Below are positions 1 to 64,000 of a stretch of DNA of 64,000 nucleotides, piece after piece. The translations under genes and the position numbers were made by a program. The stretch's first letter is position 1, and every line of letters begins with the position of its first letter. The stretch is from the IMG/VR virus record IMGVR_UViG_3300007512_000025, positions 13,428 through 77,427 of that record. One strand, given 5' to 3'. The stretch is from a virus. Below the pieces are notes generated by a model. That model saw only the letters and a list, made by a program, of their open reading frames with translations, searched no databases and was not told where the DNA came from.

Positions 1-2787
1 CTCGGGCTAGGAGTTCTGGCTCACGGTGTTGCAAAGATTATTGGGGGGCTGACTGAAATGCTTCGGCTTTTTATGTCGGCACCGGACGCAATCATCCCCG
101 CAGTTCTTGGGCTGGCAATGGTCGCTGCTGTAGTTTATGGCATCGCATGGGCTTTCGCTACGCTCGCTCCAATCGCACCCCTCGCGATGATGGCTATGAT
201 TCAGATTGGTATCGGCATGATGTTTCTTGCGGTTCCCATAATGCTGTTGTCTGTGGGCATAGCGATGATGGGTAACGCACTGGCATTGATGGATACAGCG
301 ACGATGTTACAGTTCGCAATGGTGTTGCCAATCTTTGCGTGGGCTTTGATGGCTTCTATTGTTCCAATGATGATTGCCGCAGCATTCTTTGCACCCGCCG
401 CTTTCGCCATCGGTCTTGGTTTAGCATTTATTGGTCTTGGTCTTCAATTAATTGCACCTAATGTTTCTAGTATGCCCATGCTCGCCATCGGCTTGATGGC
501 TCTCGGATGGGGCTTGCTCGCTGCCGCTTTCCCAATGTGGCTTGCGTCAATCTTTTTTGCGCCCGCTGCGGTTCTTGTCGGCATCGGCTTGGCTGCACTT
601 GGTCTGGGCTTGAATCTTATTGCCCCCAATGTTGGTGCCATGCCGGGTGTTGCTCTGGGCTTGGTCGCGCTTGGTTGGGGCTTATACGCCGCAGCCTTCC
701 CAATGTGGCTCGCCTCAATCTTTTTTGCACCCGCAGCGATTTTTGTCGGCATTGGTTTGGCTGCGCTCGGTCTGGGCTTAAAATTAATCGTACCACATGT
801 ACCAGCAATGGCAATGCTAGGTCCAAACTTGATTCTTCTCGCCATTGGTCTTTATTTTGCAGTGCCACTACTTCTCGCTGTTGGTATTCCTTTGGTCATC
901 GCAGGCATACTTATTGGATATGGTGGGTTGATGTTGGGGCTGGGTCTGGGTGCCCTTGGTTTGGGCGTCGGAAAGTTAATGCCGCATCTTCCAAACATGG
1001 GCTTGCTTGCTATAATGTTGCCGCTCCTTGCTGCTGCTCTGATGTGGTCAGCTACCCCGCTTCTTATTGCAGGCGTCTTGCTGCTCGCCGCTGGCGTGCC
1101 ATTTGGTTTGGGCGCAGCGATGATTGGCATCGGACTCTGGGCACTTACAGCTACGTCCGCAGATTGGCCAACATTATTGATTTTGCCTGCCGTCGCCATG
1201 GCATTGATGATGGCTGCTCCGATGTTATTCTGGGCGGGGCTTGCGATGCTCAACGCAGGACCGGGATTTATTGTTGGCGCAATTTTGATTGGAATTGGTA
1301 TGGCGATTCTTGCGAATCCGTTGATGCAATTTGCTCAGGCGATTGCGGTTCTAGGTCCGTTTATTCCCGCACTGCCAGCTTTGGCAATGGGTCTAATCAT
1401 GCTCGGCTTTGCCTTGCCAATCTTTGGATTTGGATTGTTGATGCTTGGCATCGTTGCTTCACTGCCGTTCTTCTCTACGGGGCTTGATGTTTTAACTGAG
1501 GCACTTTATGTGTTTGCAGACGCAATGTCTGGAATTCCAACAGAGAAAGCTGTGGCGCTTGGACAAATTTTCCAAGGCTTGGGCGGGCTGACTGACATGG
1601 CTGGCGTCGGCTCTGCGCTGATGGATTTCTCTTGGGGTGTTATGTTCTTGGGCTATGCCCTGACCTTCATGCCCGATGGTGCCGACTTGATGGCGATGGC
1701 AGAAGGACTCAAGATGTTCGCGGAGACAGGCGCAAAACATGTTCTACCTGTATCCATTGCTCTTTATTCAGCCGCACCTTATCTACTCGCAGCAGCATTT
1801 TTACTGGCACCAGCAGCCTTCTGGCTTGCAGTCGCTGGTCCACCTCTTGCATGGGCGATGTTCTGGATATCGACAGCATTCGGCTTCATGGGCGAGGGGC
1901 CAGCGAAGGCTGGCATGGAAGCGGTTAACCAGAATTTCTTGGGAGCAGCAATTGGATTGTTTATTGGTGCGCCTTTGTTATTCTTTGCTTCTATATGGTT
2001 ATTCTTTGCTGCACCGCTGTTCTTTATCGCCGCCTTCTTTATTGCCTTGGGAATGTCGATGCTGAACGAGCCGCTGTTGCAGTTTACGATGACCATGCTG
2101 TTATTGGCACCCATCGCGGGAGCCTTACCTGCGCTAGCGTATGGTTTGTTCTTGCTGGGACTCGCTTTGCCTGTCTTTGGGTGGGGATTGTTTATGCTCG
2201 GCATCTTTGCTTCTCTACCATTCTTCCGTACAGGGCTTAGTGTACTCACTGAAGCACTTTATATATTCGCTGATGCCATGTCTACAATTCCAGTTGAGAA
2301 GGCGGTCGCTCTTGGGCAGATTTTCACGGGTCTTGCTGCAATGACAGATATGGATGCGATGGCTGACGGGCTATACACTGTTGCCGGGGCAATCTGGTTC
2401 CTGTCTTGGATTATGGGAACCATCCCAGAAGAAACATTAATGAAGATGAAGATGGTCTTTGACACTGCCCTTGACCCACTTAATCAATTGGCAACAAACT
2501 TGACCCCAGAGGTGGTTACAAACGCCAGCGGTCTGGTAACAGAGGCTGAACGGTATGGTATCGCTCAGGCGTCGATGAAGGGCTTTGACCAAGATGCATT
2601 TGCTCAGGCTGTTGTCGGCGCTGCTAAGGCTGCTGGAGGCGGCGAAGGCAGTGGTGAGAAGGGTTCCGGCGGCGGCGAAGGCGGCGGCGGCAAGGGTCAG
2701 GATGTTGTTCTGGTTCTTAACGAGAGAGAATTTGGACGTGCAATTGAAGTTTATATGAACAAGAGAATTCCTTTGGGAGTGTCCTAA
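1..2787 (+). CDS. Tape-measure-like, extremely hydrophobic repeat protein (5'-partial)
   Basis: The frame is open from base 1. Ala/Gly/Leu/Met-rich with 56-aa and 251-aa internal repeats. The C-terminus QDVVLVLNEREFGRAI resembles tape-measure ends, and the gene lies directly upstream of tube/baseplate-like genes. Confidence 0.6.
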   Translation, partial: LGLGVLAHGVAKIIGGLTEMLRLFMSAPDAIIPAVLGLAMVAAVVYGIAWAFATLAPIAPLAMMAMIQIGIGMMFLAVPIMLLSVGIAMMGNALALMDTATMLQFAMVLPIFAWALMASIVPMMIAAAFFAPAAFAIGLGLAFIGLGLQLIAPNVSSMPMLAIGLMALGWGLLAAAFPMWLASIFFAPAAVLVGIGLAALGLGLNLIAPNVGAMPGVALGLVALGWGLYAAAFPMWLASIFFAPAAIFVGIGLAALGLGLKLIVPHVPAMAMLGPNLILLAIGLYFAVPLLLAVGIPLVIAGILIGYGGLMLGLGLGALGLGVGKLMPHLPNMGLLAIMLPLLAAALMWSATPLLIAGVLLLAAGVPFGLGAAMIGIGLWALTATSADWPTLLILPAVAMALMMAAPMLFWAGLAMLNAGPGFIVGAILIGIGMAILANPLMQFAQAIAVLGPFIPALPALAMGLIMLGFALPIFGFGLLMLGIVASLPFFSTGLDVLTEALYVFADAMSGIPTEKAVALGQIFQGLGGLTDMAGVGSALMDFSWGVMFLGYALTFMPDGADLMAMAEGLKMFAETGAKHVLPVSIALYSAAPYLLAAAFLLAPAAFWLAVAGPPLAWAMFWISTAFGFMGEGPAKAGMEAVNQNFLGAAIGLFIGAPLLFFASIWLFFAAPLFFIAAFFIALGMSMLNEPLLQFTMTMLLLAPIAGALPALAYGLFLLGLALPVFGWGLFMLGIFASLPFFRTGLSVLTEALYIFADAMSTIPVEKAVALGQIFTGLAAMTDMDAMADGLYTVAGAIWFLSWIMGTIPEETLMKMKMVFDTALDPLNQLATNLTPEVVTNASGLVTEAERYGIAQASMKGFDQDAFAQAVVGAAKAAGGGEGSGEKGSGGGEGGGGKGQDVVLVLNEREFGRAIEVYMNKRIPLGVS

Positions 2788-2810
2788 TTAATATGATGGA
2801 GGAAAGATAA

Positions 2811-3605
2811 ATGGCAGACTATGGTTGGTCAGATGGCACGTTTGATAGTGGCATGGAAGGCGATAATACAGACTTGCTTGCGAATTTAAAAGGTCTTGTT
2901 ATTGACATTTTTCATATTCCGTCAAAGTCGAATGTTGTCTTTAAGGCGTTTGTTACGTCTTATCAGGATAAGTTTGCATCGGAGTATAACACGGAAGATG
3001 TTTATGGGCGCATGGACCCCATTCAAACCTTCAAGGCAACCAAAAGAAATATTTCTTTGGGGTGGGACGTTGTTTCTGCCTCGGCAAAAGAAGCAAAAGA
3101 AAACTTAGAGCGTTGTACAAGATTATTCCAGATGCTATACCCGTCGTATGCCGCCACAGGCGCATCATCCGCGCCTACTACCGGGTCAGCCGGTGAATCT
3201 GTGGCTGGCACAGCAAGTACGATTACTGGTGGACCTATTTTTAGATTAAAGTTTGCCAATCTCATCCAAGATGTATCGGCTGAGATTAGCGAAGGCTCTG
3301 CAACTTCAGCAGAAATTGCTGGGCTTGTTGGGACAATCAGCGGGTTCACTTATGAGCCGGATTTTGACGCTGGCTTTTTTGATGAAGGTATCGGTACTCT
3401 ATACCCACAGACAATTAATTTGTCTATGGAATATACTGTCAACCATACTCATGAATTGGGCTGGAAAGCCGAAGGCGCTGACTCGAAAAACCGTACCCAT
3501 GCATTCCCGTACAACAATAGTGGCGAAGAACCCGAGGTCGGCACTCCCACAACTGATGACCCCGACGAGGCAGAAGCAGCGGGCGGCGAAACGACTGGCG
3601 CGTGA
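2811..3605 (+). CDS. Putative tail tube initiator / baseplate protein
   Basis: SEYNTEDVYGRMDPIQTFKATKRNISLGWDV resembles tube-initiator-like proteins of large myoviruses. GGAGG SD; sits between the tape measure and the LysM gene. Confidence 0.5.
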   Translation: MADYGWSDGTFDSGMEGDNTDLLANLKGLVIDIFHIPSKSNVVFKAFVTSYQDKFASEYNTEDVYGRMDPIQTFKATKRNISLGWDVVSASAKEAKENLERCTRLFQMLYPSYAATGASSAPTTGSAGESVAGTASTITGGPIFRLKFANLIQDVSAEISEGSATSAEIAGLVGTISGFTYEPDFDAGFFDEGIGTLYPQTINLSMEYTVNHTHELGWKAEGADSKNRTHAFPYNNSGEEPEVGTPTTDDPDEAEAAGGETTGA

Positions 3606-3638
3606 TTCCCATGGTCAGTATAATATAGGAGATAAATA

Positions 3639-3983
3639 ATGGCAGGCAGCAGATACGACAGCAAAAGACCAAAGGTTAACACAACCGATGTTTATGAAGA
3701 ACTTCGGGAAGAACGTGGTGTTTCAAAAATCACTCATTACCAAACTGCCAATCTGACTCATCCGACCGTTGAGCAGCGACGGCAGCTTGAAAGGATTGGG
3801 CATATTTGGAAGGTAGGAGACAGATTCTATAAGCTTGCACATGCTCACTATGGCGACACCCGCTACTGGTGGGTGATAGCTTGGTACAATAAGAAACCAA
3901 CAGAGTCGCATATAAAAATAGGCGACACTATTAAAATTCCTCACCCTCTGCACAAGGTGCTGGGATTCATGAGGAATGAATAA
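3639..3983 (+). CDS. LysM-like baseplate wedge protein (T4 gp53 / P2 gpX-like)
   Basis: HIWKVGDRFYKLAHAHYGDTRYWWVIAWYNKKP...IKIGDTIKIP is a LysM/gpX pattern. Confidence 0.7.
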   Translation: MAGSRYDSKRPKVNTTDVYEELREERGVSKITHYQTANLTHPTVEQRRQLERIGHIWKVGDRFYKLAHAHYGDTRYWWVIAWYNKKPTESHIKIGDTIKIPHPLHKVLGFMRNE

Positions 3984-6343
3984 TGGCAGACCCAGAAGTC
4001 ATAGAGAATGAAGAAGATGCATTAGAAGCAAGGCGCCTGCAAGAGCAGTGCTTTTTAATTAATAGTTTTGAAGGCTTTGCTGAGTCCAATATGGAGAAGA
4101 CATATGAAAATTTTATTCCCATTCAGCATGATAGCCCAATGGAGGTTGTCCAGAAGCTGTTAGCCATCCCAGACCTTATGGGGCTGATGTCTATCAAGCC
4201 TTATTTACTCTCTGCCTTGGTTCCACAGATACGACTTTATAAAGTTCACTATGAAACTGTCTCAGCCAGCGGTACTCCAATTGAAATGCCATTTGAAGAC
4301 TTCTTGAGTGCGTCCATGTTGGAAAATATAACTGCTTCCGGCTCCCAGCGCGGCATGGGCGTCGGCTTAAAAAGTTTTGAGTGGGAGTTGCTTGGGACAA
4401 ACCCCGCAGAATCAGATAATAATATTAAAGCAAAATTGAAATTGCACTTCAATACGCTTGAGGATTTCGTTACGCCAAGAGGATACCATGCGGAGACAGA
4501 AACAGAAGTCTCTTACATGAATCTGATTGTCCCAGTCAAAAAGTTTAATCTAGATACCTCCGATAAGTGTGACGATAAGCAGTCAGAAGGTCAGAGAAGT
4601 TATAATAATAAATACTTTCGGTTGAAGGTGTCAGTTGGCTATGGCACACCCGCAGGCTCAATCTGGGATGCAGCCGCTGAAGGTGCGGCTCTCAAGGGCG
4701 CAATTGACAACGCTAGACAGTTTTTTTACTTAACCCTTATTAGCCATTCGTTGGACTTTAGAGAAGACGGCTCGCTGGACTTGGAAGTTGAGTATGTGGC
4801 GGCGATGGAGGGCGCACTTATTCACCCTAAAGCGGATGTGCTGCTGATATCTGACCAAGCTGAAGCTATTATGGAGAATATAGAAGAACGTGCTGCCGAA
4901 GAAGCCGAGCAGCAGGAAGCGGTCGATGCAGAGACAGAGGCTAATTGCAAGAACGATGACGATGATACCGCAGAAGCAGATGATTTGGAAAAGCTGGAAG
5001 AAGACAACGCAGAAGCCAATGCCGATGACAAAGCTATTTTGTATAAGGCGATTTTATCAGCCTTGGAAGACACAGGGGGAATTTATTCCTTTTCATTAGA
5101 TGCTGAAGACGTGGGCGAGTTAAGCGGAGGGCAAGCTGCCAACGCCGATGACATTGAACGACCAACGTGGAGCAAATCAGATGTCATCCGCGAAACAAAC
5201 AACCGTGCATCAGTGTCGGGTTCGACCGCTGAGTTGGGCGATGCTGTTGACAGTGCTGCCGATGATGGGGGTGCCGAAGCCGCCCAAGCTTCCGCTGCCG
5301 CCGAACCGGATGAACAGCAGATTATGTATTTTCACTTCGGCGACTTGTTGGACGTTGCATTGGGGGTCTTATACAAAAACGGACACCCAAATGAACTTTC
5401 TGAAATAAAATGCCTGACGGGACCATATGTCTATTTCAATCCAAATTCAGGAAAACTATCGAGCCAATATAACATGTGTGATATTCCAATTGCAATGAAC
5501 TTGTTTTCGGTTTGGTTCATGGACAATGTGGTAAAGCCGCAGCGACTAAAATACCCACTGAAACAATTTATTAAAGATGCAGTCACTGGGCTTGTCGGTG
5601 CTGCCATGAAACCGCAATGTTTCGGGAGCGACTATGGAGCAGCCCCAGCCTCCCTCAGTATGCAGCTAATAGAGGCACCAGCTACCAACGATGGTAAGTG
5701 TCGCGTCACCAACACCGACCCCGATGGAGCAGCCATCGGTGGCAAGCGCGTGGGCATCGACGCTATCATGCCCTATCCCGATGCCATCGACGCAGAAACG
5801 GCAAAGGCTTACTCGTATTTGTTCATGTATGTTTCCTCTGCTGGTGCCAATGCGTTTGGTCCACCTCAAGATGGCGAAGGCACGCGAGAAGAAAGAGATT
5901 CTAAGTTGGGCATTTATCATATGAGAATCGGCTCGGACTCTGGGCTGCTCAAGAAAGTTAAATTTAAAAAGAGCGACCAACCGTATGCTAGAGAAGCCCG
6001 CATGGAACAGGCGGGCGAACTTGATGGCGATTCGTTGAGGGAAAAATACGATGCAGATGTGGAGTTGTTTGGCAACGCTATATTTAAACCGGGTACACAC
6101 TGCTATATTGACCCTACAACGGTTGGGGCAGGCGACCCCGCAAGAATTGAAACGCTAGCAAGAAGAATGGGGTTAGGTGGATACTTTATGGTAACAAAGG
6201 TCAAGTCGGCAATTGAAGCAGGAAAGTTTTCAACAGACCTTGAAACGATTTGGGTCGCCAGCGGGTCAGGTAAAGCCCCCACTGATGCATGTGGCGAGAG
6301 CGATGAAGAGTGTTCGGACGGGGCACCGGGTTCACCAGTATAA
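3983..6343 (+). CDS. Putative baseplate hub protein
   Basis: 786 aa. C-terminal DADVELFGNAIFKPG...LGGYFMVTKVKSAI...FSTDLE is typical of hub proteins; follows the LysM gene. Confidence 0.55.
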   Translation: MADPEVIENEEDALEARRLQEQCFLINSFEGFAESNMEKTYENFIPIQHDSPMEVVQKLLAIPDLMGLMSIKPYLLSALVPQIRLYKVHYETVSASGTPIEMPFEDFLSASMLENITASGSQRGMGVGLKSFEWELLGTNPAESDNNIKAKLKLHFNTLEDFVTPRGYHAETETEVSYMNLIVPVKKFNLDTSDKCDDKQSEGQRSYNNKYFRLKVSVGYGTPAGSIWDAAAEGAALKGAIDNARQFFYLTLISHSLDFREDGSLDLEVEYVAAMEGALIHPKADVLLISDQAEAIMENIEERAAEEAEQQEAVDAETEANCKNDDDDTAEADDLEKLEEDNAEANADDKAILYKAILSALEDTGGIYSFSLDAEDVGELSGGQAANADDIERPTWSKSDVIRETNNRASVSGSTAELGDAVDSAADDGGAEAAQASAAAEPDEQQIMYFHFGDLLDVALGVLYKNGHPNELSEIKCLTGPYVYFNPNSGKLSSQYNMCDIPIAMNLFSVWFMDNVVKPQRLKYPLKQFIKDAVTGLVGAAMKPQCFGSDYGAAPASLSMQLIEAPATNDGKCRVTNTDPDGAAIGGKRVGIDAIMPYPDAIDAETAKAYSYLFMYVSSAGANAFGPPQDGEGTREERDSKLGIYHMRIGSDSGLLKKVKFKKSDQPYAREARMEQAGELDGDSLREKYDADVELFGNAIFKPGTHCYIDPTTVGAGDPARIETLARRMGLGGYFMVTKVKSAIEAGKFSTDLETIWVASGSGKAPTDACGESDEECSDGAPGSPV

Positions 6344-6358
6344 GGGAGGATATGATTT

Positions 6359-7771
6359 ATGTCAAAGTTAACAGCAAAGAAAGTTAAGAAACGGATTAAA
6401 AGGTACGGTATTAAGAAGGGCAGGGTAGGCGACCCCAGTCTTATCCCAGTTGGCGTCAACGAGTTGGGAGCAAAGGACTTGTTTATTCAAAAAGGGCTTT
6501 ACGCCACCACTTCATATCCAGATTTTGCTCCAACACCGTTGGATACATTTCATAAATATAATAATCTTTATGGCAGAGTTGATGACAGCATGAATCCAAT
6601 TTTCTTAGCTGAAGATAATTTAAAACAGTTGCCAATGGGACCGAGTGGGGATACAATGTTCGCTCTGGGTTTTGTTGCGGAAGCTTTCAAGGACTTGCAA
6701 AAATATTTTAAAAATGCCGTCGCCACAGGGCGAGTGTCAGAAGCAGACACCGCTTATCCAACTCCAGAAGCGTTGCAGGCGTGGAGTACGGACACGGGCG
6801 TCCACGCTAAGTATAACCTTTATTGGGAAAGTTTGTATACAACATTTGTTGGAAAATATATGGACTCATTCTTGAATCAAAAAATCCGCAATTTTGATGA
6901 TTTTGTAAAAGTGTTTTTGGGGTACACCACGACGTTGGCTTATTCAAAGCCCGTCACCCGGGTGGCGTTCCTCACTTCTAATAAGATAGACCCCCGCGCA
7001 TCTGGTCTTGTGATAGATATGTACTCGGGAGAGCATGATGATGACTATGCCAAGTATACCGGATTCATTCGCGACCAAAACTTTTCTTTCTTTGCCAGAA
7101 GCTGTGAACGCTTCGGCTTTTATGTTAATAAAAATGCTCCTTGGCGCATTTGTGCTGACATTACTAATCCGTACATGCAAGAAAAACTCAAGCAATTCGG
7201 GATGGAATCCGAAAAGGAATTTTTCACCACTTATTACCTGAAGGCGTCAAATTATGAATTAGATAACTTGAAGATAAGGTTGTTTCAAGTCTACGATTTG
7301 TTTTTAAAGCAATATCCAGACGTAACAACCCTTTCTCCCTCAACCGCCCCAGAGATAGCTGCATCGTTTGTGCCGGGAAGGAAAAAAGATGGGGGTATCA
7401 AGACGATTATTACTTATCAGCAACGAGAGACAATGACGTTTGAAGAATTGAACAGGAGGTTCCCAGATGAATATTGGATGAGGCTTTATATTTACCTGAG
7501 AGCAGTCGAAACCCACAAGACCTATACCCAAATAGAGTTTGATAGAACAGTGAGGGTCGCCTGTGAATATATGAATTATGTTGGATTGTGGAGGGCGATT
7601 GAATATACTGATGAGGTCTTTCGTCTAACAGACAATGAGATTTACGAACAGCGGACAAGCCCGCTCTATGAAAAAACTTTGAAAAAAGACTTGACAGCCG
7701 AAGATGAGTGTGTTACATTATCAAGTAATATAAATGAAGTCAGAAGTTCCAGACCCAGTTTCTATTTTTAA
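6359..7771 (+). CDS. Hypothetical protein (470 aa)
   Basis: Long ORF with GGAGG SD; no recognisable motif. Confidence 0.6.
   Translation: MSKLTAKKVKKRIKRYGIKKGRVGDPSLIPVGVNELGAKDLFIQKGLYATTSYPDFAPTPLDTFHKYNNLYGRVDDSMNPIFLAEDNLKQLPMGPSGDTMFALGFVAEAFKDLQKYFKNAVATGRVSEADTAYPTPEALQAWSTDTGVHAKYNLYWESLYTTFVGKYMDSFLNQKIRNFDDFVKVFLGYTTTLAYSKPVTRVAFLTSNKIDPRASGLVIDMYSGEHDDDYAKYTGFIRDQNFSFFARSCERFGFYVNKNAPWRICADITNPYMQEKLKQFGMESEKEFFTTYYLKASNYELDNLKIRLFQVYDLFLKQYPDVTTLSPSTAPEIAASFVPGRKKDGGIKTIITYQQRETMTFEELNRRFPDEYWMRLYIYLRAVETHKTYTQIEFDRTVRVACEYMNYVGLWRAIEYTDEVFRLTDNEIYEQRTSPLYEKTLKKDLTAEDECVTLSSNINEVRSSRPSFYF
7691..7719 (+). promoter_or_regulatory. Sigma70-type promoter upstream of polA
   Basis: TTGACA-17 nt-TACATT with extended -10 TG. 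Confidence 0.6.
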
Positions 7772-7780
7772 AGGTGATTA

Positions 7781-8965
7781 ATGCTGTTTCAGACACTTGA
7801 TGACAAGGCAGAGTGCTTTGGCATATATGCGGATGGTCATGTCTACTATGAGAACCTTCCAAACGACCTGACAAGGACGTGGAATTATTCAAGCCACCTC
7901 GGTGCGGCACCGATTGAGTACGCTCAGATGCTCTGTGGCGGTCGTTCGCTGGCAGAAGTATGCCCAGCCCACCTCAAGCCAGAGTGGGAAGCTGTCACTC
8001 ATCAGATGAGGGCATATTTAAATTCTTTTCGTGAAGCTAAAATTTCGCTCAATGAACATTGCTTCTATAACTTGGTTCCCGAGCGTTTTCTGGTTGATTT
8101 GTGTGAGGCTAAAAATAGTATTTGTGAATTTGTTTTTGAAAATTATCAGAAGCCAGAAAACTATGATTTCATGATGGATGTTGTTCGCCTCACCACGGAT
8201 ATAAACAATCATCGCCTCTGTATCGACAAGCATCCCATGCGCTCTCGGCTCGGCACTCATCAGGGTCGCCTCTTGTGGCGCACCTTGGACGCTATGAGTC
8301 GCTATATTAAATACAATGCGTATGGCACCAAGACCGGGCGGCTCTCAACAGTCAAGGGAAGCTTCCCAATACTGACATTGAATAAAGATTTTCGCAGCAT
8401 CTTGGTTCCAAACAATGACTGGCTGGTCGAACTTGATTTCAATGCCGCTGAGTTGAGGACGCTCCTTGGCTTGTCTGGGCTGCAACAGCCAGTCGATGAC
8501 ATTCACATGTGGAATGTAAAAAACGTATACGCTGGGCAACTCACTAGAGATGAGGCAAAGCAGAAGATATTTGCATGGCTCTACAACCCCGAGGCGACTG
8601 ACACTAGATGTAGCAAGGCATACAAGAGGGGCGAAGTCTTGGGAGAGTATTGGGACGGGCAGACAGTTGCGACTCCATTTAATAGGAAAATTCCTGCCGA
8701 CAAGAAACATGCGCTCAACTATTTAATACAAAGCACCTCCAGCGATGTCTTTTTAGACCGAGCGGTGGCTGTTCATGAATTTCTTAAAGACAAGAAAAGT
8801 CATATTTCAATGCTCATTCACGACAGCATTGTTCTTGACTTGGCTGAGTGTGATATGCCCGAGTTGAAAAAAATTGTTAACATTTTCTCTGAAACGCGGT
8901 ATGGTAAGTACAAGGTTGGCGTTAGTGCTGGAAAGACCTTTGGTGATTTGCGGAGGATTCGATGA
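7781..8965 (+). CDS. polA: Family A DNA polymerase, short form (polymerase domain only)
   Basis: TKTGRLS, motif A DFNAAELR, motif B RDEAKQKIFAWLY, NYLIQS, motif C IHDS. Confidence 0.8.
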   Translation: MLFQTLDDKAECFGIYADGHVYYENLPNDLTRTWNYSSHLGAAPIEYAQMLCGGRSLAEVCPAHLKPEWEAVTHQMRAYLNSFREAKISLNEHCFYNLVPERFLVDLCEAKNSICEFVFENYQKPENYDFMMDVVRLTTDINNHRLCIDKHPMRSRLGTHQGRLLWRTLDAMSRYIKYNAYGTKTGRLSTVKGSFPILTLNKDFRSILVPNNDWLVELDFNAAELRTLLGLSGLQQPVDDIHMWNVKNVYAGQLTRDEAKQKIFAWLYNPEATDTRCSKAYKRGEVLGEYWDGQTVATPFNRKIPADKKHALNYLIQSTSSDVFLDRAVAVHEFLKDKKSHISMLIHDSIVLDLAECDMPELKKIVNIFSETRYGKYKVGVSAGKTFGDLRRIR

Positions 8966-9834
8966 ATGTTATTGGGCTTGGTTCTGCTGGCTGTGCTATC
9001 GCCGATTCTCTAGATAAATATTCGCAGTACGATATCTATAAGCTTGACAATGGTCTTGAGCGTAAAGGCAATACATATCCAATCGCCATTCAACGGACAC
9101 ACGAAGAATATGATAAGGAGCCAATTAAGCTGACTCAGTTTATCTCGCGGATGAAGAAGTCTGATACGTTGCTCTTTATTCTTGGCGGCGGCGGTGCCAT
9201 CTCTGGGGCGTCTTTGCAGGTATTGCGCCAGCTTCATAAGAAGTATCCGAATTCAATTGATATTATGTACATCAAGCCAGATGTGGAATTGCTTTCTGAA
9301 CTCGGTCGGCTCAGGGACAGGGTTTGCTTTCGGGTTCTTCAGGAGTATGCAAGGTCAGGTGTCTTTCGTTCGATTTTGCTGGTGAGCAATCCACACATTG
9401 AGGCTGCGATTGGTGATGTGCCAATAAAAAATTATTATGAAAATATGAATAATTTTATCGCCTATGCGTATCATATGCAGAACGTCTTTAGAAACACCCA
9501 GCCAGAGATTTCATCTTTGTCCAGTAGCAAGCCCGAACATGTGCGACTGTGGACGCTTGGAGTTTTGGACGTAGAAAAAAATGAAGAAAAATTGTTTTTT
9601 CCCCTTGACAAGCCCACCGAGAAGTGTTATTATTATGGCATCAATGAAGAAAGGCTGGAAACAGATGGGAAACTACTAAGAGAAATACGGAAACAGGTTA
9701 AGGCTAACTCAGAACAGGCTGGGGCACCGTGTTCGTATGCCATCCACTCTACATCTTATGAAGATGATATGGCATATGTAACTTGCTGGTCGAGTCAAAT
9801 TCAGGCGTACCCTGAAAACTATCAAAGCTTATAA
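8962..9834 (+). CDS. Divergent tubulin/FtsZ-family protein
   Basis: N-terminal VIGLGSAGCAIAD and glycine-rich ILGGGGAISGAS, matching the positions of the FtsZ T1 loop and GGGTGSG signature. Confidence 0.65.
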   Translation: MNVIGLGSAGCAIADSLDKYSQYDIYKLDNGLERKGNTYPIAIQRTHEEYDKEPIKLTQFISRMKKSDTLLFILGGGGAISGASLQVLRQLHKKYPNSIDIMYIKPDVELLSELGRLRDRVCFRVLQEYARSGVFRSILLVSNPHIEAAIGDVPIKNYYENMNNFIAYAYHMQNVFRNTQPEISSLSSSKPEHVRLWTLGVLDVEKNEEKLFFPLDKPTEKCYYYGINEERLETDGKLLREIRKQVKANSEQAGAPCSYAIHSTSYEDDMAYVTCWSSQIQAYPENYQSL

Positions 9835-9852
9835 AGCAAAAGGAAGAAGAAA

Positions 9853-10131
9853 ATGAAAATTCTATTGACTAGTATTATTATTGCAGCAGGGTTGGCAGCG
9901 TCCACTCCCGCAGAGGCACACCCTCCACCAACAGGGCCAAGCGTAGAAGTGCGCCTTGTGTGGGTATGGGTGCCAGCGTATGTTGAACGAGGCATCCGTG
10001 TCCGTGGGCAGTGGCGACACGTCCAGTATGGAAGCAGCGTCCACCTTCGGCACCGTCACCACCGACCAGTGGCTCGCCACGTCCACGCTCCCCGTGGTCG
10101 GCACCACGCTCACCCAAGACGGCACCGATAA
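9853..10131 (+). CDS. Small secreted His/Arg-rich protein
   Basis: Signal peptide ending AEA-H, WVWVPA..RGQW motif, His-rich tail. Confidence 0.5.
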   Translation: MKILLTSIIIAAGLAASTPAEAHPPPTGPSVEVRLVWVWVPAYVERGIRVRGQWRHVQYGSSVHLRHRHHRPVARHVHAPRGRHHAHPRRHR

Positions 10132-10158
10132 TTTATTTTAAAAAAGTGAAAAAAGTCC

Positions 10159-10187
10159 TTGACAAGACTTGCAGCACATGTTATATT
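10159..10187 (+). promoter_or_regulatory. Sigma70-type promoter
   Basis: A-tract UP element, TTGACA-17-TATATT with TG extension. Confidence 0.7.
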
Positions 10188-10222
10188 GTTATCACATTCA
10201 AACACAAAGAAAGGAGAGTTGA

Positions 10223-10519
10223 ATGATTGCACAGCGCGGAACCTTCGTTAAAGCCAACGGGGAGGAACGACAGATGAACTTTGTTCGTCTGGACAACCTG
10301 CCAGATAGCTTTATGGATAAGAACACACTTGGGACTGGCACTGCGCCAAGTCTATCAGAGGGGCAAGAGCTTGTCTGGGACTTGGATGCTAGTGGCTTCC
10401 GTGTGTTCAACTGGAAGACAGCTATCGGTGATGTCATCGAATACAGGCTTCCAAACAAGCAAGAAGTTTCTTCAGAAAATTCTGAGATTCCTCTTAACAA
10501 CACGACGGAAATCGTGTAA
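10223..10519 (+). CDS. Hypothetical protein (WYL/SH3-like phage family)
   Basis: FVKANGEERQM...VWDLDASGFRVFNW pattern; AAGGAG SD. Confidence 0.55.
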   Translation: MIAQRGTFVKANGEERQMNFVRLDNLPDSFMDKNTLGTGTAPSLSEGQELVWDLDASGFRVFNWKTAIGDVIEYRLPNKQEVSSENSEIPLNNTTEIV

Positions 10520-19540: not shown

Positions 19541-20311
19541 ATGCAGGAATTGGTGGTTGGGTGTACCATTGAGGCGTTGCGCCATGCATTTGAGCGCGAC
19601 CTTCCACTGGTCTATCTCAACCCCAAGCCGCCCCACCGATTTACTGGTGACACAGAAGAATGGCATCATTTATACTTTTGTCTTTCCTTGGCAGGACAAA
19701 TAAAATTTGGCAATAAAATTTCTCAAATCAGAATATCTGACGAAGGACTAAGAATGACTGTTGGGCACCGTGTTCATGTTGTTCAGGCTTCTTCGTTTCT
19801 TATGTTTGATGATGGGAGTGTCGATGGGTTACCTTCTGCTGAAAGGTCTGACCCGCTCAACGAAGTCTTGGACTGGATTGATGTGCGAAGCGGTATGAAG
19901 CATGATTTTCATAGAATTCATATATACAATTCGCCATTCATCGTGGGGGTAAATTTTTATCCATCCGAGAGGATTGATGGCAATCATGACCTGATGGATG
20001 CGTGTACTATAAGCTATCTTACCGACGAACAGTTGCAAGACTTTGAATATTCAGAATTGATAACCAGAATCAAGACAGAAGAAATAATGAAAGAGGCTGG
20101 AATCAAAGGCACTGGCAATGGTGCGGGCAGGTTTTTGCCCTTGAAGTTAGAGTCCCGCGTGAGAGAGGTGTACCCGAAGGGGGTCAATCTCTATTCAGAA
20201 TTGCCCGATGGTATTAAGATTATGGGTAGTTCATCAGTCAGGTATCCGCACTCAAAAAGTGGATATCTAAATTATTTAATTAAAGGTGTGCGGTGTGATA
20301 GAGAGCGGTGA
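19541..20311 (+). CDS. Hypothetical protein
   Basis: 256-aa ORF overlapping the next gene. Confidence 0.55.
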   Translation: MQELVVGCTIEALRHAFERDLPLVYLNPKPPHRFTGDTEEWHHLYFCLSLAGQIKFGNKISQIRISDEGLRMTVGHRVHVVQASSFLMFDDGSVDGLPSAERSDPLNEVLDWIDVRSGMKHDFHRIHIYNSPFIVGVNFYPSERIDGNHDLMDACTISYLTDEQLQDFEYSELITRIKTEEIMKEAGIKGTGNGAGRFLPLKLESRVREVYPKGVNLYSELPDGIKIMGSSSVRYPHSKSGYLNYLIKGVRCDRER

Positions 20312-21173
20312 ACAAAACACTTCAGCCTTTCACTTGGCGGGGCTGGTTCCCGTGGCTGGTCAGCCGCTGGACTTCGATATGCCGTGGCACGATTCCTTGA
20401 TGCCGATAGGAAAAAATTATCTGGCAGTGGAGCGAGCAGTGCTGGAATGTGCGTGGGCTGGGTCAGAAACTATCTGGGTCGTGTGCCATAGGGACATGCA
20501 GCCACTAATTAAAGAGCGCATGGGGGAGTGGATTTTTGACCCCAACTCGCTGCTGCAAAAGGGAATCTTTCAATCTGAGAAGCGCAGGCGCATTCCGATT
20601 TACTATGTTCCCGTGCATCCGAAGGACAGAGACAGAAGGGATTGCTTAGGGTGGTCAGCCTTGTACGGTGCGCTCAGTGCCTATTATATTTCTAAGCGCA
20701 TCAGTAAGTGGCTCATCCCAGATAAATTTTATTGTGCATTTCCATACGGAATCTATAATCCCGAATTGCTCAAAAATTTTCGCCGCAAAATTTCCAGAAA
20801 CGGAACTTTTTGCTTGACATACAAAGGCGGTTCTGTTATAACAGGTGAGTATTTGGGATTTACCTTCGATGGTGAAGATTTCAAGAGATGTAGGAGAAGG
20901 GTGCGTGAAGAAGGAACGTCTTTGCACGATTCAGACGGAAATCGCTTGCCAATTGAAAAAAGATGGTCTGCAAGAAACTTTTCCCTTGACAAAGTGTTCT
21001 CAGATGTTATAATAGATATAGATTCAAAGTTTGAGGTTCCGTGGTATCACAGAGTGGACTCATGGGATGGATTGACTGAATATTGGTCGGGTGGCGAGTC
21101 ACTAACAAAGCCCGATTTCTTTAAACCAAAAAAGTGGAATAAAATGGGAGGATTGGGTGCAGAATCAGATTGA
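20286..21173 (+). CDS. Nucleotidyltransferase-like (sugar-phosphate NTP-transferase fold), divergent
   Basis: AGLVPVAG...SLMPIG...ECAWAGSETIWVV matches the N-terminal half of NTP_transferase proteins; the GxGTR motif is absent. Confidence 0.5.
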   Translation: MCGVIESGEQNTSAFHLAGLVPVAGQPLDFDMPWHDSLMPIGKNYLAVERAVLECAWAGSETIWVVCHRDMQPLIKERMGEWIFDPNSLLQKGIFQSEKRRRIPIYYVPVHPKDRDRRDCLGWSALYGALSAYYISKRISKWLIPDKFYCAFPYGIYNPELLKNFRRKISRNGTFCLTYKGGSVITGEYLGFTFDGEDFKRCRRRVREEGTSLHDSDGNRLPIEKRWSARNFSLDKVFSDVIIDIDSKFEVPWYHRVDSWDGLTEYWSGGESLTKPDFFKPKKWNKMGGLGAESD

Positions 21174-21405
21174 GAGAACCTTTGACGATATGTCTTATAC
21201 AGATAAGGAAATGGCGGGGCTACCAGTAAGGTATTTTTTGCTTGACACCAACATAAAATTATTTTTGGAAAATTTCGTTGAATCACTTGACAAACCCGAC
21301 CAATCTGATAATATAGAGGATGTCACAATGGCGCGAGAGTTAATGGTTGAGGCGTCCGAGATTTTACTGGTTGCTATTAAGAGGATGTGTCCTGATGCGA
21401 AATAA
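21157..21405 (+). CDS. Hypothetical protein
   Basis: Short ORF overlapping both neighbours; GGGAG SD. Confidence 0.4.
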   Translation: MQNQIERTFDDMSYTDKEMAGLPVRYFLLDTNIKLFLENFVESLDKPDQSDNIEDVTMARELMVEASEILLVAIKRMCPDAK

Positions 21406-24400
21406 TTCTACTATTCCATTCGTTGGGCTTCACGCTCACTCTGTGGCGGGTTCTCCGTTCGATGCGCTTGGTTACCCCCAAGAGCATATGGACTACGCTT
21501 ATAATAATGGCATGGAAGCCCTTGCGCTAACCGACCACGGCAACTGCAATGGCTTGGCTCATCAAGTCTTGCACACGAAGAAGATGCGAGCCGAAGGAAA
21601 AGAATTTAAGCCGATTTACGGTGTTGAGGCGTATTTCCATCCGTCCATCGCGGGCTGGAAGGACGATTATGATGAAGCCAAGAAAGTCAAGAAGAATGCT
21701 TCTGCACTCAAGGACGGCAGCACAGGCGGCGCAGTGGTCGAAGACGAACAGAGGCACTTCAAGGGGCTGGTGAATCGTCGCAATCATCTTATTCTGCTGG
21801 CTCAGAACCAGACAGGCTTGAATAACATTTTCAAGATGGTGTCAGACTCGTTCTCAGGCGATAACTACTATCGCTTCCCCCGTGTTGATTATGAATTGCT
21901 TGCCAAGCACTCTGAGGGCGTTATCGCCGCCTCTGCGTGCCTTGGTGGGGTTTATGCTGGCTGCATGTGGCGAAACGCAGTATATGACGATGAGGGCAAT
22001 CGGACACGCTTCGATGAAGTGGGGATTCTTGCTGATATGCGGGAAACAACAAGCCAGATGCAAGAGATTTTTGGTGACCGCTGGTATGGCGAACTTCAGT
22101 GGAATAATATTCCAGAGCAGCATCTATTGAACCAGTACATTATTAAAATGTCCGAAGAATTTGGCATGAAGCTGATTTCTACGGCTGATAGTCACTATCC
22201 AAATCCAGATGCATGGAAAGACCGTATTCTTTATAAGAGGCTTGGCTGGCTGGGTCGCAAGGACGAGGTTCCCTCCGAGTTGCCTGCGGGCTTGGATGAG
22301 GTTGGCTATGAGTTGTATCCCAAGAATGGCGACCAGATGTGGGAATCATATTTAAACTATTCTAAGGAATGTGACGTTGACTATAATGATGACGTTGTAA
22401 GGGCTTCTATCACAGAGACTCACAACATTGCGATGAATCTCATCGAGAATTTTCTACCAGACTCTACTGTGCGCCTCCCAGACTTTGTTGTGCCCGAGGG
22501 CAAGACTGCAACACAGGCTTTGGTGGCACTGTGCTTGGACGGGATGCGGAGCATGGGGTTGATGGAGAAGCCCGAGTATGTGGCACGCCTGAAGAAAGAA
22601 CTTGAAATCATCGACAGCCGTGGGTTCAGCAAATATTTCTTGACTATGAAGGCGGTCGCTGACAAGGCTGTTGAAACTCAGCTTGTTGGTCCGGGTCGCG
22701 GCTCCGCTGCTGGCTCGCTTGCATCTTATGTCTTGAACATCACGCAAGTTGACCCCATTAAGTACGGTCTGCTGTTCAGCCGCTTCATGCGTTCCGATGC
22801 GAAGGACTACCCCGACATTGATTATGATGTTGCGGAGCCTATGGAGTTGAAGGAGCGTCTGGCAGAAGAATGGGGCAGGAATACGGTTGTTCCTATCTCT
22901 AATTGGAACACTCTACAGCTTCGCTCTCTGATTAAGGACATCTCAAAATTCTATCAGATTCCGTTTGTCGAGGTGAACGCCGTGACGGGACGGATGCTGC
23001 ATGAGGCTACTCCCAAAGCAAAGCGCAAACACGGCATCACAGCGGGCGTCTATGCTCCCACCTTTGAAGAAGTAATGGAGTTCTCAGAAACGCTCCAGTC
23101 GTTCTTGCGGAAGTATCCACACGTCAAAACACACGTCGAGGCGTTGTACGGGCAGGTTCGTTCTTGCTCTCGCCACGCGGGTGGCGTTGTGATTGCCGAA
23201 AACTTGGATAAGTACATGCCGCTTATTACTAGCGGGGGTGTGCGACAGGCTCCGTGGTCAGAGGGTCAGAATGTTCGACATCTTGAGCCAATGGGGTTTA
23301 TTAAGTTCGATATCCTTGGACTGGCTTCACTCCGCATGATGCACAACTGTATTAAGAATATTCTTCGCAGGCATCATGGAAATGATAATCCGACCTTTAA
23401 CGAAGTTCGTGATTTCTATGACAAGCAGCTTCACCCAGATGTTATAAATTTTGATGACCAAGATGTTTATGAAAATATTTTTCACAAGGGTCGTTGGGCA
23501 GGAATCTTTCAGTTTACTGAAGCCGGGGCACAAACATTTTGTGTCAATGCGAAGCCGAGAAGTATCATTGATATTTCTGCCATCACTTCTATCTTTCGTC
23601 CGGGTCCGTTGTCGGCAAAGGTCGATAAGAATTATGTCGAAGCCAAGGAGAATCCCGCTGGCATTAAGTATCTCAATGATACCGTCCGTGAGGTGACCGA
23701 AGAAACTTTTGGCTTCCTTATCTTCCAAGAGCAGATTGCATTGCTGGCTCACAAGCTGGGCGGCTTGACGCTCGATGAGGGCAACATGCTTCGCAAGGTT
23801 CTGACCAAGAAGGGCACGGGCAAGGGCAACATTAAAATTAAGTTGCGCGATAAGTTTGTTGGTGGCTGTTCTGAGAAGGGCATCTCTGTGCGAGATTCGG
23901 AAAAGCTTTGGGAGACATTTGAGTTCTTCTCGGGCTATGGCTTCAATAAGTCGCACGCCGTTTCATACAGCATTCTGTCTTATCAGTGCGCTTGGTTGTT
24001 CCACTACTATCCAGTAGAATGGATTGCTGCGTTCTTGGACAAGGAGCCAGAGTCCCGCAAGGAGCGTGCTATCAATGCTGCGAAGAAGATGGGCTTTGAG
24101 GTTGTGCCGATTGACATTAATATGTCTGATAGGGACTGGCAGATTGCCGATGACACTACGCTGGTGCAACCATTTTCTTCTGTGAAGGGCTTGGGCGATG
24201 CAGCGATTGACCAAATACTAAACAATCGACCGTTTACTGATATTGAACACTTTCTTTTCAACGACGATATGGTTTATTCTAAGCTGAACAAGAAGGCGCT
24301 GGATGTGTTAGTTCGGAGTCAAGCATTAAATAGCCTGATGGATGAACGGTTCACTGGTCGGAAACACTTTTGGTCGGTCGTAGCGGTTGACAGGGCAAAG

Positions 24401-24829
24401 ACCAAGAAGAAGTTTGGTGAAAATATTGAGTTGTATGCACCCGAGGCTGACTTTACTGATGAAGAAATGATTGAACATCAGGTCGATTTGACTGGCATCT
24501 TTCCGTTTGAGTTGGTAATTACTGGTGATGTTCTTGAAACGCTCGACTCTTGTGGGTGCCCCCCGCTTGGTGAGTTTGACCCTGAGCTAAAGATTGCTTG
24601 GTTCATCCCTCGGGAGATTATTGAGAAGAAGACAAAGAACGGGAAGGATTACTGGATTGTAAAGGTAATTGATTCAACTAGTTCTGTTGCTTCTATCAAG
24701 TGCTGGGGGATTAAAAAGGGTGTAGACAATCTTTTTATTAACAGACCGTACATGGCTAAGTTAGACTATAGTGAGCAGTGGGGCTTTAGTACCAGAAGTA
24801 TTCGACACAATTTCCGTCTGTTGGCATAA
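21395..24829 (+). CDS. dnaE: DNA polymerase III alpha subunit
   Basis: PHP domain (HAHS, TDHG, ADSHY), GRGSAAGS, PDIDYD, HAGG, KFDILGL, YGFNKSH. Confidence 0.95.
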   Translation: MRNNSTIPFVGLHAHSVAGSPFDALGYPQEHMDYAYNNGMEALALTDHGNCNGLAHQVLHTKKMRAEGKEFKPIYGVEAYFHPSIAGWKDDYDEAKKVKKNASALKDGSTGGAVVEDEQRHFKGLVNRRNHLILLAQNQTGLNNIFKMVSDSFSGDNYYRFPRVDYELLAKHSEGVIAASACLGGVYAGCMWRNAVYDDEGNRTRFDEVGILADMRETTSQMQEIFGDRWYGELQWNNIPEQHLLNQYIIKMSEEFGMKLISTADSHYPNPDAWKDRILYKRLGWLGRKDEVPSELPAGLDEVGYELYPKNGDQMWESYLNYSKECDVDYNDDVVRASITETHNIAMNLIENFLPDSTVRLPDFVVPEGKTATQALVALCLDGMRSMGLMEKPEYVARLKKELEIIDSRGFSKYFLTMKAVADKAVETQLVGPGRGSAAGSLASYVLNITQVDPIKYGLLFSRFMRSDAKDYPDIDYDVAEPMELKERLAEEWGRNTVVPISNWNTLQLRSLIKDISKFYQIPFVEVNAVTGRMLHEATPKAKRKHGITAGVYAPTFEEVMEFSETLQSFLRKYPHVKTHVEALYGQVRSCSRHAGGVVIAENLDKYMPLITSGGVRQAPWSEGQNVRHLEPMGFIKFDILGLASLRMMHNCIKNILRRHHGNDNPTFNEVRDFYDKQLHPDVINFDDQDVYENIFHKGRWAGIFQFTEAGAQTFCVNAKPRSIIDISAITSIFRPGPLSAKVDKNYVEAKENPAGIKYLNDTVREVTEETFGFLIFQEQIALLAHKLGGLTLDEGNMLRKVLTKKGTGKGNIKIKLRDKFVGGCSEKGISVRDSEKLWETFEFFSGYGFNKSHAVSYSILSYQCAWLFHYYPVEWIAAFLDKEPESRKERAINAAKKMGFEVVPIDINMSDRDWQIADDTTLVQPFSSVKGLGDAAIDQILNNRPFTDIEHFLFNDDMVYSKLNKKALDVLVRSQALNSLMDERFTGRKHFWSVVAVDRAKTKKKFGENIELYAPEADFTDEEMIEHQVDLTGIFPFELVITGDVLETLDSCGCPPLGEFDPELKIAWFIPREIIEKKTKNGKDYWIVKVIDSTSSVASIKCWGIKKGVDNLFINRPYMAKLDYSEQWGFSTRSIRHNFRLLA

Positions 24830-24840
24830 AGGAGAAAATA

Positions 24841-25065
24841 ATGAGTAAAGATGAAAAAAGATACCCGAAGGAAATGCTTCAGGGTAAAACAAAAGATGAG
24901 TTGATTGAACTTGTCGATATGCTTCAAGAGACAGTGGCAATGTTGGACTTTCTTATTGCCGAATACGAGGCGATGCAGGAGTCTGTCGGCAGGTCGTTTA
25001 AAGATAAGCTGGTGGAGCATTTTAAAAACACTGTCATAGACAACATAGAAACAGGAGAGGCTTAA
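24841..25065 (+). CDS. Hypothetical coiled-coil protein
   Basis: AAGGAG SD; operonic position. Confidence 0.55.
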   Translation: MSKDEKRYPKEMLQGKTKDELIELVDMLQETVAMLDFLIAEYEAMQESVGRSFKDKLVEHFKNTVIDNIETGEA

Positions 25066-25395
25066 ATGGCTGAAGATAATGGTAAAGACGGCAGCAACGT
25101 GTTTAACTTCGACGCTTTTAAAAAGGCGATGGATGAGTTAAATAAGCAGAAGGCTGCTGCACAAGAAGATAAGAAGAATCAGGAGACAAAAGCTGCCCCT
25201 GATGATTTCGTGAATATCCTTGAGGCATTTGGTGAGTTGTTCAAGCCGCCATCGCAGGAGGAAATTAATAAAGCAGCGGCACAATTTGCTGACTCGCTGG
25301 AGAACGCTGCGAAGGTCATCCGCGCAATGCAGCAGCCCGCCGCTGACGGCACCGAAGATGACGGTGACAACGGCGATGAAGGCGGTGAAGCATGA
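25066..25395 (+). CDS. Hypothetical protein
   Basis: GGAG SD; operonic position. Confidence 0.55.
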   Translation: MAEDNGKDGSNVFNFDAFKKAMDELNKQKAAAQEDKKNQETKAAPDDFVNILEAFGELFKPPSQEEINKAAAQFADSLENAAKVIRAMQQPAADGTEDDGDNGDEGGEA

Positions 25396-25874
25396 TGATA
25401 GAGTATGTAAGGCTTCGTCCCGATGTTCGACCACCAGAGCGAGCAAACCCTTCAGATGCTGGTCTGGATGTTTACTGGTGCCCATCCGATGCCGCCACGA
25501 TTGCTAAGGTGGTACGAGCGGGAGGAAGTGTTTTGTTGGAAACGGGATTGAAATTTGGTGTGCCTCATGGGTACATGCTGGAGGTCAAGAACCGCTCAAG
25601 TGTTGCTGCCAAGCGCCACTTACTGGTTGGAGCCTGTGTAGTTGACAGCGGTTACGACGGTGAGGTCTTCGTTAATCTTCACAATGTTGGAATCGAAACA
25701 GAGCATGTTGAACCTTATGAGAAGATTGCCCAGTTGGTTATGACTCCCGTCGTACACTTCCGAGCAGTTGAGACAAGGCAGGACAATTTATACGATTGGT
25801 ATCCTATTACAATGAGTGACCGTGGCGACGGCGCATTGGGTTCGACCAACCAGAATCCACTGGTGGAGGACTGA
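25392..25874 (+). CDS. dut: Trimeric dUTPase
   Basis: DAGLD, NRSS, VVDSGYDGEV, IAQLV, RGDGALGST. Confidence 0.92.
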   Translation: MMIEYVRLRPDVRPPERANPSDAGLDVYWCPSDAATIAKVVRAGGSVLLETGLKFGVPHGYMLEVKNRSSVAAKRHLLVGACVVDSGYDGEVFVNLHNVGIETEHVEPYEKIAQLVMTPVVHFRAVETRQDNLYDWYPITMSDRGDGALGSTNQNPLVED

Positions 25875-26164
25875 TGGGAAGCATGAAGCGAGGCGTTGAA
25901 CGAAAGAAAGCCCAAAAGAAAGAGAAGCAACTAAAGAAAGAGGTGGCGCAGAAGATGAATATGTTTTCTCGGTTACCAGAGGCGTGCTTGTCGTGCCTCT
26001 CTCCCTTTGACAAAACTAATGGGGAGATGGTCAAGACATGGACGGTGGTTGTGAAAGAGGCACAAAAGAAAGTAAATTTATATTGCCCAGATTGTTGGCA
26101 AACAGCGACAACAGTTGTTAAAGATTTTTATAAGGAAAAAGGGCAAAATGAACAACAGGATTAA
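25874..26164 (+). CDS. Hypothetical Cys-rich protein
   Basis: CLSC...CPDC. Confidence 0.55.
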   Translation: MGSMKRGVERKKAQKKEKQLKKEVAQKMNMFSRLPEACLSCLSPFDKTNGEMVKTWTVVVKEAQKKVNLYCPDCWQTATTVVKDFYKEKGQNEQQD

Positions 26165-27191
26165 AGAGGTACTTGCATACGACGATGTGCTGTTAGTCCC
26201 TCAGTACAGTGATATCGAATCGAGGCGTCAAATTGATGTTGGCGGTACGTTATCAAGCACGCGCCTGCGCCTGCCTATAATTTCCAGCCCAATGGACACC
26301 GTGACAGAGTGGAGCATGTGTCATTCGATGGACAAGGCGGGTGCCATCGGAATCATCCACCGATACAACTCGGTTGACGAGCAGGTATCGCACGTCTACA
26401 AGGCTTTCCAAGCTGGGGCAAAGAACGTCGGCGCCGCTGTGGGTGTCACTGGAGACTATCTGGACAGGGCGATTGCGCTCTGCGACGAAGGCGTCCAAGT
26501 TATTTGCGTGGATGTGGCTCATGGTCACCATGCTCTTGTCGAGGGTGCAATCAAAAGTTTGCGCGACAGTCTCGGAGACGATGCCCATATCATGGCTGGC
26601 AATGTGGCAACCTTGGCTGGGTTCAACGCTTTGGCTGAGTGGGGTGCAGATTCCGTGAGGTGTAATATAGGCAGCGGTTCCATCTGTACAACGAGAATTC
26701 AGACTGGTCATGGCGTACCGGGCTTGCATACAATTTTTGAATGTGCGGCAAGCGAGTGGGCTGGCGATGTTAAGATTATCGCGGATGGCGGCGTCAAGAA
26801 TTCTGGAGATATTGTCAAGGCTCTTGCGGCAGGCGCAGACTTTGTGATGCTTGGCTCGCTTCTTGCAGGAACGACAGAAGCACCGGGCGAGTTGATTCAG
26901 AATTTTGGTAACAAGCAGGGTAATAGTCGGAAAGTTTATCGAGGTATGGCAAGTGCCGATGCCCAGAACGAATGGCGAGGGCACACGTCAAGCTTGGAGG
27001 GTGTCGCAACAACTATACCATACAAGGGAAGGGTTGGAGAAATCCTAACCAAGCTGGAAGGTGGAGTCCGAAGTGGATTGTCATACTCCGGTGCCCGCAC
27101 AGTTGACGAACTTCACAGGCGAGCAGTCTTCATTCGCCAGACCGATGCGGGCAGAACAGAAAGCGATGCCCATGTGATAAGTGTGGGCTAA
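26148..27191 (+). CDS. guaB: IMP dehydrogenase / GMP reductase (no CBS domains)
   Basis: [41 protein letters not shown]. Confidence 0.8.
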
Positions 27192-27517
27192 TGGATTACG
27201 GCGGCAATAAAAAGAAGATAGTGTTTTATGACACTGATGACCGACACGTTGCTCTAAAGATAAAGTTGCAGTATCATGGCATGACACAAGCAGCATTTTT
27301 CAGGGCGGTGGTATCGGGGTTGATTGACGATGATGAATACTTTTCTGACTTTCTACGCTCTCACAAGGAGAGCAGTGACGTTCAGAGTAAGCGGCAGCGA
27401 AATGCGGTAAGCAAGGAAGAAGAAGCCGCAGGGAAAATAAAAAATTCTTTTTCACTAAAGACAGACGAGATTAGTGATATTTTTGATTTAATTGAGAAGG
27501 AGCATCCAGACCTATGA
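27191..27517 (+). CDS. Hypothetical protein
   Basis: Operonic ORF with TAATG overlap. Confidence 0.55.
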   Translation: MDYGGNKKKIVFYDTDDRHVALKIKLQYHGMTQAAFFRAVVSGLIDDDEYFSDFLRSHKESSDVQSKRQRNAVSKEEEAAGKIKNSFSLKTDEISDIFDLIEKEHPDL

Positions 27518-27759
27518 GAGAATGTAGTAAAGCGTGTGAGCGGTGGAACGAGCCATGTCCAAAAGAGAATTCCGATTGCCGATATTGGATTAACTATGAG
27601 GATGACTTAAACTGTACGTTCGTTGCAGTGGAGAAAAACGGACCGATGACTTTGCGGGACGTGGCGAAGCGAGAAGGCATTTCACATGTGCGTGTAAGTC
27701 AAATTGAGGACAAGCTAATGCCCATGATGCGTAGAAAATTTAAGGATTACGCACCATAG
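27514..27759 (+). CDS. Small Cys-rich protein with sigma70 region-4 HTH
   Basis: PMTLRDVAKREGISHVRVSQIE matches the region 4.2 pattern. Confidence 0.65.
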   Translation: MRECSKACERWNEPCPKENSDCRYWINYEDDLNCTFVAVEKNGPMTLRDVAKREGISHVRVSQIEDKLMPMMRRKFKDYAP

Positions 27760-27875
27760 AGATATAAATTCGCTTTAGTGTTCGTCCGTTTTGCATACAG
27801 CGCACTATTTAATAAGTGATACACGATACAGCCTTTGAAGCGGCTGAAATTTAAACTGTTTAGGAGATTACAAAC

Positions 27876-28367
27876 ATGAGTAAAAAGAAGTTGCTTGAAG
27901 AGGCACAGGTAAGAAGAATGTTCCAGTTGTCTGGAATTCCCGCAATTGGCGAAAGCTTTATTTCAGATAAGTTTTCACGTTTTAATGAGGAAGACGAGGA
28001 AGAAGCACCCGTCGAAGACCCTTTGGCTGGAGGCGAAGAAGAAGACCCTCTTGCAGCCGACGCTGAGGCTCCTGTCGATGCCCCTGTCGAAGACCCCGCC
28101 GCTGGCGGTGAGATTCCCCAAGACAAGGTGGAAGCTATCGTTGATGCTGTGCTTGCTGGTATCGAACAAGAAACTGGTGTTCCTCTTGAGCGCGTTCCCG
28201 AAGAAGGAGCAGAGGTTCCTGTCGAAGACCCAATGGCTGGTGGCGAGGAAGAAATTGCTGCCGCAGCAGGGGAAGAAGAAGACCCCATGGCTATGGAGCG
28301 CAGAGTGGTTAATGAAGTAGCACGAAGGGTGGCACGACGGCTCGTTCGTATGTCCCGCAAGAAGTGA
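27876..28367 (+). CDS. Acidic protein, probable head core/scaffold-like
   Basis: Very Glu/Asp/Pro-rich with LLEE/VVNE sites; preceded by the ACTATTTA motif. Confidence 0.5.
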   Translation: MSKKKLLEEAQVRRMFQLSGIPAIGESFISDKFSRFNEEDEEEAPVEDPLAGGEEEDPLAADAEAPVDAPVEDPAAGGEIPQDKVEAIVDAVLAGIEQETGVPLERVPEEGAEVPVEDPMAGGEEEIAAAAGEEEDPMAMERRVVNEVARRVARRLVRMSRKK

Positions 28368-28412
28368 AATATTCCCCCCGAATGATATGAATATTTAACA
28401 ACGTGCGATTTC

Positions 28413-28446
28413 AAGAAAGCAGGCACATGTGTCTGCTTTCTTTTTA
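28413..28446 (+). terminator. Rho-independent terminator
   Basis: AAGAAAGCAGGCAC / GTGTCTGCTTTCTT inverted repeat followed by a T-run. Confidence 0.65.
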
Positions 28447-28476
28447 TCTACCAACAACGGTAAGAGAGGGAACAAC

Positions 28477-28842
28477 ATGACAGATACATTTATTATTGGA
28501 GTCACAGCATTTTTTGCTGGCTGGGTGGCTAATGGTGCAATTAGCAGACTATATATTAGTGGAAAGCTAATCATGCTTGCCGCAATAGCTGAAAGGAAAA
28601 GCCTTACGATGTTAGGTCGCGCACATGAACATTATTACCAGTCATTACACATGCTGAAAACAGCGGGTGAGGCGACTGAGCGCGATAATGAAATAATTCG
28701 TGTCATCAACAGTCTAGAGTTTAGTCACAAGCAGTGGCAAAAGTCTTCTGTACAAGCTATTTACGAGGCACACCCCTATAAACAAGGGGTGAAGTGGTAT
28801 GACTGGCGCACGGCTATGCAAACTTTAGAAAAGAAAAGATAA
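28477..28842 (+). CDS. Hypothetical membrane-anchored protein
   Basis: N-terminal TM helix. Confidence 0.55.
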   Translation: MTDTFIIGVTAFFAGWVANGAISRLYISGKLIMLAAIAERKSLTMLGRAHEHYYQSLHMLKTAGEATERDNEIIRVINSLEFSHKQWQKSSVQAIYEAHPYKQGVKWYDWRTAMQTLEKKR

Positions 28843-28859
28843 AAAAGGAGAGTCTACAA

Positions 28860-30050
28860 ATGAAGTTAAAATATGATGCACTCAAGAGAATGGTTCTGGA
28901 AGAATTAGGAAAAGACACTTCCCTTATAGAATCTCCTGAGATGCTTGCAGAAAAGAGTATCTTAAAAAATAAGCACCCCTTCAAGGCTATTTTTATCTTT
29001 GGACCAGCAGGGGCAGGCAAGTCTTTCTTGTCCAAGCAAATCGGCATTCCAAAGGACTTTGTTGTCTCCAATCCAGATGAGCGTATTGAAGATGTATTCC
29101 CGACCTTCGGAATGAGCATGGACTTCCGTCAAGGCACGTTCGACCGAGGCGCAGAAAAGCAGTCTAGCCCAATCGCAAAGGCTCAACAGACAGCCCGTGA
29201 AGTTTTACAGAACGCATCCCAAGGTCACACTCACAATATGCTTTCAATTGCAAACCCTATTGTGTTTGATACGACTGGCGAGGATGTGGGAAAGATTGTG
29301 AAGCGCATGAAGAATCTTATGAAAATCGGCTATGATGTTGCAGTCTTTCAGGTTAATGTGCCTGTCGATGTTTCCGTTAGCCGCGATGACAACCGAAAGC
29401 GAACCGTTGGCGAGCCAACGAAGACAATCTCCGCAGACTATCAGAAGCAGGTTGTCCAAGAGCGTGGATACTTTAAGGCGCTAGCAGACCAGCCATATGC
29501 TACTATGCTTGGTGGGGATATTTATGCAAACTTATATGACCTTCGTGACAACAGCTTGCTTCCCGGTATTACCGATGAGCATGTCAACGCAATGAAGACG
29601 GTGGACGGTAAGCCGTTCACAGCCGAATATGCAGCCAGCTTATTGGCATCGGCACGAAACGACCTTGAAAACTGGGCAACCGCAGAGCCAAAAAACCCCA
29701 CAGGTCAGACTATTTTATCTGGGATGAAGGCGTTGGTTAAAGTTTCCGGCGGCAAGCTTGGGCAGAACATGCTTGATTTTGGCTCCGCTGCTAAAGCTGG
29801 CGTTGCCACCGATGACCCAGCCGTTGTGCAGGCGACGAAACTCATTGCAGACATGGGCGGCGTCGAGGTTCCGCTTGCAGGCTCTCAGCGTGGTCGCAAG
29901 CAGCCGGGTGAGAAATTTGGTGTCGATGGCAAGGACGGCAAAGACCCGTCGATTCGCGACTTGGCTCCAGATGCACCAGTTAACGAACAGAAGCTTGCGG
30001 CTAAAATCGAAAGGGCTATCTGGGAGATGATGAAAAACAGTTCATCATAA
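28860..30050 (+). CDS. P-loop kinase (zeta-toxin / AAA_33-like)
   Basis: KAIFIFGPAGAGKS, NPD, IVFDTTG, R...R lid. Confidence 0.65.
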   Translation: MKLKYDALKRMVLEELGKDTSLIESPEMLAEKSILKNKHPFKAIFIFGPAGAGKSFLSKQIGIPKDFVVSNPDERIEDVFPTFGMSMDFRQGTFDRGAEKQSSPIAKAQQTAREVLQNASQGHTHNMLSIANPIVFDTTGEDVGKIVKRMKNLMKIGYDVAVFQVNVPVDVSVSRDDNRKRTVGEPTKTISADYQKQVVQERGYFKALADQPYATMLGGDIYANLYDLRDNSLLPGITDEHVNAMKTVDGKPFTAEYAASLLASARNDLENWATAEPKNPTGQTILSGMKALVKVSGGKLGQNMLDFGSAAKAGVATDDPAVVQATKLIADMGGVEVPLAGSQRGRKQPGEKFGVDGKDGKDPSIRDLAPDAPVNEQKLAAKIERAIWEMMKNSSS

Positions 30051-30055
30051 AATAT

Positions 30056-30331
30056 ATGTCGGATTTTCGGTTAGAAGCGATAAGAGAATTTGTTTCTGCT
30101 CTTACCAAAGACCCCCGCTGCCTTAAAGAAGAAGACAACATTTTATATTGTGAGAAGCTATTTAAAGTCAGTGGCATAATGAATAAAATTTATGCCAAGC
30201 TTGCAAGCGGAGAGATGAGTATCGGTGAGATGAAGCTATACCTTTCATATATAGATGAGTATTTGAACGATGAGGCTGATTTAAACTGGGAATTTGAGGG
30301 CTTGACAAAACAACCCAGAGGAATTAATTAA
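30056..30331 (+). CDS. Hypothetical protein
   Basis: Operonic ORF. Confidence 0.5.
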   Translation: MSDFRLEAIREFVSALTKDPRCLKEEDNILYCEKLFKVSGIMNKIYAKLASGEMSIGEMKLYLSYIDEYLNDEADLNWEFEGLTKQPRGIN

Positions 30332-30332
30332 A

Positions 30333-31076
30333 ATGCCAAGAAAAAAGAAAACTGAAGAAGTTGAAGAAGTTGAGAAGGTTGCAGAATCTGCGGAAGCAGA
30401 GTCGGAATCCGAAGGAGTCGAGGCTGAAGAAGAAAAAGAAGAATCAAAGAAGTCAATCATTATGTTGCCACCGCTCTTTGATATGTTAGGTGGAGGGGCT
30501 GGGCGTTCGGATGGAAAGATTCGTGTCCTTGGAATGATTGGCGACGTAGATGAGGAAAAGGCGAGCGAGTTAATCTATGGTATGCTTTCGCTGAAGGAGA
30601 CTGGCAAGCGGGAAGAATTTAGTGTACCCGAAGACCCCTCGTCTGATATCGTAACATCCTATGAGCCAATAGAAATTATCTGCTCAACACACGGTGGTAG
30701 CGCAAGCGACATGTTCGGTATCTACGACATGATGAGACACATCAGAGATGATATGGACATTGCAACAACCGGCGTTGGCAAGGTGATGTCGGCTGGCGTC
30801 CTTATTCTTGCGGCAGGCACGAAGGGCAAACGAAGGATTGGAAAGAATTGTCGTGTGATGATTCACTCAGTCGTTGGTGGAACCCACGGTGCTATGCACA
30901 ATCTTGAAAACGAGATGGATGAGATTCGATGGATGCAGGAAAGATATATTGAAACGCTGGTTTCCGAGTCCGACATGACAAAGGCAATGGTCAAGAAGAT
31001 GCTGGGTAGAAAAGTTAATATCTATTTAACAGCACAGCAAGCAGTAGAATACGGAATCGCAGACGAGGTATTTTAA
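30333..31076 (+). CDS. clpP: ClpP-family protease
   Basis: STHGGS, GKVMSAG (Ser), MIHS (His), YLTAQQAVEYGIAD. Confidence 0.85.
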   Translation: MPRKKKTEEVEEVEKVAESAEAESESEGVEAEEEKEESKKSIIMLPPLFDMLGGGAGRSDGKIRVLGMIGDVDEEKASELIYGMLSLKETGKREEFSVPEDPSSDIVTSYEPIEIICSTHGGSASDMFGIYDMMRHIRDDMDIATTGVGKVMSAGVLILAAGTKGKRRIGKNCRVMIHSVVGGTHGAMHNLENEMDEIRWMQERYIETLVSESDMTKAMVKKMLGRKVNIYLTAQQAVEYGIADEVF

Positions 31077-31077
31077 A

Positions 31078-32019
31078 ATGGCTGTTGACAAGGTTTTTTA
31101 TAACCAAGCATCCGCGACCAAGCTTGACTGGGAGCCATCATGGTTCGGGTGCGAGCATCACGACGAAGACTTGGTTGAAGCCATTAAAAAGTGGCAGCGA
31201 CGAAACAAGATTACTGCCGATGGCATGTGTGGTCCTAGCACATATAGGAGAGTCTGGACTGAGCGGCAAGCAGACATCCACGACTATGTGCCCAGCCCTT
31301 TTGGATATAAAAGCACAAGCCAGTCCTGTGGGAATAAGTTTATTGTTCACAACAGCAAGTTTATTCCTATTGAATGGGATAAGGTTGTTTTGTGGGATGA
31401 ACCAGATGGTTTGAAGGCAGATGCTGGAAACTATTATAATAATGCTGGCAAGGAAGACCGCAAGCCAAACAACTTTACTAATCATTGGGACGTTTGCCTG
31501 AGTGCAGAGACTTGTGCCAAAGTTTTAAATAAGCGCGGCATTTCGGTTCACTTTTGTATTGACAACGATGGCACCATTTACCAGATGCTCGACACTCAAC
31601 ATGGTGCGTGGCACGCTGGTCATTGGTATGGCAACAAGCAGGGCATCGGTGTGGAAATTTCTAACGCCTATTACACGAAGTACCAAGGGTGGTACGAAAA
31701 GAATTTGGGCGAATCAAGACCAGTCGTTCCGAAGGGTGAGGCAATTGTCCACGGGCGAGGCTTGGACGAGCATCTAGATTTCTATCCTGTGCAGATTGAA
31801 GCCCTAAAGAAGCTGTGGAAGGCGCTGCATCTCGGGCTTGGTATTCCCTTGGAGTATCCAAAGAACCGCGACGGCAGTCTCTGCACAACAGTACACTCGG
31901 ACGTTACGGGTGGCAGATTTGAGGGCTTCCATAATCACTATAATATTACAAAGAACAAAATTGATTGTGCTGGTTTGCAGCTTGACATACTAATTAAAGA
32001 AGTAAAAGAGGAATTATAA
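31078..32019 (+). CDS. Endolysin: PG-binding domain + Amidase_2
   Basis: AIKKWQ...ADGMCGPST PG-binding motif; SVHFCID, AWHAG, IGVEI, HYN...KIDC. Confidence 0.85.
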   Translation: MAVDKVFYNQASATKLDWEPSWFGCEHHDEDLVEAIKKWQRRNKITADGMCGPSTYRRVWTERQADIHDYVPSPFGYKSTSQSCGNKFIVHNSKFIPIEWDKVVLWDEPDGLKADAGNYYNNAGKEDRKPNNFTNHWDVCLSAETCAKVLNKRGISVHFCIDNDGTIYQMLDTQHGAWHAGHWYGNKQGIGVEISNAYYTKYQGWYEKNLGESRPVVPKGEAIVHGRGLDEHLDFYPVQIEALKKLWKALHLGLGIPLEYPKNRDGSLCTTVHSDVTGGRFEGFHNHYNITKNKIDCAGLQLDILIKEVKEEL

Positions 32020-32020
32020 A

Positions 32021-33811
32021 ATGCCCGACTGGAACCTGCTCGTTGAGAATTATTATAAAAAGAATCGCCCTGACAAGTGGGGTCAAGACGCTATTGATAA
32101 ATTGATTCTGGAAATGCTGGGCGAGGAAGAAGAACAGGAAGATAAGAATGAAGACCCTGACTACTCAGCAGCGACCGAGCCGGAAACAGTTAAATGGTTT
32201 CTTGATTTCTTGCGGAAGAATGGGTATGAAAATGTTGCGATAGAAAAAATGGTTGGAGGTAAAAGTCCAAGAGTTCGCCTTACAAACTTGGGAACAAAAG
32301 CACAGCGAACAAAAATTGCAGACCTTGTTGCAAAGGCGGGAAAAGATGCCGAGCAAATTTCTGCTGGTGGCATGGGCGATGAGTATAAAAGAATGAGAAT
32401 AGGAAATCAGATTTTTGACCTTGTGCAAGGCGGCGGCGGCGCTTCTGCTGAAGGCTCCGATGCTTGCGAGGTAATGGACTCAACAGCGTTTGAAGGCAAT
32501 CTCGTATACGGTCTTCTTTATCTTTCTAGTGGCGAAGATGCTGCAAAATCATATCTGGAACAGGCACGCGCCCAAGACAAGGGCATCGTTTGTTCGGAAG
32601 TTGCACTAAAGGCTGGTATCAGCGCAGCTAAATCGGCTATGCCAAAGATTAAAGAGTATGGCTTAGACCCCAGTGATTCTAAGCGTGCATCTGGTGGTGA
32701 GATTGCAGCCACTCTTACCGAACCCTATGTTGCTCATGGGGCAAAGAGTACCGAAGCGAAAGCTGATATGATTGTGGGCGGTGTTGGTTGCAGCGTAAAG
32801 AAGAAGGAGGCTGCACAGTTTATGTCTGCTCAAGGTCCAGAAATGGCGGCAGTCATGGACGTTGTGATGAATCAATTGGCTACTCAACAAAAGGCAGATT
32901 TGTCTAGCGAGATTGATGAATTCGTCAACAGTTTGCAAAGGGCAATTGGTTCTGAAAAGAAAGCACATGCCAAGGATGCTGAAAGCGGTGAACTTACTAA
33001 AGGTGCAGCTTCATGGTATCAGTCTAAACAACAGTTGGCTACGGCAACGGGGGAATCAGACACGTTGTTCGGAAAATTAATAACAAAGGCTATAAACATT
33101 GATGACCTTGATGATTTGACGCCAGAAGAAAAGCAACAATTAACAATCGCACTTGAGGATACGGGAGCAGAAAGTTTCATGAATTTGAGAGAATCAGTGA
33201 AAGATGTTTTGTTTGACCCCAGCTTCAAGGCTGCGGTGTGTAAAGAGGGGATTACTGGGTTTGGTAAGTTCAATGAAGACGAACCCAAGGCGTATTCAAT
33301 GTTCAAGTGGAGTGCGAAAGACCCAAGCAAGGCTGACTTTACTGTCTTTTATGCAAATGGGAAGTGGGACGAAGAATGGTTTAGCAAAGTCGCAGCCCGC
33401 GCCAAACTGGAAGTGCGCGAACGAGGCAAGGCGACTGCCCGAGGGAGCGGAACCCGCGCAGAGATGGATAAGTATGAAGTAGACAAAGACGGCAATAGAA
33501 TCAAAGAATCGCTGGGGCTTTTGGATGTAGGTTTCTCTTTTTCAGACGAAGATATGAGAGAGATTGAACTTCATACCGAAGATATTTATTCTCATTTTAT
33601 GGAAACCCAATTGTTACAAGAAGGTGCCATTTGGGACGCCATCAAGGGCGCTGCTTCAAAGGCAAAAGATATTGCCAGCAAGGTGTGGAAAAAAATTGCA
33701 GGATTTATTGCAAGGGCTGCAAAATATATTAAAAACCTTTTCCAGAAAGGCTTCTCTTATCTGCTGGAAGCGGTTGGTCTTGAGGTCACTTCGTTTGAAG
33801 TGCAATATTAA
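32021..33811 (+). CDS. Hypothetical protein, probably virion/head-associated
   Basis: 596 aa with LVEN/LQEG/IKES sites; ACTAATTA 25 nt upstream. KADMIV...SVKK could be a PD-(D/E)xK-like motif. Confidence 0.5.
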   Translation: MPDWNLLVENYYKKNRPDKWGQDAIDKLILEMLGEEEEQEDKNEDPDYSAATEPETVKWFLDFLRKNGYENVAIEKMVGGKSPRVRLTNLGTKAQRTKIADLVAKAGKDAEQISAGGMGDEYKRMRIGNQIFDLVQGGGGASAEGSDACEVMDSTAFEGNLVYGLLYLSSGEDAAKSYLEQARAQDKGIVCSEVALKAGISAAKSAMPKIKEYGLDPSDSKRASGGEIAATLTEPYVAHGAKSTEAKADMIVGGVGCSVKKKEAAQFMSAQGPEMAAVMDVVMNQLATQQKADLSSEIDEFVNSLQRAIGSEKKAHAKDAESGELTKGAASWYQSKQQLATATGESDTLFGKLITKAINIDDLDDLTPEEKQQLTIALEDTGAESFMNLRESVKDVLFDPSFKAAVCKEGITGFGKFNEDEPKAYSMFKWSAKDPSKADFTVFYANGKWDEEWFSKVAARAKLEVRERGKATARGSGTRAEMDKYEVDKDGNRIKESLGLLDVGFSFSDEDMREIELHTEDIYSHFMETQLLQEGAIWDAIKGAASKAKDIASKVWKKIAGFIARAAKYIKNLFQKGFSYLLEAVGLEVTSFEVQY

Positions 33812-33886
33812 TAAAAAATAAACTTTACAAAGCACAAAAATAGTGTTATATTATAAACAATAAATCTACATCACTCGGAGGATAAA

Positions 33887-35470
33887 TTGAGTAAGGTATA
33901 TGATTCTAATCTATCGTTGATTAAAAAGATTGCAACAGGTGTTAACCTGTTGGCAGATAACGTGGGGGCGACCCTTGGACCAAAGGGTCGAAATGTGATT
34001 CTGCAAAAGGCAGGCGAACGCCCTGTCATTACGAAGGACGGCGTGACCGTTGCTTCATTCGTGGACGCTGAAGACCCGTTTGAGAATCTGGGCATCCAAG
34101 TGGTCAAGCAAGCATCTCAGGTGACAGCAGAAGAAGCAGGCGATGGCACTACCACGTCTACGATGATTGCGAGAGGCATTGTTGAGGGTGCGACCAAGCA
34201 CTTGATTGCTGGGGTGTCTCCTACTGAGATTAAACGCGGGATGGATTTTGCCATGACGCAGCTACTAGAGTCCTTGACCAAAGTGGCAAAGCCTCTCACA
34301 TCTTTTGAACAGGTCGAGAACATCGCAGTTATCTCTGCCAATGGCGATAAGAAGTTGGGCGGTTTGATTGCTCAAGCTATCGACCAAGTGGGAAAGCATG
34401 GCGCAATTCAGATTGAACCAGCTAATTCACAGAACACCACGCTTGAATTGATTGAGGGCTTCCAGTTTGATTCTGGATACCTGTCCAAGACTTTCGTTAC
34501 CGACAGGCGTAGGTGGACAGTGCGTCATGAGAACGCACTTGTCCTTGTATACGACGGGGTTATTTCTTCGGTGGAGGAATTGTTTCCCGTGTTGCAACTC
34601 GTTGCCAGAGAGGGTAGAGCCTTGACTGTGGTGGCTGAAGATGTAAAGGACCAAGCACTTGCGGCGTTGATTACCAATGTCACGCGAGGCTCCATGAAGG
34701 TCGCTGCTGTGAAGGCACCGGGCTACGGTGAAGAACGCCGCGCTTGCTTGAGCGACCTCGCCATGTCCGTTGGCGGGACTCTGATAGGTCCAGCCCACGG
34801 CACAACTCTAAAGAATACCAAGTTGACTGACTTGGGGCAGGCTCACACTGTCGAGGCTAAGAAGAACTGGTCTACGTTTGTCGGCGGTCGAGGCGACCCC
34901 GATGTAATCGAGGAAAGAATTAATAATCTCAAGGAAGAAATACTTCAGACCGAGAACATGAAGGAGTGCGACTCCATCCAGCGGAGAATCAACCGACTTG
35001 CTAGTGGCATCGGCATTATCAAGGTCGGTGGAAGCACAGAGATTGAAATGATGGAGGCACTGCATCGTGCTGACGATGCGCTCAAGGCTGTGAAGTCTGC
35101 TCAAGAACAGGGTGTCATTGCAGGCGGCGGTGTCGCTCTGTTGAACGCTGTCGAGGTAGTTAGTCAAGAGGACTTCACTGCGATGACAAGCGCAGAGCAA
35201 GTGGGCGTCCAGATTGTTTTTGATGCCTGCACCGAACCCGTTAGGCAGATGGCTTTGAACGCTGGATTGTCTCCAGATATCATGATTAATAATATTAATT
35301 CTCTGAATTTTGGGTGCGGATATAATTTCTTTACGGGCGAAGATGATGTGGCAATGATGGACGAAGGTATCATCGACCCAGTGAAGGTAACTAAATCTGC
35401 TCTTACAAACGCTGTGTCCGCAGCGGGCACACTAATCACCACAAGTCATGGAATTGTCGAGACAAAATAG
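33887..35470 (+). CDS. groEL: GroEL-like chaperonin
   Basis: TLGPKGRNV, TKDGVTVA, AGDGTTT, ISANGD, KAPGYG, IIDPVKV; TTG start with GGAGG SD. Confidence 0.92.
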   Translation: MSKVYDSNLSLIKKIATGVNLLADNVGATLGPKGRNVILQKAGERPVITKDGVTVASFVDAEDPFENLGIQVVKQASQVTAEEAGDGTTTSTMIARGIVEGATKHLIAGVSPTEIKRGMDFAMTQLLESLTKVAKPLTSFEQVENIAVISANGDKKLGGLIAQAIDQVGKHGAIQIEPANSQNTTLELIEGFQFDSGYLSKTFVTDRRRWTVRHENALVLVYDGVISSVEELFPVLQLVAREGRALTVVAEDVKDQALAALITNVTRGSMKVAAVKAPGYGEERRACLSDLAMSVGGTLIGPAHGTTLKNTKLTDLGQAHTVEAKKNWSTFVGGRGDPDVIEERINNLKEEILQTENMKECDSIQRRINRLASGIGIIKVGGSTEIEMMEALHRADDALKAVKSAQEQGVIAGGGVALLNAVEVVSQEDFTAMTSAEQVGVQIVFDACTEPVRQMALNAGLSPDIMINNINSLNFGCGYNFFTGEDDVAMMDEGIIDPVKVTKSALTNAVSAAGTLITTSHGIVETK

Positions 35471-35542
35471 GTTCTTTACAACTATTTACTCCAGAATGTA
35501 ATTTTCACGTCGGGGGGAATTTCATTTCTTGGAGGGAAAGAA

Positions 35543-35929
35543 ATGTCAGAAGAAAATCAACAGTTAGCAGCCATCGCAGCACAGCTTACCAACATTGAGG
35601 CTCAGTTGGAAACGGTTAAGCACCATCCATCACAAAATGGTGGCTGGGCTGACCTGATGGGCATGATTGAGAGGATTGACGCTCGCCTTGGCGCAATGGA
35701 GATAGCTTTGAACGACCCAGTGTCAGGCACAATCGCACGGGTTAAAGAGTTGTCTGATTGGAGAAGCCGAGCGGATGCGACACTGGATGGCAACCGGCAG
35801 CAGGACGAGCGACTGCTGAAATTAGAGATGCAAGTCCAGCTATACAACAAGGTTACATGGGCAATCGGCGCGGGCGTCTTGGCGCTTATGGTAAAAGCTT
35901 TCATGTCTGTTATTGTGCCCGGTGTTTAA
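35543..35929 (+). CDS. Coiled-coil protein with C-terminal TM helix (holin/XhlA-like candidate)
   Basis: Heptad repeats followed by WAIGAGVLALMVKAFMSVIV. Confidence 0.45.
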   Translation: MSEENQQLAAIAAQLTNIEAQLETVKHHPSQNGGWADLMGMIERIDARLGAMEIALNDPVSGTIARVKELSDWRSRADATLDGNRQQDERLLKLEMQVQLYNKVTWAIGAGVLALMVKAFMSVIVPGV

Positions 35930-35959
35930 AATTTTTTTTAATAAATTATGAGATTTTGC

Positions 35960-35988
35960 TTGACACTCCCCGTTCCTTATGTTATATT
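35960..35988 (+). promoter_or_regulatory. Sigma70-type promoter
   Basis: TTGACA-17-TATATT with TG extension. Confidence 0.7.
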
Positions 35989-36014
35989 ACTAATGTAATA
36001 AAGGAGAGAGAGTT

Positions 36015-36356
36015 ATGACTATTGCCGACCCAAGACTGGAACTGGATTCAACCCGCTGCCCTGCCATGGTGCAAGAAGAACTGCCAAACTTTGTGGCAAA
36101 ACTTCAAACAATGATGAACGAGCATTATACAGGTAGGTTTGCAAACCTGACCCCGCCAGAAGTTTTCGTGGCTGGTGGTCGAAAATATATTAAGATTGCC
36201 AAGCGCGACAATCAGACCAGCGTGTGGTGTTTCGTTCGTGCTGCCGATGGTGCAATCCTCAAGGCTGCGACTTGGAAGGCTCCCGCACTGAACTATGTGC
36301 GTGGAAGCATCTTCGACCAAGAGATTGTGGCGCTCACTCCGTATGGCTGTCGATAG
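36015..36356 (+). CDS. Conserved-type phage early protein
   Basis: GRKYIKI...SVWCFV...GAILKAATWKAPA..RGSI pattern. Confidence 0.6.
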   Translation: MTIADPRLELDSTRCPAMVQEELPNFVAKLQTMMNEHYTGRFANLTPPEVFVAGGRKYIKIAKRDNQTSVWCFVRAADGAILKAATWKAPALNYVRGSIFDQEIVALTPYGCR

Positions 36357-36393
36357 ATGGGACAGAAATTGACCGGAATTAATGAGAAAGTGC

Positions 36394-36422
36394 TTGACAA
36401 ATATACCTGCCTATGCTATATT
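36394..36422 (+). promoter_or_regulatory. Sigma70-type promoter
   Basis: TTGACA-17-TATATT with TG extension. Confidence 0.7.
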
Positions 36423-36448
36423 TATAATGTGAGAGGGAGTTGTTACTA

Positions 36449-37231
36449 ATGAAAAAGAATCTTCGTGAACGCCTTAATGCCTTGGTTGCTAATCCCCGCA
36501 TTCAATTTGCGGGACGCGACCTCGACTTCGCTAAATCTCTGCTGGCTTATTATGAGCGCACAGGACGCCTCACCTCTGGTCGCAGGACTTGGGTTGACCG
36601 TCTTGAGGCTCGCTATGCTGAAGACGCTCCTGACAACAGTGACACGGGCGTAACGGCGCGTATTGTGGACGTGATGGCTCGCACCCAAGAGGATACATGG
36701 GACCACAACTTCTTGGGTTCCGTCCTTCAGCAGAATCGTGAGCGTGGACAGTTGAGCAGCCGCCAGCTTGAGATTTTGGGCAAGATTGAAGAACGCTACA
36801 GTCAAGACGCGATTGATAAAAAGGCTTCGTGGGCTGGCTGCTGGACTGACGAAATGTCTGAGCGTATGCAAGTTGCCGCTCGCTATTACCTTGCCAACCC
36901 GCCTTATTACGGCGACCTGTCTCGGCAGGTTCTTAACAACGCTGACTTCGTTCCCACCGAGCGGCAGTACCGTGCGTTGACTGAGAACAAGTATACTATC
37001 AAGGTGCTTGCTGCTCACTTCGCGGCTCCTACGTTTCCAGTTGGGGCAAAGGTGGAGGCTCGGGCTAACGCTCCCTATGGTATCAAGGGCAAGATGGGCT
37101 TTATCATGAAGACCGATGCAAAGCCAGTTACCAACGCTGCGCGTGGCACCAAGGTCTACATGGTTCTCCCCGTTGGCGAGCCAACTCCCATTTTCTGTGA
37201 AGAGCGACACCTCAAGCGGGGTCGCTTCTAA
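36449..37231 (+). CDS. Hypothetical protein with C-terminal SH3/KOW-like module
   Basis: Two related N-terminal modules (F..SLL...G.L[TS]..Q/R), then FPVGAKV. Confidence 0.55.
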   Translation: MKKNLRERLNALVANPRIQFAGRDLDFAKSLLAYYERTGRLTSGRRTWVDRLEARYAEDAPDNSDTGVTARIVDVMARTQEDTWDHNFLGSVLQQNRERGQLSSRQLEILGKIEERYSQDAIDKKASWAGCWTDEMSERMQVAARYYLANPPYYGDLSRQVLNNADFVPTERQYRALTENKYTIKVLAAHFAAPTFPVGAKVEARANAPYGIKGKMGFIMKTDAKPVTNAARGTKVYMVLPVGEPTPIFCEERHLKRGRF

Positions 37232-37295
37232 AAAATAATTATTTTACTTAACAAGTGTACACTTTCGGGTGTATACTTGTATATATGGAGGATTA

Positions 37296-37790
37296 ATGAG
37301 GGTAAATATTCAGTATTCGGTTGAACTTAATGACTTGCCAGATGAATTAGAAAAGCTAATTGAGTCTACGGTGACTGACCGTCTTAGGGTGGCAATGCTG
37401 CGAACGTCTGCGCTTGACTTTGATGATAGGACTGACCATATCGCAGTGGAGATTGATGAAGTTCGCAAGTTGCTGTATGAGGTTGATGAGCGTTTATCGG
37501 ATGTAAGCGGGCTTCTAAAAGCTTGGGCTGTCCAGCAGGCAGCTATCGTCCAGCAAGAGGTGGCTAATGCCACCACAGCGGAACCAGAGCCAGAGCCGGT
37601 TATCTCTGAAACAGAGGTCGTTCATGTGGATGTGGGCAAGCCAGCCGCAGCATCGGAAGAAACTATGAACATGGTACGAGCGAGCCTAACCGCCCACAAG
37701 CGGGAAACAGATGCTTTACGCAGAACGATGAATCTCGGCTTCGACCCAGACCTTGACATTGGGTCAGAAGGGGCTGACGATGAAGGTTGA
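37296..37790 (+). CDS. Hypothetical coiled-coil protein
   Basis: GGAGG SD before MRVNIQYSV. Confidence 0.55.
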   Translation: MRVNIQYSVELNDLPDELEKLIESTVTDRLRVAMLRTSALDFDDRTDHIAVEIDEVRKLLYEVDERLSDVSGLLKAWAVQQAAIVQQEVANATTAEPEPEPVISETEVVHVDVGKPAAASEETMNMVRASLTAHKRETDALRRTMNLGFDPDLDIGSEGADDEG

Positions 37791-38040
37791 AAAGGGAACG
37801 CTGGTCTATGTGCCAGCGAATGTAAGATTGATTAAAGAGAGTGCTGACCCCAGCGACTATGATACTTATGTTAAAGATTATGTCGTGACCACCAAGCCCG
37901 TCAATTGTTTAGTGGTGGGCGTTGGAAGCAAGGGTCACAAGAGATATAAAATCATTTATGAAGGCGCATCGTGGTATGTAAATTCAAACAATGTGTATGA
38001 AGTACAAAAGGAGCATACAAATGTTAGTGAAATTGGTTGA
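37780..38040 (+). CDS. Small SH3-like hypothetical protein
   Basis: MKVEKGTLVYV start. Confidence 0.5.
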   Translation: MKVEKGTLVYVPANVRLIKESADPSDYDTYVKDYVVTTKPVNCLVVGVGSKGHKRYKIIYEGASWYVNSNNVYEVQKEHTNVSEIG

Positions 38041-38335
38041 AGTTATTGAGGTTAAGCGGAATTATTCGCAAAAGGCAGAGAACACAAAGGGCAATTCTTA
38101 TAGTTTGCGAGAGGTGACGGTCAATCCCAACCACGTTGTGTGTTTGAGGGAAGATATCAACATGAATCAGCGGTTGACCGAGGGTCGATTGCCTGAAGAT
38201 ATTGACAGCCGTCAAAGGTTTACTCGTATCTACCTTGACAGAGGGCAGAGCGGCATTGACCTGACTGTTGTTGGTAGTCTTGAGCAAACACAGCGCACGC
38301 TGGGTGTAGATGGTAGGGAGGTAATTCGTGGCTGA
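38021..38335 (+). CDS. Hypothetical protein
   Basis: AAGGAG SD. Confidence 0.55.
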   Translation: MLVKLVEVIEVKRNYSQKAENTKGNSYSLREVTVNPNHVVCLREDINMNQRLTEGRLPEDIDSRQRFTRIYLDRGQSGIDLTVVGSLEQTQRTLGVDGREVIRG

Positions 38336-38600
38336 GTTATCAGAATATTATCGCATCGTAGCGTGGGAGCGATGCCCGTGGTGCGTCAAGGCTCACGCCT
38401 TGCTGAAGGAAAGCGGCGCGGATGTGCATATGATGTACTATGAGCGAGGCACACAAGAACTCCAAGAGGCGAAAGAGCGCAATAATTGGCAGACGGTTCC
38501 CATGGTCACGCATGTGACTGTCCACGGGGATGACATTAAGGAAACTTTTGTTGGAGGCTATGATAATTTGTGTAGATTTATAGGTGCAAACGGTGAATGA
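38328..38600 (+). CDS. Glutaredoxin
   Basis: CPWC, TVP, VGGYD. Confidence 0.85.
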   Translation: MAELSEYYRIVAWERCPWCVKAHALLKESGADVHMMYYERGTQELQEAKERNNWQTVPMVTHVTVHGDDIKETFVGGYDNLCRFIGANGE

Positions 38601-38970
38601 AGTGAGTAACGCATCTTATTATCTGCTCCCCGGCTATCAAGCGATGATAGCCATGATAGAATTAAAAGAGATTCAGGACATTTCTTCGCATTTGCTAAAG
38701 TATTTTGCTGGCGAGTCTGATGTCGAACATTGGGAATCCACTGCAATACCAGAGATAGCAGAATTATACTCTGGCTCCCGTGCGTGCATTGGTATGCTTG
38801 AACACCTGATGAAGCAAGAGCCACCACCACAGTACCGAGAGAGGGTCGAAGGCGGTGGCATCTGCGTATCAGGCGATGAGTATATGGGCTTCGTCGGCTT
38901 GATGGAGACTATGAGGGCGCTCAAAAAGAGCGTTGAGGTGAGGCACAATATTTCTTTTGAGATTCACTGA
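38584..38970 (+). CDS. Hypothetical protein (start uncertain)
   Basis: Operonic ORF. Confidence 0.45.
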   Translation: MQTVNEVSNASYYLLPGYQAMIAMIELKEIQDISSHLLKYFAGESDVEHWESTAIPEIAELYSGSRACIGMLEHLMKQEPPPQYRERVEGGGICVSGDEYMGFVGLMETMRALKKSVEVRHNISFEIH

Positions 38971-39900
38971 ATGAATGTATATGAGAGGTTTGAGAACTAC
39001 GCTGAAAACCACTGCTGGCAGTATGAAATACGCCAGCAAAATCTTTCTTTAGACCTTAAAGAGTCTGGGCTGAGTGAAGAAGAAGCACAAAAGCTGTCTA
39101 TATCGGATTTTGAATTCGCCTTTGTTCCAAAAGAAAACAAAGAGGTGTGCCAAGAGATTAAAGATTTTATTGAGCGACACGAATGGCTTGGTAAGATGCC
39201 CATCTGGGCAACGCAAAGATTCACGGCACGGTTAAGGGGCAGCGGAATCCTCGCAGGCGTTGTTGTCATGGCTACGCCGAACACTTTTTCAAACCTGCTG
39301 GGGCGCGAGAACAAGGGGAAAGAAAAGCTAATCTCCCGTGGCGCTAGTATATCGTGGTCGCCAAAGAACATGGGTTCGTGGCTAATCATGAGTGCCGTGC
39401 GCTGGATGGTGGCGAATACAGAATTCAGATTCTTCACTGCTTACAGTGACCCAGAAGCTAAAGAGTTGGGAACAATTTATCAGGCGTGCAACTTTATTTA
39501 TTTGGGGCAGAAGTTTGGCACCGGCAAACAATTTTTAGACCCTGCTAATCCCAAGCGCGGCTGGTTTGGTTCGTCTGGGTTTAGCGACAGGAGCCAGATT
39601 GTCAGGTATGCCAAGAAGCTGGGCATTGAGTGGCAACCTGAGTGGTACAAGATGGTCGGCTCAAAGAAGAACTATAGAAAGGTTGACTGGTCAGCAATCC
39701 CCGAACAAGTTACTCAGCGGCTGAAACAAGAGCGCACATCTCACAAGGCGCGGTGCCAGCAAAGACCATCCCCATCCAAGCACAAGTATGTTTATATTCT
39801 TGGAAAGTCCAAGAAAGAAACTAAGTTTTATAAAAAGTTGTTTGAACATCATAGCCCCGAAAAGGTTGGATTACCGTATCCAGCCTTGCGAGGTCGTTGA
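38971..39900 (+). CDS. Mom-like (GNAT-fold) DNA modification protein
   Basis: PKNMGSWLI...AYSDPEAKELGTIYQACNFIYLG resembles the Mu Mom family S(F/Y)AD...G.(I/V)YQA.N motif. Confidence 0.65.
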   Translation: MNVYERFENYAENHCWQYEIRQQNLSLDLKESGLSEEEAQKLSISDFEFAFVPKENKEVCQEIKDFIERHEWLGKMPIWATQRFTARLRGSGILAGVVVMATPNTFSNLLGRENKGKEKLISRGASISWSPKNMGSWLIMSAVRWMVANTEFRFFTAYSDPEAKELGTIYQACNFIYLGQKFGTGKQFLDPANPKRGWFGSSGFSDRSQIVRYAKKLGIEWQPEWYKMVGSKKNYRKVDWSAIPEQVTQRLKQERTSHKARCQQRPSPSKHKYVYILGKSKKETKFYKKLFEHHSPEKVGLPYPALRGR

Positions 39901-40053
39901 GTTTTTTCGCTTTTATAATTAGGACGGACAGTGTTTCATCTCACTATATTTTATAAAATTCACAGGTTTTTCGGTACTACTCGGAAAACCGCACTTTTGT
40001 TCGTGGAGCAACTATTTATAAGGTGACCACAGGAATCATGGAGGTTTTTACCA

Positions 40054-40686
40054 ATGGCAAAAGATATCGTTGACGTGGTAACAGAGGCTTTAAAAAAGAA
40101 TGGCGTTAAGCCAACTAAGTCGAGTGTTACTTATTATTATTTGAAATCACTAAAGGAGTCCTATCGCTCTCTTGGGAAGCGAAGGCGCGTTCTCAACGAA
40201 GGAGCCGACATGGACCCAGAGCAGGTACAGGCTGCGCTGGAAGATGCTGTTGGGCAGTTGACCACATTGCAGGACTACTTGAGTCCTGACAACTTGAAGC
40301 GGATGGAGGCTGCTGTTGAATTCCTCCCCCAGTTGGAAGAATTCTTTACTAGCCTGAACACACACTTTGAAATTCAAAAGCAGAAGGAAGAAGAAGCAGC
40401 GAAAGCGGCTGAAGACGAAGCTGCACAAGCCGAGGCAGAAGCCGAGGCAGAAGCCGAAGACCAAGCGGCTGAAGCTGAAGATGAAGCGGCAGAAGAAGCT
40501 GAGTCGGCAGAAGAAGAATCGGCAGCAGCAGAAGAAGAAGGAGCGGCACAACCAGAAGAAGCACCACCAGCAGAGAAGGCTCAGGCAGAGGAACCTGCCG
40601 AGGGCGGCGAAGAAGAAGGGCTTGAAGAAAAGCTTAACGAGGGCATCTTGAGCAGATGGAAGACACTTGCAAATATTAGGGGGTGA
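40054..40686 (+). CDS. Acidic Ala/Glu-rich protein, probable head core
   Basis: ACTATTTA upstream; LKES and LNEG sites; C-terminal RWKTLANI. Confidence 0.5.
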   Translation: MAKDIVDVVTEALKKNGVKPTKSSVTYYYLKSLKESYRSLGKRRRVLNEGADMDPEQVQAALEDAVGQLTTLQDYLSPDNLKRMEAAVEFLPQLEEFFTSLNTHFEIQKQKEEEAAKAAEDEAAQAEAEAEAEAEDQAAEAEDEAAEEAESAEEESAAAEEEGAAQPEEAPPAEKAQAEEPAEGGEEEGLEEKLNEGILSRWKTLANIRG

Positions 40687-40690
40687 TTCA

Positions 40691-41065
40691 ATGAGTGAGG
40701 ATAATAATGGCGAGTCCATATTGGGGCTTGAGATTTCAGACAATGAACTGTTGCCGTCCGCTCCACCCAAGCTGGCAGCACGCGGTATCAAAACATTCAC
40801 GGTAGCCCGCCGTGCGGACGAAACTGGTGTGTCAGGCACTGGTGTTGTCATAGAGGGCGTTGTGCTTGCAACAGGGCAGTGTATTGTACACTGGCTTTAC
40901 CCGCCGCCCAGAGGCGGCATTGCTATTTTCGATAGCATGAACGATTTTATTAGAGTCCACATCGGTCCACATCCTGCGAACAAGACCATCATCACATATC
41001 AAGATGGCGAGCAGCAGACATTTGGACAGAATGATGATGAGGCAGAGGAAGAAACAAATGAGTAA
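40691..41065 (+). CDS. Conserved-type phage protein
   Basis: RRADETGVSGTGVVIEGV motif. Confidence 0.6.
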   Translation: MSEDNNGESILGLEISDNELLPSAPPKLAARGIKTFTVARRADETGVSGTGVVIEGVVLATGQCIVHWLYPPPRGGIAIFDSMNDFIRVHIGPHPANKTIITYQDGEQQTFGQNDDEAEEETNE

Positions 41066-41693
41066 ATTTTATAACAGAGGAAAGTGGAAGACATTTTTAA
41101 AAGAAAGTGTACAAAACCCCGTTAAAGAGTGTGGCGAGATGCCACCGGAACCACCCATGCCCAGTGCAGTGCCAATCCCGTCCGACGATGCAGACCCGAT
41201 GGCATTAGCTGCCGAGTTGGGCGCTATCGGGCTTGACCCCGCCATGGCTCAGGGAGTTGTTGACTTGCTTCTTAGCAAGGGCTTGCTTGGCACCGCAGTT
41301 GACCCGGTTGACCCCGTTGGCGCACCGCCAATGATGGAGTCTGGAGGCTCCACTGACGGGGGTTCGGAGGGTGATTGGTATAGCGATGAATATGAAACCC
41401 TCGCAGACAAGAAGTTCGCAGATTCACAAAGGGTTGCGCCGGAAGGTGAAGCTGGTGCGGACTCCGACCTGCTCGCTCAATATTCAGAAGAAGCGGTTGA
41501 AGCGGCACAGGCGGCTCTAGAGACAATTCCTGATGCTGGTGCCCACAGTGGTGCAGCCCTTGAAAATGAAATTCATCATTATCTGGAAACAGGCTTTGGC
41601 GAAACGAAGCGACCCAGAGAGATTTTTAAAATTGCTGACGAAGCTTTGGCTGTCGCTGGTGTTATATTAGGGCTTGGGCCCGACGCTTTATAG
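41058..41693 (+). CDS. Acidic protein with tag-like N-terminus
   Basis: MSKFYNRGKWKTFLKES. Confidence 0.55.
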   Translation: MSKFYNRGKWKTFLKESVQNPVKECGEMPPEPPMPSAVPIPSDDADPMALAAELGAIGLDPAMAQGVVDLLLSKGLLGTAVDPVDPVGAPPMMESGGSTDGGSEGDWYSDEYETLADKKFADSQRVAPEGEAGADSDLLAQYSEEAVEAAQAALETIPDAGAHSGAALENEIHHYLETGFGETKRPREIFKIADEALAVAGVILGLGPDAL

Positions 41694-41710
41694 GAAGGAG
41701 AAACTACAAA

Positions 41711-42412
41711 ATGAAACTTAAAGATTTTAAAAAGCTGAATGAGGGCTGGGACAGATGGAGGCTCACCGAAGGCAAGCTTCAGTATTCTGTATCCAACACT
41801 GGCTATGGGGATGTGTATGAATTCTTCGATGAGAATGGCGAAGAGACAGAGCAGACTCTAGGAATGATGGTTCTCGACTTGGCTGATGCTGGGGTCGGAG
41901 GCTGGGCACCCGAAGAACAAATTGATAGAATGATGGCTGTCAACGCAGACCCAAACAAAAATCAAGGTGGAATGCAGAAGTGGGACAGCAGCGTCTTTGA
42001 AGATTACTATGGTGCAGACAATCAAAAGATTCTCCAAGCTTGGGGTAAGATGAATAACATGGAGCTTGAGCAAATGCCTGAAGCCGAAGACGAGTATGAA
42101 GATGATGGCGAGTATGATTTTGAGTCGTATTACAGCGAAAGCAAGAAAAGAAATAAGATTCATGAAAGTCGCATGGGTGACCTTCACATTCAAATCCAAG
42201 ATGCCTTGTCGGAAATTATGCAGCAGTACGGAGTTGGCTTAGAAGATATTGAGGGTGTCATCGGTGACATGATGTCCGACCAAGAAGAACCCCAGCCATA
42301 CGATGCCGAGGCTGATGAGCATTACGAGTGGCGTCACCAATCAGACCAAGATTTGAGAGAGCGTATCAGGAAAGCTGTCGTGCGTAAACTGCGGGAGAAT
42401 AGAAAGAAATGA
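41711..42412 (+). CDS. Acidic protein with tag-like N-terminus
   Basis: MKLKDFKKLNEGWDRWRLTEG; AAGGAG SD. Confidence 0.6.
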   Translation: MKLKDFKKLNEGWDRWRLTEGKLQYSVSNTGYGDVYEFFDENGEETEQTLGMMVLDLADAGVGGWAPEEQIDRMMAVNADPNKNQGGMQKWDSSVFEDYYGADNQKILQAWGKMNNMELEQMPEAEDEYEDDGEYDFESYYSESKKRNKIHESRMGDLHIQIQDALSEIMQQYGVGLEDIEGVIGDMMSDQEEPQPYDAEADEHYEWRHQSDQDLRERIRKAVVRKLRENRKK

Positions 42413-42813
42413 AACAGTTAATGGAAAATTGGCGACGATACCTCAAAGAGAACTATGAAGTTCCTCCCGTCCTTTATCACGCAAGCTATGGACCGCTAAT
42501 CCCATCTATTCAGAAAGATGGTCTTGGTGGCGACAGAGAAACATATTGGGAAGACTCTGCTCGTGGTGTTGTCTATCTTGCGCTTGACCCCGAAGTGGCA
42601 TTTTCTTATGCCGAAACATCTGACGATGCGTGGGATAAGTTTGAGGGTGAAGATGGACTAGAGATTGTCATCATGGAAATAGACACCACACAATTGAACC
42701 CAGAGTTATTCAAGTTGGACAGCAACGTGGCAGACAATGAGGGCGACACAGTTGAGTATCATGGTGTTGTTCAGCCTGCTGCAATTAAGGTTGTCGATAA
42801 GAGGATTGCATAG
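42409..42813 (+). CDS. Tagged ADP-ribosyltransferase-fold (Tpt1/KptA-like) protein
   Basis: MKQLMENWRRYLKE tag; LYHAS...SIQKDGL...VYLA...EYHGVVQPAAI. Confidence 0.55.
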   Translation: MKQLMENWRRYLKENYEVPPVLYHASYGPLIPSIQKDGLGGDRETYWEDSARGVVYLALDPEVAFSYAETSDDAWDKFEGEDGLEIVIMEIDTTQLNPELFKLDSNVADNEGDTVEYHGVVQPAAIKVVDKRIA

Positions 42814-43265
42814 TGAAACAGCTAATGGAAAATTGGCGAAAGCATCTCAACGAGCGCGGCAACCCCAACGAGCAACAGTTCCAAGATGCTGTTATTGATT
42901 TTGTGATGGGGCAGATGCAGACGATGGGCATGAACGCTGGCGAGCCTACGGACAGAACAAGGATTCAGAAGCAGGTACATAGTATCGTTGACTTAGCCAT
43001 CCAGCAGCTTGGCTTGGGCGAGGAACCTGAACCAGTGAACGAAGCCATCTCTCTTGACATTGAAGTCGGAGACGTTATTCTTGGCGGTAAATATAAAAAC
43101 AAGCGCATGGAAGTCAAAGAGATTGGCACCGATGAACTTGGACAGCCAACCGTTAATGGCAAACCAATTTTAAAATTCAGAATCGAGAAGCACCTTCCAG
43201 ATGAGAAAAAGTCTAAGAAGACTCTTGACATGGAAAGGGATAAAGGAGATAAATCAAATGATTAG
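42813..43265 (+). CDS. Tagged hypothetical protein
   Basis: MKQLMENWRKHLNE tag; C-terminal IEVGDVILGGKYKNK small beta domain. Confidence 0.6.
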   Translation: MKQLMENWRKHLNERGNPNEQQFQDAVIDFVMGQMQTMGMNAGEPTDRTRIQKQVHSIVDLAIQQLGLGEEPEPVNEAISLDIEVGDVILGGKYKNKRMEVKEIGTDELGQPTVNGKPILKFRIEKHLPDEKKSKKTLDMERDKGDKSND

Positions 43266-43419
43266 TAAAATTAAAAATATTTTGAGCGAGGTCAAGGAGT
43301 CCACGCTTAGTGCTTGCCTGACCGTGAAGCAGTTGGTGATGTGCAAAGCACACATGCAGGATTACATGGTCGTCGGTGCGTGCTTTGCCGCAGGCGTAGC
43401 CTTGGGGTCTTGCTTGTAG
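43258..43419 (+). CDS. Small membrane protein, paralog A
   Basis: AAGGAG SD; ends FAAGVALGSCL. Confidence 0.55.
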   Translation: MISKIKNILSEVKESTLSACLTVKQLVMCKAHMQDYMVVGACFAAGVALGSCL

Positions 43420-43431
43420 GGGAGATAACAA

Positions 43432-43839
43432 GTGAAACTTTTAATGGAGAATTGGCGGAAGTTTATGAAAGAAGCAGACGACTTTGACTGGGATGCTTTC
43501 GGGTTTTCTGATGAAGAGCGTGGGGAATCAGAAGGACGCTCTTCTCACTATGACGATTTGGTTGGCTTAGATAGAGGCGACACTTTTACTATCGGCAGCC
43601 GCAAGCCTGTTTATCGTGTCATCGGGGCACTAACTGACAGAGGGACAGCCAAGGGCTCACAAACCAAGTTAGTGGTTATTGACGGCTCTGCCGAGAGAAA
43701 GACCTACGAAATCAGGACAACGGGCGAAGATTATGAAGTAGGAGCCTTCGGTAAAGATGAGAACAACGACCACACTATACTTGTTGGTAAGACAGGATTT
43801 GTTATGAACATCGCCAAACCTGCGGGAACAAATAAATAA
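43432..43839 (+). CDS. Tagged hypothetical protein
   Basis: MKLLMENWRKFMKE tag. Confidence 0.6.
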   Translation: MKLLMENWRKFMKEADDFDWDAFGFSDEERGESEGRSSHYDDLVGLDRGDTFTIGSRKPVYRVIGALTDRGTAKGSQTKLVVIDGSAERKTYEIRTTGEDYEVGAFGKDENNDHTILVGKTGFVMNIAKPAGTNK

Positions 43840-43949
43840 AAGAATCTTCCCAAACTATTTAATATAATGGAATCAGCGAACCACTTGCCAGATGAGAAAA
43901 AGTCTAAGAAAACCCTTGACATGGAAAGGGACGAAGGAGGTAAATAACC

Positions 43950-44090
43950 ATGAAAGATTTATGTAAAGACATTAAGGATACAGCAACGCTGTTGCTAAAA
44001 CTAGCGAAGGGGCAGGGTGCCCGAACAGATTACTTGTTGATTGGCAGCGCATTCGCTGCTGGCTTGGCTATTGGAAGCTGCCTGCTGTAA
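43950..44090 (+). CDS. Small membrane protein, paralog B (not in ORF track)
   Basis: AAGGAGGT SD; MKDLCKDIK...FAAGLAIGSCLL. Confidence 0.55.
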   Translation: MKDLCKDIKDTATLLLKLAKGQGARTDYLLIGSAFAAGLAIGSCLL

Positions 44091-44104
44091 GGAGATACTG
44101 AAGT

Positions 44105-44902
44105 ATGCGGCTGATAATGGAAAGTTGGAGGAAGTATATAGTTGAAGCTACGGCTGTACCTGAAGACCAAAAGACAGGTTTTAGGCAGGCTATCGCTGAC
44201 TCAAACTTTTGGACTCAGCCGCATACTGAAGACGATGTAGACGAAGTTGGTGGTACAACCAACTTGGGTTCCCCTGCCAGTGAAGCCCTTATGTCTGCAC
44301 TTAATGCCAAGGCTGAGGAACTCGGCACAGATTTAAACTTTGTCATTACAGTGACCGCCGAAGAAGGCTACGAACTTGCGCCCGAAGACCAGTTTGGAGG
44401 ATACCCCAACAACTGGATGATGCAGGGACAGTATCGTGGACCGCAAGACGGGCTGCATGTTATTTGGATTGAGTTGCGCCCCATCTCAGAAGATTTTAAC
44501 ATGGAAGATTTAAACTCAGACGAGTTGGTAAAGAAAATCTCTCTGACGCTCAATCATGAATTGGTACACTATAACCAGTTGAAGAAGCAGTCGGCAAGCA
44601 AGGGTATCTCTGATGAAGATGCGTGGGAAGAATTGTTAGATGACCCAAAACAGATGGATAAGAGCGGAACACGCGGTGGGTACTTGAGCCGACACATCGA
44701 GGTCGATGCGTTTGCCCACGAAGCCGCTGAAGAATTATTAGATAAATATTCCGCTGAAGAAGCTCTTGATATAATTAGTCGAAAGAACCCAGACGTTGGA
44801 GGCGTGGTAGCTGACTATGTTGACGCGCTAAGTGACCAGCCGAAAGAGCTTCAGAAGTTTTGGAAAAAACTTTATACACAGATTCAGGACCAATCACGAT
44901 GA
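44105..44902 (+). CDS. Tagged zincin-like metallopeptidase
   Basis: MRLIMESWRKYIVE tag; HELVH plus downstream EVDAFAHE. Confidence 0.6.
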   Translation: MRLIMESWRKYIVEATAVPEDQKTGFRQAIADSNFWTQPHTEDDVDEVGGTTNLGSPASEALMSALNAKAEELGTDLNFVITVTAEEGYELAPEDQFGGYPNNWMMQGQYRGPQDGLHVIWIELRPISEDFNMEDLNSDELVKKISLTLNHELVHYNQLKKQSASKGISDEDAWEELLDDPKQMDKSGTRGGYLSRHIEVDAFAHEAAEELLDKYSAEEALDIISRKNPDVGGVVADYVDALSDQPKELQKFWKKLYTQIQDQSR

Positions 44903-45651
44903 AACAACTGATGGAACATTGGCGAAGGTATGTTGCTATCAACGAGGGCATCGACCCGCGCATCAAAAAGCAGTTGGATGCACTTCTTCGGTTTCCTGAA
45001 ATTGGTGTTGCGATTACAAGCGACGGCTTCGGCAAGGCTTTCAGATATGTTTTTATTACTGACCCAGAAGCAGAGCATCCACAGTTTATGGATATGGCGT
45101 TCCCCGGTGACATGACACCAGCCAAGTTGGATGCCCAAGGTCAAGATGAGGACGATTATTACATAAACCCAGAGAAGTATGAGATTTACGGTCAGGTTGA
45201 AATTTATAAATCGGAGCCACAGGGCGACGGCGAGTGTTACGATGGGCATATCATCATGGCTACAAATGCTGCGGATGGCTGGGGTCCGCTGTTATACGAG
45301 GTCGCGCTTGAGTGGGCATCGCAACGTGGCGGTGGCTTGACTGCTGACCGTGCAATTGTTTCCGACGAGGCACAAGCGGTCTGGGCAAAGTACGAGAAGC
45401 GTGGTGATGTGGATACAAAGCAGATGGACATTGACCATACTCAAATGTGGGCGAAGGATGGCTTGCCGAAAAAGAGAAAGCAATTCCCACATTTGACACC
45501 AGACAAGCCCGAGGATGACTGTGACCAAAGCAAGGCGATTCAGGTCGGCAAAGAGAAGTGGGCAGACACGCCATTATCCAAGATGTATTACAAGCCCAGC
45601 GCAGATGTTATGAAGGCTTTGAAAGCCGCAGGGAGGTTGATTGAGGTATGA
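44899..45651 (+). CDS. Tagged GNAT-like acetyltransferase
   Basis: MKQLMEHWRRYVAINE tag; GWGPLLYEVALE...SDEAQAVW. Confidence 0.5.
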   Translation: MKQLMEHWRRYVAINEGIDPRIKKQLDALLRFPEIGVAITSDGFGKAFRYVFITDPEAEHPQFMDMAFPGDMTPAKLDAQGQDEDDYYINPEKYEIYGQVEIYKSEPQGDGECYDGHIIMATNAADGWGPLLYEVALEWASQRGGGLTADRAIVSDEAQAVWAKYEKRGDVDTKQMDIDHTQMWAKDGLPKKRKQFPHLTPDKPEDDCDQSKAIQVGKEKWADTPLSKMYYKPSADVMKALKAAGRLIEV

Positions 45652-45836
45652 GAAAAAGAGATTATTTATTTAGTGTAGTGCTTTTGGCTGCTGTCGCATG
45701 GATGACAGTCGGCTGTAAAAAAAAAGTAGAGGTGGACCCGCTGGTGCCACGCACTTATGATTTACCGGCATTGGATGAAGAAGAACTTGATGATTTGCCG
45801 GAAGCAGGCGAAGAAGATACAGCGGAGCAAATGTGA
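45648..45836 (+). CDS. Small lipoprotein
   Basis: Hydrophobic signal ending TVG-C. Confidence 0.5.
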   Translation: MRKRDYLFSVVLLAAVAWMTVGCKKKVEVDPLVPRTYDLPALDEEELDDLPEAGEEDTAEQM

Positions 45837-46510
45837 TGAAGCTGTTGATGGAGCGATGGCGCAAGTATATTGACGAAGAATGTGACGAGGATGAAGTGGA
45901 GCAGCTTGCAACTTTCGCACACCAAGGGCAGACCCGAAGGGGCGGTGAACCATATATAACTCACCCCAAAGCCGCATCTGAATACGCAAAAGAATTCGGA
46001 TACTCTGACGCAATATCCGATGCAGCACTCCTTCATGATACATTAGAAGATTACCATGACCCAGCAGAGATGGCAGAATTAATAAAAAGTGTGTGCCCCG
46101 AAGCACTTCCTATCGTAAAAGAGTTGACGCATGATAAGGGAGTGGAGTATACTGACTATGTGATGTCGCTGTCTTCTGAGGCGGTAGCCGTGAAGCTGCT
46201 GGACATGTATCACAATTCACAGGATTTGCGTCCTGACTCCAAACAATATAATAAATACCACAATGCGCTTGTTGCCCTCGGTGGCAAGCCAAGTGGAATC
46301 AATGACGCTCACTGGGAAGCACTGACTTCTTTGTTGGGCGTCGAGAGTGAAATTAGCGAGCGAGACTGGCAGAAAGAATCAGAAAGGGTGACAGACCATG
46401 AACGAAATAAAGACGAGATACTTGGCGACGGTGGGCAGGAAAATAAAGCCCCTTACGAAGACGAGCCAATCAAACCCCGAAGCAAATCAGCACCACCAGC
46501 AGCGGGATAA
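45836..46510 (+). CDS. Tagged HD-domain hydrolase (RelA/SpoT/Mesh1 small alarmone hydrolase-like)
   Basis: MKLLMERWRKYIDE tag; AHQGQTRRGGEPYITHP, LLHDTLED, VKLLD.YHN. Confidence 0.75.
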   Translation: MKLLMERWRKYIDEECDEDEVEQLATFAHQGQTRRGGEPYITHPKAASEYAKEFGYSDAISDAALLHDTLEDYHDPAEMAELIKSVCPEALPIVKELTHDKGVEYTDYVMSLSSEAVAVKLLDMYHNSQDLRPDSKQYNKYHNALVALGGKPSGINDAHWEALTSLLGVESEISERDWQKESERVTDHERNKDEILGDGGQENKAPYEDEPIKPRSKSAPPAAG

Positions 46511-47065
46511 GAAAGAGAAGAAGCAGCAGAGGCAGAAAGAGGACGTGGTGACAATTTCAGATGAAGCCAAGCGGCTTTGTGGAATGAGTGACTAATTAAT
46601 TTATGAATAAGTTTCTGCGCTCAATGTTGTGGATGGCGGTCGGTGTTAATGCGGTTGTGTTCATCATAGGATTCAGCCTGCCATCGGCTGACTTATCACT
46701 GCTGGCTCTCGGCTCTGCCGGGTGCTGCCTCATCGGGATTTATACCACGAAAGAGAGGGAATAGTGTTTTTCGATGTATTCGTCGGGATTATGTTAACGC
46801 TGGTCATCGGCTTGCAGTATCTCATGATACACACTTATCAGAAAAGGCTGGATTACTTGAATCGTCAGGTGGTCGCACTCGCAAAATATAAAGAAGACAA
46901 GGGGCACATGCACAAGGTGTTCACGGGTAGTTTGGATATGGAATATCGAGGGCAGTCTGTCCGCTGCAAGGCGACATTCCATCCTAAAACAATGATATAG
47001 CATTTACGATTGTTGGTACTATTTATTATTAGCACGTTCACAAGGAGTTGGAACAAGACATGGGT

Positions 47066-47617
47066 ATGAAATTGATTATGGAAAGCTTTAGGACTTTCCT
47101 AAAAGAACAAGATTCACAATCAGCAGCTACGATGCAAGATACACCACAGCAGATGTATCATGCGGTTAGTTCTGACCAGCTTGATAGTCTCAGGGACAAC
47201 GGCATTACAAACCTTCCCAGCGAGGTGGACTTTGAAGAAGATAGCACTGGCGTGCCCTGCTCGTTAGACATGAACGATGCACAAAGGCATGGCGATGTAG
47301 TTTTGGAGTTGGATGGCGAGGGGCTTGCAGGCTCGGGTCAGTACACCTTAAACCCCAACGGTGAAACTGGTGTCCGTATCGGTATGACCGATTCTGCTTA
47401 TACGTCTGGGCATGGTGTGCATGATATGGTTGATAAGTTGGGTACAAACATCCCATTTCAGTTTGTAAAGAGAATGATATTTGCTGGCGATTCGCTTCCA
47501 AATGTGCGGAAGTTAAAAGATGGCGGGTTCGGTGGCGTCGAGATTGCTACGTTTCCACGCAGTCCTGACGAGGAAGTCCAGTCCATGTGGACTCCACCTC
47601 AGCCTGATGAAAGTTAA
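47066..47617 (+). CDS. Tagged protein, possible ART-like fold
   Basis: MKLIMESFRTFLKE tag; MYHAV...SLRDNGI...CS...VVLELD. Confidence 0.5.
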   Translation: MKLIMESFRTFLKEQDSQSAATMQDTPQQMYHAVSSDQLDSLRDNGITNLPSEVDFEEDSTGVPCSLDMNDAQRHGDVVLELDGEGLAGSGQYTLNPNGETGVRIGMTDSAYTSGHGVHDMVDKLGTNIPFQFVKRMIFAGDSLPNVRKLKDGGFGGVEIATFPRSPDEEVQSMWTPPQPDES

Positions 47618-47704
47618 ACATTTATAACCAGTTATCGTTTTTTGAGGACATTATCGTTTCATTCTTCCTATTTATAAGTTAGAAGAAGAAGGAGCGTACT
47701 ATGT

Positions 47705-48028
47705 ATGTCAATAGGAATTGGTGACCTCATACGTCTTAAAGATGATGAGCATATGCTTGTCGGTATTGGTATTGTACTTGATAAAAGAGATGATACATAC
47801 GAGTTAGCGGTTGCTATCCTAGAGAATTTCAATGATTACATGACTTCAGTCGAGGAACACTTTGAACCAGAAAGCCTATCAGAAGAAGAAAAGCAGTTAT
47901 TAAAGACGCCCGTTTATCTTGTTCTGTGGCACTCGGCAGATGACCACACGTTTTCGTCGAAGCCGATTTGGATGTACGATTCTGAGATTGAAATTGTTAA
48001 TAAAGCAATTAGGAGTGAAAAACAATAG
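47705..48028 (+). CDS. SH3/KOW-like small protein
   Basis: IGIGDLIRL...GIGIVLD...YLVLW...EIEIV. Confidence 0.55.
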   Translation: MSIGIGDLIRLKDDEHMLVGIGIVLDKRDDTYELAVAILENFNDYMTSVEEHFEPESLSEEEKQLLKTPVYLVLWHSADDHTFSSKPIWMYDSEIEIVNKAIRSEKQ

Positions 48029-48030
48029 CC

Positions 48031-48336
48031 ATGAAAACCACAACCGCACTGCTATGCCTGATGATTACTACTACGGCAGCAGCAAGTGACAAGCCGACAC
48101 ACACAACACAGACAGCCCCACCCGACTTGGTTCTAAACCAGCAGGAGAGTATCGTATCGACTGAACTTCTCATGATTCGTCTAAGGGAGCCGGTTCCAGA
48201 AGGCGAGGACGTTGGCGCTGCACTACCGCCACTGGTGCCACCAGCAACGCTGCTTTGGAATCAGGCGAGAGTAAATCCGCAGGTTCATCTGCCGTTCGTG
48301 CTAATTAAAAAAGAAAATATTAAAAAAAATCCATAA
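48031..48336 (+). CDS. Secreted hypothetical protein
   Basis: Signal-peptide-like N-terminus. Confidence 0.45.
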   Translation: MKTTTALLCLMITTTAAASDKPTHTTQTAPPDLVLNQQESIVSTELLMIRLREPVPEGEDVGAALPPLVPPATLLWNQARVNPQVHLPFVLIKKENIKKNP

Positions 48337-48658
48337 TTTACTTGACAACCACCCCCTATAATGGTATATTAACAATGTGAGGGGGGCTTTGCCTTTCACA
48401 TGAAGCAAGGAGAATGCCCATGGGCTTGGAATTGGTTGAGGTCGTGCTTGAATGCCCGCGACCCATGAACGCAAATGAGTTCGGACAGTGGGAACGGAAC
48501 AACCGTGCCGACGATATGATTCTCAGGAAAGAATATAGCCCAGTTGGTGAGGAACCAGCGGTGTTGTGGCGTGTCCTGTATATGCAGGGCGATGCTGACG
48601 ATGCAGCCATGCTGCTTTAAAAAAGTTTGAAGTCGGACATAATTTGTCCGCTTTGGCC

Positions 48659-48687
48659 TTGACATTCGTTAGAATCTATGGCATAAT
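48659..48687 (+). promoter_or_regulatory. Sigma70-type promoter
   Basis: TTGACA-17-CATAAT with TG extension. Confidence 0.65.
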
Positions 48688-48727
48688 GTATATGTAGGGT
48701 GAGAGAGAAACCTACAAGGAGTAAAAA

Positions 48728-49237
48728 ATGGAAGTTTCAAAAGCAATCAAAAAAATTGAGAAAGCCCTTGGCGTCAAAGTCACAAGGGGAGGTCACAACG
48801 ACACCAAATATCATGCGAAGTATTACTTCACTTACGGAAACTACGTTGGGTCTTTCCTGACGCAGCAAGCCTACGGTGAAGATGCCGATGGTAACTATGG
48901 GCCGAAGGACGAAGCCTACGCTCATAACTGGCACATTCGTCGTGAGAATGACCACTCTGACATGATGACGGATTACTTTGCCGGTTCTTTCCGCTCCAAT
49001 TGCACCCAGTTCATTCATGCCTTTAAGCCACCAGCACCAAAGTTTGCTGTTGGTGCCCTTGTCCGAGGCAAGGAAAACAAGCGGGCGATTCGACAAGGCT
49101 ATGCTGGGAAGACTGGGCTTGTGATGGAGGCTTCCAGTAGCAGCGTCAAGATTCAATGGCTGGGCGAAGAATACCCACCACGTTACAACTACGGATATCC
49201 CGAGCGGGACATTCAATTGGTCGCTGCTGCGGCATAA
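48728..49237 (+). CDS. Hypothetical early protein with C-terminal SH3-like module
   Basis: AAGGAG SD; FAVGALV...GLVME...KIQW. Confidence 0.6.
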   Translation: MEVSKAIKKIEKALGVKVTRGGHNDTKYHAKYYFTYGNYVGSFLTQQAYGEDADGNYGPKDEAYAHNWHIRRENDHSDMMTDYFAGSFRSNCTQFIHAFKPPAPKFAVGALVRGKENKRAIRQGYAGKTGLVMEASSSSVKIQWLGEEYPPRYNYGYPERDIQLVAAAA

Positions 49238-49244
49238 GGAGTTT

Positions 49245-49538
49245 ATGATGGCTGAGAGAAAACGTAGAAACCGCAGGCATATTTCGGCTGCTGAAGGTCG
49301 GCAGCGGCTAACAGCAGAGCAACGAGCGCAGTTCGCTAGGGAGCGTCGAGCAATCTGTGGTAAACTGCTGAGTCAAGATGGCTTTCAGGGTGCCCTTGTT
49401 GTTGAACACATCCGAGGGTCACAGTATCTCTTGAGGATGCCAGACGGCACAGAGGTGTTCGCTTCTCATAAAAAGCAGAAAGGTCAAACTGGTGACGCGC
49501 TGTCCCGTGCAGGCTGGAAACTGTGGGAGCAGCGTTGA
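49245..49538 (+). CDS. Hypothetical protein
   Basis: AAGGAG SD. Confidence 0.55.
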   Translation: MMAERKRRNRRHISAAEGRQRLTAEQRAQFARERRAICGKLLSQDGFQGALVVEHIRGSQYLLRMPDGTEVFASHKKQKGQTGDALSRAGWKLWEQR

Positions 49539-49766
49539 TTGGTTCTCTCTTGCGATTTGATTGCGCGAAACGTGAGTTATATCACCCAACTGCGCCCGTT
49601 TACGAAGTCTTCGGTGGCGCAGTTGGGCTATGCACAAACCACCGCGTTAACGACCGAGGAATAGCATACGTTCGTGTTGAGTGGTTGAAGCCCGTTGAGC
49701 ATGGCGGTCGGTGGACAAAAACTTCCTCATTCGCTCTGGATAATTTTATTGTTGTGGGTAAGATAC

Positions 49767-49994
49767 ATGGAAAGAAATAATCACGGAAGTCACGCGAGAG
49801 TTGGTGACCTTGTAGAAGTGATGAACCCCATGGGGCAACTGACTGGCATTACTGGGCTGGTTTATAAGCTGGTTGAGGAACCGGGTTTCGGTGACTTCGA
49901 TGACTCCCACCTCCACCGCCACTATTTTATGATTACGGGACTGCCGCACAGGATTAAAGATTCGCTGGTGGTCGTTCGTTCATTTGCAAACTAA
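49767..49994 (+). CDS. SH3/KOW-like small protein
   Basis: RVGDLVEV...GLVYK. Confidence 0.5.
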   Translation: MERNNHGSHARVGDLVEVMNPMGQLTGITGLVYKLVEEPGFGDFDDSHLHRHYFMITGLPHRIKDSLVVVRSFAN

Positions 49995-50231
49995 TTAAAT
50001 TTAGATATTCTTTTAAAAAGTCCTTGACGGGGCTTTCGTTTTATGTTATATTATGGTTATGGAAATTAAAAAAGTCAAAAACTATGAAGTCTGGATTGAA
50101 GGCACGCTGGGCATCCACAAGGGCAAGCCTATTCTATATTCAGTGTACAGTGATTATAATGTGGCGCGTGTGGCAATGCAAAGGCTGTTGAAGTCAGGGC
50201 GATATGCATCACTTACAACGAAGGAGTCGGG

Positions 50232-50603
50232 GTGACAAAGAGGAAAGAGTTCAACCTCACGAAAGAAGAAAAGAAAGACCTTGCCGAGCATTTCTACAAA
50301 CAAGAAGAAGAACGCTGGGCACAGGCTTCAAAGGCGTATTATCGACCGCAAGGCGCACCCGCACGCCTAAGCGATGAGTTGCTTGACCAGTGGCACATGA
50401 AGCATGGGACAGGCATCCGACATCCCGGTGAAGTACATAAGACGATGGTGAAGGTGTTGTATGACGAGAAGTCATATTCAATTAAAAACTTTCTTACAAG
50501 AGCAGGCGCGGAAAACTTTATTGAGAGCGTCGAGCATTATGGTCTTGCCGCAGAACTTATCACTGATGACAAATATTGGGCAAAATTTATGGGAGCGTTT
50601 TGA
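50232..50603 (+). CDS. Hypothetical protein
   Basis: AAGGAG SD, GTG start. Confidence 0.5.
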   Translation: MTKRKEFNLTKEEKKDLAEHFYKQEEERWAQASKAYYRPQGAPARLSDELLDQWHMKHGTGIRHPGEVHKTMVKVLYDEKSYSIKNFLTRAGAENFIESVEHYGLAAELITDDKYWAKFMGAF

Positions 50604-50872
50604 TGGAAAAGAAAAGAGTACCTTTTGAGTTGCTGAAGATTGCACCAGCCGAGGATGGAAATCCACTCGGCATGACGGTGGAGGTTCAGCCAGAGTTTGA
50701 AAAGTGGTTCGTTGAGGCGCACGGTCTTAACGAGTGGGATGAGGAAAAGTTCAGCACTTGGTTCAAGAATTTCTTGGGCGATGCTGTAAAAGATAGTTGG
50801 AGAGTACATGAGCGCAGCGACCAACAAGGCGTTGACATTTGGGACAACGGAGAGGCATCAAATGAAGAATAG
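50603..50872 (+). CDS. Hypothetical protein
   Basis: TGATG overlap. Confidence 0.5.
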   Translation: MEKKRVPFELLKIAPAEDGNPLGMTVEVQPEFEKWFVEAHGLNEWDEEKFSTWFKNFLGDAVKDSWRVHERSDQQGVDIWDNGEASNEE

Positions 50873-51434
50873 TTATAATTATTTTATGGGCATCACACAG
50901 CACTCGCTGGTTCACCAGATTGTTGAAGATTCCTTTGCGAAGTTCCGCGCACTTCAGGAGTCGTGTGAGGCTGCGGGTCTTGAGTTTGATGAAATGTTCG
51001 GGAGTAAAAACCAGTCTGAGTTGCTGAGTAAAATCTTTGAGAAGGTCGCCGCAGATGTTTACAGCGAGTACGGCGAAGCTGCCGTTAATCCTACCAGCGA
51101 CAACGACCCAGATTTGTTTTTTGTTGACGCAGGATATCCGCTGGAGGTTAAAGTAACTTGCGGTGATGCTTGGACTGGAGGGACGTTCTCTAAGCGTCCA
51201 GCAGATTACCTGCTGATTTCGTGGGACAAGGACACAAAGGACAATTGCTTTCTCGCTCTCGCGCACTTGGAGAAGTCCGACTGGCTACCGGGCGGTAAAA
51301 ACTATTACGGCACAAGGTATCCAAAGAAGGCACTGTATGAAGCCATCGAACAGAAGAAGGCATACAGCTTCTTTGGAAGCTTGGAGAAGACGAAGCGAGG
51401 TCATAAAATTAATAAAGTGAGGGTCAGTCAATGA
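50862..51434 (+). CDS. PD-(D/E)xK restriction-endonuclease-like protein
   Basis: E...DPDLFF...LEVK motif spacing. Confidence 0.5.
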   Translation: MKNSYNYFMGITQHSLVHQIVEDSFAKFRALQESCEAAGLEFDEMFGSKNQSELLSKIFEKVAADVYSEYGEAAVNPTSDNDPDLFFVDAGYPLEVKVTCGDAWTGGTFSKRPADYLLISWDKDTKDNCFLALAHLEKSDWLPGGKNYYGTRYPKKALYEAIEQKKAYSFFGSLEKTKRGHKINKVRVSQ

Positions 51435-51829
51435 GTGAGCAAGAAAAGAAAACAATCCATGAGCAGCTTGAGAGTTTCAAGAAGCATCTGTGGTCAAACG
51501 AGAAGCCAATGGAGTTTGCCGTTGACGTTGTTGAAGAACTTCTTTTGGAGATTCAGCGACAGCAAACCATTATGCGAGCAGGGCTGGATGAAATCGACAG
51601 GCACTGGGACATTCACAGGACTGATGATGTGACTAACAATAAGCAACTGGTTGGATTGATGGACAATCTTGGTGGACGCCGCCGAGGTTTTTACGCCCAA
51701 TATCTGAGTCAGAATGAATATAGGGAGTTCGTCGCCCGTCAAACAAACTTTGAGGCTTTCGCTAAGGCTCAACAAATGGCATTTGAAATGGAGGCACAAC
51801 AAAGTGACGAAGAAAACAAAGAAGACTGA
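51431..51829 (+). CDS. Hypothetical protein
   Basis: ATGA overlap. Confidence 0.5.
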   Translation: MSEQEKKTIHEQLESFKKHLWSNEKPMEFAVDVVEELLLEIQRQQTIMRAGLDEIDRHWDIHRTDDVTNNKQLVGLMDNLGGRRRGFYAQYLSQNEYREFVARQTNFEAFAKAQQMAFEMEAQQSDEENKED

Positions 51830-52008
51830 GCAGCCTGCGATGCCAGATGTGGAGCCAAACCCCGCACTGGCGCTGGCTCTGGAGGGCACGGGCTTTTCTA
51901 CGTTGCACGATGCTCTAGAGAGTGTAATGGAAAAATTAAAGGACAATAAGCCCGAAAAGGGCGAGGGGGAGTCAGATGCTGACTAGTTATGACTGACGTG
52001 TCTTGATA

Positions 52009-52194
52009 ACTGGCAAGGGAGCGGACAACTAATATAAGGGTAAAATGGTGGGGTATGATGCCAGCAAGGTGTTCTCGGTAAGAGAATGGTTGGTGCCCAT
52101 CGACTACTTACGGTCACAAACGAGTAGGATAAATATCAGGTGTGGCTGGCTTGGAATCCGCTGCGAGGAATGATTCCACCGCTCCCTTGCCAGT
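52009..52194 (+). ncRNA. Candidate structured ncRNA (~186 nt)
   Basis: Perfect 16-bp terminal stem ACTGGCAAGGGAGCGG/CCGCTCCCTTGCCAGT, internal hairpins and a downstream T-rich run, in an intergenic gap. Confidence 0.55.
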
Positions 52195-52226
52195 ATTTTC
52201 TTTTCGATGCATGGGGAGGAATTTCA

Positions 52227-52586
52227 GTGAAGTTTTCGATAGGTGATTTGGTTGCAGAAAAAAAAGTTAACCATTGGTACTTCGCTGACAATCACTATGG
52301 TTTTGGATATGCTTTATCACCTTACTACGCCCCTGACGAATACTGGGATGAATATTATGAACGAGCAAAGAATAGAACTCCAGCAATAGGGATTATTATG
52401 GATGCAAAGGAAAACGATTTTACTGGATATTACGAGGCTAACACGCTTATGACCTATCGAATAATGTGGCTAAACGCAGAGGAAGATGATTATATGATGA
52501 GCAGATGGTTTTATGGTGACGAGTTGAGGCTGTTGTCAAAGATTAACCGACCCGCCAACCCAGCCGAGGTTGAAGATGGGCAGTGA
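52227..52586 (+). CDS. SH3/KOW-like protein
   Basis: GGAGG SD, GTG start; KFSIGDLV...IGIIMD...YRIMW...ELRLL. Confidence 0.55.
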   Translation: MKFSIGDLVAEKKVNHWYFADNHYGFGYALSPYYAPDEYWDEYYERAKNRTPAIGIIMDAKENDFTGYYEANTLMTYRIMWLNAEEDDYMMSRWFYGDELRLLSKINRPANPAEVEDGQ

Positions 52587-53109
52587 TATTTTCTCGGGCC
52601 CATGGGTAGTTGAATATTGCGTTAGAGGCAGCGCACCAGACCAAACGCCACCCACTGTTACCAAGCGGTACATCACCGCCAACTATAAGGCTTACACGAT
52701 GGACAGGGTTCTAGAGGTTCTTAAAGAGGTTCACCCAGAGTGGGAAATTCAGAAAATTTATAAAGTGGAGAAGTTGCCATGGGAGGACTAATTATATCAA
52801 CAGCGGTGCTGTTCATGGCGTTTGCAATGTTTTATATTGCACACCAACAAGATAAATAAAGGGGATACAACAATGAAAGAGATTATTAATAAAGTAAGGG
52901 CACTGCCCTCAAGGTTCATCGCGAAGCTTAAAGACACGTTTGCACATAAAGAGGGCAAGTGTGTGCTAAAGCTTGGCAACAACCTTCAGAACTCGGGTGC
53001 AGGAAACCCGCTGATTCTTATGAAACCAAGGTCAAATCGCTGGACACGGCTGAAGAAGATGGTGATGTTTCCGTGGAATTATGTTTGGCATGGGAAAGCC
53101 GAGTTATAA

Positions 53110-53370
53110 ATGAAAAAGATTATACACGTCAACCAACATGTCTTGAAGCGAAACACCAAGCAGGGCACAGATGAGCCTGTGCTTACTGTCAAGACGTATA
53201 AGGAAAACAACTACGCACATGAAGCCATCATCCGTGATGGCGGTGGGGTTGAAGTTGCGCGTGTGGTCTATCGCCCTCACAAGCCACTTGGCTGCGGAGC
53301 GCGATGCTGGATTGAAACAGATACGGACGCAAGCAGTGTAGAATTAATCGTGAGAAATGACAATGACTAA
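53110..53370 (+). CDS. Conserved-type phage protein
   Basis: IHVNQH...VVYRPHKPLGCGARCWIET. Confidence 0.6.
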   Translation: MKKIIHVNQHVLKRNTKQGTDEPVLTVKTYKENNYAHEAIIRDGGGVEVARVVYRPHKPLGCGARCWIETDTDASSVELIVRNDND

Positions 53371-53629
53371 ACTTATTAAATGGCTAATCGTTCTGCCTCT
53401 GGGCATCACAGCGTTTGTAACTGTATCTGGGTTCATGGCATACCTTGTCGTTAGTGGCTGGCTGCTCAACCACGACAATCAAAGGCTCGCAGAGATTTGT
53501 GCCGAAGACGCCCAAGGGGGTTGCCCGCTGCTGTGGCAAGATTATATTAATACAAAACAGGAGAACGAGCGGCTGAAGCTGCAAGTAAGAGAGTGCAATG
53601 TCCTCATCAATCAAGAAATCGAAGATTAA
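53357..53629 (+). CDS. Small membrane protein
   Basis: N-terminal TM helix followed by a coiled coil. Confidence 0.5.
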   Translation: MTMTKLIKWLIVLPLGITAFVTVSGFMAYLVVSGWLLNHDNQRLAEICAEDAQGGCPLLWQDYINTKQENERLKLQVRECNVLINQEIED

Positions 53630-53927
53630 TGTGGGTGACTTAGTGACGCTTGACCCAGAGTCTGTCCTCTATACTACTCATGTTGAATACACCGAGCGAG
53701 TAGGGCTGGTCACTAGTGTGACCAATCGTTATTATCGTCCGCAAGGGTCGGAGGCAATCTATGCACCTTGGGATGATGAGGGGGCTGGGCTGTCTTCACG
53801 CTTGACTGAGGGCGATAAGGTTGATAGAGTCTCGGTCTTGTGGTCGCCGAACAACACAACGACACATGAGCCAGCAGATTGTTTGATAAAGATTGCAAAA
53901 GTAAAAAAAAATGAAGAAAGTCCTTGA
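53598..53927 (+). CDS. SH3/KOW-like protein
   Basis: INVGDLVTL...VGLVTSV...VSVLW. Confidence 0.5.
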   Translation: MSSSIKKSKINVGDLVTLDPESVLYTTHVEYTERVGLVTSVTNRYYRPQGSEAIYAPWDDEGAGLSSRLTEGDKVDRVSVLWSPNNTTTHEPADCLIKIAKVKKNEESP

Positions 53928-53979
53928 CAGGCTCCACATTTCATGTTACATTATAGTGTAAGAAAAAAAAGATAGGAGT

Positions 53980-54276
53980 TTGTTTATGGAATTAGCTAAA
54001 TGGAAACGCGGTGGTCAATGGGTTGACAATGATGAGGGCTGGCATTATCGCTATTGCTCTCGCTGCTATACGACCACGGAGCATGGTATCACCGAGGGCT
54101 GCGTGCCTTGCGGCAATGCAGCGGTTCGCAACAGAGCGGCTATCCGCACTGCCACTGTCACCGGCAGCACTGGTGACCACATTGTAAAACTCTATCCGAA
54201 TGGGGTGAGATATTGTAGCTGCAAGGGTTTTAAATTTCGTAAGACATGCCCTCACATTAAGGGAGCAAAGTTTTAA
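53980..54276 (+). CDS. SWIM zinc-finger protein
   Basis: CSRC...CVPC and CSCKGFKFRKTCPHI; downstream of a TTGACA promoter at 53924. Confidence 0.65.
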   Translation: MFMELAKWKRGGQWVDNDEGWHYRYCSRCYTTTEHGITEGCVPCGNAAVRNRAAIRTATVTGSTGDHIVKLYPNGVRYCSCKGFKFRKTCPHIKGAKF

Positions 54277-54439
54277 AAATTACTTGACGATTCAAAACGG
54301 GTGCTTATATTTTATATACCCGATTTTGATAGGAAGGGAGATAGATTGGACACTTCGTAAGTTTATTCACATAAAGCCTTAACAGGCTAAAATTTCTATG
54401 ATACAATACTTAACATGAACTCAGCATAAGGAGATATAA

Positions 54440-54895
54440 ATGAGTTTTCTAACACCTTGGGGTCACACTAACCGTCGCCATACCCCAGCGACATTCACTG
54501 GTTCAGCCAATTTGATTAATCAATTTGACCGAGCGTTTGGAGATATTTTTAACGATGGATTCTATGTGTCACCTCAGCGTGGCACAAGTGTTGGTCCACA
54601 ATCATATGTTGCCACCGATGATGTTGAACATCGGATTAGCATCGCCCTTCCCGGTGTTCCGAAGGATGCGGTTGATGTTACTGTGGGTGACAACACTTTG
54701 ATTGTTGGGTATGAAGCATCTGGCGACGATTATAATTCCGCTGTCTTCTCCACATCATTCACGAAGTCATGGACACTTCCTGAAGGTATTGATGTTGAGG
54801 GAATTGCCGCTATGTCCGACAATGGTATTCTTACCATTACGGTGCCTCGGACACATGCGAAGGCTTCTGAGGGTCGCACCATTGCTGTAAAGTAG
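54440..54895 (+). CDS. Small heat-shock protein (Hsp20)
   Basis: ALPGVPKDAVDVTV, FTKSWTLP, AMSDNGILTITVP. Confidence 0.9.
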   Translation: MSFLTPWGHTNRRHTPATFTGSANLINQFDRAFGDIFNDGFYVSPQRGTSVGPQSYVATDDVEHRISIALPGVPKDAVDVTVGDNTLIVGYEASGDDYNSAVFSTSFTKSWTLPEGIDVEGIAAMSDNGILTITVPRTHAKASEGRTIAVK

Positions 54896-54908
54896 AACCC
54901 ACCAACAC

Positions 54909-54944
54909 GCCCTCCCCTTTCGGGGGGAGGGCACCCTTTCTTTT
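54909..54944 (+). terminator. Rho-independent terminator
   Basis: GCCCTCCCCT-TTCG-GGGGGAGGGC followed by a T-rich tail. Confidence 0.7.
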
Positions 54945-54959
54945 ACCAAGGATAAAATT

Positions 54960-55292
54960 ATGAAGATGGTCATTTGTTTTGACACTGAAGACCCCAAGGG
55001 CATGGAGAACACTATCAAGACGATAGACCATCTTGCTCTGGAATATACGAACCGCCGCGTGTCAGGATATGACAAAATATCCTTTGGCAAGATTGAGTTT
55101 ATCAAAGCGGTTCGACAGTTCGCTGCCGAGGTCGCTCAGGCGCAGGGTCTTAACGACCCGCTTCTTTGTGAGAACGAGGGCAAGGATGCCTATCGACAGA
55201 AGGAGGACTGGGAAGGGCTTCGCTTTGCCAAGGTCTTCGCTGACCGTATGTTTGAGGTAAAGCGGCGCGGCAAGGAGTTCCGCAGCTTTTAA
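54960..55292 (+). CDS. Hypothetical protein
   Basis: AAGGA SD. Confidence 0.55.
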   Translation: MKMVICFDTEDPKGMENTIKTIDHLALEYTNRRVSGYDKISFGKIEFIKAVRQFAAEVAQAQGLNDPLLCENEGKDAYRQKEDWEGLRFAKVFADRMFEVKRRGKEFRSF

Positions 55293-55335
55293 ATGATTCC
55301 ATGGGGTTCCATTATGTCTTTCTTAGCAATTTCAA

Positions 55336-55725
55336 TTGCACTACTTTTATTGCACACACAGGTATAGTTTGCTTGGTATTTCTAACAATGTTTATGGAGC
55401 GGTTAGTTGTTTTGCAGCGGGACATGCTTGTGCTTGGTTCCAGCTAAACTCTCAGTTTATCTGGGATTGGTGGAAAGACAAGCCGCTGCTGTCGGTCAGC
55501 ATTTATGCTCTACCGATTGGTTTGTGCTTCTGGCTGGGCACGCGACTAATGTATCAAGAAACGGGAGAGTTATGGGCAGGGCGCTTCGTTGGTTTCGCAG
55601 CATCATATTTTATATTCCCGCTGCTGACATGGTGGCTTCATCACGAATCCCCATTCACCGCCAAGACTCTTACATGTATTTTCTTGTCGGTATTAATATT
55701 AATGGTTCAAGTATTTTGGAAATAA
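55336..55725 (+). CDS. Small multi-TM membrane protein (start uncertain)
   Basis: About four hydrophobic segments, SMR/EamA-like size. Confidence 0.5.
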   Translation: MHYFYCTHRYSLLGISNNVYGAVSCFAAGHACAWFQLNSQFIWDWWKDKPLLSVSIYALPIGLCFWLGTRLMYQETGELWAGRFVGFAASYFIFPLLTWWLHHESPFTAKTLTCIFLSVLILMVQVFWK

Positions 55726-55937
55726 GGAGTGATTGATTGTGAAAGAAGCACTGATTGATGCTGCGATGGCACATTTTGAGGCTCAAGAACGAGTGGCAGG
55801 GGCAAACCTGCGGGTTTATCTCACCCATGCTGTGGGCGTAGCTGCCACCCCGCTTCAAGCGGGCAAGATTGTCAATCTGACTAAACAAATTGCTGAAGGC
55901 GGCGAGTGTACAGCAGTTCTGAGCGAGTTGACCCACG

Positions 55938-56330
55938 ATGATTAAGAGTTTAATGGCGCTTGCTTTAGCCACTGGTTGTGCCCAGCACAAGCTTCATTGG
56001 GAAACTTATGAAACTGGCGCTGGGACAATCAAAGTTTCTCAAGCCCCATCTTTCCCATCTTATTGTTTTGATGGGTTGATGCGGAAGTGGATAGAAGCAG
56101 GCTGTAACTCTGTTGGCTATGAAAATCTTAGCGAAGGGTACATTAACTTGTGGTGTTCTGAGTGGAAGGCAGAGTCGTTCCCAGAATCTTCGCACGCCCT
56201 CCGCGCAAACGACTATTGGCTAATACTTTGGAGCGAGGCTGCTCATCAGTATGCGAGAGCGGCACCCCCTGATACGACTTACGAATGCGGAGACGCATCG
56301 GCACTACTTATATCAGCAGAGAGAGATTAA
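55938..56330 (+). CDS. Lipoprotein
   Basis: MIKSLMALALATG-C lipobox. Confidence 0.55.
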   Translation: MIKSLMALALATGCAQHKLHWETYETGAGTIKVSQAPSFPSYCFDGLMRKWIEAGCNSVGYENLSEGYINLWCSEWKAESFPESSHALRANDYWLILWSEAAHQYARAAPPDTTYECGDASALLISAERD

Positions 56331-56498
56331 ATGACAATACATCGGGATATGTGGAAAGATTTTGATAACAAAGAGGCAAAGAAGTATGTTTGCGTGCATT
56401 GTCAAACGGGTATAATTGTTCGACTTCCGGCAATTTGCCCAGAGTGTAATAGATATTTGAACGAGGAAGTCAAAACAAACAAAAGGAAAAAGGAGTAA
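56331..56498 (+). CDS. Small zinc-ribbon protein (not in ORF track)
   Basis: CVHC...CPEC, 55 aa. Confidence 0.45.
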   Translation: MTIHRDMWKDFDNKEAKKYVCVHCQTGIIVRLPAICPECNRYLNEEVKTNKRKKE

Positions 56499-56504
56499 AT
56501 TCTT

Positions 56505-56741
56505 ATGTGGAAAATTTATAAATATGATGGTCACTGCATTAAAGGCGAGCTTGTGTCCAAGCATCGAAGTCAAACCGCTGCGCTCAAGAAAGCCAAGGAG
56601 GTCATTGGACATTTGACCGAGGTCGAAGAAGTCAACAAGGATGAGCATCTGATTTGGTTGGACGGCGAGAGCGGCAACCCGATGGGCGTGATTGTCCAGT
56701 CGCAGAAAAAGCGTGCGAAAAAATTTCTTGACAAACAATAA
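56505..56741 (+). CDS. Hypothetical protein
   Basis: AAGGAG SD. Confidence 0.55.
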   Translation: MWKIYKYDGHCIKGELVSKHRSQTAALKKAKEVIGHLTEVEEVNKDEHLIWLDGESGNPMGVIVQSQKKRAKKFLDKQ

Positions 56742-56791
56742 AAAGTATGCCATAATAGGTTCATAATCACACACACAGAAAGGGCACACCC

Positions 56792-57793
56792 ATGAACAAA
56801 GATGATTATCTGTTCGCAATTGCAAAAGACTCCAAGTGGGAGGCAACTAATTGCTTCTACTTGAATCTTGACCAGATTGAATACACCGAGCGCCAAGAAG
56901 GAAACGACGGGCGGCTTACCACAAAGACTTCCGACGTTCAGTTGAGACAAGAGTTAGAGGTGACCAATGGTAATTGGTGCCCCATCTCGGTTCATGGTGG
57001 TCCCGACTTGTTCACCTTGGATGACGGGCACAACCGTGTCCGAGAGTTGAAAGCCTTGGGCTACGAGACAGTCAAGTGTATCATGTCCAACTACAATTCG
57101 CCATCGCAGAGGCTTTGGGGAATGTTGTGCGATAACATCTATGCCTCTTGCACACCAGCGAGTCATGGTGATTATGTTGCAGTGTTGGTAAAGGACATCA
57201 AAAAGAATTTGGTTCTAGGCTCCAAGTTTGATGTGGTAACAAAAGAAAGCGTGAAGAAGCTTCTGCTAAAGAATCTTACAGCGCACAACAAGCCCGCCCC
57301 ACATCATAAGACGGTGACCGCTATCGTAAACAAGGTGATGGTCGAGTTGCCCTCCGGTGTTAAGAAGTATACGAACTATACTTCCAAGGAAGATGCAGCG
57401 GGTGCCTTCTCTATTATTAATCCGTGGGGAATGCAAATTGCAAAGCCGGGTGAGATTTGTAAGGACAAGGGCGGGCAAGAGTGGGCTGTGTACTTCGCAG
57501 GCTCCGAAGTGTGGGTGCGCCAGAACGGTGTACACTCTGCACTCAATAAGAAGAAGGCGCACCCAAACGCTAAGGTGCTTTTGGTTGGCTTCGATGAGAA
57601 GATTTATCAAAATGGCGGTGACTTGGCAGAGTTTCGGGAAAAACAGCAAGATGTCGCGGAAGGTATCAACAGCAACCCGTTGCTTAATGGTAACTTGTAC
57701 GACCGATACGCTGTGCTTCCGCAAGTAATTCAAGGCAACGCCCCTGAGAAGCATGACGAGTTGGTAAGGTGGGTTGATTTCCCGTGCAATTAA
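56792..57793 (+). CDS. ParB/Srx N-terminal domain protein
   Basis: PISV...LDDGHNRVRELKALG; promoter TTGACA-17-CATAAT at 56728. Confidence 0.6.
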   Translation: MNKDDYLFAIAKDSKWEATNCFYLNLDQIEYTERQEGNDGRLTTKTSDVQLRQELEVTNGNWCPISVHGGPDLFTLDDGHNRVRELKALGYETVKCIMSNYNSPSQRLWGMLCDNIYASCTPASHGDYVAVLVKDIKKNLVLGSKFDVVTKESVKKLLLKNLTAHNKPAPHHKTVTAIVNKVMVELPSGVKKYTNYTSKEDAAGAFSIINPWGMQIAKPGEICKDKGGQEWAVYFAGSEVWVRQNGVHSALNKKKAHPNAKVLLVGFDEKIYQNGGDLAEFREKQQDVAEGINSNPLLNGNLYDRYAVLPQVIQGNAPEKHDELVRWVDFPCN

Positions 57794-58050
57794 AGGTAGG
57801 TGACATAATCCGATTCCGTTTTAAGGGCAGCAATACCCGCAACGACTGGTCGCCGCCTGCTCTTGTTGCGGAACACTTCCATACGATGGAGCCACACGAA
57901 AGGGTTTATCGTAAGGAAGGGAATCCTTGGGAGTCATCAAAGCTTTGGGTGGTAATATGCGACGGGATGCGCTGCGTAGCGAATGAAGATACACATGAAA
58001 TAGAAATACTTAGCCCAGCAGGTTTTATGCCCAAGGTGGTGGAAGATTAA
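57784..58050 (+). CDS. SH3/KOW-like small protein
   Basis: LKVGDIIRF...EIEILS. Confidence 0.55.
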   Translation: MQLKVGDIIRFRFKGSNTRNDWSPPALVAEHFHTMEPHERVYRKEGNPWESSKLWVVICDGMRCVANEDTHEIEILSPAGFMPKVVED

Positions 58051-58627
58051 TAATCCAGAATTAAAAATATTTATCGGTCCAATGTATGGGGGGAAGACTA
58101 CCAAGCTTCTGTCTGCCTTGGAGCGTTACGTCTACCAGAAGAAGAAGGTCGCACTGTTCAAGCCGTCGATAGATAATCGCTACTCGACCGAGATGGTTGT
58201 CACGCACTCAGGTGCAGAGTGGCAAGCTTACCGAGTACCAGACGGATTCGCCATCCTTGAGTATCTACCAGAGGACACAGAGATAGTCGCAGTCGATGAG
58301 CAATTCATGATACCCGGTTCTGCTAATGCGCTGTTGGAGTTGTTCGCGTTAGGCAAGACTGTCCTCGTCTCGACCCTTCAGCTATCTTACGAGCCTTTCC
58401 CCTTTCGGGAAGTGTCGAGGCTGTTGCCCTTTGCCACGTCCATCGAGGTATGCCCTGCCGTTTGCGCCCACTGCGATGCTGACGCATATTACACACGCAG
58501 GACAAGCGGTGGCACCGAGGTCATCGAGATTGGTGGAGCCGAAGCGTATGAGCCTGTGTGCTTTAAACATTACGGTGAGTTGCACACGAAAATCTTGTTA
58601 GGGAAAAGCCAGCATGAAGGTGAGTGA
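58046..58627 (+). CDS. tdk: Thymidine kinase (type II), probable ATT start
   Basis: LKIFIGPMYGGKTT, DNRY, VDEQF, CAHC, IGGAEAYEPVCFKH. Confidence 0.85.
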   Translation: MNNPELKIFIGPMYGGKTTKLLSALERYVYQKKKVALFKPSIDNRYSTEMVVTHSGAEWQAYRVPDGFAILEYLPEDTEIVAVDEQFMIPGSANALLELFALGKTVLVSTLQLSYEPFPFREVSRLLPFATSIEVCPAVCAHCDADAYYTRRTSGGTEVIEIGGAEAYEPVCFKHYGELHTKILLGKSQHEGE

Positions 58628-58769
58628 CTTGGTAAGCTGGCACGGAAAGACTGCTCTCGTTTTGCAGGAAGGTATGGCGGCATCAAGCGGTATCATCTGG
58701 CATGTGCTATTAGATGGCAAGGTGATGGTGGTGTTTGAGGATGAAATGACGGTGATAAGTGAAGGGTAA
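58614..58769 (+). CDS. MKVGDLV-family small protein (not in ORF track)
   Basis: MKVSDLVSW...MTVISEG. Confidence 0.6.
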   Translation: MKVSDLVSWHGKTALVLQEGMAASSGIIWHVLLDGKVMVVFEDEMTVISEG

Positions 58770-59517
58770 TTTGAAGATAGATTTAAGAAAGGGTGACTGC
58801 TTGGAATTGATGAAGCAGCTTGAAGATGGCAGCATCGACATGGTTCTGGCTGATTTGCCATACGGGACAACCCGCAACAAGTGGGACACAATTATACCCT
58901 TGGAGCCTCTGTGGGAGGAATATTGGAGGGTGCTGAAGTCAACCGGGATTGTGTGCCTCACGGCATCGCAGCCATTCACCAGCACTCTTATCATGAGTCA
59001 GGTGAAATACTTCAAGCACGAATGGATATGGATTAAGAACCGGGGCAGTAACTTTGCCAACACGGTCAGGGAACCGATGAAGGAACACGAACAGGTTCTC
59101 GTCTTCAGCAAGGGCAAGTGGACGTACAACAAGCAGATGCAAGAGCGCACCGGAGCGGGCGCAGCCCGAGCCAAGTATTCTGTTGAGCATAAGACCCAGA
59201 CCAAGAATTATAATAAGTTTAGCGGGAGGAAGCACCACACCATTTCAAAGCTGAGGGTGCCATCAAGCTGGCAAAAGTTTAATATCGACACATCAAGGCT
59301 GCATCCAACAATCAAGCCCCTGCCCCTGTTTGAGTATATGATTAAGACGTATACTGATGAGGGTGATACGGTGCTGGACAATACAATGGGCAGCGCGACG
59401 ACTGCGATTGCTTGCATCAACTTGAATAGAAACTTCGTGGGCATGGAAATTGAAGAAGAATATTATCAGACAGCGGTTCAGCGGGTGAATGAGCATCGGA
59501 AGAGTGATGAAGAGTGA
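58759..59517 (+). CDS. DNA methyltransferase (N4C/N6A, beta class)
   Basis: GDCLELM, DLPYG, HPTIKP, VLDNTMGSATT. Confidence 0.9.
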   Translation: MKGNLKIDLRKGDCLELMKQLEDGSIDMVLADLPYGTTRNKWDTIIPLEPLWEEYWRVLKSTGIVCLTASQPFTSTLIMSQVKYFKHEWIWIKNRGSNFANTVREPMKEHEQVLVFSKGKWTYNKQMQERTGAGAARAKYSVEHKTQTKNYNKFSGRKHHTISKLRVPSSWQKFNIDTSRLHPTIKPLPLFEYMIKTYTDEGDTVLDNTMGSATTAIACINLNRNFVGMEIEEEYYQTAVQRVNEHRKSDEE

Positions 59518-59558
59518 AAAGAATTAATTTAACTAAAAAAGAAGGGAGAATAAACATT

Positions 59559-59792
59559 ATGACACCAGAATGTATTGAATGTGGTGAGGAATATAACCCG
59601 AAGCGTCAGGCTTTGGGCTATAACACTTGCTTGGAGTGTGGCGACAATAACGCTCGCACTATCTACGAGGCGCGAACGAGGGCAAACTTGCGGGCAATGA
59701 CGCCCAATGCTTCGTCGGGTGATGTGGATGAGAACCTTCTCAAGCCACGGGAGTTGGCATTTGTTAAGGCACCGAGGCACACTCACCGATGA
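59559..59792 (+). CDS. C4 zinc-finger protein (TraR/DksA-like)
   Basis: CIECGEEYNPKRQALGYNTCLEC. Confidence 0.55.
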   Translation: MTPECIECGEEYNPKRQALGYNTCLECGDNNARTIYEARTRANLRAMTPNASSGDVDENLLKPRELAFVKAPRHTHR

Positions 59793-60418
59793 ACAACGGC
59801 GATATTATTAAAACAGTATACGACAACCAATATGAGATAATTAAAAGCATCGAGAAACTATATGTTCCAGATGGTTTTGATGTGGACCCGACGTATAGCA
59901 AGGGTGTGTTTTATAAAACTGGTGAAGTGCAACAGCCCCGCCGCAAGTTCGACTTGTTCCCGAGGACTGACGACACGGTGGAAGCTAACGCGAACAACCT
60001 GCCGCTTGATGACGCATCGGTTGGGAGCATCATGTTTGACCCGCCGTTCCTTGCTGGGTACACCAAGCCCAAGCCTACTGGGGTTATGGGCAAGAGGTTC
60101 CACGGCTTCAGGTATGTCAACGACCTGTGGGATTGGTACGATGAGTGCTTGAGTGAGTTCAGCAGGGTGCTGAAGAAGAACGGGGTGCTGGTGTTCAAGT
60201 GCCAAGACACCGTATCATCGGGCAAGAACTGGTTTTCGCACTGTTTTATCATGAACAAGGCAATTCAACAAGGATTTTACCCTAGAGATATGTTTGTGCT
60301 GACTGCAAAGAGCCGATTGATTGGTCACAACCACGGTAATCAGAAGCACGCACGCAAGTTTCACTCTTATTTCTGGGTGTTTGAGAAGAAATCACATAAA
60401 ATTCCGTATAATTTATAA
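59789..60418 (+). CDS. DNA amino-methyltransferase
   Basis: DPTYSKG (motif I-like), FDPPF, SRVLKKNG. Confidence 0.75.
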   Translation: MNNGDIIKTVYDNQYEIIKSIEKLYVPDGFDVDPTYSKGVFYKTGEVQQPRRKFDLFPRTDDTVEANANNLPLDDASVGSIMFDPPFLAGYTKPKPTGVMGKRFHGFRYVNDLWDWYDECLSEFSRVLKKNGVLVFKCQDTVSSGKNWFSHCFIMNKAIQQGFYPRDMFVLTAKSRLIGHNHGNQKHARKFHSYFWVFEKKSHKIPYNL

Positions 60419-60436
60419 TTTTATTTAAAAAAGTGC

Positions 60437-60465
60437 TTGACAATGCCGTAGGCTTATGGTATATT
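60437..60465 (+). promoter_or_regulatory. Sigma70-type promoter for the RNA cluster
   Basis: A-tract, TTGACA-17-TATATT with TG extension; predicted start near 60472. Confidence 0.7.
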
Positions 60466-60471
60466 ATAGAA

Positions 60472-60571
60472 GTGATGGGGGCAGTGAGTTCCCGCCCGTG
60501 ACGAAAGCCGGAAGGTTCATCCCCCGTGTGACGAAAGCGTGGAGTAGGTTCTGCCTCGTTGTTCCCATCAC
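60472..60571 (+). ncRNA. Structured ncRNA 1 with twin GTGACGAAAGC elements
   Basis: 12-bp closing stem GTGATGGGGGCA/TGTTCCCATCAC beginning at the predicted TSS. Confidence 0.5.
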
Positions 60572-60582
60572 CCTTTAAAACT

Positions 60583-60750
60583 GGAAGGCGGGCATCCTCA
60601 GAGATGCTGCATTGTTCTTTGAGAAATGTGGGGAGTACAGACCAGAGGGGTTGCCTACGGGCAACAACGTGGTTGCGTAAGCGTGGTCGAAGTAATGACC
60701 TGTTAGGCTGTACTCAGTTGAGGGAAGTTGGGAACCCTCAACATCTTTTT
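60583..60750 (+). ncRNA. Structured ncRNA 2
   Basis: GAGTACAG/CTGTACTC, GTTGCC-TACG-GGCAAC, GGTC/GACC and GTTGAGGG/CCCTCAAC stems followed by a T-run. Confidence 0.5.
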
Positions 60751-60925
60751 GGAAGGGCTTTGTGAGTGGCACACACCACAATATCAAAGGTTGAAAATTG
60801 GTAGTTTAGCTGTGTGGTTAAATTATTCAGTCGCTGGAGCGACTGCTGCTATGCCCAGAGAGCGCAAGACCGTTTAGCGATGGTTGCAGTTCAGACGGTG
60901 GTTCGATTCCACCCCCTTCTTGCCA
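60751..60925 (+). ncRNA. Oversized tRNA-like RNA (175 nt)
   Basis: GGAAGGG/CCCTTCT acceptor stem, TGTG-AGTGG-CACA D-like arm, GGTGG-TTCGATT-CCACC T arm, ends GCCA. Confidence 0.55.
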
Positions 60926-60926
60926 T

Positions 60927-61002
60927 TCCGACATAGCTCAGTTGGTAGAGCAGATGACTGTTAATCATCGGGTCGTAGGTTCAAGCCCTACTGTCGGAGC
61001 CA
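60927..61002 (+). tRNA. trnN: tRNA-Asn(GTT)
   Basis: Canonical 76-nt cloverleaf: TCCGACA/TGTCGGA, anticodon loop CT-GTT-AA, TTCAAGC T-loop, encoded CCA. Confidence 0.95.
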
Positions 61003-61021
61003 TTTTTAGGAGAATTTAATT

Positions 61022-61258
61022 ATGCAAATCGAAATCGGTAATCTAGTAAAAGTAAAAGAGTGTGAAGCTTCAAATTGGCGGGGGTTTTTTGGCGCTTGTG
61101 CTTGCTTTTTCTGCGACACAGGCTCAAACCGTATCGGCTTGGTTCTTGGTCCAGCCCCGCGCAATAGCTGGGCTGTGCAGTTTGACACAGGGCAGTGGCG
61201 ACTGGACTGTTCGGACTTTGAGAACGGTAAAGTTGAGGTGATTAGTGCAAGTCGGTGA
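61022..61258 (+). CDS. MKVGDLV-family small protein
   Basis: MQIEIGNLVKV...VEVISASR. Confidence 0.6.
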   Translation: MQIEIGNLVKVKECEASNWRGFFGACACFFCDTGSNRIGLVLGPAPRNSWAVQFDTGQWRLDCSDFENGKVEVISASR

Positions 61259-61466
61259 TTTAGTCATAAGAAGAATTCTGCACGTTCCTGATTGGAAAGC
61301 AAGGGCGGCGATTAACCAGCGTGAGTTGTTGGGGCACGGTGTTGTCATGACAAAACAAATGGCGGGCGAGCCAAGCCACCCTTGTGTGACAGTTTATTAC
61401 CCGAAGGTTGGAGCGACATACGATATTGCCGAATCGTTGCTGGAGGTTCTCAGTGAAGGTCGGTGA
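61245..61466 (+). CDS. MKVGDLV-family small protein
   Basis: MQVGDLV...LEVLSEGR. Confidence 0.65.
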   Translation: MQVGDLVIRRILHVPDWKARAAINQRELLGHGVVMTKQMAGEPSHPCVTVYYPKVGATYDIAESLLEVLSEGR

Positions 61467-61674
61467 TTTGGTAAGATTTGGTAGCACAACACCAGACAAG
61501 CGTACACCGATTCAAAAGGTGGGTGGCGTGGTGATTGAAGACCATACATTGCTGTGTAGCCACGGCGGGGTGGAACCGTACCGGATGGGAAGACTGCTGA
61601 TTCTATGGTCAGATATCCGAGGACTTCAATTGGAAGTGTTTGCAACCCTTGAGGTAATAAATGAAAGTCGGTGA
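61453..61674 (+). CDS. MKVGDLV-family small protein
   Basis: GTG start MKVGDLVRF...LEVINESR. Confidence 0.65.
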   Translation: MKVGDLVRFGSTTPDKRTPIQKVGGVVIEDHTLLCSHGGVEPYRMGRLLILWSDIRGLQLEVFATLEVINESR

Positions 61675-61885
61675 TTTGGTTAGAATTAAGAATACTTCTA
61701 CGGGTGATGCCCGTTGGATGGTAGAGCGGTTCCGCGAGCGGACTCCGCTGCTGGTTTGTGAGTTTGATTCCTTTGGTCAACCTTACCCACCCAGTGCGAA
61801 CCACGTTTCGGTTCTCGACATTGATGGCGAGCGCAAGTGGGTGCCGACTCGTCGTGTGATGATTTGGGAAATGGAAGGACATTAA
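61661..61885 (+). CDS. MKVGDLV-family small protein
   Basis: MKVGDLVRIK. Confidence 0.65.
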   Translation: MKVGDLVRIKNTSTGDARWMVERFRERTPLLVCEFDSFGQPYPPSANHVSVLDIDGERKWVPTRRVMIWEMEGH

Positions 61886-61894
61886 TAAGTGGAA

Positions 61895-61978
61895 ATGAAA
61901 ACAGTAATTATGGTTGTAGGGCTTGTGGGTGCAATTTTTGCATCGGCACTCACTATTACATTGTGGGCAATAGCGTGA
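61895..61978 (+). CDS. 27-aa single-TM peptide (not in ORF track)
   Basis: MKTVIMVVGLVGAIFASALTITLWAIA; GTGA overlap with the next gene. Confidence 0.4.
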   Translation: MKTVIMVVGLVGAIFASALTITLWAIA

Positions 61979-62187
61979 AAGAGGTTGACCTGCATGGTGT
62001 CAGGCACAGAGATGTATATGCAGTGTTGGAAAAGCTTTGCGTTGCAGGCGACCTGCCCTTCATCGTCATTACGGGTAAGTCGGCAACCATGAAAACTGTG
62101 GTAGAGAATGCTGTCGCAGCGTTCGGATTGCACGCGAAAGAAAAGCTGGGTAACAGCGGGAGGTTAATAATCAGTGAAAGCATATGA
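61975..62187 (+). CDS. Stand-alone Smr-domain protein
   Basis: VDLHG...VITGKS...GNSG. Confidence 0.65.
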   Translation: MKEVDLHGVRHRDVYAVLEKLCVAGDLPFIVITGKSATMKTVVENAVAAFGLHAKEKLGNSGRLIISESI

Positions 62188-62458
62188 TTTAGTCAAGGCA
62201 GGTGATTTAGTCAGGGACATGTCCCTGAAGCGACTGTATACTGTCGGCTCGTATTATAGATTCGATTATGATGACGAGTATCCCGAATATGTGCCCGAGC
62301 AATCTGCGCCATCGCCAACAGCCATATTTATTAAGTGGCACATCGTAGATGGCGAAGAAGACGGCGAGTTTTATAGTTGTGCAAAGGTTCTATGGAACCA
62401 CGGTGGAGTGGGAAACATTCTCAGGCATAATTTGGAGTTGATAAGTGAAGGTCGGTGA
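62174..62458 (+). CDS. MKVGDLV-family small protein
   Basis: MKAYDLVKAGDLVRD...LELISEGR. Confidence 0.65.
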   Translation: MKAYDLVKAGDLVRDMSLKRLYTVGSYYRFDYDDEYPEYVPEQSAPSPTAIFIKWHIVDGEEDGEFYSCAKVLWNHGGVGNILRHNLELISEGR

Positions 62459-62630
62459 CTTGGTGGGGGTAAAGGATTCAGTCGGCACGTTGCCAATTGG
62501 CATCGTGGTTAAAATCTTGGAGTCGGGTCCAAGACACGTTGCCGTGTCGTGGAACGATTGTGGGCCCATACTTGAAGAATATGTTGAAGATTTGGAAGTG
62601 ATAAGCGAGGTGACAAGTGAAGGTCGGTGA
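62445..62630 (+). CDS. MKVGDLV-family small protein
   Basis: MKVGDLV...GIVVKI...VSW...LEVISEVTSEGR. Confidence 0.65.
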   Translation: MKVGDLVGVKDSVGTLPIGIVVKILESGPRHVAVSWNDCGPILEEYVEDLEVISEVTSEGR

Positions 62631-62817
62631 TTTAGTGACGGGCAACTTGCGTGGGAAAGAAGACCAAGTGGGCGTGGTTCTGTCTGAGCCTCGGCTGGTG
62701 ACAACCGACAGCGGTGTGGATGTCCGCGTGGTCGAGGTTGAATGGATTGGATGGGACTTGAGAGAAGACTATTCTTATCCACATTTAAAAGTTATATCGA
62801 AGGGAGGGGTAAAATGA
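62617..62817 (+). CDS. MKVGDLV-family small protein
   Basis: MKVGDLV...GVVL...VEW...LKVISKG. Confidence 0.65.
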   Translation: MKVGDLVTGNLRGKEDQVGVVLSEPRLVTTDSGVDVRVVEVEWIGWDLREDYSYPHLKVISKGGVK

Positions 62818-63038
62818 TTCTTAAATCTTTTGTTCTGGTTGGTGTCATCGTATCACACGATGATGTTCTTTCAACGGTAGAGTTCAACACGAACCCTGCT
62901 GTCAATGGTGGACCAGCTATGGCTGTGATGCAAAACTCAGCGATTCCATGCAAAATTGAGGTCGGTAAGAAGATTTATGTGGTCAAAGACGAGAACATGG
63001 AACATGCTCAGGTAACTTGCGAGGTCGATACGCAATGA
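62814..63038 (+). CDS. Hypothetical small beta protein
   Basis: GGAGG SD, ATGA overlaps. Confidence 0.55.
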   Translation: MILKSFVLVGVIVSHDDVLSTVEFNTNPAVNGGPAMAVMQNSAIPCKIEVGKKIYVVKDENMEHAQVTCEVDTQ

Positions 63039-63202
63039 AACTGGGTGATTTAGTGCGTGCCACTTGGTCTGACGGGCTGGTTTTGGTCGGTCGGTACACT
63101 GGCTCGGAGCGAGGATACATTCTTCTCGCTGCTGATGACGGACATAAGATTGTTTGCGACCCAAATAGTGTAAAATTTGAGGTGATTGATGATAAAGGAT
63201 AA
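63035..63202 (+). CDS. MKVGDLV-family small protein
   Basis: MKLGDLVRA...FEVIDDKG. Confidence 0.6.
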   Translation: MKLGDLVRATWSDGLVLVGRYTGSERGYILLAADDGHKIVCDPNSVKFEVIDDKG

Positions 63203-63977
63203 AATTTTATGTGGTAATTGTACCGAAGCATTAAAAGAAATACCAGACGAGAGCGTTGACTTGGTGGTGACATCACCGCCATACGACAAACTCAGGACAT
63301 ACAAAGGATACGAGTTTGACTTTGAGGGCATAGCCCAGCAATTGTTGAGGGTCGTAAAGAAAGGCGGTGTCGTTGTCTGGGTGGTGGGTGATGCAACAGT
63401 GAAAGGAAGCGAAACAGGCAGCAGCTTTAGGCAGGCATTGCACTTTAAAGATATTGGCTTCAACCTTCACGACACAATGATATACCACAAGGACAATCCA
63501 GTGCCGGTCGGAGGGCGCAACAGATATTATCAAGCATTTGAGTACATGTTTGTTCTTTCCAAGGGGAAGCCGAAGACTTTTAATCCCATCATCGTGCCCC
63601 GAAGGAATAAGCACAACGATAAGCGCACGGTTCGATACCGAGCAGTGACAAGAAATGCTGATGGCTCATTTGCAAAGAAGGTAGTACCCATTAAAGAGAA
63701 TGTCAAGAAGCAGAACCTTTGGACATATGTGGTGAGCGGTGGAGCGTCAACGAAAGACAAGATAGCCCACAAGCATCCTGCTATCTTCCCCGAGAAGTTG
63801 GCTGAAGACCACATTCTTTCATGGAGCAACGAGGGCGATGTAGTGCTTGACCCAATGTGCGGCAGTGGAACGACACTAAAGATGGCAGCATTGAACAATA
63901 GAAGTTATATTGGTATCGACGTATCAGAAGAATACTGCGGCGTAGCCAAAGAAAGAATCGAGGGCTGCGGTGGATAA
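63189..63977 (+). CDS. DNA methyltransferase (beta class, likely N4-cytosine)
   Basis: TSPPY, HPAIFP, VLDPMCGSGTT. Confidence 0.9.
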   Translation: MIKDKILCGNCTEALKEIPDESVDLVVTSPPYDKLRTYKGYEFDFEGIAQQLLRVVKKGGVVVWVVGDATVKGSETGSSFRQALHFKDIGFNLHDTMIYHKDNPVPVGGRNRYYQAFEYMFVLSKGKPKTFNPIIVPRRNKHNDKRTVRYRAVTRNADGSFAKKVVPIKENVKKQNLWTYVVSGGASTKDKIAHKHPAIFPEKLAEDHILSWSNEGDVVLDPMCGSGTTLKMAALNNRSYIGIDVSEEYCGVAKERIEGCGG

Positions 63978-64000
63978 GCCATGGTACTTATATGTGGTAA

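What the first reader, a model, noticed from the sequence alone, without database searches (positions are those of the whole stretch)
58614..63202. Array of small MKVGDLV (KOW/SH3-like) genes stitched together by a triple-duty 30-bp junction repeat
Seen: junctions GAGGTGATTAGTGCAAGTCGGTGATTTAGT (61235), GAGGTTCTCAGTGAAGGTCGGTGATTTGGT (61443), GAGGTAATAAATGAAAGTCGGTGATTTGGT (61651), GAGTTGATAAGTGAAGGTCGGTGACTTGGT (62435), GAGGTGACAAGTGAAGGTCGGTGATTTAGT (62607). In one frame each encodes the upstream C-terminus (EVISEGR-stop). It also contains the SD (GAGGT) and, in another frame, the downstream start MKVGDLV, giving a fixed 14-nt overlap. Gene interiors are highly divergent. Stutters of the repeat are visible (EVISEVTSEGR at ~62595; MKAYDLVKAGDLV at 62174). 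Non-family genes use half-junctions: tdk ends ..HEGE into MKVSDLV, the MTases at 58759 and 63189 start from VISEG/EVIDD junctions, and the Smr gene ends IISESI. Inference: a cassette array in which recombination at the junction adds, deletes or swaps whole genes while preserving translational coupling. This would be an integrase-free, integron-like diversification system for a small beta-barrel scaffold, possibly host-protein binders or anti-defence factors.
Basis: partly seen in the sequence, partly recalled or inferred. Interest (0 to 1): 0.85.

Follow-up and report, generated by a model that had tools for sequence, protein, structure and literature searches.

The report
Shufflable overlapping mini-gene cassettes in phage
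An uncultured marine phage carries chains of tiny genes for one small barrel-shaped protein, joined by a short overlap that ends one gene and starts the next, and related phages have gained, lost and reordered whole genes at that overlap; what the proteins do is unknown.

Summary
Five 30-40 nt junctions (61232, 61440, 61648, 62432, 62604) each carry the upstream C-terminus (LEVISEGR-stop), a Shine-Dalgarno site and the downstream start (MKVGDLV), with a fixed 14-nt overlap. About ten family genes sit among tdk, three DNA methylases and a tRNA.

The proteins model as five-stranded SH3/KOW-like barrels and match no Pfam or PHROG family, yet the profile finds 7,525 clusters.

The cassette-shuffling reading is supported:
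- Near-identical contigs differ by exactly one cassette flanked by a perfect 20-nt junction repeat.
- A relative of this phage lacks exactly one cassette (172 nt) of this array.
- 65% of homology breakpoints lie within 30 nt of a junction, against 7% at random.
- Cassettes 85-97% identical keep a homologous neighbour in only 12-22% of cases.

A dedicated integron-like system is not supported. Junction conservation fits protein, stop-codon and ribosome-site constraints and is about equal within and between genomes. No integrase or junction RNA structure was found, and one candidate deletion lies outside the junctions.

The best reading is general recombination using a constrained overlap as microhomology, a coding-sequence analogue of PeSL shuffling in T4-type phages. 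This scan has reported the same thing on at least 15 other genomes. Function is unknown.

The parts
56728..56756 (+). Sigma-70-like promoter (TTGACA-17-CATAAT, TG extended) ahead of the first operon (56792 gene, tdk, cassette, methylases)
   Evidence: 11 of 12 consensus matches. Function is inferred.
57784..58050 (+). 88-aa ORF starting MQLKVGDII; possible very distant family member
   Evidence: Motif only. The family HMM does not recover it.
58082..58627 (+). Thymidine kinase; its stop lies 14 nt inside the next cassette
   Evidence: PF00265, E 2.6e-34; coordinates.
58614..58769 (+). Cassette gene, 51 aa (MKVSDLV...TVISEG)
   Evidence: Family HMM E 1e-7 (this sequence is in the training alignment A2).
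58759..59517 (+). N6/N4 DNA methylase, started from a half-junction with an 11-nt overlap
   Evidence: PF01555, E 8.5e-33.
59789..60418 (+). Second, shorter N6/N4 methylase-like gene
   Evidence: PF01555, E 4.7e-8.
60437..60465 (+). Sigma-70-like promoter (TTGACA-17-TATATT, TG extended) ahead of the non-coding stretch, tRNA-Asn and the main cassette chain
   Evidence: 11 of 12 consensus matches.
60927..61002 (+). tRNA-Asn (GTT)
   Evidence: 70.9 bits.
61022..61258 (+). Cassette gene, 78 aa, divergent N-terminus (MQIEIGNLV...EVISASR)
   Evidence: Family HMM E 1e-3; canonical C-terminal junction.
61232..61271 (+). Junction repeat copy 1
61245..61466 (+). Cassette gene, 73 aa (MQVGDLV...LEVLSEGR); a 55-56% identical orthologue sits in relative G004 in a different context
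61440..61479 (+). Junction repeat copy 2
61453..61674 (+). Cassette gene, 73 aa (MKVGDLV...LEVINESR)
61648..61687 (+). Junction repeat copy 3
61661..61885 (+). Cassette gene, 74 aa, ending without a junction (..IWEMEGH, then TAA TAA)
   Evidence: Family HMM E 2.3e-6, not in the training alignment.
61837..62187 (+).
   Evidence: No Pfam match.
62174..62458 (+). Cassette gene, 94 aa, with an 18-nt tandem stutter of the N-terminal motif (MKAYDLVKAGDLV)
   Evidence: Family HMM E 5.5e-7, not in the training alignment; (family D3).
62432..62471 (+). Junction repeat copy 4
62445..62630 (+). Cassette gene, 61 aa, with a C-terminal stutter (EVISEVTSEGR); this is the modelled protein, and the cassette is absent from a related phage contig
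   Evidence: AlphaFold2 pLDDT 84.5; run X5 record 27 shows a net 172-nt absence.
62604..62643 (+). Junction repeat copy 5
62617..62817 (+). Cassette gene, 66 aa; keeps LKVIS although no junction follows
62814..63038 (+). Non-family 74-aa gene of unknown function; a 50% identical homologue lies in the complete relative G005, within 1 kb of two cassette-like ORFs
63035..63202 (+). Cassette gene, 55 aa (MKLGDLV...FEVIDDKG)
63189..63977 (+). N6/N4 DNA methylase started from a half-junction (GAGGTGATT, 14-nt overlap); its homologues in 16 other viral contigs have no cassettes nearby
   Evidence: PF01555, E 1.9e-46.

Best explanation
The locus is part of the hyperplastic accessory region of an uncultured marine myovirus with a Gp23-type capsid and DnaE, RecA and GroEL genes. 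It holds polycistronic chains of paralogous genes of about 50-95 codons. Each encodes a five-stranded SH3/KOW-like beta-barrel with a conserved core (MKVGDLV strand 1, G-I-V-V strand 2, V-x-W strand 3, L-E-V-I-S strand 5) and variable, indel-rich loops.

Consecutive genes share a standard overlap, TGGAGGTnATnA-[A/G]TG-AAR-GTC-GGT-GA. In the upstream frame this reads L-E-V-I-S/N-E-S/G-R-stop. In the downstream frame it supplies the Shine-Dalgarno site, the start codon and M-K-V-G-D. The upstream stop TGA is made by the Gly-Asp codons GGT GAY of the next gene.

This overlap most likely couples translation along the chain (inferred). Its nucleotide conservation comes from stacked constraints: two reading frames, the stop codon and the ribosome-binding site. 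It does not need selection as a recombination signal.

Because 14-20 nt of near-identical DNA recur every 150-290 nt, the general recombination or replication-slippage machinery crosses over there. The phage's own RecA may take part, but the enzyme is not identified. The result is precise loss, gain, replacement and reordering of whole genes that keep their expression signals. The products (indels, swaps, shuffled neighbours) are shown; the mechanism is inferred.

The proteins are real and under purifying selection. Their function is unknown. The best guess is small binders of host factors, perhaps early genes; the only support for early timing is two near-consensus sigma-70-type promoters upstream.
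For: Anatomy:
- Five junctions, each with a 14-nt overlap.
- In 119 other viral loci there are 754 cassette-like ORFs (median 62 aa). Of these, 323 are followed by a family gene with exactly a 14-nt overlap and 39 with a 4-nt overlap.

Fold:
- AlphaFold2 pLDDT 84.5, five strands, low-confidence tail.
- Foldseek TM 0.63-0.77 to Spt5 KOW, Tudor, PWWP and R67 DHFR.
- The family profile gives weak hits to a designed SH3 and to uL24/NusG KOW, E 0.002-0.009.
- Conserved core and variable loops.

Recombination at the junction:
- L014 and L017 are 99.5-100% identical over 11 kb but differ by one 176-nt cassette flanked by the perfect 20-nt repeat ATGAAAGTCGGTGATTTGGT.
- L070 versus L114 and L083 versus L102/L025 show insertions and swaps with breakpoints at junction starts.
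- 65% of 134 internal ends of HSPs (BLAST alignments) lie within 30 nt of a junction, against 7% for random positions; within arrays the figures are 92% against 28%.
- Cassette pairs at least 97% identical share a homologous neighbour in 93% of cases; pairs 85-97% identical do so in only 12-22%.
- At this window's own locus, a 5.9-kb contig from another study (run X5) is colinear at 87-98% identity. It lacks exactly 172 nt, which equals 62617 minus 62445. It also carries about 590 extra nt at the 62805/62813 gene boundary.

Constraint rather than signal:
- GGT is used in 100% of junction Gly codons and GAG in 96% of junction Glu codons.
- GTG and ATC are enriched upstream, spelling GGAGGTGATC, the complement of the 16S rRNA 3' tail (established knowledge).
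- Identity at free sites is 0.484 within genomes and 0.427 between genomes.
- The LKVIS strand is kept where no junction follows, and MKVGDLV is kept in G005 where genes are mostly not joined by the junction.

Real genes: dN/dS 0.19 in 48 independent orthologue pairs.

No tyrosine recombinase in the window's contig or in five complete relatives, and no serine recombinase in the window's contig. The phage encodes a RecA. Two near-consensus sigma-70-type promoters head the operons.
Against: - Some synonymous bias lies outside the dual-coded part: ATC 60-66% against 32% background, GTA 43% against 19%, TTR Leu enriched.
- Synonymous divergence at the gene termini is lower than in interiors (dS 0.375 against 0.648).
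- I attribute both to the extended ribosome-binding site and start-proximal codon preference. Selection on the DNA as a recombination substrate, or gene conversion, cannot be excluded. A small but significant within-genome excess of similarity exists (p <= 0.001).
- Translational coupling, expression timing and protein function are untested.
- All comparative evidence comes from metagenome assemblies. The evidence at the window's own locus comes from Logan contigs, not raw reads.
- No close relative of the window could be fetched as sequence.
Confidence: 0.78

Rival explanations
1. The junction is a selected, standardised recombination connector. On this view it is a true integrase-free analogue of integron attC sites or PeSLs, maintained because it lets co-infecting phages exchange mini-genes, possibly through excised mini-circles, while keeping them expressed.
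For: - The same 19-20 nt core occurs in more than 119 viral contigs, in a clade whose DnaE is only 41-68% identical, while cassette interiors share no DNA similarity.
- There is synonymous bias beyond the dual-coded part, and dS is lower at the termini.
- Neighbour linkage is lost very quickly.
- Non-family genes (tdk, two methylases, the 61837 gene) are plugged in with the same overlap geometry.
Against: - The biased synonymous sites spell an extended Shine-Dalgarno sequence or are AT-rich start-proximal codons.
- Junctions are about as similar between genomes as within them (0.691 against 0.705 over 40 nt).
- There is no conserved RNA or DNA structure and no recombinase.
- A candidate 1381-nt deletion in the same array uses an unrelated 8-nt microhomology.
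- The complete relative G005 keeps 11 family genes mostly without the junction.
Confidence: 0.14
2. The chain makes a stoichiometric multi-subunit or tethered assembly. On this view neighbouring barrels form hetero-oligomers, or are occasionally fused by frameshifting at CGG-TGA, and the overlap exists to balance their amounts.
For: - The fixed overlap suggests coupled, equimolar synthesis (inference).
- Natural fused forms exist: P0019 has five tandem domains in one 370-aa protein, and P0002 and P0142 have two.
Against: - Cassette content and order change freely between close relatives, which does not fit fixed partnerships.
- Fused forms are rare among the 150 best hits listed: four with more than one matched stretch (P0002, P0004, P0019, P0142), not counting P0001, read as an artefact.
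- The CGG-TGA context lacks a slippery re-pairing codon (read from the sequence).
Confidence: 0.04
3. The apparent shuffling is an artefact of metagenome assembly, with chimeric joins at the repeated junction.
For: All comparisons use assembled contigs. The junction is a repeated word, and many short 'joints' (side 20-32 nt) clearly come from other phages' junctions.
Against: - Perfect identity between junction copies is only 14-20 nt, shorter than the assembly k-mers (Logan uses 31), so graph mis-joins are unlikely.
- L014 and L017 are separate contigs from two metagenome datasets and agree at 99.5-100% except for one cassette.
- Run X5 record 27 is colinear over four long pieces.
Confidence: 0.04

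Closest known systems
PeSL (promoter-early stem-loop) cassettes in the hyperplastic regions of T4-type phages (Arbiol, Comeau & Krisch 2010, PMC2839356; Comeau et al. 2014, PMC4122927)
   Same: Both are short conserved repeats flanking small, mostly orphan genes in hyperplastic regions of large myoviruses. In both, homologous recombination between repeats gives insertion, deletion and replacement of whole genes that keep their expression signals. Neither has an integrase; the phage's general recombination machinery is invoked.
   Different: - PeSLs are intergenic transcription elements, a sigma-70 promoter plus a terminator stem-loop. This junction is intragenic and translational: stop, ribosome site and start, read in two frames.
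- It holds no promoter and no stem-loop.
- It joins members of one protein family rather than unrelated ORFans.
- PeSL mini-circles were shown experimentally; none could be tested here.
Integron gene-cassette arrays (IntI integrase with attI/attC sites)
   Same: Arrays of promoterless small genes expressed from an upstream promoter, with cassette-level gain, loss and reordering.
   Different: No tyrosine recombinase in this contig or in five complete relatives. The repeat is a direct coding overlap, not an imperfect inverted-repeat attC. Nothing indicates site-specific recombination.
KOW motif / SH3-like small beta-barrels (NusG and Spt5 KOW, uL24, Tudor, PWWP, R67 DHFR)
   Same: A five-stranded barrel of about 55 residues. 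The N-terminal G-D-x-V strand followed by a G-x-V strand resembles the KOW signature. Foldseek TM is 0.63-0.77, and the best hit is the Pyrococcus furiosus Spt4/5 entry 3p8b chain B at 28% identity. Profile hits to uL24 and NusG have E about 0.008.
   Different: No Pfam KOW, SH3 or DHFR_2 model is matched at its threshold. One cassette searched alone against PDB sequences gave no R67 DHFR match, and the R67 active-site motif (recalled as VQIY) is not seen in it by eye. These are stand-alone proteins in arrays, not domains of transcription or ribosomal proteins.
Translationally coupled overlapping genes (ATGA or TGATG overlaps; termination-reinitiation)
   Same: The stop of one gene lies next to or inside the start region of the next, with the Shine-Dalgarno site inside the upstream coding sequence.
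   Different: The overlap is a fixed 14 nt rather than 1 or 4 nt, and it is repeated as a nearly identical sequence dozens of times. Coupling itself is untested.

Membership tests
PeSL cassettes (T4-type phages) | The repeat contains a sigma-70-like early promoter | tested here: not met
   The only near-consensus + strand promoters are at 56728 and 60437, not in the junctions.
PeSL cassettes (T4-type phages) | The repeat contains a stable terminator stem-loop | tested here: not met
   Folds of the five junction regions give z-scores from -1.3 to +1.6 with no shared hairpin.
PeSL cassettes (T4-type phages) | Intergenic location flanking unrelated ORFans | tested here: not met
   The junction lies inside two overlapping coding sequences of one protein family.
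PeSL cassettes (T4-type phages) | Indels and replacements between close relatives have crossover points inside the repeat | tested here: met
PeSL cassettes (T4-type phages) | Excised mini-circles | not testable with these tools
   Only assembled contigs were available. Inverse PCR or raw long reads are needed.
Integron | IntI-type tyrosine recombinase next to the array | tested here: not met
   PF00589 is absent from the 77-kb contig and from five complete relatives, while the controls were positive. PF00239 is absent from the contig.
Integron | attC-type imperfect inverted repeats at cassette boundaries | tested here: not met
   The boundaries are direct repeats with no significant hairpin.
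KOW domain (Pfam PF00467 and relatives) | Sequence match to the family model above its threshold | tested here: not met
   The only hit is PF23038 (KOW6_SPT5), E 0.051, 13.5 bits against a cut-off of 27, for one of ten proteins. Profile against PDB gives uL24 and NusG at E about 0.008.
SH3-like small beta-barrel fold | Five-stranded barrel topology with structural similarity to known members | tested here: met
   Model pLDDT 84.5 with five strands. TM 0.63-0.77 to KOW, Tudor, PWWP and R67 DHFR, although Foldseek E-values are only 0.016-0.1.
Type II (R67) dihydrofolate reductase, PF06442 | Sequence membership | tested here: not met
   No Pfam hit for any of the ten proteins. The one cassette searched alone against PDB sequences (61245-61466) gave no R67 match. 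The resemblance is at fold level only (26% identity over 57 residues). The active-site motif was compared by eye only.

The most novel reading that the evidence does not exclude
The arrays are an evolvable library of KOW/SH3-like binder proteins aimed at host factors, for takeover or anti-defence. Their standard 14-nt overlap connector has itself been favoured by selection because it lets co-infecting phages of this clade plug in, drop and swap mini-genes, and even unrelated genes such as methylases and tdk, with expression preserved. Excised mini-circles would be the exchange intermediates. That would make it a translational-level counterpart of integrons and PeSLs.
Probability: 0.2. Interest if true: 0.85.

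Novelty: new variant of a known kind. Interest (0 to 1): 0.6.

Why it matters
Repeat-mediated modular shuffling of small accessory genes in large phages is known from PeSLs, which are intergenic promoter/terminator elements. Here the homology tract is a coding overlap. Every recombinant therefore automatically keeps an intact upstream C-terminus, stop, ribosome site, start and downstream N-terminus.

The protein family is very large and unnamed: 7,525 clusters at 50% identity. It is absent from Pfam and PHROGs, and neither the one cassette protein nor the one junction searched matched any cultured phage. These are abundant early-region-like genes in a widespread clade of marine myoviruses about which nothing is known.

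If the barrels prove to be host-factor binders, the arrays would be a natural, recombination-ready scaffold library. If not, this remains a clean, quantifiable example of how stacked coding constraints create recombination hot spots.

Tried and rejected
- Close relatives of the window: megablast against GenBank phages found no match. The 56792 protein found no relatives in viral contigs. A 24-nt word from the 63189 methylase was absent from viral and metagenome contigs.
- Cultured phages: tblastn of one cassette and blastn of one junction against 50,697 phage records gave nothing real.
- Pfam and PHROGs gave no family for any of the ten cassettes. Pfam did not support the 'Smr' label.
- Homodimer prediction of the 62445 protein returned no verdict. 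It is not used as evidence either way.
- R67 DHFR idea: raised by the fold hits and an Atlas lead at 0.86. Dropped because there is no sequence membership and the catalytic motif is not seen by eye.
- Junction RNA hairpin or sequestered ribosome site: not found.
- Strong concerted evolution of junctions within a genome: the effect is only 0.057.
- Most short 'joints' (side 20-32 nt, e.g. 61264 to 61658, 61684 to 62607) are other phages' junction words laid on this array. They are not counted as evidence.
- P0001, with eight 'domains', looks like a near-perfect tandem-repeat or wrong-frame artefact and was not counted as a fused form.
- Programmed +1 frameshift at CGG-TGA: considered and rejected from the sequence context, since there is no re-pairing codon and the ribosome-site spacing is unlike prfB.
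- Contig L152 overlaps the window's last 119 nt identically and may continue the genome. It holds no strict cassettes downstream of the methylase.

Full report

Yes. The window is the last 64 kb of a 77-kb IMG/VR virus record, estimated 43% complete, and all its genes are on the + strand.

The five quoted junctions are at 61232, 61440, 61648, 62432 and 62604. Their 17-nt core occurs five times, against 0.06 expected from shuffles. At each junction the upstream gene ends 14 nt inside the downstream gene. The upstream frame reads (L)EVIS/N-E-G/S-R-stop. The downstream frame reads GTG or ATG, then K-V-G-D-L-V.

The upstream stop TGA is formed by the Gly-Asp codons GGT GAY. GAGGT lies 5-6 nt before the start.

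The half-junctions with tdk, the two methylases and the 61837-62187 gene are as described, and so are the two stutters (62174 and about 62595). One correction: the 'Smr' label has no Pfam support.

An HMM of the family also finds weaker members upstream, at 47705-48028, 49695-49994 and 53598-53927.

**2. What phage is this, and what surrounds the array?**

- The phage encodes DnaE (Pol III alpha), RecA, DnaB, ribonucleotide reductase and GroEL.
- The contig begins with the end of a Gp23-type capsid gene.
- Its DnaE is only about 30% identical to that of any cultured phage. It is 65-68% identical to the DnaE of seven uncultured marine contigs and 41% identical to that of two larger ones; five of the nine are complete genomes of 187-293 kb, and the five tested also carry Gp23.
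- Against four of these relatives, almost none of the genes between 40 and 64 kb are shared. This part of the window is therefore a hyperplastic accessory region.
- Two near-consensus sigma-70-type promoters, at 56728 and 60437, head two operons. The second operon starts with a non-coding stretch and tRNA-Asn.
- tdk (PF00265) and three N6/N4 DNA methylases are interleaved with the cassettes.

**3. The protein family**

- None of the ten genes matches Pfam or PHROGs.
- AlphaFold2, run with a 76-sequence alignment, gives a confident five-stranded barrel (pLDDT 84.5). The last seven residues, the junction-encoded tail, have low confidence.
- Foldseek places the model among SH3-like small barrels: Spt5 KOW, Tudor, PWWP and R67 DHFR, with TM 0.63-0.77 but weak E-values.
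- A profile search of PDB sequences gives only weak hits to a designed SH3 and to uL24/NusG KOW.
- Conservation is confined to the strands: M1-V7, G19-V22, V34, W36, W44 and L50-S54. The three loops vary and carry the indels.
- The family is huge. The profile finds 7,525 clusters at 50% identity with E <= 0.001. They include rare fused forms with two or five tandem domains.
- The one cassette protein and the one junction searched found nothing real in cultured phage genomes.
- Orthologous cassettes evolve under purifying selection: dN/dS is 0.19 in 48 independent pairs. These are real genes, and nothing suggests ongoing hypermutation. The diversity lies among old paralogues.

**4. The junction elsewhere**

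The 19-mer TGAARGTCGGTGAYTTRGT occurs in more than 119 viral contigs, often in runs of up to 11. When this window's array is compared with those loci at the DNA level, only the 33-40 nt junctions match, at 90-97% identity.

Across those loci I found 754 cassette-like ORFs with a median length of 62 aa. Of these, 323 are followed by another family gene with exactly a 14-nt overlap and 39 with a 4-nt overlap. Complete genomes hold 2-9 strict junction starts, all on one strand, with none in the control pattern.

**5. Do genomes change at the junction?**

- L014 and L017 are 99.5-100% identical over 11 kb, apart from one 176-nt cassette. That cassette is flanked in L014 by the perfect 20-nt direct repeat ATGAAAGTCGGTGATTTGGT, which is present once in L017.
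- L070 versus L114 and L083 versus L102/L025 show extra, replaced and relocated cassettes, with every breakpoint at a junction start.
- Over all locus pairs, 65% of 134 internal ends of HSPs (BLAST alignments) at 90% identity or more fall within 30 nt of a junction start, against 7% of random positions. Inside arrays the figures are 92% against 28%.
- Cassette pairs at least 97% identical still have a homologous neighbour in 93% of cases. Pairs 85-97% identical do so in only 12-22%, and pairs 55-70% identical in 2-7%.

For this window's own array, assembled contigs of public runs were laid on 56500-64000. A 5.9-kb contig from a different study (run X5, record 27) is colinear with 61933-64000 at 87-98% identity. 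It differs in three ways:
- It joins 62464 to 62653 with 16 other letters between. That is a net loss of 172 nt, exactly the distance between the junction starts 62445 and 62617, so one whole cassette is missing.
- It carries about 590 extra nt between 62805 and 62813, the boundary between two genes.
- Its counterpart of 62043-62292 cannot be aligned.

A second X5 contig has the 58605-58746 cassette body unalignable between flanks of 92-94% identity. A third replaces 60739-61002, which includes tRNA-Asn, with 6 nt.

That condition is not met.

**6. Is the junction more than stacked constraints?**

- Dual-coded sites are extreme: GGT 100% and GTC 61-80%.
- The Glu codon in the ribosome site is GAG in 96% of cases.
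- Sites outside the overlap are also biased. Upstream Val is GTG in 45-52% against a 26% background. Upstream Ile is ATC in 60-66% against 32%. Downstream Leu is mostly TTR, and downstream Val is GTA in 43% against 19%.

The upstream preferences spell GGAGGTGATC. That is the exact complement of the conserved 16S rRNA 3' tail, GAUCACCUCC (established knowledge). They therefore read as an extended Shine-Dalgarno site. The downstream preferences are AT-rich start-proximal codons. This fit is consistent, not proven: only 20% of junctions have 8 or more contiguous matches to the template.

The Glu in L-E-V-I falls from 82% to 54% when no junction follows, so it is partly driven by the ribosome site. 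The hydrophobic L-x-V-I strand persists without a junction, for example at 62617-62817 and in the G005 genes.

Junctions are nearly as similar between genomes as within them: 0.691 against 0.705 over 40 nt, and 0.427 against 0.484 at free sites. Shared constraint, not concerted evolution, therefore maintains them. Synonymous divergence is lower at the gene termini (0.375 against 0.648), as dual coding predicts.

No RNA structure is shared by the junctions. No tyrosine recombinase is present in this contig or in five complete relatives, and no serine recombinase in this contig.

In the source study's samples, contigs also suggest a 1381-nt deletion joining 61745 to 63127. It uses an unrelated 8-nt microhomology, CGCTGCTG, and the join is out of frame. 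The shorter side of that joint is only 30-38 nt, so this is a hint, not a result. If real, it shows that general illegitimate recombination also acts on this array.

**7. Conclusion**

The cassette-array reading is right at the level of outcome: whole genes are gained, lost, replaced and reordered at the junction, and expression signals are preserved. The 'system' reading is not supported. The most economical mechanism is general homologous or microhomology recombination, or replication slippage, acting on a 14-20 nt tract that is kept constant by two reading frames, a stop codon and a ribosome-binding site.

The closest known case is PeSL-mediated shuffling in T4-type phages (PMC2839356, PMC4122927). 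This locus differs in being translational and intragenic, and in joining one protein family.

No paper in the searchable library mentions the motif. The scan's own index shows the same phenomenon reported on at least 15 other genomes with the same conclusion. I reached mine before seeing those notes.

New in this report:
- the codon-level decomposition of the junction;
- the within-genome versus between-genome test;
- the neighbour-linkage decay;
- the dN/dS estimate;
- the evidence at this window's own locus;
- the finding that this clade combines a Gp23-type capsid with DnaE.

Function remains unknown. A homodimer prediction gave no verdict.

Noticed in passing
window 60466-60926 (conserved core about 60625-60752): The strong promoter at 60437 is followed by about 460 nt of non-coding sequence. 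It contains a roughly 130-nt element, including GTGGTTGCGTAAGCGTGG, that ends in a terminator-like hairpin plus T-run at 60727-60752. The element is conserved in three other contigs of the clade (L023, L057, L099) and has no Rfam family. It is possibly a phage small RNA.
   Followed up: partly
window 60739-61002: In a related phage contig (run X5, record 26), the stretch holding tRNA-Asn and about 190 nt before it is replaced by 6 nt. The tRNA is therefore itself an indel between close relatives.
   Followed up: partly
window 61745/63127: Contigs from three runs of the source study join 61745 to 63127. That would be a 1381-nt deletion at the 8-nt microhomology CGCTGCTG, giving an out-of-frame hybrid of two cassettes, at depths similar to the full-length path. 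Support is thin because the shorter side of the joint is only 30-38 nt.
   Followed up: partly
window 58759-59517, 59789-60418, 63189-63977: Three N6/N4-type DNA methylase genes lie within about 5 kb, interleaved with the cassettes. Homologues of the third methylase in 16 other viral contigs have no cassettes nearby.
   Followed up: partly
G000:C1:85-516; window 12466-13599, 21347-24829, 33887-35470: The phage combines a T4-type (Gp23) capsid gene with a DnaE-type replicative polymerase, RecA and GroEL. Five relatives of 189-293 kb, four of them complete, share the Gp23 plus DnaE combination. No cultured phage has a DnaE above about 31% identity.
   Followed up: partly
proteins P0019, P0002, P0142: Natural in-frame fusions of the family exist: five tandem barrels in one 370-aa protein, with linkers that still read ..EEEKVM-KFKVGD.., and several two-barrel proteins. 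In P0002 the junction reads LEVVKQ-VKVGDLV, as if the junction frame had shifted.
   Followed up: no
window 60490-60508 and 60520-60538: A direct repeat, TCCCGCCCGTGACGAAAGC and TCCCCCGTGTGACGAAAGC, 30 nt apart, lies just downstream of the 60437 promoter.
   Followed up: no
L152 (IMGVR_UViG_3300007511_001396), bases 1-119 = window 63882-64000: A 74-kb viral contig overlaps the last 119 nt of the window identically and may be the continuation of this genome. Its first 8 kb hold small ORFs but no strict MKVGDLV cassettes; two ORFs there end ..LQIISEVKP and ..WLIISEESPI.
   Followed up: partly

What the first reader, a model, noticed from the sequence alone, without database searches (positions are those of the whole stretch)
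60751..60925. Oversized tRNA-like RNA directly upstream of tRNA-Asn
Seen: a 7-bp acceptor stem (GGAAGGG/CCCTTCT), a D-like arm with GG loop, a canonical T arm (GGTGG-TTCGATT-CCACC) preceded by GAC as in tmRNA 3' ends, and a terminal GCCA one base before tRNA-Asn. About 120 nt of extra hairpins replace the anticodon/variable region (ACCACA/TGTGGT, TATCAA/TTGGTA around a loop containing TTGAAAA, CAGTCGC-TGGA-GCGACTG). It lacks the G3-U70 alanine identity and is about half tmRNA length. Inference: a tRNA mimic (decoy for anticodon nucleases or tRNA-sensing defences), an intron-containing tRNA, or a new tRNA-like ncRNA.
Basis: partly seen in the sequence, partly recalled or inferred. Interest (0 to 1): 0.7.

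Follow-up and report, generated by a model that had tools for sequence, protein, structure and literature searches.

The report
Giant serine-tRNA-shaped RNA in marine phage
An uncultured marine phage carries, one base upstream of its asparagine tRNA gene, a 175-base gene for an RNA that keeps the ends and elbow of a serine tRNA but has about 100 extra bases and no usable anticodon arm, so it is most likely a tRNA look-alike with a job outside decoding; that job is unknown.

Summary
At 60751-60925 (+) there is a 7-bp acceptor stem, a 4-bp D arm with an AGUGGCA loop, a canonical T arm and a UGCCA tail. tRNA-Asn starts one base later.

- **Not chance:** a matching acceptor strand plus a canonical D arm arose in 0.12% of shuffles.
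- **Missed by standard finders:** ARAGORN at default settings and all 4227 Rfam models find only tRNA-Asn.
- **Likely origin:** the acceptor stem (GGAAGGG/CCCUUCU, with G1.U72) is identical to that of a phage tRNA-Ser(UGA). The D loop (GAGUGG), the G before CCA and a UUGAAAA heptamer in the middle also match serine tRNA. I read it as a remodelled tRNA-Ser(UGA).
- **Not an ordinary or intron-split tRNA:** no 5-bp/7-nt anticodon arm exists, and one excision cannot make one.
- **Not tmRNA:** there is no G3.U70, and related phages carry canonical tmRNAs that look nothing like it.
- **Distribution:** it is absent from 50 related phage records, including the syntenic site of the closest one. Near-identical copies occur in marine metagenomes from three other studies.
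- **Limits:** no divergent homologue was found, so the inner helices have no covariation support. Function is inferred only.

Earlier notes of this scan describe other oversized phage tRNA look-alikes on other DNA, not this sequence.

The parts
60437..60465 (+). Sigma-70-type promoter (TTGACA, 17 nt, TATATT with TG) that heads the RNA cluster
   Evidence: 11 of 12 consensus matches. Kept in the closest relative G006.
60472..60578 (+). About 100-nt leader RNA with two GACGAAAGC hairpins. It is not part of the tRNA-like gene.
   Evidence: In G006 the promoter and leader are followed directly by a coding gene. BLAST aligns only the first 50 nt, at 92% identity.
60583..60750 (+). Multi-helix RNA ending in a terminator-like hairpin (60718-60742) and a T run that abuts the tRNA-like 5' end
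   Evidence: Terminator scan. A metatranscriptome contig of a relative covers 60613-60752 and then diverges.
60751..60925 (+). The 175-nt tRNA-shaped RNA gene as a whole
   Evidence: Present with 0-2 differences over the covered parts in contigs of three other studies.
60751..60757 (+). Acceptor stem, 5' strand (GGAAGGG)
   Evidence: Pairs with 60914-60920, probability 0.96. Identical to the acceptor of a phage tRNA-Ser(UGA) in L205/L207.
60761..60775 (+). D arm (UGUG / AGUGGCA / CACA). The linker before it has 3 nt instead of the usual 2.
   Evidence: Shuffle test p = 0.0012 together with the acceptor. The GAGUGG aligns with the D loop of tRNA-Ser genes. Not favoured by the thermodynamic ensemble.
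60782..60803 (+). Anticodon-arm remnant: a 6-bp stem with a 10-nt loop holding UUGAAAA (60791-60797), the loop sequence of tRNA-Ser(UGA)
   Evidence: Not a 5-bp/7-nt arm. Pair probability only 0.02.
60828..60845 (+). 7-bp hairpin with UGGA loop, a candidate long variable arm
   Evidence: Probability 0.96, z = -3.8. The natural variant A60842G turns U-A into U.G and keeps the pair.
60860..60892 (+). 13-bp interrupted hairpin with UAGC loop, an extra domain with no tRNA counterpart
   Evidence: Pair probabilities: outer and inner parts about 0.92, middle three pairs 0.68.
60897..60913 (+). T arm (GGUGG / UUCGAUU / CCACC)
   Evidence: probability 0.99. This is the only part matched by Rfam models and by the tRNA-Ser model R2.
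60914..60925 (+). Acceptor 3' strand (CCCUUCU) and 5-nt tail U-G-CCA, one base longer than the usual discriminator plus CCA
   Evidence: The phage tRNA-Ser(UGA) of L205 has CCCTTCT followed directly by G.
60927..61002 (+). Canonical tRNA-Asn(GUU) with encoded CCA, one base downstream
   Evidence: ARAGORN. Rfam RF00005, 70.9 bits.

Best explanation
This is a real gene for a non-decoding, tRNA-shaped RNA that evolved from a class II serine tRNA, tRNA-Ser(UGA).

**What it keeps:** the half of a tRNA that processing and charging enzymes read.
- the acceptor/T-arm helix
- the D-loop/T-loop elbow
- a G just before CCA
- at least one long extra arm

**What it has lost:** decoding geometry.
- The anticodon arm is lengthened and irregular, with a 10-nt loop.
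- The region between the anticodon arm and the T arm has grown to 79 nt and carries two stable hairpins.

**Inferred mechanism:**
1. It is transcribed together with tRNA-Asn, by read-through from the strong upstream promoter.
2. RNase P cuts at 60750/60751 and at 60926/60927.
3. The 3' end is trimmed back to the encoded CCA, leaving a stable RNA of about 175 nt.
4. That RNA occupies, or is acted on by, a factor that recognises the top half of a serine-type tRNA.

My single best guess for its role is a mimic or decoy that ties up a host factor acting on tRNA. A seryl-tRNA-synthetase substrate that works off the ribosome is the main alternative.

**Status of the steps:** the anatomy and the likeness to tRNA-Ser are shown. 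Transcription, processing, charging and the partner are all inferred.
For: - The tRNA frame is beyond chance: acceptor plus canonical D arm, p = 0.0012. The T-arm motif is unique to this gene and tRNA-Asn in 64 kb.
- Core positions fit a tRNA when read from the sequence: A at the start and end of the D loop, GG in the loop, a UUCGAUU T loop, and G/C at the 15/48 positions.
- After in-silico removal of the extra bases, ARAGORN calls a class II-type tRNA at default threshold in 1497 of 8100 constructs; shuffled controls (320-2324) show the calls rest on the fixed parts, including the 60828-60845 hairpin used as variable arm.
- The acceptor stem is identical on both strands, including G1.U72, to a phage tRNA-Ser(UGA) (L205/L207). 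GAGUGG in the D loop, UUGAAAA in the middle and G before CCA all match tRNA-Ser(UGA) genes.
- All frame stems are perfectly paired, whereas the differences from a tRNA are large insertions. Neutral decay would be expected to give mismatches in stems instead.
- Contigs from three other marine studies carry it with 0-2 differences. The stretch just upstream is replaced or riddled with gaps in the same runs. One of the two variants keeps a pair in the 60828-60845 hairpin.
- It sits 1 nt from a canonical tRNA on the same strand, in the usual layout of a multi-tRNA precursor.
- Related phages carry other irregular tRNA-shaped genes, so such RNAs are a habit of this lineage.
Against: - No divergent homologue was found. 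There is therefore no covariation for any helix and no proof of selection beyond near-identity among strains.
- The thermodynamic ensemble does not favour the D arm or the anticodon-like hairpin (probability about 0), and the whole fold scores only z = -1.88.
- A covariance model built from five phage tRNA-Ser(UGA) genes matches only the 3' part, 60857-60922: 9.3 bits, E = 0.04.
- The linker before the D arm and the 3' tail each carry one extra base, which could impair processing or charging.
- A terminator-like hairpin lies directly upstream.
- The one RNA run laid showed no contig over the gene. That is not evidence of silence, but it is also not evidence of expression.
- The closest relative lacks the whole cassette, so it is dispensable for the lineage.
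Confidence: 0.5

Rival explanations
1. It is a decaying pseudo-tRNA: a former tRNA-Ser(UGA) gene disabled by insertions, carried along with tRNA-Asn in a recently acquired cassette and without a function of its own.
For: - It is absent from the syntenic site of the closest relative and from 50 related records.
- One-base insertions sit at two sensitive places, the 8-9 linker and before G73.
- The anticodon stem in the tRNA-Ser register has two purine-purine mismatches.
- No homologues were found, and the region is a hypervariable array of small genes.
Against: - Every frame stem (7 + 4 + 5 pairs) and the 7-bp hairpin are perfectly paired. Decay normally shows as point mismatches, not as about 100 nt of added, partly well-folding sequence.
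- Phage genomes rarely keep 175 nt of junk.
- The sequence is more constant across metagenomes than the stretch just upstream.
Confidence: 0.17
2. It is a decoding tRNA-Ser(UGA) whose gene is interrupted by one or more introns that are spliced out to give a normal tRNA of about 90 nt.
For: - The frame and the UUGAAAA motif are those of tRNA-Ser(UGA).
- Phage tRNA genes with unexplained 'introns' are in print for Lak megaphages (PMC6784885).
- Relatives have a tRNA frame with a conserved insert of about 115 nt at the anticodon-loop position.
Against: - At least three separate segments would have to be removed: before the anticodon hairpin, after it, and after the variable arm.
- No single excision gives a 5-bp/7-nt arm.
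- The pieces are far too small for group I or II introns, and no ribozyme family matches.
- Bacteria have no known enzyme for protein-dependent tRNA splicing (established knowledge).
- Excision trials gave no anticodon call above shuffled controls.
Confidence: 0.08
3. It is the 3' domain of one longer RNA, running from 60472 or 60583/60644 to 60925. The tRNA-like end would serve as a processing or stability module.
For: - A single strong promoter lies 280 nt upstream, and none is visible directly in front of the gene.
- A second 7-nt partner for the acceptor 3' strand lies at 60644, and ARAGORN prefers it at lowered thresholds.
- A contig of another study keeps 60624-60918 as one block with a single difference.
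Against: - The leader occurs alone in G006.
- The middle RNA occurs without the tRNA-like part in a metatranscriptome contig.
- A terminator-like hairpin and T run end exactly at 60750.
- Only the 60751 partner is followed by a D arm.
Confidence: 0.08
4. It is a miniature tmRNA-like molecule. It would be charged, enter stalled ribosomes and add the 14-residue tag AGATAAMPRERKTV, read from 60833-60877.
For: - An open frame starts with an alanine codon after AGUC, and its stop codon lies in a hairpin loop, as in tmRNA.
- ARAGORN reports this tag at 80% of its threshold.
- Two relatives of this phage encode tmRNAs.
- The two natural variants are conservative in that frame (T to A, R to K).
Against: - There is no G3.U70 pair.
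- It has a true D stem and no helix joining the tRNA domain around the frame.
- The tag lacks the hydrophobic LAA-type end.
- Nothing is found at ARAGORN default or 85% threshold, and no Rfam tmRNA model matches beyond the T arm at 10.6 bits.
- The 14 sense codons are open by chance about half the time.
- It shows no likeness to the relatives' tmRNAs: they were among the 50 records that model R1 searched without a match (sequences).
Confidence: 0.04

Closest known systems
Class II tRNA-Ser(UGA) of phages and bacteria (Rfam RF00005)
   Same: - The 7-bp acceptor stem is identical to a phage tRNA-Ser(UGA), including G1.U72.
- GAGUGG in the D loop, the UUGAAAA anticodon-loop sequence, a stable extra hairpin where the long variable arm sits, a canonical T arm and G before CCA.
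   Different: - It is 175 nt against about 88 nt.
- The anticodon arm is lengthened, with a 10-nt loop.
- It has a 79-nt 'variable region' with a second, 13-bp hairpin.
- One extra base sits in the 8-9 linker and one before the G.
- It is not detected by ARAGORN, the Rfam tRNA model or a tRNA-Ser model as a whole.
Allo-tRNAs and other irregular serine-type tRNAs (Mukai et al. 2017, PMC5389517)
   Same: These are serine-type frames with long extra arms, found in bacteria and phages. Some forms have possible five-stem junctions, failed in translation assays, and were proposed to be regulatory RNAs or linked to toxin-antitoxin systems.
   Different: Allo-tRNAs are defined by an 8/4 or 9/3 acceptor/T-stem split and are about 90 nt. 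Here the split is the canonical 7/5 and the RNA is twice as long.
Lak megaphage tRNA genes with 'enigmatic introns' (Devoto et al. 2019, PMC6784885)
   Same: Both are oversized tRNA genes in phage genomes with conserved inserted sequence and no known splicing route.
   Different: In the Lak cases one insert is removed in silico to give a typed tRNA with an anticodon. Here no single excision does so.
tmRNA (Rfam tmRNA clan CL00001: RF00023 from memory; RF01850)
   Same: An acceptor/T-arm tRNA-like domain with encoded CCA, plus a short open frame whose stop codon lies in a hairpin loop.
   Different: It has no G3.U70, it has a real D stem, no enclosing helix or recognised pseudoknots, an atypical tag end, half the length, and no model match. 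Relatives' true tmRNAs are unrelated.
YrlA, the tRNA-like bacterial and phage Y RNA (RF02553)
   Same: It is a non-decoding RNA that mimics the tRNA elbow.
   Different: - In YrlA the ends form the Ro60-binding stem and the acceptor-like stem is closed. Here the ends form the acceptor stem.
- The 26.7-bit Rfam match (cut-off 69) joins this T arm to the D arm of tRNA-Asn and is an artefact of two adjacent tRNA-type genes.
- No TROVE/Ro60 gene was found in the fragment.

Membership tests
tRNA (RF00005) | 7-bp acceptor stem stacked on a 5-bp T stem with a UUCRANY loop | tested here: met
   pair probabilities 0.96 and 0.99.
tRNA (RF00005) | D arm with a GG loop at the right distance from the acceptor stem | tested here: inconclusive
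   Present in the sequence with shuffle p = 0.0012. However, the linker is 3 nt, and the ensemble prefers another hairpin.
tRNA (RF00005) | Anticodon arm of 5 bp with a 7-nt loop | tested here: not met
   No such arm exists anywhere except the T arm.
tRNA (RF00005) | Reaches the family's score with standard finders | tested here: not met
   ARAGORN at default settings and the Rfam gathering and E-value searches find only tRNA-Asn.
Class II tRNA-Ser | Serine-type acceptor stem with G73 and a long variable arm, the elements SerRS reads (PMC5389517) | tested here: inconclusive
   The stem is identical to a phage tRNA-Ser(UGA), and a 7-bp extra hairpin is present. However, an extra U precedes the G, and the tRNA-Ser model R2 matches only the 3' part at 9.3 bits. 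Charging cannot be tested with these tools.
tmRNA | G3.U70 alanine identity pair | tested here: not met
   Position 3:70 is A-U in the only well-paired register.
tmRNA | Tag reading frame with resume codon, found by tmRNA finders | tested here: inconclusive
   A frame is reported only at 80% of the ARAGORN threshold, and not at 85% or default. Rfam tmRNA models match the T arm only.
Group I intron in a tRNA gene | Intron core (P3-P8) of about 200 nt or more inserted in the anticodon loop | tested here: not met
   There is no Rfam intron match at E up to 10. The extra sequence is split into pieces of 5 to about 50 nt.
YrlA / Y RNA | Ro60-binding stem formed by the RNA ends, and a Ro60 (TROVE) gene in the genome | tested here: not met
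   The ends form an acceptor stem. The Rfam hit is far below cut-off and spans two genes. No TROVE gene was found in G000, which is a 43% fragment.

The most novel reading that the evidence does not exclude
The RNA is still charged, most plausibly with serine, because the synthetase reads the acceptor end and the long arm rather than the anticodon. It would then work off the ribosome's normal decoding path, in one of two ways. It could be an amino-acid carrier or sink. Or it could be a stripped-down trans-translation-like tagger that uses the 14-codon frame at 60833-60877.
Probability: 0.08. Interest if true: 0.8.

Novelty: new variant of a known kind. Interest (0 to 1): 0.45.

Why it matters
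Phage tRNA genes are usually read as codon-usage helpers or as spares against host nucleases that cut tRNAs. This one is a serine-tRNA frame that has doubled in size and lost its decoding geometry but kept every stem intact.

If it is expressed, it adds to growing signs that phages use tRNA-shaped RNAs for other purposes, and that gene finders miss them. Relatives in the same lineage carry a second, unrelated oversized tRNA-shaped RNA that is conserved, plus tmRNAs and other odd tRNAs. That makes this marine phage group a promising place to look for what such RNAs do.

For this single locus the evidence is anatomical only. No homologue was found and there is no expression data.

Tried and rejected
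**Homologue searches, all empty**
- BLAST against 50,697 phage records gave only tRNA-Asn and T-arm matches.
- nhmmer over 80 loci next to the neighbouring methyltransferase found nothing.
- BLAST and the single-sequence covariance model R1 over up to 50 related phage records gave only 20-nt T-arm matches.
- Exact-pattern scans found nothing in viral contigs, metagenome contigs (42, 43) or one genome per prokaryote species (44, 74).
- A size-and-acceptor pattern scan returned only normal or tandem tRNA-Ser and tRNA-Tyr genes. It gave no giant relative, but it did supply the tRNA-Ser comparison.
- There is no paralogue or repeated insert in the window.

**Reads laid on the region**
- The RNA run had no contig over the gene, and several DNA runs left parts uncovered. 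I draw no conclusion from either.
- The high depth at 60668-60715 in one run was not explained.

**Excision trials**
- I made 8100 in-silico deletions and ran them through ARAGORN.
- ARAGORN called a tRNA in 1497 of them, but in 320-2324 of the equivalent constructs with a shuffled middle.
- The test therefore shows only that the frame is tRNA-grade. It does not identify an anticodon.

**Other checks**
- The tRNA-Ser covariance model R2 matched only the 3' end.
- Searches for Ro60/TROVE, RtcB, RNA ligase and Tpt1 genes in the 77-kb fragment were negative. The fragment is about 43% of the genome.
- I considered the giant-armed, aspartate-type tRNA-like family that earlier notes report in Bacteroidota and their phages. 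I rejected it because this RNA has no GUC loop and a class I-type D arm, and the phage uses sigma-70-type promoters. I held no sequence of that family for a direct comparison.

Full report
**Setting.** The window is part of a 77.4-kb viral contig, estimated to be 43% of a genome of about 180 kb. All genes lie on one strand. They include a PolIII-alpha-type DNA polymerase, a DnaB helicase, UvsX, ribonucleotide reductase, GroEL, thymidine kinase and several DNA methyltransferases. Hundreds of related contigs exist in IMG/VR, and the runs holding this stretch are mostly marine. No cultured phage is close.

**The observation.**
- a 7-bp acceptor stem, 60751-60757 with 60914-60920, whose first pair is G.U;
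- a 4-bp D stem with loop AGUGGCA (60761-60775);
- a T arm GGUGG/UUCGAUU/CCACC (60897-60913);
- a tail U-GCCA, then one spacer base, then a canonical tRNA-Asn(GUU).

A T arm of this form occurs only twice in the 64-kb window. In 5000 dinucleotide shuffles of the 400 nt upstream, a partner for the acceptor 3' strand arose in 25%. A partner followed by a canonical D arm arose in 0.12%. The 5' end at 60751 is therefore real. A second partner at 60644, which ARAGORN prefers at lowered thresholds, is at chance level.

ARAGORN at default settings and all Rfam families miss the gene. The weak YrlA match (26.7 bits against a cut-off of 69) joins this T arm to the D arm of tRNA-Asn and is an artefact. 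The tmRNA match covers the T arm only.

**Inner structure.** The nearest-neighbour ensemble strongly supports four elements:
- the acceptor stem (0.96);
- the T arm (0.99);
- the 7-bp hairpin 60828-60845 (0.96, z = -3.8);
- a 13-bp hairpin at 60860-60892 (about 0.9).

It prefers hairpins 60760-60781 and 60800-60827 instead. D arms of true tRNAs are often mispredicted, because tertiary contacts hold them. The sequence argument therefore still favours a tRNA-type elbow, but only probing or covariation can settle it. The whole molecule folds only slightly better than shuffles (z = -1.88).

**What it derives from.** A size-and-acceptor pattern scan of viral contigs returned ordinary phage tRNA-Ser genes. 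These show that GGAAGGG/CCCUUCU followed by G is a serine-tRNA acceptor end. Two identical loci (L205, L207) carry one tRNA-Ser(UGA) that has exactly this stem, including the G1.U72 wobble.

Aligned with five such genes, the RNA shares three further features:
- the D-loop GAGUGG;
- the heptamer UUGAAAA (60791-60797), which in tRNA-Ser(UGA) is U33, the anticodon UGA, A37, A38 and the first stem base;
- the T arm.

A tRNA-Ser of a related phage (G001) has the acceptor GGAAGAG with a U discriminator.

Relative to these tRNAs the RNA has:
- one extra base before the D stem;
- about 5 nt before and about 24 nt after the anticodon hairpin;
- a re-registered anticodon stem (6 bp, 10-nt loop);
- about 47 nt after the candidate variable arm;
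- one extra U before the G.

A covariance model of the five serine tRNAs cannot bridge these insertions and matches only the 3' part (9.3 bits). Descent from tRNA-Ser(UGA) therefore rests on the four shared motifs and not on a model score.

**Not an ordinary or intron-split tRNA.** No 5-bp/7-nt arm exists apart from the T arm. The only 5-bp partner of the strand behind the D arm lies at 60813-60817, which leaves 79 nt before the T arm. At least three separate pieces would have to be removed to restore a 90-nt tRNA. None of them resembles a known intron or ribozyme. Systematic excision trials were called tRNA by ARAGORN no more often than controls with a shuffled middle. This shows that the frame is tRNA-grade and that no anticodon can be assigned.

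**Not tmRNA.** There is a 14-codon frame (60833-60877) that begins with an alanine codon after AGUC and ends with a stop codon in a hairpin loop. ARAGORN reports it only at 80% of its threshold, and with a poor 5' domain. The molecule lacks G3.U70, has a true D stem, and has neither an enclosing helix nor an LAA-type tag end. Two related phages (G008, G028) encode canonical tmRNAs of 408 and 332 nt with G3.U70 and ...LAA tags. These bear no resemblance to this RNA.

**Distribution.**
- The closest long relative (G006; polymerase 84% identical) keeps the promoter and the 100-nt leader but goes straight into a coding gene. The stretch 60579-61005, holding the multi-helix RNA, the tRNA-like gene and tRNA-Asn, is therefore an insertion in a hypervariable array of small genes.
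- Model R1 found no copy in 50 related records.
- All exact-pattern scans of viral, metagenome and genome collections were empty.
- Logan contigs of three other marine studies carry it almost unchanged: 60624-60918 with one difference, 60735-60919 with two, and 60669-60879 with none. In those same runs the sequence just upstream is replaced or gapped.
- Of the two variants, A60842G keeps a pair in the 60828-60845 hairpin as U.G. G60858A lies in a weakly paired stretch.
- A metatranscriptome contig of a relative covers the upstream RNA (60613-60752) and then diverges. It gives no information on the tRNA-like gene.

**Lineage context.** Fetching the tRNA clusters of relatives showed that irregular tRNA-shaped genes are common in this group. 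The clearest is a 178-191-nt RNA in at least three distinct contigs, in two of them right after tRNA-Leu(UAA).
- It has a class I tRNA frame with a conserved domain of about 115 nt at the anticodon-loop position.
- It shows compensatory changes in two acceptor pairs and one T-stem pair.
- Its insert is unrelated to the one studied here.

Print precedents are the 'enigmatic introns' of Lak phage tRNAs (PMC6784885) and irregular serine-type allo-tRNAs, some of them inactive in translation (PMC5389517). Earlier notes of this scan describe many other oversized phage tRNA look-alikes on other DNA. None shares sequence with this one.

**Reading.**
- Most likely (about 0.5) this is a functional, non-decoding tRNA look-alike derived from tRNA-Ser(UGA). 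It would be matured by the tRNA-processing enzymes together with tRNA-Asn and would act through the tRNA top half that it preserves.
- Whether it is a decoy, a charged carrier or a scaffold is not shown. No RNA-repair or Ro60 gene in the fragment points either way.
- A decaying pseudo-tRNA is the main rival (0.17).
- A domain of a longer RNA (0.08), an intron-bearing tRNA (0.08) and a mini-tmRNA (0.04) are less likely.
- The remainder (about 0.13) is unassigned.

**Verdict.** The feature is real, and its tRNA ancestry is identifiable. It is a new variant of a known kind of RNA. Interest is moderate, because it is an orphan with no covariation or expression evidence.

Noticed in passing
L182:1524-1713 (-), L198:1257-1446 (+), L200:1982-2159 (+); also L196 and L199: A second, unrelated oversized tRNA-shaped RNA of 178-191 nt occurs in related phages. 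In two of the three forms it lies 4-5 nt after tRNA-Leu(UAA). It has a class I tRNA frame with a conserved domain of about 115 nt, possibly pseudoknotted, at the anticodon-loop position. There are compensatory changes in two acceptor pairs and one T-stem pair. ARAGORN does not call it, and Rfam, run on one copy (G009), finds nothing.
   Followed up: partly
L177:163-570 (G008) and L193:260-591 (G028): Two related phages encode canonical tmRNAs with tags ANNNNHFEAVALAA and ANNNNHFEQRLAA.
   Followed up: partly
L187: about 2806-2893 (G008): Right after tRNA-Leu(UAA) lies an irregular tRNA-like gene of about 88 nt with a G1.U72 acceptor stem and encoded CCA. Read by eye, it has a CUUAUAA loop (anticodon UAU), no obvious D arm and a long extra region. 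ARAGORN does not call it.
   Followed up: no
L192:379-476 (G028): ARAGORN calls a 98-nt tRNA-Asn(GUU) that by eye has a long extra arm, an unusual shape for asparagine.
   Followed up: no
L183:108-270 (G033): After tRNA-Arg there is a short HNH-endonuclease-like coding remnant (CANCH motif), followed by an orphan T arm plus acceptor 3' strand. It looks like a tRNA gene disrupted or duplicated by a homing element.
   Followed up: no
window 60472-60578 and L164:1508-1608: The promoter-proximal RNA of about 100 nt with two GACGAAAGC hairpins is kept in the closest relative, with a longer closing stem and a different interior. There it directly precedes a coding gene, so it behaves as a 5' leader element.
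   Followed up: partly
window 60613-60752: The multi-helix RNA upstream of the tRNA-like gene appears in a marine metatranscriptome contig of a relative, with 6 differences. That contig diverges right where the tRNA-like gene begins. In one viral metagenome, 60668-60715 has very high summed depth, which I could not explain.
   Followed up: no
window 60804-60819 and 60872-60885: The motif GUUUAGC, followed by 2-4 nt and then UGGUU, occurs twice inside the tRNA-like RNA. It could be two copies of a protein-binding site or the trace of an internal duplication.
   Followed up: no
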